A stretch of 54,854 nt of DNA from Candidatus Zambryskiibacteriota bacterium (GTDB taxonomy: Bacteria > Patescibacteriota > Minisyncoccia > Phycocordibacterales > Zambryskibacteraceae): assembly GCA_016177225.1 (NCBI GenBank), contig JACOVQ010000009.1:1-54854 (forward strand), in the 5' to 3' direction. The notes under the pieces were generated by a model. That model worked only from the letters and a program-made list of their open reading frames with translations. It made no database searches and was not told where the DNA came from. The stretch's first letter is position 1. Each line of letters starts with the position of its first letter. A program made the position numbers and the translations under genes. This document shows positions 1 to 54,854 of the stretch, one piece after another.

Positions 1-78
1 CACCAGTACTCCTACTCGATACAGTTTCTCAATCACAAATCTCTCCTCTTCTCTCAAATGATTATATTTCTTTTTCAT
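1..78 (-). mobile_element. 5' end of a probable IS30-family transposase (runs off the window edge)
   Basis: Minus-strand ATG at 78 reads MKKKYNHLREEERFVIEKLYRVGVLV, which resembles the IS30 N-terminal HTH start (Y.HL..EER..IE.L). Only 26 codons are visible. A possible left IR lies around 139-166. Confidence 0.55.
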
Positions 79-165
79 GACAGTTAATTAATTCTTAATT
101 CGCCAATTAATTCTAACTGTCCTACTTCAAAGGTATCTGGGGTGGGCAAGCTTCAGCTGAATCCA

Positions 166-277
166 GTGCACAAATCTCTAAGCAACGGACGGTTTTCTAA
201 GGACGCTCTGGCCCGATTTATCGGACTGAAGTTATCCTTAAGACAATAGTTCAGCTTTTGCTTAGAGATTTGCGGAC
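166..277. repeat. ~110-bp imperfect long hairpin (MITE/REP-like or bidirectional terminator)
   Basis: Perfect 15-bp inverted repeat CAAATCTCTAAGCAA (171-185) / TTGCTTAGAGATTTG (258-272), inner TAAGGA/TCCTTA arms and an apical CCGAT-TTT-ATCGG. Confidence 0.7.
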
Positions 278-297
278 TTGATTCTCGTTTAAATCTA

Positions 298-1968
298 CTA
301 AAGGTCTATGACTCTGTCGAGCTCTTCTAATGTTGTAATTCCCAAAAGCGCTTTCAGTACTCCGTCTTGAGCCAAGTTTAAAAGTTTCTGGCTTCTAGCC
401 GCCTCTCTTATGTCGCGCTCGGAAGGATTTTCAATTACCACTTTTTCAATATTAGCATCCACAAAAATGGCTTCAAACACTCCAATCCGGCCTTTGAATC
501 CCAGATTGCCGCACTTTTCACATCCGGTGTTTGTCCAGATTTTTTCTCTCTGTACTCCCTCAAGCAAACTCTTATCGTCTACGGCATTTAAAATTATTTC
601 CACCTTCTTTTTCCATTCTCCTTCAAGAACTTTTTCTTGTTTGCAAGATTCGCAGAGTTTGCGCACCAATCTTTGAGCGATGGAAACGTTTAATGCGGAA
701 CTGACCACTTTGGAATTAACTCCCAGGTCCAAAAGCCGGGGGAATGAGCCGGCGGCGTTATTGGTATGAAGAGTGGAAAGCACCAAGTGTCCCGTGAGCG
801 AGGCGTTAATGGCCACTCCGGCTGTTTCCGAATCGCGGATTTCTCCCACCATGATGACATCCGGGTCTTGGCGCAAAGCGCTCCTCAATCCTTCGGCGAA
901 AGTGTAACCCTTATCTGTTTCCGTTTGGGTCTGGACGATGCCTTCGATGTGGTATTCAATCGGATTTTCAATGGTAATTACTTTGATATCAGGCGTGTAA
1001 ATCTTTTTAAGAAAAGCATAAAGAGTGGTCGTCTTGCCGGAGCCTGTCGGGCCCGTAACGAGAATCATGCCATTGGGCTTTTTAATCTCTTTTTCTAAAA
1101 GAATTAAAAGGCGCGAGTGGATTCCAAGCTCGTTTAACTCCACGGCTATGGATTCCGGATTTAATACTCTTAGCACCACCGATTCTCCATACGGGCCGGG
1201 CAAGGTAGAAGTTCGCACTTCAGTTTCCTGCTCGCCCAGCTTAATGGAGAATCTTCCGTCTTGAGCGCGGTCTTTGACATTAAGTTTAAGTTCGCTGACC
1301 AGTTTAATGCGTGAGAGCAAGAGCTCGAAAGTTTCCGAATCAAAGTGGAGAATATCGGTCAAGACGCCATCCAGGCGATAACGCAGACGCAAATCTTTTT
1401 CCTCCGGCTCTAAGTGAATATCTGATGCATTTAAGGCAATGGCACCGGCCAATATGATTTCCAGAATTTTAGAAATTTTGTAAGCCCGCTTCATATTTAA
1501 GAGTTCTTCAATGAGAGCTTTTACGTCGGCAATTGAACGAACTTTTTTGGTAACGTTAATGATTTCCTCGTTTGAAATGTCCAGAGCGCCGGACTTTGTT
1601 TCAAAGGAGTAAGATAAATCTTTATACCGGTCCCATACTCTGTTTAAACTCTCGTGCGAAACCATAAAAATCTCAAGCTTATAGCCGTGGCGCTTTAAGT
1701 CTTCCAACACTTCTTTAGTTTTGCCGTTTTCCGGAGACAGGATTGCGACATCGATGTTTTTGTCCGTAGCGTTGAAAATGGCGAGGTTTGCGGCACGAGC
1801 ATCAGCTTCCTTCACCACTCTAAGCGCGTCAATGTTTATAGGATGCATGGAAAGGTCCAAGTAGGGAATACTATCGCGCTCGGCCAAAGTTTTTACTAAT
1901 TCCTCCTCCTCCTTTTTGCGGAGAGCGGCTACGCGTTCTTCCTGCTTTTCTTCATCGAATTGAACCAT
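298..1968 (-). CDS. pilB: Type IV pilus/T2SS assembly ATPase (PilB/GspE family)
   Basis: ASDIHLEP, QDGR, Walker A GPTGSGKTT, LRQDPDVIMVGEIRD, TGHLVLSTLH, CxxC zinc pairs and GRIGVFE. Confidence 0.92.
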   Translation of the reverse strand: MVQFDEEKQEERVAALRKKEEEELVKTLAERDSIPYLDLSMHPINIDALRVVKEADARAANLAIFNATDKNIDVAILSPENGKTKEVLEDLKRHGYKLEIFMVSHESLNRVWDRYKDLSYSFETKSGALDISNEEIINVTKKVRSIADVKALIEELLNMKRAYKISKILEIILAGAIALNASDIHLEPEEKDLRLRYRLDGVLTDILHFDSETFELLLSRIKLVSELKLNVKDRAQDGRFSIKLGEQETEVRTSTLPGPYGESVVLRVLNPESIAVELNELGIHSRLLILLEKEIKKPNGMILVTGPTGSGKTTTLYAFLKKIYTPDIKVITIENPIEYHIEGIVQTQTETDKGYTFAEGLRSALRQDPDVIMVGEIRDSETAGVAINASLTGHLVLSTLHTNNAAGSFPRLLDLGVNSKVVSSALNVSIAQRLVRKLCESCKQEKVLEGEWKKKVEIILNAVDDKSLLEGVQREKIWTNTGCEKCGNLGFKGRIGVFEAIFVDANIEKVVIENPSERDIREAARSQKLLNLAQDGVLKALLGITTLEELDRVIDL

Positions 1969-2055
1969 CGTTAAATGATACAGCTTCTAGCCAAAATCCT
2001 CGCTCTTGACATTATATCTATTTAGGTGTATACTAGCAAAAGGGAGGTTAGAGAT

Positions 2056-2445
2056 ATGAAAAAACTCTTTTTGTTGTTAACGCTTGTTGTATTGATGACA
2101 AGCGGGTGCGCGGCGCGAATGGCGGGAGGTCGAAGTTATAACTTCAACTTTTTCCCGACTGTTGATGTGGTCGTAACAAATGACTGTGTCAACTCAACCA
2201 TATACGTTAAATCGCCTCGGGAAAATGAAACGGCGATTACGTACGGAAACACCGCGACGCTGATTTTACAGCGTTATCCGGGGGATGACTACTCACTGCT
2301 CTTGTCGGCTCGTGGTGTAGGAATCGACGGAGCCTATCTCGGTTCTGACAGCCGTCACTTCTACGTCGGCCAGAACGGCCGTCGGGAGGAAGCCTGGCAT
2401 GTCCAATATCTCCAAGGGGGTCAACGGTCATGCTATGCTCGGTGA
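2056..2445 (+). CDS. Putative lipoprotein, function unknown
   Basis: GGAGG RBS at 2043-2047, then MKKLFLLLTLVVLMTSGC signal peptide with lipobox Cys; followed by a terminator. Confidence 0.7.
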   Translation: MKKLFLLLTLVVLMTSGCAARMAGGRSYNFNFFPTVDVVVTNDCVNSTIYVKSPRENETAITYGNTATLILQRYPGDDYSLLLSARGVGIDGAYLGSDSRHFYVGQNGRREEAWHVQYLQGGQRSCYAR

Positions 2446-2450
2446 CTCTC

Positions 2451-2479
2451 GGGCGGGAACGCAAGTTCCCGCCCTTTTT
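2451..2479 (+). terminator. Rho-independent terminator
   Basis: GGGCGGGAAC-GCAA-GTTCCCGCCC followed by TTTTT. Confidence 0.85.
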
Positions 2480-2525
2480 CCTTGTCCCGCGTAGCCTCGT
2501 GCGAAGTGGGATGTATAATACAAAG

Positions 2526-2855
2526 ATGAAAGCGACTGTTATAGGACTGCAAGGAGAATTGGGGTCGGGTAAGACCTATTTTGTAAAAAATCTGGCGAAA
2601 ATAATGGGCATAGAGGAACACGTTGTAAGCCCGACCTTCATAATTATGAAAGTCTACCCGGTGGATTGGCGCGGCTTTAAAAAACTTATTCATGTAGACG
2701 CTTACAGACTCGAGAACGAACAAGAATTGTTGCAATTAGGGTGGCAAGAATTAATAGCTGACCCGGAAAATTTAATACTTGTTGAATGGCCGGAAAAAGT
2801 CGAAGGCATCATCCCAAAAGGTTCCAAAAGAATTTATTTTAAACATGCCCTCTAA
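2526..2855 (+). CDS. tsaE: tRNA threonylcarbamoyladenosine biosynthesis ATPase TsaE
   Basis: GELGSGKT, VVSPTF, HVDAYRL and LVEWPE motifs. Start moved to ATG 2526, 6 nt after TATAAT. Confidence 0.92.
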   Translation: MKATVIGLQGELGSGKTYFVKNLAKIMGIEEHVVSPTFIIMKVYPVDWRGFKKLIHVDAYRLENEQELLQLGWQELIADPENLILVEWPEKVEGIIPKGSKRIYFKHAL

Positions 2856-5178
2856 ACTTAAAAACTTAAAAACTTCTAAACTTGTCCTCTTCGATGCCCA
2901 CGCCATTATTCATCGCGCTTATCACGCTCTGCCGGAATTTACCGCCGCTTCCACCGGAGAACCCACCGGCGCTTTGTACGGCTTGGTGGCGATGCTCATT
3001 AGAATTATTGACGACTTAAAACCCGATTATCTGGTGGCTTGTTTTGACCTCGAAGGCCCGACTTATCGCCATGAAGCTTATAAAGAATATAAAGCCGGAC
3101 GCAAAGAAGCCGATAAGAATTTAATACTTCAACTTGAGAGGGCTAAAGATATTTTTACCGCCCTGGGCATACCTATTTATTCTCATCCTGGCTTTGAAGC
3201 CGACGACATTATAGGAACAATCGTCTCGAAGATGAAGAGCAAGGTTGACATTGTTATTGCTACCGGCGATATGGACGCGATGCAGTTGGTGGACAATAAA
3301 AAGGTTCAAGTTTATACGTTGAAAAAAGGCATTTCAGACACCATTCTTTACGATGAGAAAAAGGTGTTAGAGAGATTCAGCTTTGTCCCGAAACTGCTCG
3401 TTGACTACAAAGGTCTGAGAGGCGACCCATCCGACAACATCATCGGAGTCAAAGGCATCGGGGAGAAAACCGCAACCTCACTTATCCAAGCCTTCGGCAC
3501 TATCGAGAATATTTATAAAAATCTCGCCAAAGCCGATATAAGCGACCGCATCCGCCAAATCTTGAAAGACAATAAAGAAGAAGCGCTTTTTTCCAAAACA
3601 TTGGCTACCATCAGGACCGACGCGCCGATTGATTTTGTCTTACCGAAAAACTGGAAAGAAAATTTTGAGTTAAAGAAAGTTCTGGAGTTTTTTCAGGTAT
3701 TGGGATTCCGTACTTTGAGCGACAGAGTGAGGAAGTTGGCGGAAAAATCCGGGGTTATTCCGCTGGTCTTGCCTGTGTTCAACGAAGAAGCGAAAGATTT
3801 GCCTTTAATGCTCTGGGTTATAGATTCCAATCTTACCAGCCCGACCTTGGAAGACGTGGCGAGTTTCACAAAGACGAAAGATTTGAAAGAGGCGAGAAAA
3901 ATTTTGGAAAACGAGCTTGACAAACGCAAAGTGAGAAAAGTTTTTGAAGATATTGAGAAACCCATCATGTCTATCGTGGAGAAAATGAACGAGCGTGGCA
4001 TCAAAATTGATAGAGAAATCCTTGCCGACCTTTCCGCTAAATATCACAAAGAACAAAAACGGTTGGAAAAAGCTATTTGGAAAGAGGCGGGCGAGGAGTT
4101 TAACATCAATTCCACCAAGACACTTTCAGATGTATTGTTTAATAAGCTTGGGCTTGCCGATAAAAGGCAGAAAAAAACTCCGGGCGGCGCTCTTTCTACA
4201 AAAGAATCAGAACTTGAAAAGCTAAGAGAAAAACACTCTATCATTGGACTAATTCTAGAATATCGCGAACTCACGAAGCTCCTATCCACTTACATTGACG
4301 CCATACCGCCTCTTCTCGATAAAAATTCCCGGCTCCACTCCACTTTTCTCCAAGCTGGCACCACGACAGGACGAATGGCTTCCAATAATCCCAATCTTCA
4401 GAACATTCCTTCGAAAACGGAATTAGGCAGGGCGGTGCGGAACGCTTTTGTTGCTGAAAAAAGCTTCAAATTGGTGGCGCTGGATTATTCTCAAATTGAA
4501 TTGCGCATCGCCGCCATTCTCTCAAAAGATAAAAAATTAATCGAAATATTTAAATCCGGAACGGATGTTCATGCGGGCGTCGCCTCCCGGGTTTTTAAAG
4601 TGCCGCCCGAAAAAGTGGACAAGGCTATGCGTAGCCACGCTAAGGCCATCAATTTCGGTATTCTTTACGGCATGGGCGTCAATGCGCTTAAGGCAAACCT
4701 TGGAGTGGAGCGCAAAGAAGCCCAGGAGTTTTACAACAAATATTTTGCAACCTTTACCGGACTGGCGGCCTATATAGATAAAGTTAAAGCTGAAGCAGAG
4801 CGCAAGGGCTATACGGAAACCTTATTCGGCCGAAGGCGCTACTTTAGCGGGTTTAAATCGCCGTTGTCTTATGTAAAAGCGCAAGCCGAGAGGATGGCCA
4901 TCAACGCGCCTATGCAAGGCACTCAAGCCGATATCATTAAAATCGCCATGAAAAGAATTGATGATTACATCAAAAAAGAAAGCAAGAATGCATTTCTAAT
5001 ACTTCAAGTGCATGACGAGCTAGTATATGAGGTAGAAAATTCTTTTATCGATGAAGCCGCTAAGGAATTCAAACAAATCATGGAGAGCATATTAGAAGGC
5101 GAAGAAACTCACGGAGTGCCTATTATTGCCGAAGTATCGGTGGGAGAAAATTGGGGACAGATGGAACGTTATGGATGA
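2845..5178 (+). CDS. polA: DNA polymerase I
   Basis: 5'-3' exonuclease motifs (FEADDIIG, GDPSDNIIGVKGIGEKTA) and Pol A motifs (TTTGRMAS..PNLQNIP, DYSQIELR, KAINFGILYG, LQVHDEL). Confidence 0.97.
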   Translation: MPSKLKNLKTSKLVLFDAHAIIHRAYHALPEFTAASTGEPTGALYGLVAMLIRIIDDLKPDYLVACFDLEGPTYRHEAYKEYKAGRKEADKNLILQLERAKDIFTALGIPIYSHPGFEADDIIGTIVSKMKSKVDIVIATGDMDAMQLVDNKKVQVYTLKKGISDTILYDEKKVLERFSFVPKLLVDYKGLRGDPSDNIIGVKGIGEKTATSLIQAFGTIENIYKNLAKADISDRIRQILKDNKEEALFSKTLATIRTDAPIDFVLPKNWKENFELKKVLEFFQVLGFRTLSDRVRKLAEKSGVIPLVLPVFNEEAKDLPLMLWVIDSNLTSPTLEDVASFTKTKDLKEARKILENELDKRKVRKVFEDIEKPIMSIVEKMNERGIKIDREILADLSAKYHKEQKRLEKAIWKEAGEEFNINSTKTLSDVLFNKLGLADKRQKKTPGGALSTKESELEKLREKHSIIGLILEYRELTKLLSTYIDAIPPLLDKNSRLHSTFLQAGTTTGRMASNNPNLQNIPSKTELGRAVRNAFVAEKSFKLVALDYSQIELRIAAILSKDKKLIEIFKSGTDVHAGVASRVFKVPPEKVDKAMRSHAKAINFGILYGMGVNALKANLGVERKEAQEFYNKYFATFTGLAAYIDKVKAEAERKGYTETLFGRRRYFSGFKSPLSYVKAQAERMAINAPMQGTQADIIKIAMKRIDDYIKKESKNAFLILQVHDELVYEVENSFIDEAAKEFKQIMESILEGEETHGVPIIAEVSVGENWGQMERYG

Positions 5179-5614
5179 GTTTTATCACAAAGATTTATTC
5201 GGAACTGTTGTAGATGTCAATCTTCAAGAAACAGAAGAGAGCGAGTCCTTGCCTCTAGACAAGAAAGGAAGGGAATTTAACATCTTCGCTTTTACTGATG
5301 CTGTCGGCGCTCGAAAGAAAAAAAACGCCTGGCTCTTTTACCAAGAAGCTCTTTTGGCCGGAGTTTCAGCTGAAGAAATTTTCTTCAAATTATTCTGGCA
5401 GACAAAGTCCATGCTTTTAGCTTTAAAAACTAAGAGCGCGGCAGAGGCGGATATGAAGCCGTTTCCATATTCCAAAGCAAAAAGTTTTTTGAAGAACTTC
5501 TCGTCTTCTGAACTTATAAACTTACAAACTTCTTTGGTTGTCGATTACCACAAAGCTCGCCGAGGAGAAGGAGAGATAGAAACATTGGTGGAAAAGATAT
5601 TATTAAAGTTATAA
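5171..5614 (+). CDS. Protein resembling the C-terminal domain of DNA polymerase III delta (HolA-like)
   Basis: FNIFAFTDA, MKPFPYSKAKS..KNFS..EL and 'LVEKILL' resemble the HolA C-terminal collar. The N-terminal AAA+ part is absent. Confidence 0.55.
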   Translation: MDEFYHKDLFGTVVDVNLQETEESESLPLDKKGREFNIFAFTDAVGARKKKNAWLFYQEALLAGVSAEEIFFKLFWQTKSMLLALKTKSAAEADMKPFPYSKAKSFLKNFSSSELINLQTSLVVDYHKARRGEGEIETLVEKILLKL

Positions 5615-5615
5615 T

Positions 5616-5691
5616 TGGTGCGCCCACGAGGGATCGAACCTCGGACCTTCTCCTTAAAAGGGAGCTGCTCTACCGACTGAGCTATGGGCGC
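5616..5691 (-). tRNA. tRNA-Lys(TTT)
   Basis: GCGCCCATAGCTCAGTCGGTAGAGC...CT-TTT-AA...GGTTCGATCC...TGGGCGCACCA; cloverleaf with encoded CCA. Confidence 0.95.
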
Positions 5692-5928
5692 TTATATTCT
5701 TAGTTTTAAGAAACTCCTGCCATAGCCAGTCTTGAAATATTTTTCTCTGGCTATTGCATGATTTTTATTCATGCACGCTTCGTAATATAGCAGTTTAAGA
5801 GGTTTTCGAGAAGCCGTTGCCGGCACTTGCCCATTATTATGTTTGGCCAATCGATTTCTTAAATTATCAGTCCAGCCAATATAAAGTTTACTATCTATCT
5901 CGCTTTTTAGAACGTATGTGTAATACAT
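5692..5928 (-). CDS. Small GIY-YIG nuclease family protein
   Basis: YYTYVL..LYIGWT.NL..RL..HN.G...T...P.KL.YYE...AIAREK.FK; the stop codon abuts the tRNA-Lys 5' end. Confidence 0.9.
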   Translation of the reverse strand: MYYTYVLKSEIDSKLYIGWTDNLRNRLAKHNNGQVPATASRKPLKLLYYEACMNKNHAIAREKYFKTGYGRSFLKLRI

Positions 5929-5937
5929 GCTGAGCTA

Positions 5938-6019
5938 CCTGCCCGCTAGTGCCTGAGCCTGCCCGACATTTGCCTGAGGCAAAGCCGATGGCAGGCGGGC
6001 ATAGGCGATGGCAGGCGGG
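5938..6019. repeat. Two nested copies of a ~40-bp palindromic element (minus strand CCCGCCTGCCATCG...CTCAGGCA...CGGGCAGG)
   Basis: The inner 42-bp copy (5958-5999) is inserted in a 40-bp outer copy. The whole unit interrupts a duplicate of the tRNA-Lys 5' end (5930-5937 + 6020-6026). Confidence 0.8.
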
Positions 6020-6047
6020 TGGGCGCAATGCTAGAAAGATACAATTC

Positions 6048-6449
6048 TTATAGCGGAATGTCTACGGCGTAGGCGCCGGCGCCGGTTAAAAGCAGTGATA
6101 ACGAAATAGCGAAAATGAGAAGGTAGAAAACCAAGTCGCGTTTCAATATATCGCCGGCCTCCCATTCTATATATAGTTCTATGCCGGTAAAAATGACAAA
6201 AGCGAGAGCGACACCCTGTGTCCAGAAGCCGACAAGCAGGAGTAAGCCGCCTATGATTTGAAGAAGGGCGTAAGCCGGGACGAATAGGTCTGCCGGACGC
6301 ACCCCAAGCGTATCGAAAGAAGAGATCCACCTCGGCTTTTCGCTGCGGAATTTTAAGATACCAAGATCGATGAAGATGAGCCCTAAAACAAGGCGTAAAA
6401 TGACAGGGGCAAGCATGGGTAAAAGGAGACTAGGGAAAAGATTGAGCAT
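6048..6449 (-). CDS. DoxX-like membrane protein
   Basis: LRLVLGLIF..G..K, QIIGGLLLLVGFWTQ and C-terminal GAGAYAVD pattern; about four TM segments. Confidence 0.8.
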   Translation of the reverse strand: MLNLFPSLLLPMLAPVILRLVLGLIFIDLGILKFRSEKPRWISSFDTLGVRPADLFVPAYALLQIIGGLLLLVGFWTQGVALAFVIFTGIELYIEWEAGDILKRDLVFYLLIFAISLSLLLTGAGAYAVDIPL

Positions 6450-6477
6450 GCATATAATATACAATAAACAACTCACA

Positions 6478-6954
6478 ATGAACAATGAATTCATTTTGAT
6501 CCTAGATAATATTAGAAGCGTGGAGAATGTCGGGTCTATTTTCCGCACGGCGGAATGCTTCGGCGTGTCGAAAATTGTTTTGGTTGGGATCACGCCAGCG
6601 CCAGTAGATCGTTTTGGTCGGAAAAGAACAGATTTTTCAAAAGTCTCTCTAGGTTCAGAAAAGCTAGTAAGTTATGAAGCTTGTAAGTCTATAAGTCCAA
6701 AATTGGAAGAATTAAAGAAAGAAGGGTACAAAATCATTGCACTGGAACAGCATCCTCTATCAACTAAACTTTCTAACTTTCCAACTTCTAAACTTAAAAA
6801 CTTTGCCCTAGTGGTTGGTAATGAAGTCGAAGGAGTTTCAAAAGAAGCTTTAGAGCTTGCTGATGATATCGTCGAAATCTCCATGATGGGTATGAAAGAA
6901 TCGCTCAATGTATCTGTTGCCACCGGCGTGGCGCTGTACCATCTGCTTAAGTAG
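6478..6954 (+). CDS. SpoU/TrmH family RNA methyltransferase
   Basis: ILDNIRSVENVGSIFRTA, VGNEVEGVS and M.GMKESLNVSVA SPOUT motifs. Confidence 0.92.
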   Translation: MNNEFILILDNIRSVENVGSIFRTAECFGVSKIVLVGITPAPVDRFGRKRTDFSKVSLGSEKLVSYEACKSISPKLEELKKEGYKIIALEQHPLSTKLSNFPTSKLKNFALVVGNEVEGVSKEALELADDIVEISMMGMKESLNVSVATGVALYHLLK

Positions 6955-6973
6955 CCTCTGTTATAATACTCGT

Positions 6974-7321
6974 ATGGAAACGAGAATCGTAAAGGATGCC
7001 ATAACTCTTGCTGAATTAAAGGCTCTGGCACATGAACAGTATGGCGATATCATCAAAGCTGACGTAGATGTGGCGCGAGGCATTATGGGAGTCGGCGGAG
7101 AATTGCATGTAGACATTCAATCTATTTTGATTGAGAGGGAGGGTTCAAAAGGGCAAGATGTGTGGGGGATAAACTTATATTTGGAAAAGACGGGGGATGA
7201 GTTTATAGAATTTGATTCCATGATTAATCTGAAACCGTCGCTTGGCAACAAAACGCGTGGGATTGAAAGTGTGGAGATTCAAAACAAAATCAGAGAGATT
7301 GTAAGTAGATTGGTTAAATAA
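6974..7321 (+). CDS. Conserved hypothetical protein (DUF5674-like)
   Basis: GDIIKADVDV..GIMGVGGELHVD, WGINLY and IEFDSMINLKP pattern, recalled from memory; TATAAT 6 nt before the ATG. Confidence 0.6.
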   Translation: METRIVKDAITLAELKALAHEQYGDIIKADVDVARGIMGVGGELHVDIQSILIEREGSKGQDVWGINLYLEKTGDEFIEFDSMINLKPSLGNKTRGIESVEIQNKIREIVSRLVK

Positions 7322-7322
7322 T

Positions 7323-7652
7323 ATGGCGGGAGTTTCAAAAGAAAGATGGCTTACTCTCACACTAGCCGAACAACTCGGCAATATCGGCAGCGAAGTAGGC
7401 CGAGCGGCCAAGTGGCAAGGTAAAGATGAAAAAACTTTCTGGGACGCTGTCATGAGGGCTATGGAACTTTTTGATTTGACGCAAAGTGACGGAAGATGGA
7501 AAAGCAGGCGGTTTGAGTTAGACCGGGCGAAAGAAGTTTTTGCCGATGCTGTTCTTGGAGGTAGAGAATATAACAGTTCTTTACCAGATACTGAAAATTA
7601 TTTCATGCAGTTTGCTTTATTGGTAGCAAATAGAGCTTTACTAATAAAATAG
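7323..7652 (+). CDS. Helical hypothetical protein, coupled to the upstream gene
   Basis: 109-aa ORF starting 1 nt after the upstream stop; EQLGNIGSEVGRA motif. Confidence 0.6.
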   Translation: MAGVSKERWLTLTLAEQLGNIGSEVGRAAKWQGKDEKTFWDAVMRAMELFDLTQSDGRWKSRRFELDRAKEVFADAVLGGREYNSSLPDTENYFMQFALLVANRALLIK

Positions 7653-7700
7653 TTTCACTACTTCTATCACTTACGATCGTGAGTAGTAGATGTAAGAGAG

Positions 7701-8513
7701 TTATTTGAATAATTTTTGATGCACTGGGCAGAAGTGGGCGCTACGGGTGCCGACGACAAGGCGGGCGATAATACCTTTACAGCCTGGTTTAGTGCATTTT
7801 TTGCCGGTGCGGCGGTAAGCGCGATGATGTTCTTGGAATTCGCCTTTCTCTCCATCGATATTTCTATAATCAGACATCGAGTCGCCGCCGAAATCTATGC
7901 TTTCGTTTAAAACTTTTTTCATTGCGTTAAACATCAGTTTGAATTGTTTCTCCGGAATAGCTTTAGGCAATGAGAGCGGATGAACGCCTGCGCGCCAGAG
8001 AATTTCGTCAGAATAAATATTACCTATGCCGGCTATTAAACTTTGGTCCATCAAAACACTTTTAATTTTTCCGCTAGGTCTCTTCATTAATTGAAAATTA
8101 AAAATTTTAAATTGAAAGTTCTTATCTAGTGGTTCCGGTCCCAGATGTTCTAGATGCGGCGACTTTTTCAAGTCCTTTGTATCAATAGTGATGACTTTGG
8201 CAAAACGGCGCATGTCGGAGAGCGAGAGAATCTTGCCATTATCGAGCGTGAGGCGGAAGTGCACATACGGATAATTAGGCCGATTGTATACGAAGTGTCC
8301 CGTCATCTTCATGTGGACGAGAAGAGTCTCTCCGTTTGATAGATTAATAAGAATATTCTTACCCCTCCGGCGAGTTTCTCTTATTTTAGCTCCTATAATG
8401 GACGATGGGACTGAGTTTCGGCGATAATCCGACCAAACACCAGTGATTTTTCTTCCTTTAACAATTTTATTTAAACCATTAACGGTGGTTTGGACTTCTG
8501 GTAATTCAGGCAT
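7701..8513 (-). CDS. mutM: Formamidopyrimidine-DNA glycosylase (Fpg/MutM)
   Basis: MPELPEV N-terminus, RRGK, H.KMTG, LGPEPL, H2TH GIGNIYSDE and a C-terminal zinc finger. Confidence 0.95.
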   Translation of the reverse strand: MPELPEVQTTVNGLNKIVKGRKITGVWSDYRRNSVPSSIIGAKIRETRRRGKNILINLSNGETLLVHMKMTGHFVYNRPNYPYVHFRLTLDNGKILSLSDMRRFAKVITIDTKDLKKSPHLEHLGPEPLDKNFQFKIFNFQLMKRPSGKIKSVLMDQSLIAGIGNIYSDEILWRAGVHPLSLPKAIPEKQFKLMFNAMKKVLNESIDFGGDSMSDYRNIDGEKGEFQEHHRAYRRTGKKCTKPGCKGIIARLVVGTRSAHFCPVHQKLFK

Positions 8514-9081
8514 TTTGCGATAAAATCTTGAGGGCCGCTTTTACGCGTTCGCTAGCTCCTTCAATGTCTTTGGAAATTTTTTTTAATGCTGTTCGAGCGT
8601 CACGCTCACTATATCCGAGCGAAACCAGTGCTTCCATGGCGTCGCCCTCAGAACGAGTATCGATGTTCTTATCCACCTCGGTAATTTTAAGCTTGTCTTT
8701 AAGTTCAAGAACGATTTTTTCGGCATTCTTTTTACCAATTCCGGAAACTCTGGTAAGGTATGATGTATCGGCGCTTGCCACGGCTTGTCGGAGCATTGCT
8801 GGAGTAGCTACATTCAATATGTTGAGAGCGGTTCTTGGCCCAATACCGGAAATTGTGATTAAAAGCTCGAAGGTATCTAAATTTTCTTTATCTAAAAATC
8901 CGAATAATTCCAAAGAGGTTTCCCGCACTACCAAGTGTGTCCAAAAGAAAACAGGAGAACTTAACGTTGCCTCTAGCGCGGTCTCGGTATTAACAAAAAT
9001 TTTGTAGCCAACGCCAGAAACATCAACTACCACAGAGTTTAAGTTCTTATGGCGAACCGTCCCAGACAGGCTTGAAATCAT
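8506..9081 (-). CDS. ruvA: Holliday junction branch migration protein RuvA
   Basis: MISSLSG start, VSGVGY, LFGF, ISGIGPRTAL, VSGIGKKNAEKIVLELKDK and ALVSLGY. Confidence 0.95.
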   Translation of the reverse strand: MISSLSGTVRHKNLNSVVVDVSGVGYKIFVNTETALEATLSSPVFFWTHLVVRETSLELFGFLDKENLDTFELLITISGIGPRTALNILNVATPAMLRQAVASADTSYLTRVSGIGKKNAEKIVLELKDKLKITEVDKNIDTRSEGDAMEALVSLGYSERDARTALKKISKDIEGASERVKAALKILSQNA

Positions 9082-9270
9082 AGAGTAATAGTAAACAGTA
9101 GACAAAAAATAGTAAATAGACAAACCTTTTGTCTAAGCACCCATACGATTTAATGCTCCTATCGGCCAACTAAATCGTAATACGTTATAAATATGCGGTC
9201 GCATAAAAGTAACGTATTCATTTTATAAATCTTGACTAATTACTAACTGCTAGCTACTATCTAGCAACTC

Positions 9271-9534
9271 ATGGCAATAACACGTTCGGCTAAAAAGGCC
9301 CACCGAACCTCGCTCCGCAAGCGAGTATTTAATGCTAGGCGCAAGGACAATGTTTCCAAGACTATCAAATCTCTCAAAAAATTAATTGTGGCCGGTAAGA
9401 AAAAAGAGGCTCAAGAGGCGATGCGCCAAGTGCAGAAAGCTCTCGATAAAGCTGTTAAAGGAAAAACTATGAAGAAAAACACTGCTTCCCGCAAAAAATC
9501 CCGCCTTTCAAAATTAATTAGGAAACTCTCTTAA
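9271..9534 (+). CDS. rpsT: 30S ribosomal protein S20
   Basis: MAITRSAKKA.R..N, LDKA.KG...KNTASRKKSRL. Confidence 0.95.
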   Translation: MAITRSAKKAHRTSLRKRVFNARRKDNVSKTIKSLKKLIVAGKKKEAQEAMRQVQKALDKAVKGKTMKKNTASRKKSRLSKLIRKLS

Positions 9535-9717
9535 TTTGACGTAAGGGTAGATTCTGGTATTTTATAGTTGGGATAATAGAAAAGGGAAAGAAATTTTTCG
9601 AGAAGATGACATAGATTATCTTTTCGGAGTGGTATTCTTCTAGATGGCAACAAGGCCGGCGCGATACACGCCGGCCGACTTTATTAAGTTAATAAAAAAA
9701 TGTAAGCTGTCTCTTAC

Positions 9718-9792
9718 GCTCCCGTCGTTCAACGGATAGGACGCGACCTTGCGGAGGTTGTAATGTCAGTTCGATTCTGGCCGGGAGCACCA
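9718..9792 (+). tRNA. tRNA-Arg(GCG)
   Basis: GCTCCCG acceptor stem, anticodon arm CGACC-TTGCGGA-GGTTG, GTTCGATT T-loop and ACCA end. Confidence 0.92.
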
Positions 9793-9819
9793 GATTTAAT
9801 CATATTATTTGATAAAGTT

Positions 9820-10347
9820 ATGCAATCATTATTCCTCTTTCTTTTGTTTATATTCACAACACTGAGTCATGCTTGTTTTTTGATTTTTGCCCACCGTCAC
9901 CCACAAATGTCCGAGCAAACACGAAGAAAATTTTGGCTAGCGCACCTTTGGGGGAATGGAATTGTATGGGCTGTACTTTTCGTGTGGATGATAGTCATGC
10001 AATTCACTTTCCCGCACACACTTGTAGTTTCAAATTTCGCAAAATTGACAGGATTTATTTTTTTCATTGTTGGAGTTAGTATAGTTATTAAAATTGCCTT
10101 GGTACTTAACTTTGAACATCTAATGGGTTTGCGATTTTTCTACCCAGCTAAAGCGAAACGGGTATATTCTTCTTTGTATCACGTCTTTCGGAATCCAATG
10201 TACGATGGTTTCGTGCTCATGTTAATTGGTGTTGCATTATTTTTAGGAATAAAGGAGGATTTATATCTCGCTTTAGCTTCGTTTCTACTTCTCAACATTG
10301 TTTTAGCAACAGTAGAAAATTATGAGTTCAGTTGGAATCCTTTTTAA
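9820..10347 (+). CDS. PEMT/ICMT-like membrane methyltransferase
   Basis: Multiple TM segments and an LYHVFRNPMY.G motif. Start moved out of the tRNA to ATG 9820. Confidence 0.7.
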   Translation: MQSLFLFLLFIFTTLSHACFLIFAHRHPQMSEQTRRKFWLAHLWGNGIVWAVLFVWMIVMQFTFPHTLVVSNFAKLTGFIFFIVGVSIVIKIALVLNFEHLMGLRFFYPAKAKRVYSSLYHVFRNPMYDGFVLMLIGVALFLGIKEDLYLALASFLLLNIVLATVENYEFSWNPF

Positions 10348-10377
10348 AAGAGTATGCCGCCGAAGAAAAACTTGAAA

Positions 10378-10405
10378 CCCGCCTGAACGAATTCATTTGG
10401 GCAGG
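10378..10405. repeat. Short palindromic element CCCGCCTG...GGGCAGG
   Basis: Same termini as the nested elements at 5938-6019. Confidence 0.6.
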
Positions 10406-10424
10406 TTGTTAGCGGAGGTATATT

Positions 10425-10498
10425 AAAAGCGTGAAAATATAGGAAAAAAGATATTTCTTCACGATTATGGTTGACAAAAGCGTGAAAAGGACTATACT
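10425..10498 (+). promoter_or_regulatory. Sigma70 promoter of the Fic gene with a repeated 13-bp operator-like motif
   Basis: TTGACA 10471-10476, 16-nt spacer, TATACT 10493-10498. AAAAGCGTGAAAA occurs at 10425-10437 and 10476-10488. Confidence 0.65.
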
Positions 10499-10504
10499 TA
10501 CCTA

Positions 10505-11380
10505 ATGGCAAAAACATCTGTAGCATTTAATAAAATCAACATCCTCCGGGAAAGATACTACAAAGCATCGATAGGGAAAGATGCGCTTATTAAGCTTATA
10601 AGCGAGGCGGAAATTGCCGATCAGGTATACAACTCGAATGCTATAGAGAACAGCACACTTTCTCTTGAAGAAACAGAGAAAATACTCCTCCAGATCGATC
10701 TTGACCGATACATTTCTGAACGAGAAATATTTGAAGCAAAAAATCTTGCTCGAGTCGTGTCCTATATCGATAAAAGAGCTAAAGAGCAAGAGCTCGGCTT
10801 TGATGTCGTCTTGTCACTCCACAAGATGCTTATGTCGAACATTCGGGACGAAATTGCCGGGAGATTTCGTAGGGATGGTGAGTATGTTCATGTCGGAAGT
10901 CATATCGCTCCCGCGCCAAAAGAAATAAACGGGAGTTTTGAAAAAATGCTTTCGGAATACAACGCTACGAGTCATGAAAATATCATCAAGCGCATCGCAC
11001 GGCTTCATCTCGCTTTTGAATACCTCCACCCATTTAATGATGGTAACGGCCGCATTGGACGCGTGATCAATAACTACCTACTCATACGAGAAGGGTTTGT
11101 GCCGATAAACATCAAGTTCATAGATAGAAAGAAATACTACGACGCTTTCAAAGAGTTTGGTTCTATGGGTGCAACCAGAATTATGGAAGAGATTGTAGGT
11201 AAGGCACTTACCAATAGTTATCACAAACGCTTGGCATATTTGGAGGGCAAGAAGATTGTCATGCTTTCCGACTATGCAAAGAGCAACAAAATTTCTCATT
11301 CAAATCTTATCAACAAGGCCAACCGTCAAACCATCGAGGCCTTCTTGGAAAAAGGTGTCTGGAAGATTGGCACAAATTAG
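10505..11380 (+). CDS. Fic-domain protein (AMPylase, class II type with N-terminal inhibitory motif)
   Basis: Canonical HPFNDGNGRIGR; SNAIEN matches the (S/T)xxxE(G/N) inhibitory motif; possible C-terminal DNA-binding extension. Confidence 0.9.
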   Translation: MAKTSVAFNKINILRERYYKASIGKDALIKLISEAEIADQVYNSNAIENSTLSLEETEKILLQIDLDRYISEREIFEAKNLARVVSYIDKRAKEQELGFDVVLSLHKMLMSNIRDEIAGRFRRDGEYVHVGSHIAPAPKEINGSFEKMLSEYNATSHENIIKRIARLHLAFEYLHPFNDGNGRIGRVINNYLLIREGFVPINIKFIDRKKYYDAFKEFGSMGATRIMEEIVGKALTNSYHKRLAYLEGKKIVMLSDYAKSNKISHSNLINKANRQTIEAFLEKGVWKIGTN

Positions 11381-11850
11381 AATCCGAAATATTCAAGCAT
11401 CCTTTCCACAAACGGCAAAGCATGAAACTCTTCTTTCAGAAATTGCGAGAGCTTATCGTGCAGAGAATCAAAATCAACGTCGTCATTGAGAGGAATGATT
11501 ATAAGAGGCATGAGAAGTTTTTCTGAGCGCAAAATAATTTTTTTATGAGGGTGCTCCGTATCTATCCAAAAAGATTTTAGAGTGGAGTAGAGATAGCGAA
11601 TCCGGTCTCTCACTACGCCCGATTCGTCTACGACTATGTGCAAAGTATCAGGCTCGCGATTAATAAAGAGAGCTAACGAGAAAGCGCTCACCAAAATCAA
11701 GATGGCAAAAATAGTATTGCCAAAAATCACGGAGACAGTAGCTACTGCTATGGTAATGATACCTACGGACCAATACCAGTCGGTACTTCTTTCTTTGTGC
11801 TCATATTCATGAGCATCCCATTCCATTTTGAATTTAGAAGGTCTTGCCAT
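11377..11850 (-). CDS. Hypothetical membrane protein (2 TM plus soluble C-terminal domain)
   Basis: 157-aa ORF with W.A.EYEH.ERS.DWYW followed by two hydrophobic helices. Confidence 0.7.
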   Translation of the reverse strand: MARPSKFKMEWDAHEYEHKERSTDWYWSVGIITIAVATVSVIFGNTIFAILILVSAFSLALFINREPDTLHIVVDESGVVRDRIRYLYSTLKSFWIDTEHPHKKIILRSEKLLMPLIIIPLNDDVDFDSLHDKLSQFLKEEFHALPFVERMLEYFGF

Positions 11851-11897
11851 ACAAAAATTGTATCACAATAGTTTTTGATTTATTATGCTCAAGTGAG

Positions 11898-11985
11898 GGA
11901 GGGGTGGCAGAGTGGTCTATCGCACTTGTCTTGAAAACAAGAGTGCCGCAAGGCACCGTGAGTCCGAATCTCACCCCCTCCGCCA
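11898..11985 (+). tRNA. tRNA-Ser(TGA)
   Basis: GGAGGGG/CCCCTCC acceptor stem, CTTGT-CTTGAAA-ACAAG anticodon arm, long variable arm and GCCA end. Confidence 0.95.
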
Positions 11986-12359
11986 TGAAACTAATGGCGA
12001 TAGATTACGGTGCAAAGCGCGTTGGTGTTGCCTCTACTGATGAAAGCGGACTTTTCGCCATACCGCGCATGGTTCTGGAAAATAATGACCAACTGCTCGA
12101 AAAAGTCATTAAATTCAAAGAAGAACACCATATTGAGAAAATTGTTATCGGCGAATCCAGAAATTTTGAAGGCGATTACAACATCATACAGGAAGAAATA
12201 GATAGATTTAGCAATGAATTGGAAAAGTTTGGAGTAGAAGTCATATCTCATCCTGAAATTTTGACTACCAAAGAAGCCAGAGAACTCCAAGGCAACACCG
12301 CTATGACGGACGCTTCCGCCGCCGCACTGATTTTAAAAAGTTACATAGACAGCAATTGA
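11985..12359 (+). CDS. yqgF: YqgF/RuvX family RNase H-fold nuclease
   Basis: MAIDYGAKRVGVA.TD, IVIG, E.LTTKEA and DASAAALILKSY. Confidence 0.9.
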   Translation: MKLMAIDYGAKRVGVASTDESGLFAIPRMVLENNDQLLEKVIKFKEEHHIEKIVIGESRNFEGDYNIIQEEIDRFSNELEKFGVEVISHPEILTTKEARELQGNTAMTDASAAALILKSYIDSN

Positions 12360-12379
12360 CCCATCGATTTAAAAACATT

Positions 12380-12454
12380 TGGTGTCCCCGGCAGGAATCG
12401 GACCTGCATCAAGTCCTTAGAAGAGACCTACTTTATCCATTAAGCTACGGGGAC
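12380..12454 (-). tRNA. tRNA-Arg(TCT)
   Basis: GTCCCCG/CGGGGAC acceptor stem, GGTCT-CTTCTAA-GGACT anticodon arm and ACCA end. Confidence 0.93.
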
Positions 12455-12471
12455 GTAGTAAAACGATATTA

Positions 12472-13635
12472 TCATTTTCTCTTATCTCTCGCTATTTTCT
12501 TGATTGCGTTCGCGACTGCGAGAACCACTTTTTTATCAAACGGGTCGGGGATGATTCTATTTGCGGTCGGTTTTTTCACCACACTAGCCAATGCTTCGGC
12601 GGCGGCAATTTTCATCTTGTCCGTAATTTGCGATACCCGGGATTCAATCGCTCCTTTGAAGATTCCGGGATAAGCAAGCACATTATTTATTTGGTTTGGG
12701 TAATCGGAACGTCCGGAACCGACAACGGCCGCGCCTCCGCGTTTAGCTTCGTCAGGCATGATTTCTGGAACAGGATTTGCCATGGCTATGACAATAGATT
12801 TATTAGCCATAGTTTTGATGTCTGAAGCCTGAAGCAAACGGGCTTTAGAAACCCCAATAAATACATCTGCGTCTATAAGCACGTCGCGAAGCGTACCTGA
12901 AGTATTCTTTTTGTTTGTTATTCTTAAAATTTCTTTCTTAATATTGTTCAAATCTTTCCTACCTTTACTTACGATACCATTGCTATCGCAGAGAATAATA
13001 TTTTTAACACCGTATTTATGCAAAAGTTTTGCAGTGGCGATACCAGCCGCGCCGGCGCCATTTATCACGACTCTTACCTTTTCTTTTTTCTTTCTCACGA
13101 TTTTCAACGCGTTAATCAGTCCGGCGAGTACCACCACCGCAGTGCCGTGCTGGTCGTCGTGCATTACTGGGATATTTAATTCTTTCTTCAATCTTTCTTC
13201 AATTTCAAAACATCGCGGGGCAGAAATATCTTCGAGGTTTATGCCGCCGAAAGTTGGCGCAATCGCTTTGGCCACAGTAATTATTGTTTCCGGGTCTTGA
13301 GTAGAAAGTACGACAGGGAAGCCATCGAGTCCGGCAAAACGCTTAAAGAGCGCGGCTTTGCCTTCCATGATAGGAAGCGCGGCTTCCGGGCCGATATTAC
13401 CAAGGCCGAGCACTGCGGAGCCATCGGAAATTATCGCCACCCCATTTTTGGTGGAAGTGAGGTCATATGCGAGCTTTTTATTTTTTAAAATTTCTAAGGC
13501 TGGTCCTGCCACTCCCGGAGTGTATGCAATAGATAAGTCGTGGCGATTATTGACCGGAAGTTTGCTCTCAACCGAGAGTTTGCCCCGAGCTTTTTTGTGC
13601 GCCGCCATGCTTAATTTTTGATAATCTGTTTTCAT
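12472..13635 (-). CDS. NAD(P)-dependent malic enzyme
   Basis: AYTPGVA, DGSAVLGLGNIG, EGKA.LFK, NLEDISAP, HDDQHGTA, GAGAAG and NQINNVL. The true start is ATG 13635; the ORF-track extension lies in the element arm. Confidence 0.95.
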   Translation of the reverse strand: MKTDYQKLSMAAHKKARGKLSVESKLPVNNRHDLSIAYTPGVAGPALEILKNKKLAYDLTSTKNGVAIISDGSAVLGLGNIGPEAALPIMEGKAALFKRFAGLDGFPVVLSTQDPETIITVAKAIAPTFGGINLEDISAPRCFEIEERLKKELNIPVMHDDQHGTAVVVLAGLINALKIVRKKKEKVRVVINGAGAAGIATAKLLHKYGVKNIILCDSNGIVSKGRKDLNNIKKEILRITNKKNTSGTLRDVLIDADVFIGVSKARLLQASDIKTMANKSIVIAMANPVPEIMPDEAKRGGAAVVGSGRSDYPNQINNVLAYPGIFKGAIESRVSQITDKMKIAAAEALASVVKKPTANRIIPDPFDKKVVLAVANAIKKIARDKRK

Positions 13636-13638
13636 ACT

Positions 13639-13776
13639 GTGCGTTTGTTTGACCAAATCCGAACCTATTTTGAACGGAACTAACCGCCTCGCTACGCTCG
13701 GGTGCGGCGGAATTCCCTCCACACCCCCCTTCCGCCGCACCCTCGCTTTGGGATTGCGGCAAAAATGCGTTCGCCA
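13639..13776 (+). repeat. Left arm of the element; inverted repeat of 15611-15760
   Basis: 138 bp, reverse complement of 15611-15760 apart from 1 substitution and a 12-bp indel. Encodes VRLFDQIRTYFERN* followed by GC-rich hairpins. Confidence 0.92.
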
Positions 13777-13795
13777 ATGTATTTTAACAAATAAG

Positions 13796-15322
13796 CTACT
13801 CCCACTCCATTGTCGCAGGTGGCTTATTTGTTATATCGTAAACAACGCGATTTACTTCCCGAATTTCATTTGTAATTCGCGTTGATATTTTTTCAAGAAT
13901 GGAGAACGGAATTTTGGAAAAGTTTGCCGTCATCGCGTCGCGCGATTCCACAATCCGCACAACCACCGGATATTTATAACTTCGCTCGTCGCCTTGAATA
14001 CCGACGCTTTTAACTGAAAGTAAGACGGCAAAACTCATCCAAATATTTTTCCAAAATTCCGTTTCCCTTAATTCTTCCTCAATAATTTTTCCGGCTTGCC
14101 GAACGATTTTTACGCGCTCCGGGGTTATCTCTCCTATTATTCGTACTGCTAAGCCTGGGCCAGGGAATACCTGCCGTACGGTTATTTCTTTCGGCAAGCC
14201 GAGTTCAAGGGCAAGTTTTCTCACTTCGTCTTTGTATAAATCTTTGAGCGGCTCATACAATTTCATCTTCAAATTTTTGGGTAATCCGCCAACATTGTGA
14301 TGCGATTTTATTTTTGAGGAATGTTTGGTTAAGCCGCTCTCTATTCTATCCGAGTAAATTGTGCCTTGAATGAGAAAACTTGCCCGTTCCTTTTTGGAAA
14401 TCTCATAAAAAATATCGGCAAAAAGTTTCCCTATGATTTTCCGTTTTTGCTCTGGCGAGCTTATTCCTTTTAGCGCGTTGAAAAATCGCCCTTCAGCTTT
14501 GACGATTTTTAAATTAAGATTTTTTCGCCGAAAAGTTTTTTTTATGAATTTTGTTTCGCTATCACGCATTAATCCTGTATCAACATAAACGGCAATTAAC
14601 TTTTTGCCGATTGCTCTTCCGACTAAAGCGGCGGCAACGGAAGAATCAACGCCGCCAGAAAGACCGATAATCATTTTATCATTGCCGATAACCTTTCGCG
14701 TTTCGCGGATTAAATTTTGAGCAACCAAAGTTGATGTCCATGATTTTTTGCATTTGCAAATATCAATAACAAAATTTTTGAGTATCCTATCGCCGTTTTC
14801 TGTATGGCTAACTTCGGGGTGAAATTGAACACCAAAGATTTTCTGTTTCTTATTTGCAAATGCGGCAATTTTAGAGTGTTCAGTACTGGCCACACATACA
14901 GATGATTTCGGAAGTTTTACGACAATATCCCGATGATTCATCCAAACATTTTTTGATTTCCCGAAACGCGCCAAAATTTCTGTTCCATTTTTAATGTTCA
15001 GGTTCATCAGCCCATATTCGCCAGATTTTCCAGAAAGAACCTTACCGCCCATCAAATGCGCGATTAGTTGATGCCCGTAACAAATACCTAAAATTGGTAT
15101 AGATGATTTCAAAATCTCTTTATCAAATTTTGGCGCGTCTTTTTCATAGACGGAGCGTGCGCCACCCGATAGGATGATGCCTTTTATAGATTTATCAGCG
15201 AGCAGTAATTTTTCGGAAATATTGGAAGGTATCACTTCGGCGCGCACGCCAAAATCTCTGACTCTTCGGGAAATCAAATGACAATATTGGCCGCCAAAAT
15301 CTAAAATTACGATTTTATCCAT
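13796..15322 (-). CDS. guaA: GMP synthase (glutamine-hydrolysing)
   Basis: ILDFGGQY, PILGICYGHQ, VQFHPEV, LSGGVDS, IKSHHNVGGLP, FPGPGLAVR and KPPATMEWE. Confidence 0.97.
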   Translation of the reverse strand: MDKIVILDFGGQYCHLISRRVRDFGVRAEVIPSNISEKLLLADKSIKGIILSGGARSVYEKDAPKFDKEILKSSIPILGICYGHQLIAHLMGGKVLSGKSGEYGLMNLNIKNGTEILARFGKSKNVWMNHRDIVVKLPKSSVCVASTEHSKIAAFANKKQKIFGVQFHPEVSHTENGDRILKNFVIDICKCKKSWTSTLVAQNLIRETRKVIGNDKMIIGLSGGVDSSVAAALVGRAIGKKLIAVYVDTGLMRDSETKFIKKTFRRKNLNLKIVKAEGRFFNALKGISSPEQKRKIIGKLFADIFYEISKKERASFLIQGTIYSDRIESGLTKHSSKIKSHHNVGGLPKNLKMKLYEPLKDLYKDEVRKLALELGLPKEITVRQVFPGPGLAVRIIGEITPERVKIVRQAGKIIEEELRETEFWKNIWMSFAVLLSVKSVGIQGDERSYKYPVVVRIVESRDAMTANFSKIPFSILEKISTRITNEIREVNRVVYDITNKPPATMEWE

Positions 15323-15324
15323 AG

Positions 15325-15534
15325 CTAATCTTTAATAAGTTTCTCCATAGGCACTTCAAGGGCTTTCGCAATCCTTTGGATGACTTTTAGCGAGGGGTTG
15401 CGAATACCACGCTCTATGCCGCTAACGTATGAACGGTGAACATCGAGACGCTTTGCTATATCGCCCTGCGAAAGCCCTTGTTTTAAGCGTATTGCTCTTG
15501 CCCGCTTTCCAAATTGTTTTGAAATGTTGTCCAT
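15325..15534 (-). CDS. XRE-family HTH regulator (controller-protein-like)
   Basis: FGKRARAIR...LSQ..IA..L.VHRSYVSGIERG.RNPSL; GAGG RBS before ATG 15534; ends 2 nt before the guaA start. Confidence 0.9.
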   Translation of the reverse strand: MDNISKQFGKRARAIRLKQGLSQGDIAKRLDVHRSYVSGIERGIRNPSLKVIQRIAKALEVPMEKLIKD

Positions 15535-15568
15535 AACCTCTTGCAATCATTGTAGCGTCTGTCGTAAA

Positions 15569-15595
15569 ATAGGTCTATGGAGAAACATAGGTCTA
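15569..15595. promoter_or_regulatory. Direct repeat ATAGGTCTA x2 upstream of the XRE gene (possible operator)
   Basis: Copies at 15569-15577 and 15587-15595. Confidence 0.45.
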
Positions 15596-15610
15596 CATTC
15601 TTTAATTGGA

Positions 15611-15871
15611 TGGCGAACGCATTTTTGCCGCAATCCCAAAGCGAGGGTGCGGCGGAAGGGGGGTGTGGGGGGAATTCCGCCGCACCCGAGCGTTCCGCCG
15701 AGCGTAGCGAGGCGGTTAGTTCCGTTCAAAATAGGTTCGGATTTGGTCAAACAAACGCACCAGAATTAAACTTTCAGGAATTTTGCCGATTGATTCGGCC
15801 GCACGAAGCGCGGAAAGGTATGGAAACACTGGCTCGCCGCGCACGGCGCGGCTCGCCAAGCGCAGGTTCGA
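15611..15871 (-). repeat. Internal inverted copy of the joined element ends (complete attP-like junction)
   Basis: 261 bp. 15611-15760 mirrors 13639-13776 and 15756-15871 mirrors 17309-17424; the two parts overlap at the CGCAC core. Confidence 0.92.
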
Positions 15872-15910
15872 AATCCCTTGCGATTTTAAGTATTTGCTTT
15901 GCCCAATCCT

Positions 15911-17461
15911 ATGAATAACGAACAACATAAATTTTTCCTCTACGCCCGCAAGTCCACGGATGTGGAAGATAAACAAGTGCGGTCTATTGAAGATCAGATC
16001 GCGGAATTACGCGCCTTTGCCAAACAAGAAAATCTGAATGTTATTGATGTTTTGATTGAAAAACAATCAGCCAAAATTCCGGGCCGTCCGATATTTGGCG
16101 AAATGTTAAAAAGGATTGAGGACGGCGAGGCCAATGGAATTTTGGCTTGGCACGCGGACAGGTTGGCGCGCAATTCTGTGGACGGCGGGCGTATCATTTA
16201 TCTTTTGGACACTGAAAAACTTGCGAGCTTGAAGTTTCCAACCCTATGGTTTGAAAATACGCCGCAGGGAAAATTTATGTTGAACATTGTATTTGGGCAA
16301 AGCAAATACTATGTGGATTCTCTTTCCGAAAACACGAAGCGCGGTTTGCGCCAAAAAGTGAAGCGCGGAGAATACCCCGGCCCCGCGCCCATCGGCTACA
16401 TCAACGACAGCCGCACAAAATCGGTGGTCGTAGACAGAAAGAAAGCAAAAATCATTCGCGGGGCCTTTGAGCTTTACGCCGAGGGCAATTCGCGGTTGGA
16501 GGATATTTCTAACTTTTTGGCGCAACGCGGGATATTCTCCCGCGGCGGAAAGAGAATCCACAAGACGAGGGCGACTTTTATCCTCTCCAATCCTTTTTAC
16601 ACTGGGTTATTCAAATATGGCGGTGAACTTCATGAAGGAAAATACGAGCCAATCATCGCAAAGAAAATTTTTGATAAAGTCCAAGAAGTTTTAAAGCAGA
16701 GAGGACGGCCGCACCATAAAACCAAATATGAGCCGCAAGATTATTGCGGGCTAATGAAATGCGGCACTTGCGGAATGTCCATAACTGGCGAATACAGGAT
16801 TAAGAAGCAGAAAAACGGAAATGTCCACGACTACATTTACTATCACTGCACGAAAAAGAACAAAGCGGTAAAATGTCCCGAATCCTGTATTCGCCAAGAG
16901 GAACTGGACAAACAAATTTCCTCTCTGCTTCAAAAATTTTCTTTGCGTTCGGATTGGGCGGAAAAATTGCTTGCTATGGCAGAAGCGGACAAAGAAAAAT
17001 CCACCCAATCTGTTTCTGCTTTTGTTCTTGAATCTCAAAATAAAATCCACGCCATTCAAACGAAGCTCCAGCGACTTCTTGACGGCTATTTAGAGCAAGA
17101 TATTGAACGCGAAATATACCGCAAACAAAAAACAAAACTTCTTTTAGAAAAGAAGTCGCTGGCCGAGAAAATGGCGCGGATTGAACAAAAGCAGAATGAT
17201 TGGCTCGAACCGATGAGAGAATGGATAAAAGTCGCTTCAAACCTCGTCAAAATCGCAAGGGATAGCAACCTTCAAGAGAAGAAGGTTGCTGCCAAAGAAA
17301 TCTTTGGCTCGAACCTGCGCTTGGCGAGCCGCGCCGTGCGCGGCGAGCCAGTGTTTCCATACCTTTCCGCTCTTCGTGCGGCCGAATCAATCGGCAAAAT
17401 TCCTGAAAGTTTAATTCTGGTGCGGGATGCAGGGGTCGAACCTGCGGCCTTCGCTGTGTAA
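15911..17461 (+). CDS. Large serine recombinase (resolvase + recombinase + zinc ribbon + coiled coil)
   Basis: YARKS catalytic motif, DRLARN, LSENTKRG, AP.GY, CGTCG...YYHC zinc ribbon. The last 11 codons are read from the tRNA-Val antisense strand. Confidence 0.95.
   Translation: MNNEQHKFFLYARKSTDVEDKQVRSIEDQIAELRAFAKQENLNVIDVLIEKQSAKIPGRPIFGEMLKRIEDGEANGILAWHADRLARNSVDGGRIIYLLDTEKLASLKFPTLWFENTPQGKFMLNIVFGQSKYYVDSLSENTKRGLRQKVKRGEYPGPAPIGYINDSRTKSVVVDRKKAKIIRGAFELYAEGNSRLEDISNFLAQRGIFSRGGKRIHKTRATFILSNPFYTGLFKYGGELHEGKYEPIIAKKIFDKVQEVLKQRGRPHHKTKYEPQDYCGLMKCGTCGMSITGEYRIKKQKNGNVHDYIYYHCTKKNKAVKCPESCIRQEELDKQISSLLQKFSLRSDWAEKLLAMAEADKEKSTQSVSAFVLESQNKIHAIQTKLQRLLDGYLEQDIEREIYRKQKTKLLLEKKSLAEKMARIEQKQNDWLEPMREWIKVASNLVKIARDSNLQEKKVAAKEIFGSNLRLASRAVRGEPVFPYLSALRAAESIGKIPESLILVRDAGVEPAAFAV
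17309..17424 (+). repeat. Right arm of the element; inverted repeat of 15756-15871
   Basis: 116 bp with a single synonymous mismatch (17371 vs 15809). Confidence 0.92.
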
Positions 17462-17494
17462 AAGCGCTGCTCGTACCAACTGAGCTAATCCCGC
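17418..17494 (-). tRNA. tRNA-Val(TAC), integration target
   Basis: GCGGGAT/ATCCCGC acceptor stem, TT-TAC-AC loop, GGTTCGACCC and ACCA end. Confidence 0.95.
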
Positions 17495-17533
17495 GTTGGA
17501 ACGATATTATCATATATTGTATGCTTCATGCAC

Positions 17534-17616
17534 GAGCGCGTGGCGGAACTTGGTATACGCGTGCGATTCAGAATCGTATGCCGCAAGGCTTGGAGGTTCA
17601 AATCCTCTCGCGCTCA
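17534..17616 (+). tRNA. tRNA-Leu(CAG)
   Basis: GAGCGCG/CGCGCTC acceptor stem, TGCGA-TTCAGAA-TCGTA anticodon arm and variable arm; CCA not encoded. Confidence 0.93.
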
Positions 17617-17624
17617 CACCAAAC

Positions 17625-18353
17625 ATGGAAATTTTATACGAAGATAATGATATTCTCGCCATCAATAAACCGGCAGGGCTTGTTGTGCATCCCGTACCAC
17701 AGCTAGCTGGGTACGGGACAGGTCCAGATGGTAAGAGTGTGAGTGAGTGGTTTGTAAATAAATATCCGGAAGCAAAAGATGTCGGAGAGAAGATGGGCGA
17801 AGTAGAAAGGCCGGGGATTGTGCATCGCATAGACCGAGAAACTTCAGGAATACTGCTTCTCGCGAAGACAAAAGAGGGTCATAAAGTCTTGAAAGAGCAA
17901 TTTCAAAATAGAGAAATCGAAAAAGTCTACCACTTATTTGTATACGGCAATATTACCGAAAACTACGGCACGATAAAGTTACCCATCACCAGAAGTAAAA
18001 AAGATTTTAGAAAAAGGACTGCACGACCCGCCTTCGCACAAGGCTTCGGCGCGGCGAAGGAGGCAAGGACGGATTTCGCAGTTCTCAAGCGTACGGAGGA
18101 TAAAAGCGCGACCTTGGTCGAGGCAAAGCCTCGTACTGGGCGCACGCATCAGATACGGGTTCACTTCCAGGCAATACATCACGCGATTTTAGGAGATAAA
18201 TTGTATGCCCCTAAAAAGCCGCAACTTTTGGATTTCGAAAGATTGGCTCTCCACGCAAGACAAATTAAATTTAGGGATGTTTCCGGTGTCGAGCACACTG
18301 TCTCGGCCAAATACCCGAAAGATTTCCAAAAAGCGATAGATATGTTACATTAA
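17625..18353 (+). CDS. RluA/RluD family pseudouridine synthase
   Basis: INKPAGLVVH, GIVHRIDRETSG, TGRTHQIRVH, ILGDKLY and LALHA. Contains two in-frame palindromic inserts. Confidence 0.93.
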   Translation: MEILYEDNDILAINKPAGLVVHPVPQLAGYGTGPDGKSVSEWFVNKYPEAKDVGEKMGEVERPGIVHRIDRETSGILLLAKTKEGHKVLKEQFQNREIEKVYHLFVYGNITENYGTIKLPITRSKKDFRKRTARPAFAQGFGAAKEARTDFAVLKRTEDKSATLVEAKPRTGRTHQIRVHFQAIHHAILGDKLYAPKKPQLLDFERLALHARQIKFRDVSGVEHTVSAKYPKDFQKAIDMLH

Positions 18354-18381
18354 CTTCCCATGATTAAGATAATCAGCCCGG

Positions 18382-18451
18382 CCTGCCCCGTGAGAAATTC
18401 AACGAGGATAATATAGCCACAAAATTATGAACAGAATAATTTCTCATGGGG
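18382..18451. repeat. 70-bp hairpin element inserted in the 5' end of rplS
   Basis: CCTG tail, then CCCCGTGAGAAATT ... AATTTCTCATGGGG terminal inverted repeat (13/14 match). Confidence 0.75.
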
Positions 18452-18822
18452 TAAATATAGATGAAAGGCGAGCTATCGATTTTCGTGCAGGAGATACCGT
18501 GCGTGTCTGGCAGAAGATTGTTGAAAAAGGCAAAACCCGCCTGCAGGCCTTTGAAGGTCTAGTGCTTGCCCGTAAGCATGGCAGAGAAGCGGGAGCCACG
18601 TTTACAGTGCGAAGAGTTGCAAGCGGGGTGGGAGTTGAGAAAATCTTCCCGCTCTATTCTCCGGTAATAGATAAAATTGAAGTAGTAAAACGCTCTAAAG
18701 TTCGCCGAGCCAAACTGTATCATATTCGCGAAAAGGCTGCCAAAGAAATCAGCCGCCAGATGAGAAATATCCGATTGGCGAAAGATGTTGAGCCGGTTGA
18801 AGAAACTGTAGAAGCGAAGTAG
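18427..18822 (+). CDS. rplS: 50S ribosomal protein L19
   Basis: [22 protein letters not shown]...[11 protein letters not shown] and KVRRAKLY. Confidence 0.96.
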
Positions 18823-18834
18823 TATTGGCGTTAC

Positions 18835-18916
18835 GCGCGGGTGATGTAACTGGTAGCCATCTACGATTGAGGTTCGTAGGCCGTAAGGCGTGGGAGTTCA
18901 AGTCTCCCCCCGCGCA
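18835..18916 (+). tRNA. tRNA-Leu(GAG)
   Basis: GCGCGGG/CCCGCGC acceptor stem, TACGA-TTGAGGT-TCGTA anticodon arm and variable arm; CCA not encoded. Confidence 0.92.
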
Positions 18917-18972
18917 CACTTCAACTCACTATGTTCGCTCAGTGTAAACACTAGTGATGATATGATTACTGC

Positions 18973-19428
18973 ATGAAGAAAGTAATTATTTCAATAATAT
19001 CTGTTGTAATTTTAAGCATTGGCTATTGGCTCATCTCGCCATTTTTTATAGATAAAAGAGTTTCAGAAGAATTTCCCATTGAAGAATCAAAAGTTGAATC
19101 TCGCCTGATTTCTCAGGGCTCATTCGCTGGTTTCGATAGAATTCATTACGGCTCTGGAGATTTACAAGTTTTTAAAACAGAAGAAAATTACATTATTAGA
19201 TTTGAAGAAAATTTTAATGTGGCAAATGGCCCGGATTTGTACGTTGGATTTGGGAAAGACGGTAAGTATAAGAAGGGAACAGAGATAAGTAAACTGAAAG
19301 GTAATATCGGTTCGCAAAATTACGTAGTGCCGGGGAATATAAATCTCGAAGATTATAACGAAATCTGGGTCTGGTGCCGCGCCTTCTCCGTGGGCTTCGC
19401 TAAAGCGGTACTTAATTCTTCAATATAA
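18973..19428 (+). CDS. DM13-domain membrane-anchored protein
   Basis: N-terminal TM, G.F.....H.GSG, NGPDLYV, LKGNIGSQNY and VWCRAFSV. Confidence 0.85.
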   Translation: MKKVIISIISVVILSIGYWLISPFFIDKRVSEEFPIEESKVESRLISQGSFAGFDRIHYGSGDLQVFKTEENYIIRFEENFNVANGPDLYVGFGKDGKYKKGTEISKLKGNIGSQNYVVPGNINLEDYNEIWVWCRAFSVGFAKAVLNSSI

Positions 19429-19933
19429 ATCTGTAAGGTTTGTTTGCCCAAATTTCTCCCGCATAGGAAACGCCGATTCTGGGAGTCCGTATTACATTTT
19501 GATTTTTGATTTTTTCATTTTGTTTTTCTTCTATCCAGAGTCCGGATTTTTTGCCAAGCATTTGCCCATTCAAGCTTTTGTCTATTTGAAATTTTTTCGT
19601 CAAACGTGCTGGGCCGGAGATGTGTTCGGTGCCACGTATGAGAACAGCTGCCCCGCAGCTGTTCTCTGTCACAATATTGAGCATCCAATGCATGCCGTAA
19701 GTAAAATACACATAAATTGCGCCCGCTTCTCCATACATGGTTTTATTTCTTGCCGTCTTTCCTCGCGAAGAATGGCAGGCCAGGTCGTGCGGGCCGACAT
19801 AAGCTTCCACCTCGGTAATCTTCTCGCGAATTATTTCATTTCCAACCTTTCGCACCAAATATTTGCCAAGTAAATCTTTAGCTACGACCAAAGTTTTCCT
19901 ATTGAAAAAGTCTTTACCCAAGGTTTTTCTCAT
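19412..19933 (-). CDS. 3-methyladenine DNA glycosylase (MPG/AAG family)
   Basis: VAKDLLGK, ITEVEAY, YVYFTYGMH, AVLIR, GPARLT and TPRIGV. Confidence 0.93.
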   Translation of the reverse strand: MRKTLGKDFFNRKTLVVAKDLLGKYLVRKVGNEIIREKITEVEAYVGPHDLACHSSRGKTARNKTMYGEAGAIYVYFTYGMHWMLNIVTENSCGAAVLIRGTEHISGPARLTKKFQIDKSLNGQMLGKKSGLWIEEKQNEKIKNQNVIRTPRIGVSYAGEIWANKPYRFILKN

Positions 19934-19966
19934 ATTGCCTAGTATATGATATAAAGATGCTCTGAT

Positions 19967-20040
19967 GGTGGCTATAGTGTAGCGGCTCTGCACGGAGGTT
20001 TGTGGAACCTCAAGTTCCGGCTCGACCCCGGATAGCCACC
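19967..20040 (+). tRNA. tRNA-His(GTG)
   Basis: G-1 plus GTGGCTA/TAGCCAC-C acceptor stem, GAGGT-TTGTGGA-ACCTC anticodon arm. Confidence 0.9.
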
Positions 20041-20073
20041 CCCATTAATTTTATAAAATGCTATTATTAAAAT

Positions 20074-20625
20074 ATGGAACACCGACATTTTTCGCATTAC
20101 TCGGAAAGCCAAGAAATAGCGCTTAGGCTTGAAAGTTATGACGACATTTTTTCTGATTTCGACAACAGGCCTTACTCCAAGCGCGCCCTTTCGGTAGATT
20201 TTCTTGACGAAGTTGAACGCGCATCCAGAGATAAAAAAGAAGGAAATGTAGAACTTATTCTTTCGGTGCCGAAAGAAAAGCGTGAAGAATCACACGACCA
20301 AGTCATCAGAGAACGGCTCCATTCTCATTTCAATAAGCATTACAAAGGACATCTTAATGAAAAACGGAGAGTTTTGCAGTTTGGGTGCGGCATGGTCATT
20401 CTCGGTATTATCTCTATGATTGCGGCGACCATCATCGTGTTTGAAGATCCGACCAAAAATATCTGGCTCTCGTTTCTCGTTGTGTTTCTCGAGCCTGCCG
20501 CCTGGTTTCTTTTGTGGGAAGGAATGGATCAAATTATTTTTAACTCTAGAAATATTCAGCACAAACTTGATTTCTACCGAAAAATGTCTAGCTCGCATGG
20601 TCACATTCATTTCCAGTCGTATTGA
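20074..20625 (+). CDS. Hypothetical membrane protein (2 TM)
   Basis: YDDIFSDFD.RP...R.LS.DF domain, then two hydrophobic helices ending WFLLWEG. Confidence 0.75.
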   Translation: MEHRHFSHYSESQEIALRLESYDDIFSDFDNRPYSKRALSVDFLDEVERASRDKKEGNVELILSVPKEKREESHDQVIRERLHSHFNKHYKGHLNEKRRVLQFGCGMVILGIISMIAATIIVFEDPTKNIWLSFLVVFLEPAAWFLLWEGMDQIIFNSRNIQHKLDFYRKMSSSHGHIHFQSY

Positions 20626-20631
20626 AACAAA

Positions 20632-21291
20632 ATGACTTCAAATTGGTCCAAAAACATTCTTTTCCTTCTGGTGTACATGATATCCGGACTGGTGCTCGTA
20701 ATCATTATCGAAGGTCTTTTGTCCGGTACGGAACTTATCCCGCTTAATACAGCGATAGAGCGACCAATCTCATTTTTGCGCAGACCGGTTATCACTACAC
20801 TCATAGTATTTATTACCAAGCTAGGCAATGCGTCGGTAATGCTTTCCGCCGCTACATTAGTCTCGGCACTTCTTGCTATGAAGAAGCGTTTTTACGACGC
20901 GGCGCTCTTCATGTCCGCGATGATTCTCACGATTGTTTCGCTGACCGTATTGAAAAATACTTTTCAAATCGCCCGCCCCGCTTCTCCTTTGATCGAAACG
21001 AGCGGCTGGAGCTTTCCTTCCGGCCATGCTACGGTAGCCACGGCGTTCTTCTTCATGCTCTCATATACTTTCTTCAAACGAATGAAGACGGCTCTCGGCA
21101 AGACTATTTTGGTGGCAGGTTCTGTCACTGCGACGCTGCTAATATACTTTTCCAGACTCTATCTCGGCGCTCATTGGACCCTCGATGTTTTGGCAGGTAT
21201 TGCTTTAGGCTTCTGGGCGACGAGTTTCGCCGCTTTAATCTTCGGCGTTTTCATAGAAAGTCGCCGTTCGTTGAGAAATACAATCGATTAA
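20632..21291 (+). CDS. PAP2 family phosphatase
   Basis: K....ARP, SFPSGH and SRLYLGAHWTLDV motifs. Confidence 0.92.
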   Translation: MTSNWSKNILFLLVYMISGLVLVIIIEGLLSGTELIPLNTAIERPISFLRRPVITTLIVFITKLGNASVMLSAATLVSALLAMKKRFYDAALFMSAMILTIVSLTVLKNTFQIARPASPLIETSGWSFPSGHATVATAFFFMLSYTFFKRMKTALGKTILVAGSVTATLLIYFSRLYLGAHWTLDVLAGIALGFWATSFAALIFGVFIESRRSLRNTID

Positions 21292-21342
21292 CTTCGGGGC
21301 GTAAACCACTCGCTTTATTTTCTGTATATTGTATAATATATG

Positions 21343-21550
21343 GGCACCATGTGTTCTTTCGAAAGGGGGTGGAAATGAAATAAAAAAAAGGAGGACATAG
21401 CCACTTCCTCCTTTCTAGAAGTTTTTTCCACAATCAACCGCGTTTCTTGCCATACGATTGCATCCCGCGCAATCGTATGGCACTTCGCATGCTTACCTCA
21501 AACTGGCAACCGCAATTCGCCCTCCTGGCGAATTGCGGCTCTTTTTTATT
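21343..21550 (+). ncRNA. Candidate ~200-nt structured ncRNA
   Basis: TATAAT at 21332-21337, three successive stems and a terminal 12-bp hairpin with a T-tract; no credible ORF. Confidence 0.4.
21510..21547 (+). terminator. Rho-independent terminator
   Basis: CCGCAATTCGCC-CTCCT-GGCGAATTGCGG followed by CTCTTTTTT. Confidence 0.8.
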
Positions 21551-21607
21551 TGACTTAGTTCGCTTTTTTAGTATGATTGAAGGACGCCCGAGAGGGTGTT
21601 TTTTAAA

Positions 21608-21790
21608 ATGAAAAGACTTATAAATTATCTTCGAGAAACAAGAGGCGAGCTCCAATATGTCTCTTGGCCGACACGCCGACAAGCTATTACTTTTACCGTA
21701 GTGGTAATCGTAATTTCCATCCTCTCGGCTATTTATCTGGGTTTCTTTGATTATCTCTTCTCCCTAGTATTACAGAAATTTGTTCTATAA
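21608..21790 (+). CDS. secE: Preprotein translocase subunit SecE
   Basis: YLRE.RGEL..VSWPT, single TM, and position before nusG. Confidence 0.93.
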   Translation: MKRLINYLRETRGELQYVSWPTRRQAITFTVVVIVISILSAIYLGFFDYLFSLVLQKFVL

Positions 21791-21793
21791 ATC

Positions 21794-22339
21794 ATGGCTA
21801 AACAAAAAATTAGTGAAGGCAGGAATTGGTATGTGGTGCACACTTACGCCGGTTATGAGAATGCCGTTATGCGCAACTTAAAACAGCGCATTGAATCTTA
21901 CGACATGCAGGACAAAATTTTCAATGTCATTGTTCCGACAGAAAAGAAAATCAAAATCAAAGGAGGCAAAAGAGTGGAAGAGGAGGAGAAGATTTATCCC
22001 GGATACATTTTAGTAGAAATGATTGTGACGGACGATTCTTGGTATGTGGTGCGCAATACCCCGAGAGTGACGGGTTTTGTCGGTTCCGGAGTTTACCCGG
22101 TACCGCTCGATAAAAAAGAAATCGATTCGCTATTTGCCCGCATGAACGCAGATAGAGTGACGCACACAATCAATCTCTTGGAAAATGACGCAGTCCTGAT
22201 TGTCGACGGACCATTCAAAGAGCTCGAAGGCAAAGTTTCGGAAATTGACGAAGAACGCGGCAAGGTTAAAGTTCTAGTCAACATGTTCGGCCGGGAGACC
22301 CCTGTGGAGTTAGATTTTTTACAAGTTAAGAAGATTTAA
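21794..22339 (+). CDS. nusG: Transcription termination/antitermination factor NusG
   Basis: WYVVHTYAGYE, YPGYILVEM, VRNTPRVTGFVG, DGPF and MFGRETPVEL. Confidence 0.97.
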   Translation: MAKQKISEGRNWYVVHTYAGYENAVMRNLKQRIESYDMQDKIFNVIVPTEKKIKIKGGKRVEEEEKIYPGYILVEMIVTDDSWYVVRNTPRVTGFVGSGVYPVPLDKKEIDSLFARMNADRVTHTINLLENDAVLIVDGPFKELEGKVSEIDEERGKVKVLVNMFGRETPVELDFLQVKKI

Positions 22340-22357
22340 GCTATCCTACTTACCTCA

Positions 22358-22789
22358 ATGGCAAAAAAAATTATCAAAGTACTCAAATTACAAATTCCGG
22401 GCGGCAAGGCGGTGCCGGGTCAACAGCTCGGACCGGTGCTCGGCGCGGCCGGTATTCCTATTGGCGATTTCGTCAAGCGTTTTAATGATGAGACTAAAGC
22501 GCGCGTAGGGGAGATTGTGCCGACGGCAGTAGAAGTTTTTGAAGACAAGACCTATAAGATGACCTATAAGACCGAACCGGCTTCAGCTCTTATTCTTAAA
22601 GCTTTAAATAAAGAAAAAGGTTCCGGTACTCCTAATACTTCCAAGATTGGTTCGCTGAACAAAACTCAATTGAAAGAAATTGCCGAAAAGAAAATGAGCG
22701 ACCTCAATACCAACGACATCGAAGCCGCTTCTAAAATCATCGCCGGTACCGCGCGTAGCATGGGGGTAGATGCGCAGTCTAGAGAATAG
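22358..22789 (+). CDS. rplK: 50S ribosomal protein L11
   Basis: KLQIPGGKA.P...LGPVLG, FN..T and IIAGTARSMG. Confidence 0.96.
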   Translation: MAKKIIKVLKLQIPGGKAVPGQQLGPVLGAAGIPIGDFVKRFNDETKARVGEIVPTAVEVFEDKTYKMTYKTEPASALILKALNKEKGSGTPNTSKIGSLNKTQLKEIAEKKMSDLNTNDIEAASKIIAGTARSMGVDAQSRE

Positions 22790-23441
22790 ATGCAATTCCC
22801 AGAATACTTTTAAGCTGACGACATTTATAAAAATTGTCAGACTCTTCCATGTTTACCAAAATGCAGTTTATTCCCAAGCCAGTCGGGACTTCGTAATCAG
22901 AACGAGGACGGTCGCCAATATATAAAAATTCTTCCGGAGTAAAATCCGGATACTTGAATAGCCAGAGTTTATAAGAAGTACCCAGTGATTTTGATCCATC
23001 GTCTGAGGTAATAATGTTGTTAAAGAGTGTTAACGGGATATTTAAGTGAACAAGTTTTGTTTTAGTATTTTTTTGATTTGAGCCGGTTATAACATCTAAC
23101 GAATATTTGCTTCCGAGCTTATTGAGTAAATCAATTAATTCCTGATTCGGCTTAAGAAACTGGGCAATATCGGCATTCTCCAACGCTTCTTGAACTGCGT
23201 TAGAAGCCTCTTCGGGAGGGAAGCCTAGTCGGATTAAGCTTGTGGTTCCGCCCAGTCCTTGCATGTGGTAAAGCTCTCTAAATTTGTTGGCAGCAGTGTC
23301 GATGTCGGTATTGAATTTCTTGGCAATTTTTCCGCAGATGTATTCTTGAATAGCTTTGTCAATCTTCGGAGACTTTGGGTAAAGAGTTTGGTCTAGGTCA
23401 AAACCAATAACTTTTATCTTCTTAAAATTTGTATCCGACAT
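22779..23441 (-). CDS. HAD-superfamily hydrolase (nucleotidase-like)
   Basis: Motif I FDLDQTLY, motif II ITGS, motif III K and motif IV IGDRPRSD. Confidence 0.85.
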   Translation of the reverse strand: MSDTNFKKIKVIGFDLDQTLYPKSPKIDKAIQEYICGKIAKKFNTDIDTAANKFRELYHMQGLGGTTSLIRLGFPPEEASNAVQEALENADIAQFLKPNQELIDLLNKLGSKYSLDVITGSNQKNTKTKLVHLNIPLTLFNNIITSDDGSKSLGTSYKLWLFKYPDFTPEEFLYIGDRPRSDYEVPTGLGINCILVNMEESDNFYKCRQLKSILGIASIL

Positions 23442-25830
23442 AGTAAAGTGAAAGGTCGCCCAATCCCACGTTTAGTTCTTTGGCTATTAAATGAGCAATG
23501 TAATTTCCCAGCTTGGTATCCTCGGCTTTATTCTTCAGAGAACGGTTTTGGAAAACGGCTGTGGCATAAACTTTTTTGCCGAAAACATTAGCCTGGAAAA
23601 ACACCATCTGGTCGGCTTGCGGGTCATCGCGGCCGGCATGATATTCCGACAACACGGTATTATTGTGCATCCCGCCTTTTGATTTAAGATAATCAACCAG
23701 TTTCTTGACCGTATTTACGCCCATATACTTCTCCAGTTTGTCTAGAGTTTTATTTTTAGGACGCTTCTCTTGAAAAATAATCTTTTGTATTGAATAAGCG
23801 ACAGCCCCTTCAGTACCCGGCTCTTTAACGTTATTGTCCAAAAGATATGGCCCGGAACTGACATCCCACTCTCCGTGCGGCTTAGAAGGTTCTCCCAATA
23901 TTTTTTTAGTCCGCTGTTCTTCAGTCAGCAAAAGAATATTAGCTCTATTGGAAAGCATATACATGTCGCCAGTTTCCAGTCTCAAATCTTTGGCGATTTT
24001 TGAAGTGTACGCGTCGAATAATCCGAACACGTTTTCCGGATAAGCGTTCACAGTATTATGCGCGCGGGCTATGTGGAATGAATGAAGCTTGTTGTTTAAA
24101 ATAAAGAAAATATCGTGAGTCAGGCATGGGTCATGGGTAAATTTGGTTTTGCCCGTATCATTGTCTATAAAAGTATCCATGTCTGTAGAGGGGTCAAATC
24201 TTTGGACTACCGCGGCTCGTTTAGGATTTTTTTTAAAAATTTCTACAGTTTTTTGCAGTTGGTCAAAACCAAAGTAAGCTCTAGTCCTCTGGCCATAAGA
24301 ATAAGTGCCGTCGTGGTCTAGCCGCAGAAGTTCTCGTTTATAGTTCTCTCTCATCAGAGGAGTATCTTGGTCGCCCTGACGATAAATAGCGGGCATTGTC
24401 TCAAGAGCCTTTTGCACATTCCTATAAATGGCGAGAACGGAGGCTGTTCTGGCTAAACCTTTCCAAGGGTCGCCATGTTCTTCGGTAATGCCTTGAGTAT
24501 AAATTTTCTGGAGTACTCCTTTATGGACAGATAAGAAATTATCTCCTTCGACTAAAATGCTTGGCAATACTTCGGTATTAATTTTAAAAATCGTAGCGAA
24601 ATCTTGGATGAACGAATAGCCAAGTGTTGCCGCCATAGCCGCTCTTGCAAGTTGAGTGCCAATATCCATCCTGTGCAGAATATCCATTTCATATTGCTCA
24701 AACCTATTCTCTCTAGCGAGTCTTTCGGCCATTACATACAAATTATCCGCCAAAAGCTCAAAGACTGATTCACAGACATCAAATGCCAAGCACATTACAG
24801 AGACTTTCCCGCCGCGATTACTGATTTTGTAGTAATAACGCTTATCCATCACCAACTTTATATTTGATTCAAGAGGGATTTCTTCTTTGCCGCTTATAGC
24901 ACTCGATATGACAAACGAGGGGAAAGAAATTCCGCTTGCTATCTCAGTGCCGACTCTGCCCAGTTCTGCGCCTAAGAGCAACTGGTCTATCGGAGAAATG
25001 GGCTTTTTATTCTTACCTAAGAATTTCATCAGCGAATAAGATAAAAGAAACGGGTCGTTGCTCTTTATAAAATAACTTTTAGGCCCGATTTTAATATCAA
25101 GGCGTATCAAGCCGTTATCGTCGGTTACTTTAAACGGCACAGCCAGTTTAATTTTCTTACCTTTAAGTTCTATCTTCGGAGGCTGGAGATGCTGGAAGTC
25201 TTTAGGGTCAAGCTCAACTTTCTCTTTTGGAGAAGTTGGAATGCTAATGAGCATCTCTAAAATGGAATTCAAAGAGTCATAATAAATTTTATCCTCGGAG
25301 TTTGTTTTTATGAGAAATGCGTGCAGTTCCGAAGGTATTTTGGGTTTGAGCCATTCCAAATATCTCGTCACAACCTCTCTGCTCTTCGGGTGTTTGCCCA
25401 TAAAGACTGGAATAACGGTAATCTCTTGGCGAAAAATATCAAAAATCTTTTTGGTAATAGAGGGATAATGGCTCGAGGCCGCTACGCCGCCTTTAATATA
25501 ATTGCCTTCCCGATTAGGCTCGAAGCCATCCATCAAAGCAATTAATAAATTGGTGCTTGGGGTAAATGTTAGGGATTCTTCCGAAAATAAAACCAGAAAC
25601 TTAAGCGTTGGATGAGCCAGAGCATTTACTATCATCCTCTCGCTTCCGTCGCGGCTGACTATCAGCGAGCCTAATACTGAAACATTGGGTCGGACAAGTT
25701 CTTTTATCTCGTTTAGGACTTGACCGGCGGCAGTGGTATTGGTACAAATGCCTATAAAACCACTTTTTCCTTCAGGGGGAATAGTCAGCATCGCTTCCAC
25801 TAGCGGGAAATAAGTTTTCATAGTTGCCAT
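23422..25830 (-). CDS. Multidomain protein: MtrA-like, DUF4346-like, thymidylate-synthase-like and degenerate TS-like domains
   Basis: N-terminal G.ERMIVNALAHPTLKFLVLFSEE..., middle H..DIG.QLARA..A..LG.SFIQD, TS motifs YSYGQR..FDQL, FDP, PC and N in AYPEN, and a second TS-like C-terminal fold without Cys. Confidence 0.7.
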   Translation of the reverse strand: MATMKTYFPLVEAMLTIPPEGKSGFIGICTNTTAAGQVLNEIKELVRPNVSVLGSLIVSRDGSERMIVNALAHPTLKFLVLFSEESLTFTPSTNLLIALMDGFEPNREGNYIKGGVAASSHYPSITKKIFDIFRQEITVIPVFMGKHPKSREVVTRYLEWLKPKIPSELHAFLIKTNSEDKIYYDSLNSILEMLISIPTSPKEKVELDPKDFQHLQPPKIELKGKKIKLAVPFKVTDDNGLIRLDIKIGPKSYFIKSNDPFLLSYSLMKFLGKNKKPISPIDQLLLGAELGRVGTEIASGISFPSFVISSAISGKEEIPLESNIKLVMDKRYYYKISNRGGKVSVMCLAFDVCESVFELLADNLYVMAERLARENRFEQYEMDILHRMDIGTQLARAAMAATLGYSFIQDFATIFKINTEVLPSILVEGDNFLSVHKGVLQKIYTQGITEEHGDPWKGLARTASVLAIYRNVQKALETMPAIYRQGDQDTPLMRENYKRELLRLDHDGTYSYGQRTRAYFGFDQLQKTVEIFKKNPKRAAVVQRFDPSTDMDTFIDNDTGKTKFTHDPCLTHDIFFILNNKLHSFHIARAHNTVNAYPENVFGLFDAYTSKIAKDLRLETGDMYMLSNRANILLLTEEQRTKKILGEPSKPHGEWDVSSGPYLLDNNVKEPGTEGAVAYSIQKIIFQEKRPKNKTLDKLEKYMGVNTVKKLVDYLKSKGGMHNNTVLSEYHAGRDDPQADQMVFFQANVFGKKVYATAVFQNRSLKNKAEDTKLGNYIAHLIAKELNVGLGDLSLYYVGYKF

Positions 25831-26690
25831 TTTTTGCTTGACCAGCTATCTGGGAGATACTCTGCTATGCTCCACTTTTTAAATTCTGAAGTTTCGCTTG
25901 CGAAACAATATAGATTGGGAGAAATATTTAGTTTTGAAGAGATTTCAGAAATAAATTGTCTGCAAATACCGCACATATTGCACGGAGAATCAGGATATTT
26001 AGTGGATACGACGCCAATGTCGATTATGTCTCGCTCGTTATCCATCAACGCGGATAAGATAGCTGTCATTTCGGAATGCAGATTGAGGCGTTTATCCGGG
26101 CTCGAATATTGCCCGGCATAATAAATATTTCCTTGGGAAGTATAAACAGCCGTTCCATACGAAGACGCACTGTCGTAAAGAGGAAAATTGCGGTTCAGTC
26201 CTAAAATGGCATATTCTTTAAGCCTCACGGATATTTCATCTGCACCGATTTTTATTTCCGCTCGGTTCGGAGAATACTTCTCTTTGATTTTTGAAATTGG
26301 AATCGGAGAAGGATTGTATAAAGGAAACACCAGTCTTACGTCTTTTGTTTCAAACAGAGCTTCTCCGTTGGTATTTACGATTTTGTATTTTAATGGCGCG
26401 CCTGTTCTTGCCGCATAATCAACCAATATCTTTATTACCACCGGAGAAACCAACGAACTGCCGTTTTCCGACATGGTCACGATTTCTTTGACAGGGAAAT
26501 CCGTTGAGCCGACGGAGAGGGCCAAAGCCGTTTGTTCCGAAGGAATATTCAAGAGATGAGTATCCGAACCAATCAGCGCTCCCAAATATTCCCGCTTTTC
26601 CGTTATGGCAATGGAACTTGTTCTTTCGATGCTTGTCGACTTCAGAATGCAGAGATTAAGGCCGGATTTAAGTTTTTCAATATGATTCAT
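25818..26690 (-). CDS. Two-domain cytidine-deaminase-like protein
   Basis: The C-terminal domain has HSE...PCNMCGICRQ zinc motifs. The N-terminal domain looks like a ligand-less copy (IPSEQTAL). Confidence 0.8.
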   Translation of the reverse strand: MNHIEKLKSGLNLCILKSTSIERTSSIAITEKREYLGALIGSDTHLLNIPSEQTALALSVGSTDFPVKEIVTMSENGSSLVSPVVIKILVDYAARTGAPLKYKIVNTNGEALFETKDVRLVFPLYNPSPIPISKIKEKYSPNRAEIKIGADEISVRLKEYAILGLNRNFPLYDSASSYGTAVYTSQGNIYYAGQYSSPDKRLNLHSEMTAILSALMDNERDIIDIGVVSTKYPDSPCNMCGICRQFISEISSKLNISPNLYCFASETSEFKKWSIAEYLPDSWSSKKWQL

Positions 26691-27592
26691 TAGAAAATTT
26701 CCGCGTTGGAACGCAGCTTGCTTACGATTAAACCAGCCGGCGCCCAGTCGTAATGAAGCGTTTTTTTCAGAAAGTCGCTAAAGAGATGAATTTTGTCCCT
26801 TTCCAGTCTAGGATACATTTTTTCCGATTGTTTGCTGGATAACCTTGTTGTCGGGTAAAAAGGCATGGGGAACGCATAATACGGTATAAGAGGGGAAGCA
26901 TTTTTACCTTCGACTAGAATGGCCGTTATCGGTTCGTTTAAATGCTCCAAAGCGTAATCTATGCGGTGCATTCCGTCGCAAACTATATAAAAATCTTGCT
27001 TCTTATTGTATTGAAGACCGTAGTTTATAAGCGGAGTATTGGAGTGAAAGATATCCAAGTGTTTAATAGCGCTTACCTCGTCTATGTAAAAATCTTTTAA
27101 ATATCGGTCGGCAATGTGGTGCAAATTATCATTGGCGTCTTTGACGTAAAAGTTGTTAAAAAGCTTCTTTAGTTTGTTTAAATCAATAAATCCCTTATTC
27201 AGTTCGTAAGAATGCTTCTCGATGATTGGAGGAATCATGTGAAATGTGCCGCGGTCTTTCCAGTCATATTCTATGCCGTATTGAAGTTTATGAACTCGTT
27301 TGTTGTCTTTGGCTAAAGCCTCGTCCACAGTGGAAATGATATTCAACTGGTTTAAATAAATCGTCGGTTGGGGAGAGAATAATGGAGCATAAACACTTCC
27401 TGTTTTTATAGTGGGAGAATGGCCAAGTTCTTTAGCCGGATAAACTTTGACCAGCGAGAATTGAGCTTTCTTGTAAGGTTTAATCTTTTCGCCGTCCTTG
27501 TTGTATAAACCTCTGAATTCAATACGTTTAAAAACTTCCGTCAGTTCATCAAAAGGAATAATTCGCTTGAGTTCAATAAGCCTTCCCGCCAT
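26690..27592 (-). CDS. ParB/Srx-like domain protein
   Basis: PPIIE and IVCDGMHRI..A motifs. Start placed at ATG 27592; TAATG overlap with the next gene. Confidence 0.55.
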   Translation of the reverse strand: MAGRLIELKRIIPFDELTEVFKRIEFRGLYNKDGEKIKPYKKAQFSLVKVYPAKELGHSPTIKTGSVYAPLFSPQPTIYLNQLNIISTVDEALAKDNKRVHKLQYGIEYDWKDRGTFHMIPPIIEKHSYELNKGFIDLNKLKKLFNNFYVKDANDNLHHIADRYLKDFYIDEVSAIKHLDIFHSNTPLINYGLQYNKKQDFYIVCDGMHRIDYALEHLNEPITAILVEGKNASPLIPYYAFPMPFYPTTRLSSKQSEKMYPRLERDKIHLFSDFLKKTLHYDWAPAGLIVSKLRSNAEIF

Positions 27593-27661
27593 AGATTGCT
27601 TCAGTATATAGAAATGGAGCGGCAAAACAAGATTATACTAGCTATGTTAATATAGCCCAAT

Positions 27662-28255
27662 ATGGCGAAACGAGATATAGACTTTTTGTTTGAAATTGGC
27701 TCGTTAAGAAAGGTTCCAAGAGCCTGGCAGCAGGTTTTAAATGGCAGAGTCCAAAACATTGCCGAACACCACTTTAGAGTAACCTTGATTGCCTGGACCA
27801 TTGCTATAGCCGAAAGAGCAGATGTCAATAAAGTTCTGCAAATTGCCCTTATACACGATATAGGAGAATCCAGAGCTGGTGACATTGCGTTTATGCATAG
27901 AGATTATGTGATTAGACACGAAGAGTTGGCTGAAGAACACGTCTTTCAAAATACTATTTTAGAAAAAGAAGCCGGGGTATTGTTGTCAGAATATAGCGAA
28001 AGAAAGACTTTGGAAGCCAAAATCGTGAAGGACGCAGATAATCTTGACGTGGATTTAGAGCTTAAAGAATTGGCTCAAATAGGCGACTCAGCTGCTATAG
28101 GTATGCAGAAAAATCACCGTCCTTTCGTAAGAACAATCAAGCTTTACACTAAAACCGCCAAAAAAATGTGGGACCAGATTCAAAAAACTGACCCTAACGC
28201 CTGGCATCAAGCGCTGTCAAATAAATGGATTAAGAATAAAAAGGGAGCGAAATAG
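27662..28255 (+). CDS. HD-domain phosphohydrolase (YfbR/5'-deoxynucleotidase-like)
   Basis: LRKVPR.W, NIAEHHFRV, ALIHDIGESRAGDI and VKDADNLD. Confidence 0.85.
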   Translation: MAKRDIDFLFEIGSLRKVPRAWQQVLNGRVQNIAEHHFRVTLIAWTIAIAERADVNKVLQIALIHDIGESRAGDIAFMHRDYVIRHEELAEEHVFQNTILEKEAGVLLSEYSERKTLEAKIVKDADNLDVDLELKELAQIGDSAAIGMQKNHRPFVRTIKLYTKTAKKMWDQIQKTDPNAWHQALSNKWIKNKKGAK

Positions 28256-28261
28256 TTATTA

Positions 28262-29815
28262 ATGAAAGAAAAATTAGAAAATTTAATAAAAAAGACTTTA
28301 AATTCTCTGGGAATTGAGGATAAAAGATTTGTCGTGGAGCATCCAACCGATCTCAAAATGGGAGATTATTCGACGAATGTAGCTATTAAGTATGGGCATA
28401 AGGAAGAACTAGTGCGATATATCGCATTAAATAAATCTGATGAGATAGGGAAAGTGGAGTTGGCTGGGCCAGGGTTCATTAACTTTTATTTGTCAAAAGA
28501 ATTTTTCAGAAAAAGTTTGGGAGAAATTATTGAAAAAGGAGAGAATTTTGGGAAAAACCAAAATTTGAAAGGGGAAAAAACAATGGTTGAGTACACAGAC
28601 CCGAATCCATTCAAAGAATTCCACATCGGCCATCTGATGAGCAATGCTATTGGGGAAGCGGTTTCAAGAATTATAGAATGGAGCGGCTCGGAAGTGAAAA
28701 GAGCCAATTACGAGGGGGATGTCGGACTTCATATTGCTAAAGCTCTATGGAAAGGCAATTACACTTTGGGTTCTCGGGCTTATGACGAAGACCCACAGGC
28801 AAAAATCGAGATACAAGAAATAAACAAAAAGATTTACGAACAAAGCGACCCGGAACTAAATAGGCGATATGAAAATGGTAAGAAAGAATCTCTACAAAAA
28901 TTTGAAGAAATTTATAAAAGACTCGGCACTAAATTTGATTATTATTTCTTTGAATCAGAGACAGGAAAAATCGGCACGAAGATTGTCGAAGAAAATATCG
29001 GGAAAGTGTTTGAAAAATCTGAAGGCGCCGTTGTATTTAAAGGCAGCCACACCAGAGTTTTTATAAATTCTCAAGGATTGCCGACTTATGAGGCCAAAGA
29101 TTTGGGCAATGCCAAAAATAAATATGACAAATATCAATATACGAAATCCATTGTAGTGACCGGTAATGAAATCAAAGATTATTTCAAGATAGTGCTTGAA
29201 GCGATGTCGCAAATTTTCCCGGAGTTAGCTCACAAAACCAAGCATTTGCCTCATGGCATGTTGCGCTTGCCGACAGGCAAGATGTCTTCAAGAACCGGAG
29301 ATGTTATCACGGCCGAAGAATTGATTGATGAAGTAAAAACTAAAACAAAGGGAAATGAGCCAGTAGCCATAGGCGCGATTAAATATATGATTCTGCGACA
29401 GGCGATAGGCAATGATATTGTTTTTGATTTAGAAAAGTCTGTTTCGACGGAAGGCGATTCTGGGGTATATTTGCAATACGCGCATGCGAGGGCGAACTCC
29501 GTTTTCGAAAAAGCTACTTCTCAAGGTCTGACCTTAAATACGAATTCTCAAGGCCAGACCTTAACACGCGAGATAGAAAAACTTTTATACAGATTTCCGG
29601 AAATTGTGGAGCGAGCTGGTGCAGAATATGCGCCACATTGCATTACAACTTATCTGACAGAACTTGCGGCAAGCTTTAATAATTTTTACGCGCATGAACA
29701 GGTAATAGGAGATTCTCCGGAGTCTGCTTACCGCCTCGCCATAGTCCAAGCTTTCAAAATAGTGATGAAAAACGGCTTAAATATTCTCGGAATTCCAGCT
29801 CCAGAGAGGATGTGA
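28262..29815 (+). CDS. argS: Arginine--tRNA ligase
   Basis: GDYSTN, GPGFINF, NPFKEFHIGH, KMSSRTG, YLQYAHAR and PERM C-terminus. Confidence 0.97.
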   Translation: MKEKLENLIKKTLNSLGIEDKRFVVEHPTDLKMGDYSTNVAIKYGHKEELVRYIALNKSDEIGKVELAGPGFINFYLSKEFFRKSLGEIIEKGENFGKNQNLKGEKTMVEYTDPNPFKEFHIGHLMSNAIGEAVSRIIEWSGSEVKRANYEGDVGLHIAKALWKGNYTLGSRAYDEDPQAKIEIQEINKKIYEQSDPELNRRYENGKKESLQKFEEIYKRLGTKFDYYFFESETGKIGTKIVEENIGKVFEKSEGAVVFKGSHTRVFINSQGLPTYEAKDLGNAKNKYDKYQYTKSIVVTGNEIKDYFKIVLEAMSQIFPELAHKTKHLPHGMLRLPTGKMSSRTGDVITAEELIDEVKTKTKGNEPVAIGAIKYMILRQAIGNDIVFDLEKSVSTEGDSGVYLQYAHARANSVFEKATSQGLTLNTNSQGQTLTREIEKLLYRFPEIVERAGAEYAPHCITTYLTELAASFNNFYAHEQVIGDSPESAYRLAIVQAFKIVMKNGLNILGIPAPERM

Positions 29816-29837
29816 GGTATGTTAAAATAGCCAAAAT

Positions 29838-32800
29838 ATGGCTGATAAATCTGAACGAGCCCAGAGAGAGGAGGAAATTCTCAAGTTCTGGAAAGAGAAC
29901 AAAATATTTGAGAAAAGTTTGGAGAAAAAATCTCCAAAGGGAGAATTCGTGTTTTATGATGGACCGCCTTTTGCCACCGGACTTCCTCACTATGGCCATA
30001 TTCTTCCTGGAACGATTAAAGATGTAATTCCACGCTACAAAACCATGTGTGGATATAGAGTCCCGCGCAGGTGGGGCTGGGATACGCACGGCCTGCCCAT
30101 AGAAAACCTCATAGAGCAGGAACTGGGACTTACAACAAAAAAAGATATTGAAAAGTTTGGTATCGCCGAATTCAACAAGCGTGCCAGAAACAGCGTTCTT
30201 CGTTTAGAGAAGGAGTGGAAAGAAATTATCCCTCGCACAGGACGATGGGTTGATATGGATAACGCTTATACCACAATGGATTCAAGTTATACCGAGTCTG
30301 TTTGGTGGTCTTTTAAAACTATGTTTGATAAAGGGTTGGTCTACCAAGGTTTTAAATCAATGCATCTCTGTCCAAGGTGCGAGACAACACTCTCGAATTT
30401 TGAGGTGAATCAGGGATACAAAGATATCACTGATATTTCAGTGTATGTGAAGTTTGAGCTTATAGACGAACTGAGAACATTTTTCCTCATATGGACAACC
30501 ACGCCATGGACACTTCCGGGCAATGCTGCTTTAGCTGTCAATCCAAAAGAACTTTATGTAAAAGCCAGAAAGGGAGAAGAGAACTTTATTCTCATGAAGA
30601 TCTTAGCAGATAAGGTTCTTAAGGAAAATTATAAAATTCTGGAAGAATTTTCCGGAGAAAAACTTGTCGGGAAAAGATACAAAACTCTTTTTGATTACTA
30701 CATCACAGAATCGCAGGTTTATGGCGCGGACTTTATAACGACCGAGGATGGTACTGGTATTGTCCATATTGCCCCAGCATTCGGCGAAGATGATTACAGC
30801 CTATCTCTTAAAGAAGGTCTGCAGTTTATTCAGCATGTTGGCACGGATGGGAGATTCAAGATTGAAGTGAAAGATTTTGCAGGTAGAATGGCGAAACCGA
30901 AAGATGACCACCAGTCTACTGACGTTGAAATCATAAAATATTTAGCTCACAAAAACCTGTTGTTTGCCAAGGAAAAAATTACCCACAGCTACCCTCACTG
31001 CTGGCGATGCGACACGCCGCTTTTAAATTACGCCTCCTCATCCTGGTTTGTGAAAGTAACAGAAATAAAAGATAAGCTCATTGCCGCAAATAGGAAAGTT
31101 AAGTGGCTACCGGAAGATATTCGTGACGGGCGTTTTGGCAAATGGCTCGAAGGCTCTCGAGACTGGGCTGTATCCCGCTCTCGCTTTTGGGGCACTCCTC
31201 TGCCTGTGTGGCAAAATTCAGATGAGTCTAAAAAATTTGTAGTTGATTCTATCGAGATACTTAAAAAATATGTAAAAAAGTCTGGCAACAAATATTTTGT
31301 AATGAGACATGGCGAGGCAATGAATAACGCCAGACATGAATTAGATTTAACTGGTGATCCGGATAACCATCTTACAGAAATAGGAAAAGCAGAAGTCAAA
31401 AAAGTAGATGTAAAAAACTTCGATCTAATATTTTCCTCGCCCTTTTTACGCACTAGAGAAACCGCAGAGCTTCTGGGTAAAGATTTTGCAATTGACAATA
31501 GGCTGCATGAAGTTGGTCCAAGTGAAGACCCGATAAATGTGCACCGAAGGATGGGCGAGTTTATTTTTGAGGTTGATAAGAAATATCAAAACAAAAATGT
31601 TTTAATCATTTCTCATGGTTATCCGATCTGGAGTCTCTTTAATCTTGCCAGTAAGAGCAAGTACAACAGGTTAGAACAGCCAAAAACTGGAGAAATATGG
31701 TTGTTAGACTTCGCGCCATATCCTCATGATGAAAATTACGAGCTTGATTTACACCGACCGTACATTGATGAAATTGTTTTAGAAAAAGATGGAGAAGAGT
31801 ACAGAAGAGTACCTGAAGTCTTCGACACTTGGTATGACTCGGGCTCCGTGCCATTCGCATCGCGAAAGGCAAAAGATTTCAGACCCGCTGACTTTATTGC
31901 AGAAGGGCTCGACCAGACCCGTGGCTGGTTTTACACATTGATTGTTCTCGGTACAGCACTTTTTGGAGCTTCACCGTATAGGCAAGTAGTGGTAAACGGT
32001 CTGGTGCTTGCCGAGGATGGTAAGAAGATGAGCAAGCGTTTGAAAAATTACCCTGAGCTCACTGATGTACTCAACAAATTTGGCGGAGATGCACTACGAT
32101 ACTACCTGGTTTCTTCTCCGGCTGTGCGGGCGGAAGATCTGGCCTTTTCAGAAAAAGGCCTTGATGAAGTAGTGAAGAAAAATATTAATCGTCTGGAGAA
32201 TATAGTAAGTTTCTATAAACTGTACAACAAGGATGAAAACGGTACTTTAATATCTAATCATATCCTCGATCGATGGATTGATAAAAAGCTTGAAAAGCTC
32301 ATACTGGATGTTACTGAAAGTCTTGAAAATTACGAGCTCGATCGCGCCAGCCGCCCGACAGCGGAGTTTATCGATGATTTGTCTACATGGTACTTACGCC
32401 GTTCTCGCACTAGGCCAGAGGCTTTGCCAAAATTGAGGGAAGTTCTTATTGTGTTCTCCAAAATTATTGCACCGTTCATGCCATTTATCGCTGAAGATAT
32501 TTACCAGAAGTTAAGAAAATCTGGTGATCTGGAAAGCGTGCATCTATGCGAATGGCCAAAAGTTCGGACAAGATTAAACCTTGTCAAATTCTTAAGGTTT
32601 AACCTTGGGAAAGACATAGTTATAGAAAACATGGCGGAAACTCGCCGGATTGTTTCTCTTGCTCTCGAAGCACGGGCGAAAGCGAATATCAAAGTGAGGC
32701 AACCACTTTCAAAATTACAAATTACAAATGACAAATTACAAAAAGAATATTTAGAAATTATTAGAGACGAAATAAATGTTAAGGAAGTAATTGTAAATAA

Positions 32801-33023
32801 AAAGCTTAAAGGAGAGCTTTTGTTGGATACAAACCTAACTCCAGAGCTTATTGAAGAGGGGAAGTTGCGTGACGCCATTCGTAATATTCAAGATTGGCGC
32901 AAAGAAAAAGGATTTAAGCCCGGAGAGAAAGTTAAATACGAAACAAATGACGAATTTCTCCTCAAGCACAAAGCAGAAATTGAAAGAATAACTAACGTTG
33001 AGCTACCAAATATACACAACTAA
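29838..33023 (+). CDS. ileS: Isoleucine--tRNA ligase (type 2) with inserted histidine-phosphatase domain
   Basis: DGPPFATGLPHYGH, GWDTHGLP, WTTTPWTLP, EGLDQTRGWF and KMSKR; the insert has RHG, SSPF.R and SHG. Confidence 0.96.
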   Translation: MADKSERAQREEEILKFWKENKIFEKSLEKKSPKGEFVFYDGPPFATGLPHYGHILPGTIKDVIPRYKTMCGYRVPRRWGWDTHGLPIENLIEQELGLTTKKDIEKFGIAEFNKRARNSVLRLEKEWKEIIPRTGRWVDMDNAYTTMDSSYTESVWWSFKTMFDKGLVYQGFKSMHLCPRCETTLSNFEVNQGYKDITDISVYVKFELIDELRTFFLIWTTTPWTLPGNAALAVNPKELYVKARKGEENFILMKILADKVLKENYKILEEFSGEKLVGKRYKTLFDYYITESQVYGADFITTEDGTGIVHIAPAFGEDDYSLSLKEGLQFIQHVGTDGRFKIEVKDFAGRMAKPKDDHQSTDVEIIKYLAHKNLLFAKEKITHSYPHCWRCDTPLLNYASSSWFVKVTEIKDKLIAANRKVKWLPEDIRDGRFGKWLEGSRDWAVSRSRFWGTPLPVWQNSDESKKFVVDSIEILKKYVKKSGNKYFVMRHGEAMNNARHELDLTGDPDNHLTEIGKAEVKKVDVKNFDLIFSSPFLRTRETAELLGKDFAIDNRLHEVGPSEDPINVHRRMGEFIFEVDKKYQNKNVLIISHGYPIWSLFNLASKSKYNRLEQPKTGEIWLLDFAPYPHDENYELDLHRPYIDEIVLEKDGEEYRRVPEVFDTWYDSGSVPFASRKAKDFRPADFIAEGLDQTRGWFYTLIVLGTALFGASPYRQVVVNGLVLAEDGKKMSKRLKNYPELTDVLNKFGGDALRYYLVSSPAVRAEDLAFSEKGLDEVVKKNINRLENIVSFYKLYNKDENGTLISNHILDRWIDKKLEKLILDVTESLENYELDRASRPTAEFIDDLSTWYLRRSRTRPEALPKLREVLIVFSKIIAPFMPFIAEDIYQKLRKSGDLESVHLCEWPKVRTRLNLVKFLRFNLGKDIVIENMAETRRIVSLALEARAKANIKVRQPLSKLQITNDKLQKEYLEIIRDEINVKEVIVNKKLKGELLLDTNLTPELIEEGKLRDAIRNIQDWRKEKGFKPGEKVKYETNDEFLLKHKAEIERITNVELPNIHN

Positions 33024-33477
33024 GGGAATTGTTTTATCCGAGCGGCCGGTAAGAGAGGCGGATAGAGTTTACAACATTCTCACTCGCGATTTTGGCCTAA
33101 TGCGAGTGAGCGCGCTTGGTACGCGCAAGGAATCTTCCAAATTGCGCGGGCACATTGAACCGTTTTCGCTCGCCTACATTTCTCTGGTGCGCGGGAAAGA
33201 ACATTGGCGCGCCACTTCGGCGGAATATATTAGAAATATTCCAGCAACACCTAGTGTTGCAAGACCTCTCTCACTTTTAGAAAAATTGATACAAGGCGAA
33301 GTCTCTCATCCGGAACTTTTTGACGCTATTGAAGAATATTTAGAATCAGATGAGACTACTCTTGTCTCAAGAATTCTATTTCATCTTGGCTATCTTAAGG
33401 AGGAAGATTTAAATCTCGACAAAAAAGCTTTAATTAGAGCCATAAATGACGGATTGCAATCCAGTCATTTAGCATAG
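32998..33477 (+). CDS. recO: DNA repair protein RecO (short form)
   Basis: GIVL....READR...LT..FG...A.G.RK..SKL...EPF; TTG start. Confidence 0.8.
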   Translation: MSYQIYTTKGIVLSERPVREADRVYNILTRDFGLMRVSALGTRKESSKLRGHIEPFSLAYISLVRGKEHWRATSAEYIRNIPATPSVARPLSLLEKLIQGEVSHPELFDAIEEYLESDETTLVSRILFHLGYLKEEDLNLDKKALIRAINDGLQSSHLA

Positions 33478-33494
33478 TGTTACAATAAGTAAAT

Positions 33495-35414
33495 ATGAAT
33501 GATAAAGGGAAGAGTGAAATCGAGAAGCTCAATGAGACGCTTAATTCGCGGACTAGATTTGAAGAAACTAAAGACGAAAGGCATCAAGTGAAAGAACTCG
33601 ATGTGCCGAGCGTCCAAGAGAAGTGGCAAAGCCCGGAGCTCGATGAAATGCTCAAGAGCGAGCGCGAGGCACCGAGCCCCGCTTCTTTTGTGAGAAAAGT
33701 TTTTGTCTTCGCCGTTTTGTTTTTCATCGCCACCATTATCGTGGCGGGCTTTGTTTTTCTCGGCGGGGCAAACTTCGTTTCCTCCAAAAACGTCGAAGTA
33801 AATGTAATGGGGCCGACAATGGCCTCGGCTGGAGAAACGCTTGAATTGGGAGTGAGCATTGTCAATAAAAATAACGCCGACTTGGAAGTTTCCAATCTTT
33901 CCGCCCAGTATCCTCAGGGAGCGAGAAATCCGCAAAATTCATCACAAGCGCTTACTTTCGAAAAACAAGAATTGGGAGCCATCCGAGCCGGCGGAGAGAA
34001 AACGAAAAATGTCCGGGCTATTATTCTTGGCGCTATCGGCGACAAAAAAGAATTTAAATTCTCGGTCGAGTACCGGGTCAAGGGCTCTAACGCCACCTTT
34101 TATAAAGACAAAATCTTTGAAGTGGTCATTGGCGATGCTCCTCTCACTATATCCGTAGAAAGTCCGGAGAGAGTCACTTCCGGCGAAGAATTTCAGACCA
34201 AAATTTCCGTTACTTTAAACTCGCCGGATATTTTAAGAGACGTGGTGTTAAAAGCCGAATATCCATATGGTTATGCGGCGATAAGCTCTGCGCCGACCGC
34301 CGCGCAAGAAAATGTGTGGCTTTTGGGAGATATGTCTCCGGGCGATACCAAAACTATTATCATCAGAGGAAAGCTCGCCGGTCAAAATGAGGAAGAAAGA
34401 ACCTCGCGTTTTTATGCCGGAGTCTCCGACGGGAAGGGGGCGCGCAATTTAAGAATCGTATTGACCTCGATACTCAACACTGTAAGCATCAAGCGGCCAG
34501 CCATAGGACTCGACATTTTGCTTAACGGAGAATCGGCCGCAAGTTATGTCGTGCCGGCGGCAAGAAATATTTCTGCGGTGGCTAAATTTCAAAACAATTT
34601 GCCGGACAAACTTCTCGATCCCAGATTAGAGGTTCGTCTTTCCGGTTCCAACCTGAACAAATCTTCTATTTCGGCTTTTCAAGGCGGTTTTTACGATTCG
34701 CTTAATTCTAAAATTGTCTGGCAGATTACCAGCGCGTCAGGAGCTCAAGAACTTGCTCCCGGTGATAGCGGGCAAGTAAACTTTACCTTTGCTTCGCTGC
34801 CGGAAGGAGCTCCGGACTCAAATGCCGGCGATATTAAGCTGGATTTTGTGTTAAGTGGAATACCGGTCGATGCGCCAAGCGCCCAGACTGTCTCGGTTAA
34901 AGAATCGCGCTCGGTAAAAATAGCGTCACAGGTAAATCTTAGCGCCAAAGCCGTGCGTTCCAGCGGGCCGTTTACCAATCGCGGTTCTATCCCGCCTAAA
35001 GCGGAAAGGGAGACCACTTACAGCATTATTTTCAATCTGAAAAATACTTTGGGTAATATCGCGCCGGCTGTAGTGACGGCCAAACTTGGGCCGGGGGTCA
35101 AATGGATTGGGGCGGCGAGCGCTCCGGAGGAAGACATTTCATATAACTCATCTTCGAATACCGTAACTTGGGATTTGGGTACGCTCGCTTCAAGCTCGGG
35201 CTTCTCAGCCGCTTCGAGAGAAATAGCTTTTCAGGTCGGTCTGACTCCATCCACTTCGCAGATTGGTACGGCGCCTATTTTGGTCTCCGGAATAAATTTT
35301 CTGGGCCGGGAGACGGATAGCGGCGCTGACCTAAAGACGACTTCTTCCTCTCTAACCACCCGCCTGACGGCCGACCCCGCATTTATCCAAGGAGATGATA
35401 TAGTGGTAAAATGA
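33495..35414 (+). CDS. Large membrane-anchored extracellular protein with repeated beta-sandwich (DUF11-like) modules
   Basis: Single N-terminal TM, then repeated 'W.LG.L..G' and 'Y.I...N' beta-rich segments. Confidence 0.75.
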   Translation: MNDKGKSEIEKLNETLNSRTRFEETKDERHQVKELDVPSVQEKWQSPELDEMLKSEREAPSPASFVRKVFVFAVLFFIATIIVAGFVFLGGANFVSSKNVEVNVMGPTMASAGETLELGVSIVNKNNADLEVSNLSAQYPQGARNPQNSSQALTFEKQELGAIRAGGEKTKNVRAIILGAIGDKKEFKFSVEYRVKGSNATFYKDKIFEVVIGDAPLTISVESPERVTSGEEFQTKISVTLNSPDILRDVVLKAEYPYGYAAISSAPTAAQENVWLLGDMSPGDTKTIIIRGKLAGQNEEERTSRFYAGVSDGKGARNLRIVLTSILNTVSIKRPAIGLDILLNGESAASYVVPAARNISAVAKFQNNLPDKLLDPRLEVRLSGSNLNKSSISAFQGGFYDSLNSKIVWQITSASGAQELAPGDSGQVNFTFASLPEGAPDSNAGDIKLDFVLSGIPVDAPSAQTVSVKESRSVKIASQVNLSAKAVRSSGPFTNRGSIPPKAERETTYSIIFNLKNTLGNIAPAVVTAKLGPGVKWIGAASAPEEDISYNSSSNTVTWDLGTLASSSGFSAASREIAFQVGLTPSTSQIGTAPILVSGINFLGRETDSGADLKTTSSSLTTRLTADPAFIQGDDIVVK

Positions 35415-36553
35415 TGGAAAAAATCGTATCGCTATGCAAGCGCCGCGGGTTTGTTTATCCGAGTTCGGAGATTTACGGAGGCATTGCCGGTTTTTGGAAT
35501 TACGGACATTACGGCACTATTCTAAAAGAAAATATCAAGTGTCTCTGGAAGCAAAGATTTGTATTCGACCGAGAGGATATGTTTATGACTGACACTTCTA
35601 TCATAAGCTCTCCCAAAGTATTAGAGACTTCGGGACACGTCTCAACTTTCGGTAACGAGATTTTTGAAGTTGAAATCGGTACGGGCGGGGAAACGGCGAT
35701 TTCCCACCTGCGTCCTGAAACCGCGCAAGGCATCTTTACGGATTTTAAAAACTTGGTTGATACTCACCATCCCAAACTTCCGTTTGGCGTGGCGCAGATA
35801 GGCAAAGCGTTTAGAAATGAAATTTCTCCGCGCGATTTTATTTTCCGTTCACGAGAATTTGAACAGATGGAAGTGGAATATTTCACAAGAGAGAAAGAAT
35901 GGGAGAAGTATTTTGAAATATGGAGGAATATTGTAAATAATTTTGCGATTGAAATAAGCGTTAAAGTTCATGAGTTTGAAGTGCCAGAAGACGATAGAGC
36001 GCATTATTCCAAACGCACTATCGATTTCCAGTTCGATTATCCGTTTGGGCGTCAAGAATTATGGGGTCTCGCTTATCGCACCGACTTCGATTTGAAAAAC
36101 CACAAGCTTGATTATTTGGATGAAGAGAGTGGAGAAAAAATTACTCCTCATGTCATAGAACCATCCTTGGGAATAGACAGAACTATTCTTGCCGTCCTGT
36201 CCAGCGCGTATATGGAAGATGAATTGGGGGGAGAAGCAAGAACTTATCTAAAATTGCCTAAACAAATTGCTCCGGTGCGAGCGGCGGTTTTCCCGCTTTT
36301 GAAAAATAAGCCGGCATTAGTCTCGAAAGCGCGAGAAGTATATACAAATCTCAAATCTCAAATCTCAAATATAGAGTTCGACGACAATGGCAATATTGGC
36401 AAGCGCTACAGAAGACAAGACGAAATCGGTACGCCGTACTGCATCACTATCGACTTCGATACTCTTAAAGACAATACCGTAACGGTACGAGACAGAGATA
36501 CGGGAGAACAGGAGAGGGTAAAAATCGAAAATTTGAAAGAAAAGCTTCAATAG
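35411..36553 (+). CDS. glyQS: Glycine--tRNA ligase (alpha2 type), compact
   Basis: KRRGF..SSEIYGG, LRPETAQGIF, GKAFRNEI, REFEQME, VIEPSLG and IGKRYRRQDEIGTP. Confidence 0.95.
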   Translation: MMEKIVSLCKRRGFVYPSSEIYGGIAGFWNYGHYGTILKENIKCLWKQRFVFDREDMFMTDTSIISSPKVLETSGHVSTFGNEIFEVEIGTGGETAISHLRPETAQGIFTDFKNLVDTHHPKLPFGVAQIGKAFRNEISPRDFIFRSREFEQMEVEYFTREKEWEKYFEIWRNIVNNFAIEISVKVHEFEVPEDDRAHYSKRTIDFQFDYPFGRQELWGLAYRTDFDLKNHKLDYLDEESGEKITPHVIEPSLGIDRTILAVLSSAYMEDELGGEARTYLKLPKQIAPVRAAVFPLLKNKPALVSKAREVYTNLKSQISNIEFDDNGNIGKRYRRQDEIGTPYCITIDFDTLKDNTVTVRDRDTGEQERVKIENLKEKLQ

Positions 36554-36570
36554 GATAATCTAAGTCTCTC

Positions 36571-37842
36571 ATGAAATATAAAAAAACCACACTTCCCAAC
36601 GGGTTACGAATAATTACTGTGTCGACCAAAGGCAATCCGTCGGTAATGGTCATGGTCTCGGTTGAAACTGGCTCAAATTACGAAACTAAGGCGGAAAACG
36701 GCTTATCGCATTTTCTGGAACACATGTGCTTTAAGGGTACTGTCAAGAGGCCCAAGGCTTCAGACATTGCTCAAGAATTAGATAATCTTGGAGCGGAAAA
36801 TAACGCTCTTACTTATAATGAATGGACCAGTTACTACGCTAAAGCCGCCAAAAAACATTTCTTGAAACTTTTTGAAATTGTCTCCGACCTCTATCTTAAT
36901 CCGACTCTGCCAGCAAAAGACCTTGAAATAGAAAGGGGCGTTATTTTGCAAGAACTAAATATGTACGAAGATTTGCCTCAGAGAAAGGTTTGGGATGTCC
37001 TGTACAAACTGCTTTATGGCGATACGCCTGCCGGCAGAGCCATTATTGGCCCAAAAGGAAATATAAAGGGATTTAGTCGCAAAAATTTTGTTGACTATCG
37101 TGAGAAGCATTACGTAGCATCTAAGACTATTATTACGGTTGCAGGAGATTTCGATGAAAAAGAAGTGCTCAAAGAAACTAATAAATATTTTAGTAAAGTT
37201 AAAAGTGCCAAGAGGCTGAACAAATTACCGGTTAAACATAAACAAAATAAACCCGCACTTCTTGTTGAGCAAAAAAAGACAGACCAAACCCATATGGTCA
37301 TTGCCCTCCACGCTTTTGGCGCTAAAGACCGAAGATTGCCGGCGCTAAATATGATTGCCGAGATTTTAGGGCAAGGCATGTCTTCCAGGCTTTTTCACAG
37401 ATTGCGCGACGAAATGGGAGCCTGTTATTATGTCAAGGCTTTTACTGACGTATATACTGACCATGGACTTCTTGCCATCACTGTTGGCGTCGACCCTTCC
37501 AGAACAACAGAAGTGGTCAAGGCCGTTCTCGATGAATGTGATAAACTGTGCCGTTTTGCCGTTTCGGAAAGCGAGTTAAACAAAGCCAAGGAACACTATG
37601 TCGGGCATCTTTTTATGGACCTCGAAACTACTGATAGTATGGCAACATTCTATATAGAACAAGAAATACACACGACCATGCTGAAGTCGCCGCAAGAAAT
37701 AGAAAAAGAAGTCAGGAAAGTTACTTCACAAGATGTGATGAAGATAGCTAAGGGCATTTTTAGAAACGCGAACCTCAACCTGGCTATAGTGGGTAATATC
37801 TCCAACTCGTCTTCGATAAAGAAAATGTTATCATTTAACTAA
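36571..37842 (+). CDS. M16 family zinc peptidase
   Basis: GLSHFLEHMCFKGT (HxxEH) and SSRLF..LR. Confidence 0.93.
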   Translation: MKYKKTTLPNGLRIITVSTKGNPSVMVMVSVETGSNYETKAENGLSHFLEHMCFKGTVKRPKASDIAQELDNLGAENNALTYNEWTSYYAKAAKKHFLKLFEIVSDLYLNPTLPAKDLEIERGVILQELNMYEDLPQRKVWDVLYKLLYGDTPAGRAIIGPKGNIKGFSRKNFVDYREKHYVASKTIITVAGDFDEKEVLKETNKYFSKVKSAKRLNKLPVKHKQNKPALLVEQKKTDQTHMVIALHAFGAKDRRLPALNMIAEILGQGMSSRLFHRLRDEMGACYYVKAFTDVYTDHGLLAITVGVDPSRTTEVVKAVLDECDKLCRFAVSESELNKAKEHYVGHLFMDLETTDSMATFYIEQEIHTTMLKSPQEIEKEVRKVTSQDVMKIAKGIFRNANLNLAIVGNISNSSSIKKMLSFN

Positions 37843-37846
37843 CCCC

Positions 37847-38896
37847 ATGGAAGAAACCAAGAAAATTTCCATCACTCTGGGAAGCTGGGTCAAAGCGGCT
37901 TTGGTAGTGGCGGTGTTTTACGCGCTCTCTATTGTAAGCGGCTTAATCCTCGTGGTGGTGACGGCCATAGTGATTGCTTCGGCGATAGAGCCGGTGGCGG
38001 CTTGGGCCAAGCGAGAAAGAATTCCGCGCTTGCCGGTGGTCATTCTCGTTTATTTACTCTCTATTCTTATAGTGTCCGGATTATTCTACTTTCTATTATT
38101 GCCTCTTGTCGGCGATGTCGGTAATTTCATCAAGACCCTTACAATCTATTCCAACTCGGTTGTAAAAGGCGGTTTCTTGTCGGATATGTTTAAAACTCAA
38201 AACATTTTTGCCGGTCTTGATACGCCGATTATCATCAGAGAGATGAGCTCTTATCTCAACGAGTTCTCGCAGTTTCTTTCCCAAGGAGTTTTCTCAAGCC
38301 TCTCGTCTATTTTCGGCGGGGTATCAAACTTCTTCCTTATATTGATACTCTCATTTTATCTGGTAGTGCAAGAAGATGGTATCTCTAAATTCCTTAAAAT
38401 TATCACTCCTCTTAAGCACGAGTCTTACGTCATCAATCTCTGGAGGCGCTCGCAAGCCAAAATCGGCCGCTGGATGCAGGGACAAATTATCGCCTCCGTT
38501 GCGGTCATGATTCTTGCTTATATCGGACTGCTTATCGTCCGCGTGCCTCACGCCCTGTTGCTTGCCGTTTCGGTCGGCGTTTTTGACCTCATACCCATTT
38601 TTGGCCCCATCATTGCCGCTATTCCAGCTATATTTGTAGGCTTTATTTCTGGCGGGACTGTCATGGCTCTTACTGTCGGGGCAATATACCTCGTTGTCCA
38701 GCAGATTGAGAGTAACTTTATATATCCCCTAGTGCATAAAAAAATCGTGGGAGTGCCGCCAACCGTATCTATTATTTCCGTCGTGGCTGGCTGGGAACTC
38801 GCCGGCTTTCTTGGAGTAGTTATTGCCGTGCCGGTAGCCGCGGCCGTGATGGAAATGTTTTCAGATTTCGAAGAGCGCAAGAAGAATGTCCAATAA
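37847..38896 (+). CDS. AI-2E family transporter
   Basis: Multi-TM protein with IPIFGP, QQIESNFIYP and G..G...AVP. Confidence 0.88.
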   Translation: MEETKKISITLGSWVKAALVVAVFYALSIVSGLILVVVTAIVIASAIEPVAAWAKRERIPRLPVVILVYLLSILIVSGLFYFLLLPLVGDVGNFIKTLTIYSNSVVKGGFLSDMFKTQNIFAGLDTPIIIREMSSYLNEFSQFLSQGVFSSLSSIFGGVSNFFLILILSFYLVVQEDGISKFLKIITPLKHESYVINLWRRSQAKIGRWMQGQIIASVAVMILAYIGLLIVRVPHALLLAVSVGVFDLIPIFGPIIAAIPAIFVGFISGGTVMALTVGAIYLVVQQIESNFIYPLVHKKIVGVPPTVSIISVVAGWELAGFLGVVIAVPVAAAVMEMFSDFEERKKNVQ

Positions 38897-40304
38897 AAAA
38901 AGTTTTTATATAACCACTACTCTCCCATATGTAAACGCAGAACCGCATATCGGGTTTGCTATGGAATTAGTTCATGCTGATATCATTGCTCGCGCAAAAA
39001 GACTCCAAGGGTTTGAAGTATTTTTGAATACTGGTACGGATGAACATGGACAAAAGATTTATAAAGCAGCTCTTAATTCAGGCAAAGAACCACAAGAATA
39101 TGTTGATGAGTTATCTGATAAATTCGAGATTCTAAAGTTAGACCTTGGTCTGACTAATGATTTGCATTTTATCCGCACCACAGAAAACAGCCATCAGAAA
39201 GCCGCTCAAAAATTTTGGGAATTGTGTGAAAAGGCGGGCGACATATACAAAAAGAAATATAAGACAAGATATTGCGTGGGTTGCGAACTTGAAAAGACTG
39301 ATTCTGAAATTGAAAACAACCGCTGTATTCTACACCCGAATTTAGAACTTGAAATCAGGGAAGAAGAGAATTACTTTTTCAGATTTTCTAAGTATGGGCA
39401 AAAACTTCTGGATCTATATAACAATAATCCAGAGTTTGTCATACCCGATTACAGACTGAATGAAATTAAGGTTTTGATAAAGAAAGGTCTGGAGGATTTC
39501 TCGATATCGCGCCTTAAGGAAAAAATGCCTTGGGGTATTTCTGTACCGGGAGATAGCGAACACGTAATATATGTCTGGTTTGATGCTTTAGTTAACTACA
39601 TATCAACTCTCGGTTGGCCGGAAAATATAGCTCAATTCGAAAAGTGGTGGCCGGTGGTCCAGTTCGCCGGGAAAGACCAAGTGCGTCAGCAAGCCGCCAT
39701 GTGGCAAGCGATGTTAATATCAGCCGGATTAACTTCGTCAAAACAGATTGTGATTCACGGTTTTCTTAATTTTGGCGGCGAAAAAATGAGTAAGAGTTTG
39801 GGCAATTTTATAACACCTCAAGATGTTATAGGAAAATTCAAATTAGATGGTTTGCGTTATTTTCTCTCTAGAGAATTTAATCAATTTGAAGATACTGATG
39901 TAAGTTGGAATAAACTAAAAGAATTATATAATGCCAACTTGGCGAATGGCTTGGGGAACTTAGTTTCGCGTATTATGCAACTTGCTGAAACCAATTTGGA
40001 AGAGACACCCGAGCTTCCGAAAGAGGCTATACCACCCGAATTCTTCGCGTTTCTAGATAAGTATCAAATTAACAAAGCTACTAATTATATCTGGCAAAAA
40101 ATTGGAGAATTAGACGTCTTGATTCAAGAGGAAAAACCATGGGAATCTAAGAATAAAGAAGTGATTAGAGAATTAGTGCTTAAGCTCTATTCAATTGCTC
40201 GAATGCTAAACCCAATAATGACGGGAACTTCACTAGAGATTGAGTCGCTGATTAAGACTAATAAGAAACCGGAATATCCTCTTTTCCCGCGCATCAATGC
40301 CTAA
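38886..40304 (+). CDS. metG: Methionine--tRNA ligase
   Basis: YVNAEPHIG, GTDEHGQK, YVWFDAL, KMSKSLGN and LFPRI. Confidence 0.96.
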   Translation: MSNKKSFYITTTLPYVNAEPHIGFAMELVHADIIARAKRLQGFEVFLNTGTDEHGQKIYKAALNSGKEPQEYVDELSDKFEILKLDLGLTNDLHFIRTTENSHQKAAQKFWELCEKAGDIYKKKYKTRYCVGCELEKTDSEIENNRCILHPNLELEIREEENYFFRFSKYGQKLLDLYNNNPEFVIPDYRLNEIKVLIKKGLEDFSISRLKEKMPWGISVPGDSEHVIYVWFDALVNYISTLGWPENIAQFEKWWPVVQFAGKDQVRQQAAMWQAMLISAGLTSSKQIVIHGFLNFGGEKMSKSLGNFITPQDVIGKFKLDGLRYFLSREFNQFEDTDVSWNKLKELYNANLANGLGNLVSRIMQLAETNLEETPELPKEAIPPEFFAFLDKYQINKATNYIWQKIGELDVLIQEEKPWESKNKEVIRELVLKLYSIARMLNPIMTGTSLEIESLIKTNKKPEYPLFPRINA

Positions 40305-41061
40305 ATATTTTGATATCCATTCGCATCTGAATGCGTCTCAATATGATACGGATAGGGAAGAAATGATTGCGCGTATGCAAGAGAGCGGCACACACACAAT
40401 CATTGTCGGTACAGACTTAGAATCTTCGGAAAAAGCTGTTGAACTCGCCAGCAAATATCCGGAAATTTACGCCACAATAGGTATTCACCCCGTCGAAGAC
40501 ACTACCCGTGTCTTCGACGAGCCAACTTTTAGTAAACTTGCAACTCATCCAAAAGTGGTGGCGATAGGAGAATGCGGGTTTGATTTTTATCATGCCAAAA
40601 AAGATGAGGATTACGGAAGACAAAAAGAATTATTTTTAACTCAGATAGATTTCGCTCTTAAGCATAGCAAGCCTTTGATGATTCACGCTCGTAATGCATA
40701 TAAAGAATTATTGGAAATTTTAGAAAGTTTCAAAGGTCTTCGCGGCAATGTACATTTCTTTGCCGGAGATTGGAAAGTGGCTCAAAGACTTTTCGCTATC
40801 GGATTTACAATTTCTTTCACTGGAGTTATCACTTTTACTCACGATTATGACGAGGTAATCAAGCAAGCTCCTTTGGATAAAATTCTTTCTGAAACCGATG
40901 CTCCGTATGTCGCCCCGGTGCCATATCGAGGAAAAAGGAACGAACCGGCTTATGTCAATGCAGTGGTAAAGCGCATTGCGGAGATAAGAGGGGAGGATTT
41001 CGAGTTTGTCAGAGCCGCTCTTGTGAAGAATGCCTTGCGTATGATAGTGTATGAACTCTGA
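40297..41061 (+). CDS. tatD: TatD family hydrolase
   Basis: DIHSHL, GIHP, AIGECG.D, IH.R and ETDAPY..P.PYRGKRNEP. Confidence 0.93.
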   Translation: MPKYFDIHSHLNASQYDTDREEMIARMQESGTHTIIVGTDLESSEKAVELASKYPEIYATIGIHPVEDTTRVFDEPTFSKLATHPKVVAIGECGFDFYHAKKDEDYGRQKELFLTQIDFALKHSKPLMIHARNAYKELLEILESFKGLRGNVHFFAGDWKVAQRLFAIGFTISFTGVITFTHDYDEVIKQAPLDKILSETDAPYVAPVPYRGKRNEPAYVNAVVKRIAEIRGEDFEFVRAALVKNALRMIVYEL

Positions 41062-41503
41062 TGTTATCAGAGTTCATATGCAAATCTACGAGCTTTGTTA
41101 TCTAATTTTGCCAAGCGTCGCCGAAGACGCTATTTTAGGCACGGTGGAGAAAATAAAATCTCTGATAACCAATGAGCTTGGTGGAGAGATTCCGTTCAAA
41201 CATCCTCTCGCTTATTCGATTTCCAAAACCGTCGGTTCGAAGAAATATATTGTTGATGAGGCTTATATCGGCTGGATTAAATTTGAATCAGAACCGGCAA
41301 AAATTGGCGAGTTCGAGGCCGGTCTAAAAAAGATTTCTGAAATACTCCGCTTTCTTGTTGTCAAGGCTCCAAGGAAAACAGAATTTACTTTTGCTTTGGC
41401 AAAAGCGGCTATAGCTGCTAAAATTGCCGCAGAGAAGGAGAAAGAATCCGCCTCCGCTATAAGCTCCGGCGAGACGATGGAAGAAATTGTAGTGGTAGAA
41501 TAA
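41051..41503 (+). CDS. rpsF: 30S ribosomal protein S6 (alternative start 41078)
   Basis: YELCYLI.P, LAY.I and ILRFLVVK; rpsF-ssb-rpsR synteny. Confidence 0.88.
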   Translation: MNSDVIRVHMQIYELCYLILPSVAEDAILGTVEKIKSLITNELGGEIPFKHPLAYSISKTVGSKKYIVDEAYIGWIKFESEPAKIGEFEAGLKKISEILRFLVVKAPRKTEFTFALAKAAIAAKIAAEKEKESASAISSGETMEEIVVVE

Positions 41504-41507
41504 TGCT

Positions 41508-41960
41508 ATGTATTTAAATAAAGCCATTCTTGTAGGAAATTTGACTAGAGACCCGGAACTTCGCTCGCTTCCTTCCGGAGTGCAAATTGCTACTCTCGGT
41601 GTCGCCACTAACCGGGTTTGGAAGGATAAAAACGGGGCAAAGCAGGAATCTACCGATTTTCATAATATTGTAGTCTTTGGCAGACAAGCTGAGACGGTTA
41701 GCCAATATCTACGCAAAGGCTCGAGCGTGATGGTTGAAGGCAGGATGCAAACCAGAAGCTGGGACGGTAGTGACGGCACCAAGAAATATCGCACGGAGGT
41801 GGTGGCTGATAGAGTCCAGTTTGGTCCGAGACGCGACTCCAGCGGGGCTGGAGTCGCGAGCCCGATGGCACAAACGTCGAAGAACAATGATGAGCCATTA
41901 TCTTCAGACACCATCGACTACCCAGAAGAGAGCGTTAACGTTGAGGACATTCCATTCTAA
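41508..41960 (+). CDS. ssb: Single-stranded DNA-binding protein
   Basis: NKAILVGNLTRDPELR, VEGRMQTRSW and acidic DIPF tail. Confidence 0.97.
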   Translation: MYLNKAILVGNLTRDPELRSLPSGVQIATLGVATNRVWKDKNGAKQESTDFHNIVVFGRQAETVSQYLRKGSSVMVEGRMQTRSWDGSDGTKKYRTEVVADRVQFGPRRDSSGAGVASPMAQTSKNNDEPLSSDTIDYPEESVNVEDIPF

Positions 41961-41961
41961 T

Positions 41962-42165
41962 ATGCGTAAACAAAATTACTTTAAGGAAAATAAGATTGAA
42001 TACATAGACTATAAAGATGTCGAAACTTTGAAGAAGTTTATAACGCCTCATTCGAGAATTCAGTCCAGGAAGCGTTCCGGTCTGCCATCCAAAACAAACA
42101 GGCAAGTGGCTATGGCTATAAAAAGAGCAAGATTTCTCGGGCTACTTCCTTACGTTTCGAGATAA
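41962..42165 (+). CDS. rpsR: 30S ribosomal protein S18
   Basis: IDYKDVETLKKF and AIKRARFLGLLPY. Confidence 0.96.
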   Translation: MRKQNYFKENKIEYIDYKDVETLKKFITPHSRIQSRKRSGLPSKTNRQVAMAIKRARFLGLLPYVSR

Positions 42166-42175
42166 TTGTCTCGAA

Positions 42176-42736
42176 TTAAACACGGTCAGCATATTGACCT
42201 GTCTCTGTATTTACTCTAACCACGTCTCCTTCTTTGATAAACATCGGCACTTGAATTTCGGCGCCTGTTTCGAGTTCTACAGATTTGGTTGCGCCCTGGG
42301 CCGTATTGCCTTTGGTAGTGTCATGCGCTTCTATCACTTTGAGCTCAACTTTTATAGGAAGTTTGAGGCCAATTATCTTTTCATTGAATAACATTGCGTC
42401 AAGAATGGTGTTTAGCTTCAGAAACTTGCCTGTGCTTCCAATCATTTCTTCCGGCAACTGGAATCTTTTTGACGGGTCATTAGATTCACAAAACCAATAT
42501 TCACCTTTATTCGTGTAAAGATACTTAACCTCCTTTTTATCGATATCTGCTTCCTCGACTTTGTCGGAAACATGGAAAGAAACTTCGGTAATGCGACCGG
42601 TCACCAAATTACGAAGTTTTGTGGCATTCACCGGCTTCCTCTGTTGTTTGCGAAAAACATGCGAGCCGATCACTTCCCACGGTTCGCCTTCATAAATAAT
42701 ATATTTGTGCACTGTTACCTCACTGTATTCCAACAT
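42176..42736 (-). CDS. efp: Elongation factor P
   Basis: TKLRNL.TG, YLY, KGNTAQG..K...LETG..IQVPMFIKEGD...VNT.TG.Y. Confidence 0.92.
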   Translation of the reverse strand: MLEYSEVTVHKYIIYEGEPWEVIGSHVFRKQQRKPVNATKLRNLVTGRITEVSFHVSDKVEEADIDKKEVKYLYTNKGEYWFCESNDPSKRFQLPEEMIGSTGKFLKLNTILDAMLFNEKIIGLKLPIKVELKVIEAHDTTKGNTAQGATKSVELETGAEIQVPMFIKEGDVVRVNTETGQYADRV

Positions 42737-42809
42737 AGGGTATAAAATATAGCCTATTTAAGCCAGTTAGGCAAAACCAGCTTGATCGGTTTTACTTTAT
42801 AATGACTGC

Positions 42810-43370
42810 ATGGGTAAAGCTGGATACGAATACCTATTGGCTTATAAAATTACTGTGCCGATTTATGACTATACTGTAGAGTTCTGTAAAAGATATTTCT
42901 ATAAACTCTCTTCCAAAAGAACCCAAGATCAAATGGTGCAAGCGGCGCGTTCTGGCATGCAGAATCTTTTAGAAGGGAATCAACAGGCGAGTCTTGAGGG
43001 ATACATTAAGTTATTAGGAGTGAATTCTGCATCTCTGGAAGAACTTCTTCGGGACTATCTTTCTTATGCGAGGCAAAATAAAATACTTTTGTGGGAGAAA
43101 GCAAGGGTTATAGGGGAGGTCAGGGAGTTAAGGGAAGTATGGGAAATTTTGAAATCAAACTCAACTCTCTCCAACGCCCCCAACTTCCCCGATCTCCCTA
43201 AGGATGAGAATCAAACTCTGAACCTAATGGTTACTCTAGTTAACCAAGCGATTTATCTTCAGAAGAAGCTCAGAGTATCTCTCGAAAAGAAGTTTATAGC
43301 GGAAGGAGGATTTAGAGAAAAACTTTTCAAAAGAAGGATGGACTATAGGAATGGATCTAAGTTTCTTTAA
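42810..43370 (+). CDS. Four-helix-bundle protein (23S rRNA IVP-like, with suffix domain)
   Basis: [29 protein letters not shown] and F..EGGF.E.L. Confidence 0.8.
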
Positions 43371-44355
43371 GTTTTAATCTAATTTCCTTAAGAATTTCTC
43401 CAGAAATTTTTTTGTCTTCTCTTAAAAATTGCCTTGTGGAGTCGTAGCCACGGCCGAGCTTTACATCATTGTACTCATAAGAATTGCCGGATTTTTTTAT
43501 AATGCCATATTTTTCCCCAAGCGCAATCAGTTCTCCTTCTCTCGAAATACCCTCGTTATACATTAAGTCGAATTCAGTTTGCCTAAACGGCGCGGCTACT
43601 TTATTTTTAACCACTTTGACTCTCGTTCTGCCACCCATTACTTCCTCGCCCTTTTTGATTTGCGCGATTCTTCTGATATCGAGGCGCACCGATGTATAAA
43701 ATTTGAGAGCTTTGCCTCCGGGGGTAGTTTCCGGATTACCGAACATCACTCCGATTTGCATGCGAATTTGGTTTATGAAAATGACAATAGTTTTAGACTT
43801 AGCGACAATGGCGGTAAGTTTGCGGAGCGCTTGCGACATCAATCGGGCTTGTCGGCCGACATGCTGAGTTTCCATATCGCTTTCGATTTCTGCCTTGGGA
43901 GTAAGAGCCGCCACGGAGTCTATAACGATGACATCGATTTTGCCAGAGCGTACCAGCGAGTCGACGATTTCAAGCGCCTGTTCGCCGGTGTCCGGCTGGG
44001 AAAGCAATAGCTCGTCTATTTTAACCCCGAGACGCTTGGCATAATCGGGGTCCATGGCATGTTCGGCATCTATAAAGGCGCATATGCCGCCGAGCTTTTG
44101 CGCCTCGGCGATAACATGAAGCGACAGGGTGGTTTTGCCGGAAGATTCCGGTCCGAAAATCTCGATTATTCTGCCGCGCGGCAGTCCGCCCACTCCAAGC
44201 GCGGCATCGAGTCCTATGGACCCGGTAGAAACCGCATCGATACCCACTTTCGGTTTGTCGCCGAGTTTCATAATGGCGTCTTCGCCAAACTTGGTCCGAA
44301 TAGCGTCTAAAGTATTATCGATATTTTTCCTATCAATCTCTTTTGTTTTGGACAT
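43357..44355 (-). CDS. recA: Recombinase A
   Basis: [35 protein letters not shown] and KNKVAAPF. Confidence 0.98.
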
Positions 44356-44690
44356 CAATTCAGTACTACTTGTAAATTTTTATTAACTTCGTGGCCGAAA
44401 CGGTCACGAGCTTTGACCGTTATTATACTCAAGCCTTCCGAGACAACCAGCTTCTCCGACCATCGGCCTTCTTCGTCCATGAAAATCTGCCGGTCGTTGA
44501 GCGTAAGCCAAGCCACATTTTTGGCCCGGCCTGTCAAGGTTACTACCGGACTGCTAACTGTTTCTCCATCTTTCAAATTATCTACCCATACTTGCGGTCC
44601 GAAAATAAGAAAACGTCCCTGGTATAAAGAGTAGGAGCCGATAAATAAAATCGCGAGAATCAGTGCCAATCGCCTGGAATTTATCTCCAT
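44355..44690 (-). CDS. Small membrane-anchored Ig-like protein
   Basis: N-terminal TM then a beta-rich domain (LTG.A, LN, G.W.E.L...G...I.V.A.DRFG). Confidence 0.7.
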
Positions 44691-44693
44691 GAA

Positions 44694-46811
44694 TCACATT
44701 GTAACATTTTCTTCCGCGGCATTCTCCACAGCGTCTGTTCCAGTAGCGTTGATGCCGATGACTTCGCGCGGTCTGGCTCCAGAACCCGGGCCGATAATCC
44801 CTCTCTCTTCCAACATATCCATCAGCCGCGCGGCTCTGGCGTAGCCAATTCTAAGCTTTCTCTGCAGATATGATGTCGAAGCTTTGCCGGCTTCCGTAAC
44901 AATAGCTCTTGCATCTTCATATAACTCATCATCATCCCCATCAAACGTTTCTTCTCTCAAGTTTGAAGAGAATATGGAGTTGGCAGTATTGTCATTTGAA
45001 AAATTAATTTCATCCTGGAGCTCGTCAGCATATGAGTCGGCAAGATATTTGACCACGCTCTTAACTTCTTTCTCTGAGATGTAAGCTGATTGAATGCGTT
45101 TGGGCTTACTCATCTCGCCCGAGAGGAAAAGCATATCGCCGGCGCCCAGAAGTTTTTCGGCGCCGGCGGAATCTAAGATGGTTCTTGAATCAATTTGAGA
45201 CGAGACTTGCAAGGCGATGCGGGCCGGAATATTGGCCTTGATAAGGCCGGTAATGACGTTGACCGAAGGTCTTTGAGTGGAAAGGATAAGATGAATGCCT
45301 ACGGCGCGGCTCATTTGCGCAAGCCTAACCACGGCGGCCTCAAGTTCTCTCGGATATGACTGCATCAGGTCCGCCAATTCGTCGATAATCACTACTATAT
45401 AAGGCATAGTTTCGGCATTCTTAGCCATATTCTCGTGGTAGGAATTAACATCTCTCGCACCTGCGGCTTCAAGGATATTGTAGCGGCGCTCCATTTCTTT
45501 AGAGGTCCATTTGAGAGCAAGGATAGTCTTTTTGGGCTCGGTAATAACCGGAGTTAAGAGGTGAGGGATGCTATTATATAAGGTAAGCTCCACGCGCTTG
45601 GGGTCTATCATTATAAATTTCAGATTTTCCGGAGGATTTCTAAATAAAAGGGAAGTGATGATGGCGTGAATAGTAACCGATTTACCGGAACCGGTGGCGC
45701 CGGCGATTAAGAGGTGAGGCATTCTGGAAAGATTGGCAAAGTGAGAACGGCCTGCAATATCGCGGCCGAGAGAAATAAGCAAAGGCAAAGAACTGCGAGC
45801 ATACTCTTCATCGGCGACAAGCGAACCAAGCCCGATGGTTGATTTGAGAGTATTGGGCACTTCGATACCCACGAGAGACTTGCCCGGTATCGGCGCTTCG
45901 ATGCGCACCGGGTGAGCCGCGAGCGCCAGCTCCAAGTTGTTTTGAAGTCCTAAAATTTTTGAAAGTTTCACTCCTTCGGCCGGCTTGAGAGCATAGCGCG
46001 TTACCGATGGTCCGATAGAGATTTCATCCATCTCAACCACTATGCCGAAGTTTAACAGTGTACGTTTGATTAAATTGGCGTTGGCCTTGATGTCTCCGAC
46101 GCCGGGTTTGCCGCGGTCTCCTTCAAGCAAGTCTACCGGCGGAGGAGTCCAGGCTCTGCCGCTTTTACGGGTAATTACCGGCATAAATCCCTCTCCATCA
46201 CTTTCTTTCTTTTTTGGCGATTGTTGGTCGTAGGTTGTAGGTTGTGTGTCCATTTTTTCTACCGCTTTATCGATAGCGGCATTTTCTACGGGAGCAAATT
46301 CGCCAGTGGCTTTCTCCCTTTTCCTAAAAAGCTTGTCCAGTCTTATAGAAGCATTGAAAATAATTAAAATTGAAACGACGGAAAGCGCTATTAAAAGTAT
46401 CATGGTTAAATAGGCATCAAACAAAGAAACGAGAGGTTTGGAGATTAGGTTACCCGCCAAGCCTCCTCGGCCGGATACCAGATTCGTTAAACCGAGAGAG
46501 GAAAGAAAAAGTATAACTGCGCCCAAGATATTAGGCCTGGTTAATTCTCTGCCGTCTTCTTTAAGAAGAGAGGCCGCTAGCAATAAGGAGACTACTGGCA
46601 GTATGTAATATCCGATGCCAAAGAAATACGAGAGGTAATTATATGAAAATTCTCCGACTCTTCCTCCCAGTTTGAAAGTGGACATCAAAAGAAAGATTGC
46701 CAATACTACCGAAAATATACTTAAAATGGCACTCCACGTACCGGAAGATACAAACTTTAACAACGACTCTTTCTCCGGTTTTGTGTCAAAATTTTTCTTT
46801 GGTCTGGCCAT
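44694..46811 (-). CDS. ftsK: DNA translocase FtsK
   Basis: N-terminal TMs, PHLLIAGATGSGKS, IDELADLM, TQRPSV, GAEKLLG.GDML and gamma domain LQRKLRIGYARAARL. Confidence 0.97.
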   Translation of the reverse strand: MARPKKNFDTKPEKESLLKFVSSGTWSAILSIFSVVLAIFLLMSTFKLGGRVGEFSYNYLSYFFGIGYYILPVVSLLLAASLLKEDGRELTRPNILGAVILFLSSLGLTNLVSGRGGLAGNLISKPLVSLFDAYLTMILLIALSVVSILIIFNASIRLDKLFRKREKATGEFAPVENAAIDKAVEKMDTQPTTYDQQSPKKKESDGEGFMPVITRKSGRAWTPPPVDLLEGDRGKPGVGDIKANANLIKRTLLNFGIVVEMDEISIGPSVTRYALKPAEGVKLSKILGLQNNLELALAAHPVRIEAPIPGKSLVGIEVPNTLKSTIGLGSLVADEEYARSSLPLLISLGRDIAGRSHFANLSRMPHLLIAGATGSGKSVTIHAIITSLLFRNPPENLKFIMIDPKRVELTLYNSIPHLLTPVITEPKKTILALKWTSKEMERRYNILEAAGARDVNSYHENMAKNAETMPYIVVIIDELADLMQSYPRELEAAVVRLAQMSRAVGIHLILSTQRPSVNVITGLIKANIPARIALQVSSQIDSRTILDSAGAEKLLGAGDMLFLSGEMSKPKRIQSAYISEKEVKSVVKYLADSYADELQDEINFSNDNTANSIFSSNLREETFDGDDDELYEDARAIVTEAGKASTSYLQRKLRIGYARAARLMDMLEERGIIGPGSGARPREVIGINATGTDAVENAAEENVTM

Positions 46812-46900
46812 ATATAAATAGATGATAGCACGGCTATATATTTGCCAAAGCTTGTCCGTTAGATTTATAATGGACTGACCTTAAACAAAAAAGACTTCTA

Positions 46901-47431
46901 ATGGACTTTAATAGGACAAAAATGGCCGAGAGAATTACTACCGCTATATACTTTATAACCAATTTTATTAATGATAATGAGCCATTAAAATGGCGTCTAC
47001 GAACTCTCTCTACTAACCTTGTCTCTTATACTATAAAAGACAAGTCGGAAGTTATAAAGGAAATTATTTCTTTGTTTACTGTGGCTAAAAATACCAAGCT
47101 TGTCTCTGATGTAAATCACGGTATTCTGATAAAAGAGCTATTGATGCTAGAGACCGAAGAAAAGAAAATATCTCTTCCTGCTATCGAAGAATCTAAAAAA
47201 TCCATAGGAAATAGAGATTTTCAACACATAAGGGAAATTAAAAATAATAGCCGGCAAGAAACCATTTTATCTGTCATTAGAGATAAAAGAGAAGTAATGA
47301 TAAAGGACATTTCTGCTGTTATAAAGGACTTTAGCGCTAAAACTATCCAGCGTGAGCTCAGAGAATTGGTCAATAATGGTATATTGAGAAAAACTGGCGA
47401 AAAAAGGTGGAGTCGGTATTCGTTTGCCTAA
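46901..47431 (+). CDS. Hypothetical protein with C-terminal winged HTH (DeoR-like)
   Basis: RQETIL..I, IKDI and S.KTIQREL.ELV..G.L.K.GEKRWSRY. Confidence 0.75.
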   Translation: MDFNRTKMAERITTAIYFITNFINDNEPLKWRLRTLSTNLVSYTIKDKSEVIKEIISLFTVAKNTKLVSDVNHGILIKELLMLETEEKKISLPAIEESKKSIGNRDFQHIREIKNNSRQETILSVIRDKREVMIKDISAVIKDFSAKTIQRELRELVNNGILRKTGEKRWSRYSFA

Positions 47432-47457
47432 AGTATTAAAAGTGTGTACTATTAGCC

Positions 47458-47503
47458 TTATCCACAGCGTATTTTGACGCTCTGGGACGCAATTAGCTAT
47501 AAT
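47458..47503 (+). promoter_or_regulatory. Perfect DnaA box followed by a sigma70 promoter
   Basis: TTATCCACA at 47458-47466, TTGACG at 47474-47479, 18-nt spacer, TATAAT at 47498-47503. Confidence 0.65.
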
Positions 47504-47595
47504 TGATAGCGTGCGTATTAGTACACGCGGTGCAACCAAACAAAATTTAGAAATTACTTGGCGAACATCGCGCATTACAAGAAATAAAATTAAAA

Positions 47596-49605
47596 ATGAT
47601 TAAATCTAGAATTGCAAAGATCGCTGGACTCGCAGTAGGCGCGACCGTTGCCCTTGGTGCTTTTGTACCTATGGCTGGCGCTGTGACTGTTGCTGAACTT
47701 CAGGCCCAGATCAATGCGCTTATGGCACAGCTCGCTGCTCTTCAGGGTACGACTGTTACCACAAGCACTGCCATCAATTCCAACTTGACAGTTGGCTCAA
47801 CCGGCGCAGAAGTGACTACTCTTCAGAGTGCACTTGTTACTCAGGGCCACCTCGTCATGCCGGCTGGCGTATCCATGGGTTATTTCGGCTCCCTTACGAG
47901 AGCTGCGGTAGCTAAATGGCAAGCAGCTAACGGTGTTGCACCGGCGGTTGGTTACTTCGGCCCTCTATCGAGAGCGAAGTTTAATGCTTCCACTGGTGTA
48001 ACTGGTACCACTGGTACCACTGGTACCACTGGTACGACTGGTGTTACAGGCACAACGGGTATTACCACTCCCGGTGTTGAAGGCACTATCACCGTTACTC
48101 TTAACCCGTCTCCGGCTAACGGAACGAAGTTATATGAAGGTGATGTAAAGAAAGCTGTCCTAGGCATCAAGCTTGAGGCCAAGATTTCCGACATCAAGGT
48201 TGAGAGAGTCAAACTCGATCTCGATGAAACAGGAAACACCGCCACTGCAGACTCCGCTTTCTACAACAAAGCCGTACAAAAGATCTACATTATGGACGGC
48301 TCGACCATTCTGGCTTCGTCAGATCTCAACAGTTCGACTGTAGTTGAAGAAAGTAATGAAATCTCAATCACACTCTCAGGTATGAGTTTCGTTGTTCCTA
48401 AAGACACAACAAAGATTCTTACCGTAGCCGTTGATGCGAGGTCTAGTTGGGATTCGACATACAATACTGACAGTTGGACTATTACTATTCCGGCTGATGG
48501 TGTCCGAGGTGTAGACGGTGCCGGTGTCAACCAGTATGGCCCAACCGCCGCTACGGCAGCGCGCAGTTTCACTACTGAAGATGAAATTGCAGATACAGCT
48601 ACTCTAGCAATTTCCCTCAGCTCCAGTTCTCCTAAGACACAGGCGGTAGTATGTACTGCCGGTACTGATGAGGATGAGTGTGATGGGCTAGAAGTAGCTA
48701 AGTTCGACTTCAAGACGACAAAAGATAATGTAACAATTACCGATTTCGTTCTTGATATTCTTCGCAGTAACGATGATACGGCTAACGCTACGGCTACCAC
48801 AGCTTATCTCTACGACGGTTCCACTCTCGTAGGTTCAGCTTCGGGTGTCGGCACATCGGCTACGGCTATGACCGCGACTTTCACTGACATTGACTGGGTT
48901 GTTTCGAAGGACACAACCAAGACACTGTCAATCAGGTTGGACATTGACGATGCCGCCCTGACAAATCAGACCTTCGTTGTTTCTACGGATGCTGGCGACA
49001 CTACCGCGGAAAACTCTAATGGTAATACTGTTACCGCTACCGGTTCCGCCGATGGACAGACCTTTAACATTAGGAATGTCGGTCCTGAAGTAACCTTGGT
49101 GTCTAAGTCGATTACCACGGCTGGTGTTCCGCAAGGCGCTCCTGCCGCAAATCTTACAAGCACCTCTACCTTGACCGCGACATTCAATGTCAAAATCAAG
49201 GCAGTCGGTGGCGACTTGACTATCGGTACCGTTGCTTCCACTAGCGCTCCATTGTTTGGTGAGGATGTTGCCAATGATGGCTTTAACAGCTTCGAGTTAC
49301 TTGAGGACGGTGTGGCAAGCGATACGGATCTAGCCACTTCGACTTCGTTCAGCATCTCTACTACAGACACAACTGCTGCCACAGGTGCAAACGGTCGTGT
49401 TCTAGCTGAGAACAAAGAAACTACGATTGCCGTTACCTATCAGGTTCCTGGCAGGTTAGCAACCGATGTTGCCGCGACTAGAGCAATTTACGCAGTACAG
49501 TTCAAGGGTCTACAATGGTTCAACGCCACAACCGGCACTGTCCAGACTACGACCTTCATGACCAACGAGCTTGACTGGAGAACTGCTGATGTTTCCTTCC
49601 CGTAA
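47596..49605 (+). CDS. Secreted S-layer-like surface protein with peptidoglycan-binding-like domain
   Basis: Signal peptide, ELQAQI..L.AQL coil, L..GS.G.EV..LQ..L / GYFG.LTRAAV..WQ PG-binding pattern, (GTT)n linker and Thr/Asp-rich beta region. Confidence 0.8.
   Translation: MIKSRIAKIAGLAVGATVALGAFVPMAGAVTVAELQAQINALMAQLAALQGTTVTTSTAINSNLTVGSTGAEVTTLQSALVTQGHLVMPAGVSMGYFGSLTRAAVAKWQAANGVAPAVGYFGPLSRAKFNASTGVTGTTGTTGTTGTTGVTGTTGITTPGVEGTITVTLNPSPANGTKLYEGDVKKAVLGIKLEAKISDIKVERVKLDLDETGNTATADSAFYNKAVQKIYIMDGSTILASSDLNSSTVVEESNEISITLSGMSFVVPKDTTKILTVAVDARSSWDSTYNTDSWTITIPADGVRGVDGAGVNQYGPTAATAARSFTTEDEIADTATLAISLSSSSPKTQAVVCTAGTDEDECDGLEVAKFDFKTTKDNVTITDFVLDILRSNDDTANATATTAYLYDGSTLVGSASGVGTSATAMTATFTDIDWVVSKDTTKTLSIRLDIDDAALTNQTFVVSTDAGDTTAENSNGNTVTATGSADGQTFNIRNVGPEVTLVSKSITTAGVPQGAPAANLTSTSTLTATFNVKIKAVGGDLTIGTVASTSAPLFGEDVANDGFNSFELLEDGVASDTDLATSTSFSISTTDTTAATGANGRVLAENKETTIAVTYQVPGRLATDVAATRAIYAVQFKGLQWFNATTGTVQTTTFMTNELDWRTADVSFP
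47992..48066 (+). repeat. 9-bp coding tandem repeat (ACTGGTACC) encoding a TGT/TGV linker
   Basis: About 8 degenerate units inside the surface protein. Confidence 0.85.
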
Positions 49606-49663
49606 TTCGTAAGCTAGGATCGTGATAACATCACGATCTAGAGGTCTCTGCCCTAGTCAGAGA

Positions 49664-49695
49664 AACAAGAGACCGCCTTCGGGCGGTTTTTTGTT
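49664..49695 (+). terminator. Rho-independent terminator
   Basis: GACCGCC-TTCG-GGCGGTT followed by a T-tract. Confidence 0.85.
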
Positions 49696-49703
49696 TTGTC
49701 TGG

Positions 49704-49712
49704 TTATCCACA
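49704..49712 (+). promoter_or_regulatory. Perfect DnaA box
   Basis: TTATCCACA upstream of the 49832 gene. Confidence 0.55.
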
Positions 49713-49831
49713 GTTTTGTCGATTAAGAATTAAAGTTGTTTGATTATTATGAGATAATTAGTGTGTTCACAAATAATTAGCAATTAAAAAACTGCCAATC
49801 TAATAAAAAGGCAGGAAATAATTTAGTAAAT

Positions 49832-50515
49832 ATGAATTTAGTTAATAACGACAGGATGACGAAAATAATTTCCGTTGTCCTTGCTGTAGTATTTGGCGTT
49901 TTGGTTGTCTCGCTTGTCGCCGATGCTGTCACGACCATCAGTACCAATGTGGACACTGATGGTAACTTGGTAGTTGACGGCACATCAACACTGACCGGTT
50001 TGACCTCCATGGTCCAAGCGTCCTCAACCAGATTTTCGGTGCACGATACCGCTTACTTCGGCGGTTCGGCTACTACCAGTATTACTTCTGCCGGAGTAAT
50101 AACTCTTACCAATGGCGAGACCATAGCCAATGCCACAGATGGCACTGTGACTATTACTGCCGATGTAGTTAAGCTTGTAGGTACCGCCAGTTCTTCCGCC
50201 ATTCGAGTGGGAGATGAAGATAGCTCTACTCTTATCAATGCCATAGTTTCTGGCTATTGTACCGCTGCTTCCGTGGCCGTAGCAGCTACTTCAACCGGCA
50301 CTCTGCTTTGCAACAGTGCAACAGGTGTTGATTCCGGAGACCGTGTCTTCGTGACAGCGACCAGCTCGCTTGCCGGCCACTTCGCCATTACTGCCGCATC
50401 ATCCAGTGCTGCTGATGTAATCCAGATCCGCGTTTTTAACGAAGCGACAACGACTGCTGATTCTGGCACTGATGACACCGGAGTGAACTCATTCTGGTTC
50501 TGGGCCACCCGCTAA
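49832..50515 (+). CDS. Secreted Ser/Thr-rich surface protein
   Basis: Signal-like N-terminus, TTISTNV.T.G.L.V.G and ASST repeats, aromatic C-terminus. Confidence 0.7.
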   Translation: MNLVNNDRMTKIISVVLAVVFGVLVVSLVADAVTTISTNVDTDGNLVVDGTSTLTGLTSMVQASSTRFSVHDTAYFGGSATTSITSAGVITLTNGETIANATDGTVTITADVVKLVGTASSSAIRVGDEDSSTLINAIVSGYCTAASVAVAATSTGTLLCNSATGVDSGDRVFVTATSSLAGHFAITAASSSAADVIQIRVFNEATTTADSGTDDTGVNSFWFWATR

Positions 50516-50543
50516 TGGAGAGCTTATTACTAGCTCATAGCGT

Positions 50544-51395
50544 ATGCTCATGAAAAAATTATTACTTTCAGGCTCGATCGCGGTTCTGCTTCTGCCGGGA
50601 TTGGCTTTTGCCGCTTTCAATGACGTCTCTCTGACTACCGATGCGGACATCTCCGTCAACAGCATTACCCTTGATGTCAGCGGTTCAACCTCCGTTATTG
50701 AATCCATAATAGTCAACAGCACGAACTTCGTCGCTACCTTACAGTCCGGCTCTATTTTCAAGGTCTCTGCCTCTGGCCTTCAAAAACTCGGCTACGATGT
50801 CATATATGCCGGCAATCAATCACCCAGCATTGACTCTATCTGCACGGGTTCGGCATCTACTCTGGAACTGTCTCCTGTAGTAGCTTCAACCACCGTTACC
50901 GTTACTCCATCGAGTACGCTCTGCGCGGCCGCTGCCGTTACTGCCAGCTCCGGCACATCAGGGAGTGGCGGAGGAAGTGTGACAACGGTTATTGCCAGTC
51001 CGGTTGCTGTAGCGGCTACAACAGCTTCAAGAGAAGCTCAAATCAATTCCATCATGCAAGCCATTGCCGCTCTTCAGGCTCAAATACAAACATTGACAGG
51101 TGCTCCGGCAGCCCAAGTTTCTGCTATAAGCGGCAAAATTACCAGCAATCTTTCATCTGGTTCTCGCGGCGCAAGCGTTAAAACTCTTCAACAATTCTTA
51201 AACACTCACGGCCTTACCGTTGCTTCAAGTGGGCCAGGTTCTCCCGGCAATGAGACAGAAACATTTGGCGGTCTGACTAGGCAAGCTGTCCAGAAATTCC
51301 AAGAGAAGTACAATATTGCTGGTCCAGGTATTCCTGGCTACGGTACCGTTGGTCCTAAAACGCGTGCCAAAATTAACGAGCTTTCTGCGCAATAA
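50544..51395 (+). CDS. Secreted protein with C-terminal peptidoglycan-binding-like domain
   Basis: Signal peptide (AFA), SGGG linker, and LQQFLN..G...GPGSPGNET.FG.LT..AV.KFQ...GPKTRAKIN. Confidence 0.8.
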   Translation: MLMKKLLLSGSIAVLLLPGLAFAAFNDVSLTTDADISVNSITLDVSGSTSVIESIIVNSTNFVATLQSGSIFKVSASGLQKLGYDVIYAGNQSPSIDSICTGSASTLELSPVVASTTVTVTPSSTLCAAAAVTASSGTSGSGGGSVTTVIASPVAVAATTASREAQINSIMQAIAALQAQIQTLTGAPAAQVSAISGKITSNLSSGSRGASVKTLQQFLNTHGLTVASSGPGSPGNETETFGGLTRQAVQKFQEKYNIAGPGIPGYGTVGPKTRAKINELSAQ

Positions 51396-51405
51396 CTCTA
51401 CCCAC

Positions 51406-51436
51406 AAAAAACACCTGCTCGAGCAGGTGTTTTTTT
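51406..51436. terminator. Bidirectional terminator-like palindrome
   Basis: AAAAAACACCTGCTCGAGCAGGTGTTTTTT, a perfect 30-bp palindrome. Confidence 0.8.
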
Positions 51437-51452
51437 GTTGTACAATTAACAA

Positions 51453-52562
51453 ATGAGATTTTTCGATAAAACTTTCTTTAAGTTTCTTTTTGGCTTTCTG
51501 GTTTTAATAGCGCTGGGCGTTGGAGTGATGGTTTATGCTAAAGCTGTTTTCGCCGACTCTCTTGTAAATATAAATACAGCGAATCTTACAGAGCTTAAAA
51601 CTCTTAACGGTATAGGAGATGTAAAAGGACAAGCCATTATTGATTACCGCACAAGCCACGGTGCGTTTGCCGCAATTGAGGATATTCAAAATGTTACTGG
51701 CATTGGTCCGGCCACTTTTAATAACATAAAAAATTTCATAACCGTAGGCACTGCTGTTGCGCCGGCAGCAGAAACAAATGCCAGTACCAACGCTTCTGTC
51801 GGCAATACATCCTCAGTTCATTATAGTTCAACTCCCGTAACAAATATAAATAAAAGAGTGGAAGCGTACGTCAGCGCAGGTTCGGATCGAATCAGTACTG
51901 CCGGCAGTCCCATGGAGTTTGCAGCTGAAACTGATTTCGATTACACCAAGTCGAGCATGTTTAACTGGAACTTTGGCGATGGCAGCACGGGAACAGGCGA
52001 TGTTCTTACCCACACCTACGAATATCCCGGAGAGTACACGGTTGTGCTTAACACCTGGCTACCCAAAGGCCAATCCGTTTCCAGAGTAAATGTCAAAATA
52101 ATAGAGCCGGAGATAGTTGTTATTTCGGCGTCGGAAGAAAAGATAGAATTGAAAAATAATTCAAAATCCGAAGTAAATTTATATGGCAGGGCATTGTGGA
52201 GCGGAGGAAGAACCTTTCTTTTTCCCAAAGATACCATCATCAGAGCGGGACAAAATATCACTCTCAGCTCTAGGGTCACGGAACTTAAACCCAACAGCCC
52301 ATTTGATGTTCAAATAGCAGTAGTGGGGGACACTGAACAGCCGAAAATGATGGCAAAAATCGAAGAAGAAAAAACAAAACAAATTGCTAGTATAAAAAAT
52401 CAAATTACTTCTCTACAGCAGCAAATGGCAAGTCTTCTAACTCCAGCCTTAGCGGTTCAACCGCCAAGCGAGGAAGTTGCCGAAATTTCTGAAATTCCGC
52501 CTCAGACAGCCTCGGTAAAAGTCGGGTGGCTTCAACTTATTAAAAAATTCTTTCTAAGATAA
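51453..52562 (+). CDS. ComEA-like helix-hairpin-helix DNA receptor fused to a PKD domain
   Basis: VNINTA...EL.TL.GIG..K..AII.YR..G.F...EDI..V.GIG, then WNFGDG and H.Y.YPG.Y.V.L. Confidence 0.85.
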   Translation: MRFFDKTFFKFLFGFLVLIALGVGVMVYAKAVFADSLVNINTANLTELKTLNGIGDVKGQAIIDYRTSHGAFAAIEDIQNVTGIGPATFNNIKNFITVGTAVAPAAETNASTNASVGNTSSVHYSSTPVTNINKRVEAYVSAGSDRISTAGSPMEFAAETDFDYTKSSMFNWNFGDGSTGTGDVLTHTYEYPGEYTVVLNTWLPKGQSVSRVNVKIIEPEIVVISASEEKIELKNNSKSEVNLYGRALWSGGRTFLFPKDTIIRAGQNITLSSRVTELKPNSPFDVQIAVVGDTEQPKMMAKIEEEKTKQIASIKNQITSLQQQMASLLTPALAVQPPSEEVAEISEIPPQTASVKVGWLQLIKKFFLR

Positions 52563-52563
52563 T

Positions 52564-53088
52564 ATGCAAACAGCGATATTTGGCGGAGGATGTTTCTGGT
52601 GCACTGAAGCAGTATTTAAATCGCTTGAAGGAGTTTTATCCGTGAAGCCCGGTTATGCCGGCGGCCACGTGGCTCATCCGACATACCTTCAGGTAGCTAC
52701 TGGCAAGACAGGACACGCGGAAGTGATTTATATCGAATACAATCCGGGAAAGATTAATTACCGGGATCTGCTCACAGTATTCTTCGCCTCTCACGACCCG
52801 ACGACTTTAAATAGGCAAGGCAATGATGTCGGCACCCAATACCGTTCAGTAATTTTTTTCACCACGCCGGAGCAGGAGGCGGAGGCGGGCAGGTACATCA
52901 AAGAGATTCCGGGTGCGGTGACAACACTCGAACCATTAAATAAATTTTATGAAGCCGAAAACTATCATCGCGACTACTATATCAACCATAAAGAAGCGCC
53001 GTATTGCCAAATAATTATCAATCCAAAACTGGAGAAAGTGCAAAAACAGTTCGCCAATCTGTTGACTTCCAAATCAAGAGGCATATAA
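52564..53088 (+). CDS. msrA: Peptide-methionine (S)-S-oxide reductase
   Basis: GGGCFWC, GYAGG, TGHAEV, HDPT.LNRQGND.GTQYRS and AE.YH..YY. Confidence 0.96.
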   Translation: MQTAIFGGGCFWCTEAVFKSLEGVLSVKPGYAGGHVAHPTYLQVATGKTGHAEVIYIEYNPGKINYRDLLTVFFASHDPTTLNRQGNDVGTQYRSVIFFTTPEQEAEAGRYIKEIPGAVTTLEPLNKFYEAENYHRDYYINHKEAPYCQIIINPKLEKVQKQFANLLTSKSRGI

Positions 53089-53089
53089 T
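53062..53089 (+). promoter_or_regulatory. Probable promoter of the stand-alone 23S rRNA gene
   Basis: TTGACT, 16 nt, TATAAT, overlapping the msrA 3' end; boxA-like GTCCTTTGAAAA near 53203. Confidence 0.6.
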
Positions 53090-53164
53090 GGACCTATCCA
53101 GATGTTAAATATCTTTAGCTTAAGAGAACGGCATAAGCGGCTTTAATGTTGCTTTGTGGGGTTA

Positions 53165-53187
53165 CCCGCCGCTCTCCGAGCGGCGGG
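53165..53187. repeat. Short GC-rich palindrome in the rRNA leader
   Basis: CCCGCCGCTC-TCC-GAGCGGCGGG. Confidence 0.6.
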
Positions 53188-53865
53188 GTTTTAATTTCTG
53201 GAGTCCTTTGAAAATTTAATTCCACCATACTCATAATTTAGACGGGGGTCTTTGATGTGTATAGGTGGGCAGGAAAGAAAGAAAAATAATTAAGTGGTTT
53301 TTAAGTTTCCTAATGGGATTAATTTCCTAACGGAAATTTAAATTAAGGGCGTACGGTGGATGCCTTGACTAGAAGAAGTGATGAAGGACGCGGTTTGGCG
53401 GCGATACGCCACGGGGAGGTGCCTAGCAACCGATATATCCGTGGATTTCCGAATGGGGAAACCCTTCCGACGATGAGTCGGAAACTCCATGGACTACATG
53501 GAGAACGCACCCGGTGAAGTAAAACATTTCAGTAACCGGAGGAATAGAAACAAATATGCATTTCCTTAGTAGCGGCGAGCGAAAAGGAAGAAGCCCAAAC
53601 CTAGTTTCAATCTCACCGCATCTTTAGTGGTGCTGTGGGATTGATGCTGGGGGTTGTAAGACGGAGACTGCCGCGATTTATCGTGGCGTGGAGTTAAAAA
53701 TTATTTGGTTAGCTTGAGCTTTTGGAAAGAAGCACCCGAGCGGGTAATAGTCCCATAAGCGAAAATCAAATGACTCTTCGGTTTCCGTTCTTGAGTACTT
53801 CGAGACACGAATAGCTCGGAGGAATCTGCCAGAACTAACTGGTAAGGCTAAATATTCTTCTAGAT

Positions 53866-53902
<37 letters not shown>

Positions 53903-54576
53903 CAGCCCGGAAGGGCGGTGAAATAGACCTGAAACCGTATGTCTACAAGGAGTCAGAGCGGGCGCTTGCGTCCGCGATGGCGTGCCTATTGAAGAATGAG
54001 CCAACGAGTTAATGCATGAAGCTCGGGTAAGGACGCGAGTCTGGACCCATAGGGAAACCGAGTGTGAATAGCGCGAATAATAGTTTTATGCATTAGACCC
54101 GAAGCCAGAGCGAGCTTGTCATGAGCAGGGTGAATCATTGAGAAATCGGTGAGGAGGCCCGAACCCATATGCCGTGCAATACATTGGGATGACTTGTGAT
54201 AAGAAGTGAAAAGCTAATCGAGCCTGGTAATAGCTGGTTCTCTCCGAAATAGCTTTTGGGTTAGCGTCGAGTATTACAGAGAGTGGTAGAGCACTGGAAG
54301 GTTTGGACAGGGCGAAAGCTCGCTAAACCTATCAAACTCCGAATATTCTCTATTAAAAGCTCGGCAGTTAGACTCCGGGGGCTAAGCTCCGGTGGTCAAA
54401 AAGGAAACAGCCTAGATCTCTATTTAAGGTCCCTAAATCTACGTTAAGTGTACTTAAGGTGGTGGAATTTCTCTGACAGTCAGGAGGTTGGCTTAGAAGC
54501 AGCCATCCTTTAAAGATCGCGTAACAGCTCACTGACTCAGAGATTCCGCGCCGCAAATAATCGGGACTAAACGTAG

Positions 54577-54620
54577 CCCCGACGCCCGCAAGGGGGTCGG
54601 GGAGCCGGCTTTACGTCGGC
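54577..54620 (+). other. ~45-nt double-hairpin insertion in 23S rRNA
   Basis: CCCCGAC..GTCGGGG plus GCCGGC-TTTAC-GTCGGC lie between CTAAACGTAG and TACCGAA, which are nearly adjacent in standard 23S. Confidence 0.7.
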
Positions 54621-54635
54621 TTACCGAAACTGAGG

Positions 54636-54792
54636 ATGTTCGTGTCTCACTAGTGTTCGACACTCACATCTCGCACCAATCACACTAATAACACGAATCT
54701 ACGAATGGAATGCATTTGCATTCTATTCGTGGCATTAGTGATATTCGTGGATTAGTGCGAGCGAGTGGTGAGCGATAGCGAGGCACGAGCGT
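54636..54792 (+). other. ~155-nt intervening/expansion sequence at about helix 45 of 23S rRNA
   Basis: Long hairpin closed by ATGTTCGTGTCTC/GAGGCACGAGCGT, between ACCGAAACTGAGG and GGTAGGAGAG. Confidence 0.75.
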
Positions 54793-54854
54793 GGTAGGAG
54801 AGTATTCGCATCTGCACTGAAGGCGAAGGGGTGACCCGCGCTGGAGCGTTGCGA

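Follow-up and report, generated by a model that had tools for sequence, protein, structure and literature searches.

What does a very unusual relative of thymidylate synthase (TS) do in the company of a cytidine deaminase (CDA), a HAD phosphatase and a ParB/sulfiredoxin (Srx)-like protein? These genes lie in the window analysed here, the whole 54,854-nucleotide stretch of contig JACOVQ010000009.1 from Candidatus Zambryskiibacteriota, a tiny bacterium of the symbiont type, and a first-pass annotation of the sequence had offered three answers: a pathway making or removing a modified pyrimidine nucleotide, an antiphage strategy of dCTP deamination, or an unusual route to dTMP. Our analysis favours the last, leaves part of the first standing and speaks against the second. 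The four packed genes most likely encode an undescribed route to thymidylate with a five-domain TS relative at its centre, and the carriers are a subset of the ultrasmall CPR/Patescibacteria. On balance, we consider it probable that this four-gene cassette supplies thymidylate as a housekeeping function, in place of ThyA/ThyX, dCMP deaminase and DHFR.

All five ORFs previously called at the locus were found at the same coordinates (Table 1), and the family names given to them agree with our profile and fold searches. Overlaps of 20, 13 and 1 nt join the four genes on the minus strand, and the HAD gene shares 11 nt with the end of the convergent rplK. SecE, NusG and L11 are encoded on one side, ArgRS and IleRS on the other. 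Databases begin the ParB/Srx-like protein at the ATG at 27592, for a product of 300 aa (26690-27592, minus strand).

Table 1. Genes of the locus and domains of their products, in window coordinates.
Feature	Position	Strand	Details
HAD phosphatase	22779-23441	-	220 aa
TS fusion	23422-25830	-	802 aa; database version starts at Met4 (799 aa)
Degenerate second TS-like core	23425..23868	-	aa 655-802; without catalytic Cys
TS-fold domain, predicted active-site residues	23869..24567	-	aa 422-654
Second DUF4346 domain	24601..24858	-	aa 325-410; hhalign 97.8%, E 6.8e-13
First, divergent DUF4346-like domain	24922..25146	-	aa 229-303; hhalign 88.7%, E 2.6e-6
MtrA-like domain	25219..25812	-	aa 7-204; 5laa_B, Z 16.3, rmsd 2.0, 149 aligned
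CDA, two-domain	25818-26690	-	290 aa
CDA catalytic domain	25833-26165	-	aa 176-286
ParB/Srx-like ORF	26690-27625	-	311 aa from TTG
HD hydrolase	27662-28255	+	197 aa; divergent from operon

Conservation of the gene neighbourhood was scored across 63 loci, a set that was not de-duplicated and in which presence was counted only where the locus leaves room for the gene. On this count the CDA gene is present in 44/44 loci, the ParB-like gene in 37/37 and the HAD gene in 53/54, and the median gene spacings within the cassette are 2, -4 and -4 nt. The ParB/Srx, CDA, TS fusion and HAD genes form a strictly conserved operon, a grouping far beyond chance. The HD gene, by contrast, does not recur with them: its homologue was seen in only two of the 63 loci (the window and L030), so that the "five-gene" cluster of the first-pass annotation overcounts by including a lineage-specific neighbour outside the conserved core. 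The position between rplK and argS was correctly described, but to call the genes inserted there is misleading, because the same context is found on both sides in 12 of the 63 loci. Loci flanked in this way group as one large clade in the tree of the TS fusion; the cassette is vertically inherited at a housekeeping position. Two of its genes are also found fused to the TS fusion, the CDA at the N-terminus in P0244 (37% identity over 269 aa, 5e-54) and the HAD at the C-terminus in P0247 and L043. The genes that recur nearby are those of thymidylate metabolism: dUTPase is found in 14 loci (mostly divergent and 18-130 bp from the ParB gene), SHMT in 10 (six of them within 30-140 bp), FolD in 2, and a NUDIX-like gene directly after HAD in 12.

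Deaminases, nucleotidases and ParB-like proteins are component types in some defence systems. The cassette holds one of each and is rare, occurring in 2/201 sampled genomes of the phylum and 1/151 of the class, features that would suit an antiphage or nucleotide-depletion system removing dCTP or dCMP on infection. We nevertheless regard such a role as very improbable: none of the five proteins matched a PADLOC family, no phage or viral-contig relatives were found, and the context is not island-like. Moreover, the cassette keeps its place between ribosomal and tRNA-synthetase genes and descends vertically, the neighbours are dUTPase, SHMT and FolD rather than defence genes, and the distribution is complementary with that of ThyA and ThyX.

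This complementarity is seen in the nine cassette-bearing genomes, none of which encodes ThyA, with ThyX matched in only one, the fragmented MAG G348. Across the phylum sample, ThyA is present in 103/201 genomes, ThyX in 75/201, either in 174/201 and both in 4, an overlap read off the comparison of two tables. DHFR is absent from all five cassette genomes surveyed for it, as against presence in 79/81 genomes with canonical ThyA. In the five cassette genomes PF00383 matched nothing other than the cassette's own CDA; strong matches to this family occur in 117/201 sampled genomes, often next to ThyA and Tmk. TK was found in 1/5 cassette genomes and dNK above the cut-off in 0/5, and deoxyuridine therefore has no known kinase on hand. 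Tmk is absent from 3/5, a gap that says little because the gene is also absent from 58/201 sampled genomes. The ThyA and ThyX counts, the dUTPase, SHMT and FolD neighbours and the vertical housekeeping position are what lead us to favour the unusual dTMP route. Points against it are the ThyX match in G348 and the source genome itself (95.6% complete), in which no SHMT, FolD, dUTPase, RNR or Tmk was found.

The TS fusion (AlphaFold2 model with pLDDT 85.8 and pTM 0.80) starts with an MtrA-like domain and a pair of DUF4346-like domains, continues with a TS domain that carries the catalytic Cys, and ends in a degenerate second TS-like core. In the first of these, the MtrA motif EVQGH aligns to SLTF, placing Phe89 at the position of the MtrA His, which we take to be the cobalt ligand. 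Both DUF4346-like domains were matched by hhalign to the DUF4346 region of a short MtrA-TS-DUF4346 family described below, and the relative P0244 has a PF14251 match. The TS-like domain matches TIGR03283 (2.4e-17), with no Pfam match to PF00303 for the window protein, and its fold is recovered at Z 16.8-19.2, best with the flavin-dependent dCMP hydroxylase 9iqc (Z 19.2; Foldseek E 3e-9), followed by MilA (17.3) and ThyA (3ix6, 16.8). The degenerate core matches the TS region of the short family (hhalign 97.5%, E 8e-12, 94 columns).

Within the TS domain, C569, R589 (R166-type) and N600 (N177-type, uracil-selecting) are kept in 50/50 sequences. ThyA D169, H207 and Y209 are equally uniformly N592, N631 and L633, and the water-excluding L143 position is H566 in 49/50; His and Asp stand directly before the catalytic Pro-Cys. 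The domain is thus without the folate-binding Asp, the 3'-OH-contacting His and Tyr, and an R126-type Arg. Given these changes and the 9iqc match as the best, a plain folate-dependent dUMP methylase is not assured, and the altered cofactor and sugar contacts leave open a modified product or new chemistry. To this extent the earlier proposal of a modified pyrimidine keeps some room, even though the dTMP route is preferred.

In one form of that proposal the product would not be dTMP but a uracil nucleotide or nucleoside modified at C5, for instance 5-hydroxymethyl- or 5-hydroxy-deoxyuridine. The TS-like domain would then add water or oxygen instead of hydride, and the fused HAD would free the product as a nucleoside, or else the modified nucleotide would replace thymidylate in DNA. 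The HAD fusions fit here and sit awkwardly with a route ending in dTMP, and the absence of DHFR is expected if no dihydrofolate is formed. In the accessible part of one report, D169N is diagnostic for flavin-dependent 5-hydroxy-dCMP synthases, and hydroxymethylases are marked by an acidic residue at L143 (PMC13326640); here D169N, H207N and Y209L are invariant, alongside the His and Asp before Pro-Cys. The phage enzymes of the former type (AfhB of HY126 and RB69 gp48; PDB 9iqc/9iqu) share D169N with the TS domain but have N177D for cytosine, where the fusion keeps the Asn for uracil, and they are single-domain proteins of ~220 aa in DNA-hypermodification clusters, unlike the 802-aa fusion. Against this reading, 9iqc, MilA and ThyA differ by no more than ~2.5 in Z score, no glycosyltransferases or other tailoring genes are among the recurrent neighbours, no phage relatives were found, and the cassette resembles a housekeeping locus and is passed on vertically. 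Eight of the nine cassette genomes would be left without a way to make thymidylate, with TK in only 1/5. We judge a C5-modified product unlikely.

A further alternative, quite unlikely in our estimate, is that the fusion methylates deoxyuridine instead of dUMP, with CDA and HAD feeding it and the ParB/Srx-fold protein acting afterwards as a thymidine kinase. The CDA and HAD, both found fused, would then act directly upstream of the TS fusion. The phosphate site also points this way: the position of the R126-R127 pair that ThyA lends to its partner is occupied in the degenerate core by the invariant H722-N723-N724, the live domain has a degenerate pair too (Arg is not among the four commonest residues at 537 and is found in 35/50 sequences at 538), and the Ser167 equivalent is Ala. 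The invariant R589 and R461 (possibly R21) could still hold a phosphate, however, and the ThyA-partner-like packing of the pseudo-domain is a prediction. A neighbouring dUTPase yields dUMP directly, and we know of no TS-family enzyme that acts on a nucleoside.

Returning to the thymidylate reading, the remaining proteins suggest how dUMP may be supplied. The C-terminal domain of the CDA matches B. subtilis CDA 1ux1 (2e-6) in an alignment that includes HSE, PCxxC and the LPxxW tail at the C-terminus; H205, E207, C240 and C243 are invariant in 29 sequences. The N-terminal half (~aa 1-160) is a degenerate copy with Pro at the zinc-ligand position and the Glu kept. The HAD protein (HAD_2, E 1.4e-10) is a subfamily IA-type enzyme that weakly resembles pyrimidine 5'-nucleotidases (TIGR01993 2.3e-8, YjjG 9.3e-8, both far under cut-off); motifs I-IV (D15, D17, T119, K151, D177 and D182) are conserved in ≥95% of 45 sequences. 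The HD protein matches HD_3 (5.8e-23; 82 bits, cut-off 22.5) and has YfbR/HDDC2-type relatives; it is assigned as a 5'-(deoxy)nucleotidase of this type.

The ParB/Srx-like protein has 230 homologues, of which the best 120 are all ~300 aa, a Parb-CE match (1.3e-4) and an invariant C-D-G-x-H-R motif (C205, D206, G207, H209, R210). No HTH was found in it, nor any sequence-level similarity to a solved structure. In a fold search, only nine PDB chains matched the model at Z≥2, all of the ParB/Srx fold and including SerK, SbnI and sulfiredoxin (Z 3.2-4.6); the best match, sulfiredoxin at Z 4.6, is weak and counts against the favoured reading. As far as the available text of PMC12704722 goes, ParB-fold SerK, SbnI and Srx are ATP- or ADP-using kinases with a G-x-H-R-type nucleotide motif. 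The protein resembles them in this motif and in being without an HTH or dimerisation domain, and differs in the large beta-rich insertions in its core. Because of this fold precedent and the absence of other kinases, we propose it as the cassette's putative kinase for a (deoxy)nucleoside or nucleotide.

From gene content, folds, conservation, fusions, neighbours and phyletic complementarity we infer a scheme whose substrates, cofactor, kinase activity and sequence of steps are all predictions. The core enzyme would be a single-chain TS relative in which one TS domain retains the Cys nucleophile, the R166-type Arg and the Asn that selects uracil, and the dead second core probably fills the place that the other subunit has in the ThyA dimer. 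The MtrA-like and two DUF4346 domains may handle a one-carbon or reducing cofactor, making DHFR unnecessary, with the methylene unit coming from SHMT and FolD where encoded. In loci with a neighbouring dUTPase, that enzyme could supply dUMP from dUTP; a second source would be a nucleoside-level "deoxycytidine pathway": the HAD phosphatase, joined in the source genome by the HD nucleotidase, would convert dCMP to deoxycytidine, the CDA would deaminate this to deoxyuridine, and the ParB/Srx-fold protein would phosphorylate deoxyuridine to dUMP. A deoxycytidine-to-deoxyuridine route probably feeds thymidylate in this manner.

Precedents for such a route exist. Going by the sections available, T. 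brucei, an organism without dCMP deaminase, depends on a nucleotidase-CDA-thymidine kinase route to synthesise dTMP (PMC5098729), and E. coli has a deoxycytidine route with YfbR (PMC8475336, citing Weiss 2007). The YfbR-Cdd-Tdk and HD nucleotidase-CDA-TK systems share with the cassette the combination of 5'-nucleotidase (here HAD, plus a YfbR-like HD protein in the window), cytidine deaminase and TS, and the cassette genomes resemble T. brucei in being without dCMP deaminase. Unlike either, the cassette is one conserved operon with fusions to TS, and 4/5 genomes have the ParB/Srx-fold putative kinase in place of a thymidine kinase. Compared with ThyA, the fusion has the TS fold, the Pro-Cys nucleophile and the R166- and N177-type residues, and likely the same cellular role, but it is a predicted single-chain pseudo-dimer with three extra N-terminal domains.

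The closest relative is the short MtrA-TS-DUF4346 family, uncharacterised proteins of ~460-600 aa (PF04208, PF00303 and PF14251) homologous to the 802-aa fusion over its MtrA-like and TS parts (hhalign 99.8%), from which the fusion derives, a descent that counts in favour of the thymidylate reading. Both carry DUF4346 and occur in CPR genomes without ThyX and DHFR. The short family keeps all ThyA catalytic residues, including the D169, H207, Y209 and R126/R127 that are changed in the 802-aa family; its DUF4346 follows the TS domain, whereas two copies precede it in the fusion, and the dead TS-like core is peculiar to the latter. ParB-like, CDA and HAD genes were not seen beside it among loci viewed unsystematically. 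In 14/16 sampled genomes carrying it, the short family is the sole TS-type gene; DHFR occurs in 1/16, as a weak match only, and in G056 the short-family gene adjoins Tmk.

Two enzymes are known to make thymidylate, ThyA and ThyX; both are targeted by drugs and serve as textbook markers of how a cell handles DNA. The first-pass annotation had grouped five genes between rplK and argS into one pyrimidine-nucleotide cluster: four mutually overlapping minus-strand genes, encoding a ParB/sulfiredoxin (Srx)-like protein, a cytidine deaminase (CDA), an 802-aa thymidylate synthase (TS) fusion and a HAD protein, and a divergent gene for an HD protein. We followed this arrangement over 63 loci (the window, 7 genome contigs, one sampled genome and 54 metagenomes), a set that is not de-duplicated and holds several near-identical pairs in the tree of the fusion. 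The CDA gene is present at 44 of 44 loci with room for it, the ParB-like gene at 37 of 37 and the HAD gene at 53 of 54, the sole miss being L080, the locus of the most distant homologue. The order ParB-CDA-TS-HAD holds throughout, L062 excepted, with spacings of a few nucleotides, and neighbours can be fused outright: the CDA to the N-terminus of the TS fusion in protein P0244, and the HAD to its C-terminus in P0247 and at L043. The neighbourhood is thus conserved for four genes (hereafter the cassette), while the HD gene recurs outside the window at a single locus (L030) and does not belong to it.

Coordinates of the cassette genes and other features of the window
Feature	Position (nt)	Strand	Size and details	Source
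PilB-like T2SSE ATPase	298-1968			
Large serine recombinase	15899-17461		520 aa; Resolvase, Recombinase and zinc ribbon	
rplK	22358-22789			
HAD gene	22779-23441	-		ORF list
TS fusion gene	23422-25830	-	802 aa	ORF list
CDA gene	25818-26690	-	290 aa	ORF list
ParB/Srx-like ORF	26690-27625	-	311 aa; database form with ATG at 27592, 300 aa	
HD gene	27662-28255	+	197 aa; divergent	ORF list
IleRS	29838-33023		1061 aa	
ComEA-like protein	51453-52562		HHH_3 and PKD domains	

The TS-like nature of the fusion, first read from the sequence, was confirmed by its predicted structure. Pfam gave no match to the protein at E<=0.1, and a single-sequence PDB search with the TS domain did not reach ThyA; NCBIfam recognised aa 426-630 as a methanogen-type TS and aa 40-142 as MtrA-like, with TIGR03283 at 63 bits, below its curated cut-off of 174.55. 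The AlphaFold2 model (pLDDT 85.8, pTM 0.80) matched two folds. Residues 422-654 adopt the TS fold, with matches to 9iqc (Z 19.2), MilA (Z 17.3), ThyA 3ix6 (Z 16.8, 195 aligned, rmsd 2.8) and T4 dCMP hydroxymethylase (Z 13.2), and residues 7-204 superpose on the cobalamin-binding-domain fold of MtrA (5laa_B, Z 16.3, rmsd 2.0, 149 of 159 residues). HMMER, run in full against 1.84 billion representatives, returned three groups of relatives: full-length clusters, of which there are only about eight at 50% identity, a small number of distant proteins (786-906 aa), and a large family of 460-600 aa with the Pfam domains MtrA, Thymidylat_synt and PterinBD-DUF4346 (hereafter the short family). Profile-profile comparison linked the long fusion to the short family at 99.8% probability and located extra residues at about 150-425 of the long form, which contain two DUF4346-like domains (aa 229-303, 88.7%; aa 325-410, 97.8%).

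At the C-terminus, residues 655-802 resemble the TS core once more (97.5%, E 8e-12, 94 columns), in a degenerate form without the Pro-Cys nucleophile. This core is recognisable only against the TS profile of the short family; comparison with DUF4346, MtrA and the fusion's own TS domain (3%) revealed no similarity. In ThyA, R126-R127 extend into the phosphate site of the partner subunit. At this position the dead core carries an invariant H722-N723-N724, and the same position is degenerate in the live domain, where the Arg126'/Arg127' pair is not kept: position 537 is S, T, N or A, and 35 of 50 sequences have Arg at position 538. Judged from these comparisons, the fusion may be a pseudo-dimer within a single chain, in which only one active site works.

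The distribution of genes bears on how the cassette relates to thymidylate supply. The genomes of ultrasmall bacteria analysed here fall into four groups with hardly any overlap, which have ThyA with DHFR, ThyX, the short fusion, or the 802-aa fusion with its three partners. Among 201 evenly sampled genomes of the phylum, PF00303 is found in 103 and PF02511 in 75, with both in four by a reading of two tables; a TS is present in 174 and neither family in 27, which include both sampled cassette genomes. These tallies contain genome G154, flagged as unpublished, and related, non-independent genomes, so no formal statistics are given. ThyA is found in none of nine cassette genomes and ThyX in one (G348, a fragmented MAG). 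Of five cassette genomes, none has DHFR, a PF00383 deaminase beyond the cassette's own CDA, or a class III RNR; Tmk is present in two, a class I/II RNR in three and SHMT in four, the source genome of the window being the one without it. In the phylum sample, DHFR occurs in 79 of 81 canonical-ThyA genomes and a strong PF00383 match in 117 of 201 genomes, often adjoining ThyA and Tmk. Tmk itself was dropped as a discriminator: it is absent from three of the five cassette genomes, yet also from 58 of the 201 sampled (present in 143). The cassette is rare, occurring in 2 of the 201 genomes and, among 151 genomes of the source genome's class, in the source genome only.

The short family, whose members here are 470-600 aa long and keep all ThyA catalytic residues, shows the same association. 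Its gene occurs in 16 sampled CPR genomes, namely G016, G001, G146, G100, G142 and G097 (loci L014, L017, L019, L020, L023 and L024, respectively) and ten others; it is the sole TS-type gene, in the absence of ThyX, in 14 of the 16, and a DHFR match was found in one only, a weak one in G001. TS and DUF4346 domains were present in all of the six short-family genomes whose architecture was checked, and MtrA in five. In G056 the short-family gene adjoins Tmk. The short family appears to be a thymidylate synthase of a form not yet described, one that works independently of DHFR. That both fused TS families occur without DHFR suggests either that the MtrA-like and DUF4346 domains replace the DHFR function or that no dihydrofolate is made.

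The active-site positions of the fusion were mapped to ThyA by profile alignment to the short family. The catalytic residues C569, R589 and N600, equivalent to C146, R166 and N177, are kept in 50 of 50 sequences (the ThyA numbers being those of E. coli, in agreement with PMC13326640). By contrast, the folate-site and sugar-contact residues are replaced in all 50 (D169 by N592, H207 by N631, Y209 by L633) and L143 is replaced by H566, each of the four substitutions being found in 49 or 50 of 50 sequences; D169, H207, Y209 and L143 are all retained in the short family. In the MtrA-like domain, the segment 'SLTF' aligns to the 'EVQGH' of MtrA and has Phe in place of the His that ligates cobalt; F89 is nearly invariant.

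These substitutions bring in a first rival, that the product is a modified uracil. A NAR 2026 study (PMC13326640) gives D169N as the recognition residue for flavin-dependent 5-hydroxy-dCMP synthases, and the polar His-Asp ahead of the fusion's catalytic Cys resembles the acidic L143 substitutions that the same study describes for hydroxymethylases. Moreover, the closest fold match of the TS domain, 9iqc, is a flavin-dependent dCMP hydroxylase, and fusion to a HAD fits a product freed as nucleoside. Even so, we regard a modified-uracil product as unlikely. The fused HAD also sits awkwardly with thymidylate synthesis, since it would undo a dTMP product; such a fusion makes more sense with HAD and CDA supplying deoxyuridine to a nucleoside-level TS, or with nucleoside release. 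Methylation at the nucleoside level, for which both the fused HAD and the fused CDA could deliver the deoxyuridine, is in our estimate quite improbable. Both rivals are retained on account of D169N and the His-Asp, the match to a flavin enzyme, the HAD fusion and the gene gaps of the source genome described below.

We next consider the partners. In the CDA, the C-terminal domain aligns to B. subtilis CDA, including H-S-E, PCxxC and the C-terminal tail, and 29 sequences show no variation at the zinc and catalytic residues H205, E207, C240 and C243. The best of the curated equivalog models scored 36 bits against a cut-off of 275, with the CDA-type C-terminal tail aligned. A degenerate copy makes up the N-terminal half; its 'PSEQTAL' segment, in our reading, would correspond to a CDA motif with Pro at the zinc-ligand position. 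The HAD protein scored 42 bits with HAD_2 (cut-off 23.8) and carries motifs I-IV (DxD, T/S, K, GDxxxD) as D15, D17, T119, K151, D177 and D182 in at least 95% of 45 sequences; its likeness to pyrimidine 5'-nucleotidases is weak. The HD protein exceeds the HD_3 cut-off (82 bits versus 22.5) and has as relatives 1xx7 (4.7e-13), HDDC2 (4.8e-11) and YfbR (1.1e-3), and is predicted to be a 5'-nucleotidase of the YfbR/HDDC2 type.

The ParB/Srx-like protein matched no solved structure in the PDB by sequence, and scored 22.4 bits with Parb-CE, just under the cut-off of 23; an Atlas search with it returned 'ParB CE domain' clusters only. At Z>=2, its AlphaFold2 model (pLDDT 83) matched only nine of 48,161 PDB representatives, every one of the ParB/Srx fold. 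Sulfiredoxin ranked first at a weak Z of 4.6, and SerK and SbnI, kinases of free serine, are also among the nine; Foldseek found no PDB match at E<=0.001. All of 44 sequences share a C-D-G-x-H-R motif. Neither Pfam, NCBIfam nor the fold searches reported the HTH DNA-binding or C-terminal dimerisation domains of ParB CTP-dependent clamps. The ParB/Srx fold is described as an ATP-binding catalytic module in SerK, SbnI and sulfiredoxin (PMC12704722). Prediction of a complex between the CDA, TS residues 420-802 and the ParB-like partner scored 0.00, which weighs neither for nor against binding.

Taken together, a thymidylate module is the most economical reading of the cassette. There are precedents for dUMP that is obligatorily supplied by way of nucleosides: in T. 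brucei, which has no dCMP deaminase, CDA, thymidine kinase and an HD-type 5'-nucleotidase are required for dTMP synthesis (PMC5098729), and E. coli has a YfbR-dependent deoxycytidine pathway (Weiss 2007, as cited in PMC8475336). With the cassette, too, 5'-nucleotidase, CDA and TS are present and, as in T. brucei, dCMP deaminase is absent, but the thymidine kinase step (deoxyuridine to dUMP) is not accounted for in the same way, with TK in only one of the five cassette genomes and dNK above the cut-off in none. In the proposed route, the HAD would serve as nucleotidase, joined by the HD protein in the source genome, the cassette CDA would deaminate, and the ParB/Srx-fold protein is a candidate substitute for the missing kinase. 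Clustering of flanking ORFs and annotation of the recurrent clusters revealed dUTPase in 14 loci, mostly as the first gene upstream of the ParB-like gene and in divergent orientation, a NUDIX-like gene immediately after HAD in 12, SHMT in 10 and FolD in 2. In the proposed route, dUMP and dCMP would be supplied by dUTPase and the NUDIX-like gene, and the methylene unit by SHMT and FolD.

The source genome does not fit this route well. SHMT, FolD, dUTPase, TK, dNK, Tmk, DHFR and RNR of classes I, II and III were not found in it, and with SHMT, FolD, dUTPase, RNR and Tmk missing it has no evident one-carbon source. The organism would seem to rely either on imported deoxynucleotides or on enzymes that escape recognition, and probably lives on scavenged deoxynucleotides. 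The window also encodes a PilB-like ATPase and a ComEA-like protein, and these genes fit DNA uptake as a nucleotide source.

We class the cassette as a thymidylate module of the TS family whose architecture and partner enzymes are both new. In the searchable literature, supplements not covered, neither the long fusion, the short family nor the cassette was found described; a survey of the ParB-CTPase fold (PNAS 2025) is silent on thymidylate, deaminase and Patescibacteria in its main text, and its supplements may list the ParB-like family. If the cassette works as proposed, it provides an enzyme architecture that does not need DHFR, adds to the enzymatic roles of the ParB/sulfiredoxin fold and shows the deoxycytidine pathway encoded in one operon; it would also explain how organisms without ribonucleotide reductase rebalance scavenged deoxynucleotides. 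Tentatively, and with rather more doubt than confidence, one may go further: the 802-aa protein would be a third mechanistic kind of thymidylate synthase, a ThyA-fold single-chain pseudo-dimer that methylates a uracil deoxynucleoside or nucleotide without dihydrofolate and is served by the first ParB/Srx-fold nucleoside kinase. As part of the same joint claim, the changed pterin site (D169N, as in flavin-dependent hydroxylases) and the MtrA-like and DUF4346 domains would enable the dihydrofolate-free methylation. An even bolder proposal would be that cassette-bearing bacteria carry a modified uracil in their DNA instead of thymine.

The antiphage role raised in the first-pass annotation is highly improbable: none of the five proteins matched a PADLOC-DB family at E<=0.01, and defence was discarded as a reading, with PHROGs giving weak TS and HD matches only. 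A phage or viral origin was also rejected. Relatives of the ParB-like protein number 0 in 50,697 phage records, where the fusion is matched by its TS domain only, no full-length relative was found in IMG/VR, and a BFVD fold search with the ParB-like model gave nothing at E<=0.001.

Nor are the genes a recent insertion between rplK and argS. The region is flanked by SecE, NusG and L11 on one side and by ArgRS and IleRS on the other, and its base composition is unremarkable. Twelve loci have the flanks of the window, rplK/nusG to one side and argS/ileS to the other, and because these fall in one large clade of the fusion's tree, the cassette is old and mostly vertically inherited in this lineage. 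Loci of the Peribacteria/Gracilibacteria type and a clade of 44-48% identity have other flanks. The window is contig 2 of a 15-contig, 455-kb genome rated 95.6% complete, which the names attached to close homologues assign to the Patescibacteria/CPR. The stretch was detected, as contigs only, in four groundwater DNA runs of one study, and in no RNA run listed. A promoter and terminator scan was uninformative, with fewer promoter-like sites than in shuffles (6 versus 13.8).

Several smaller observations concern the surroundings of the cassette. In the window, rplA does not come after rplK, and the cassette occupies the exact spot where it ordinarily does; Ribosomal_L1 had no match anywhere in the source genome at its rated completeness. 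Absence of L1 is known from a subgroup of Parcubacteria. The large serine recombinase lies amid housekeeping genes and may mark an integrated element. At L025 (G027:C13), a gene for an F420-0:gamma-glutamyl ligase (CofE-like, 8230-8946) adjoins the cassette HAD, a single case. A reverse-transcriptase gene (RVT_1, E 1.5e-23; 6901-7926 at L031) lies about 3 kb from the cassette in four loci, in three of them downstream past nusG. Finally, the IleRS of the window has a histidine-phosphatase domain inserted in the middle of its catalytic core (His_Phos_1, E 1.4e-15, aa 487-558) with an 'RHGE' motif.
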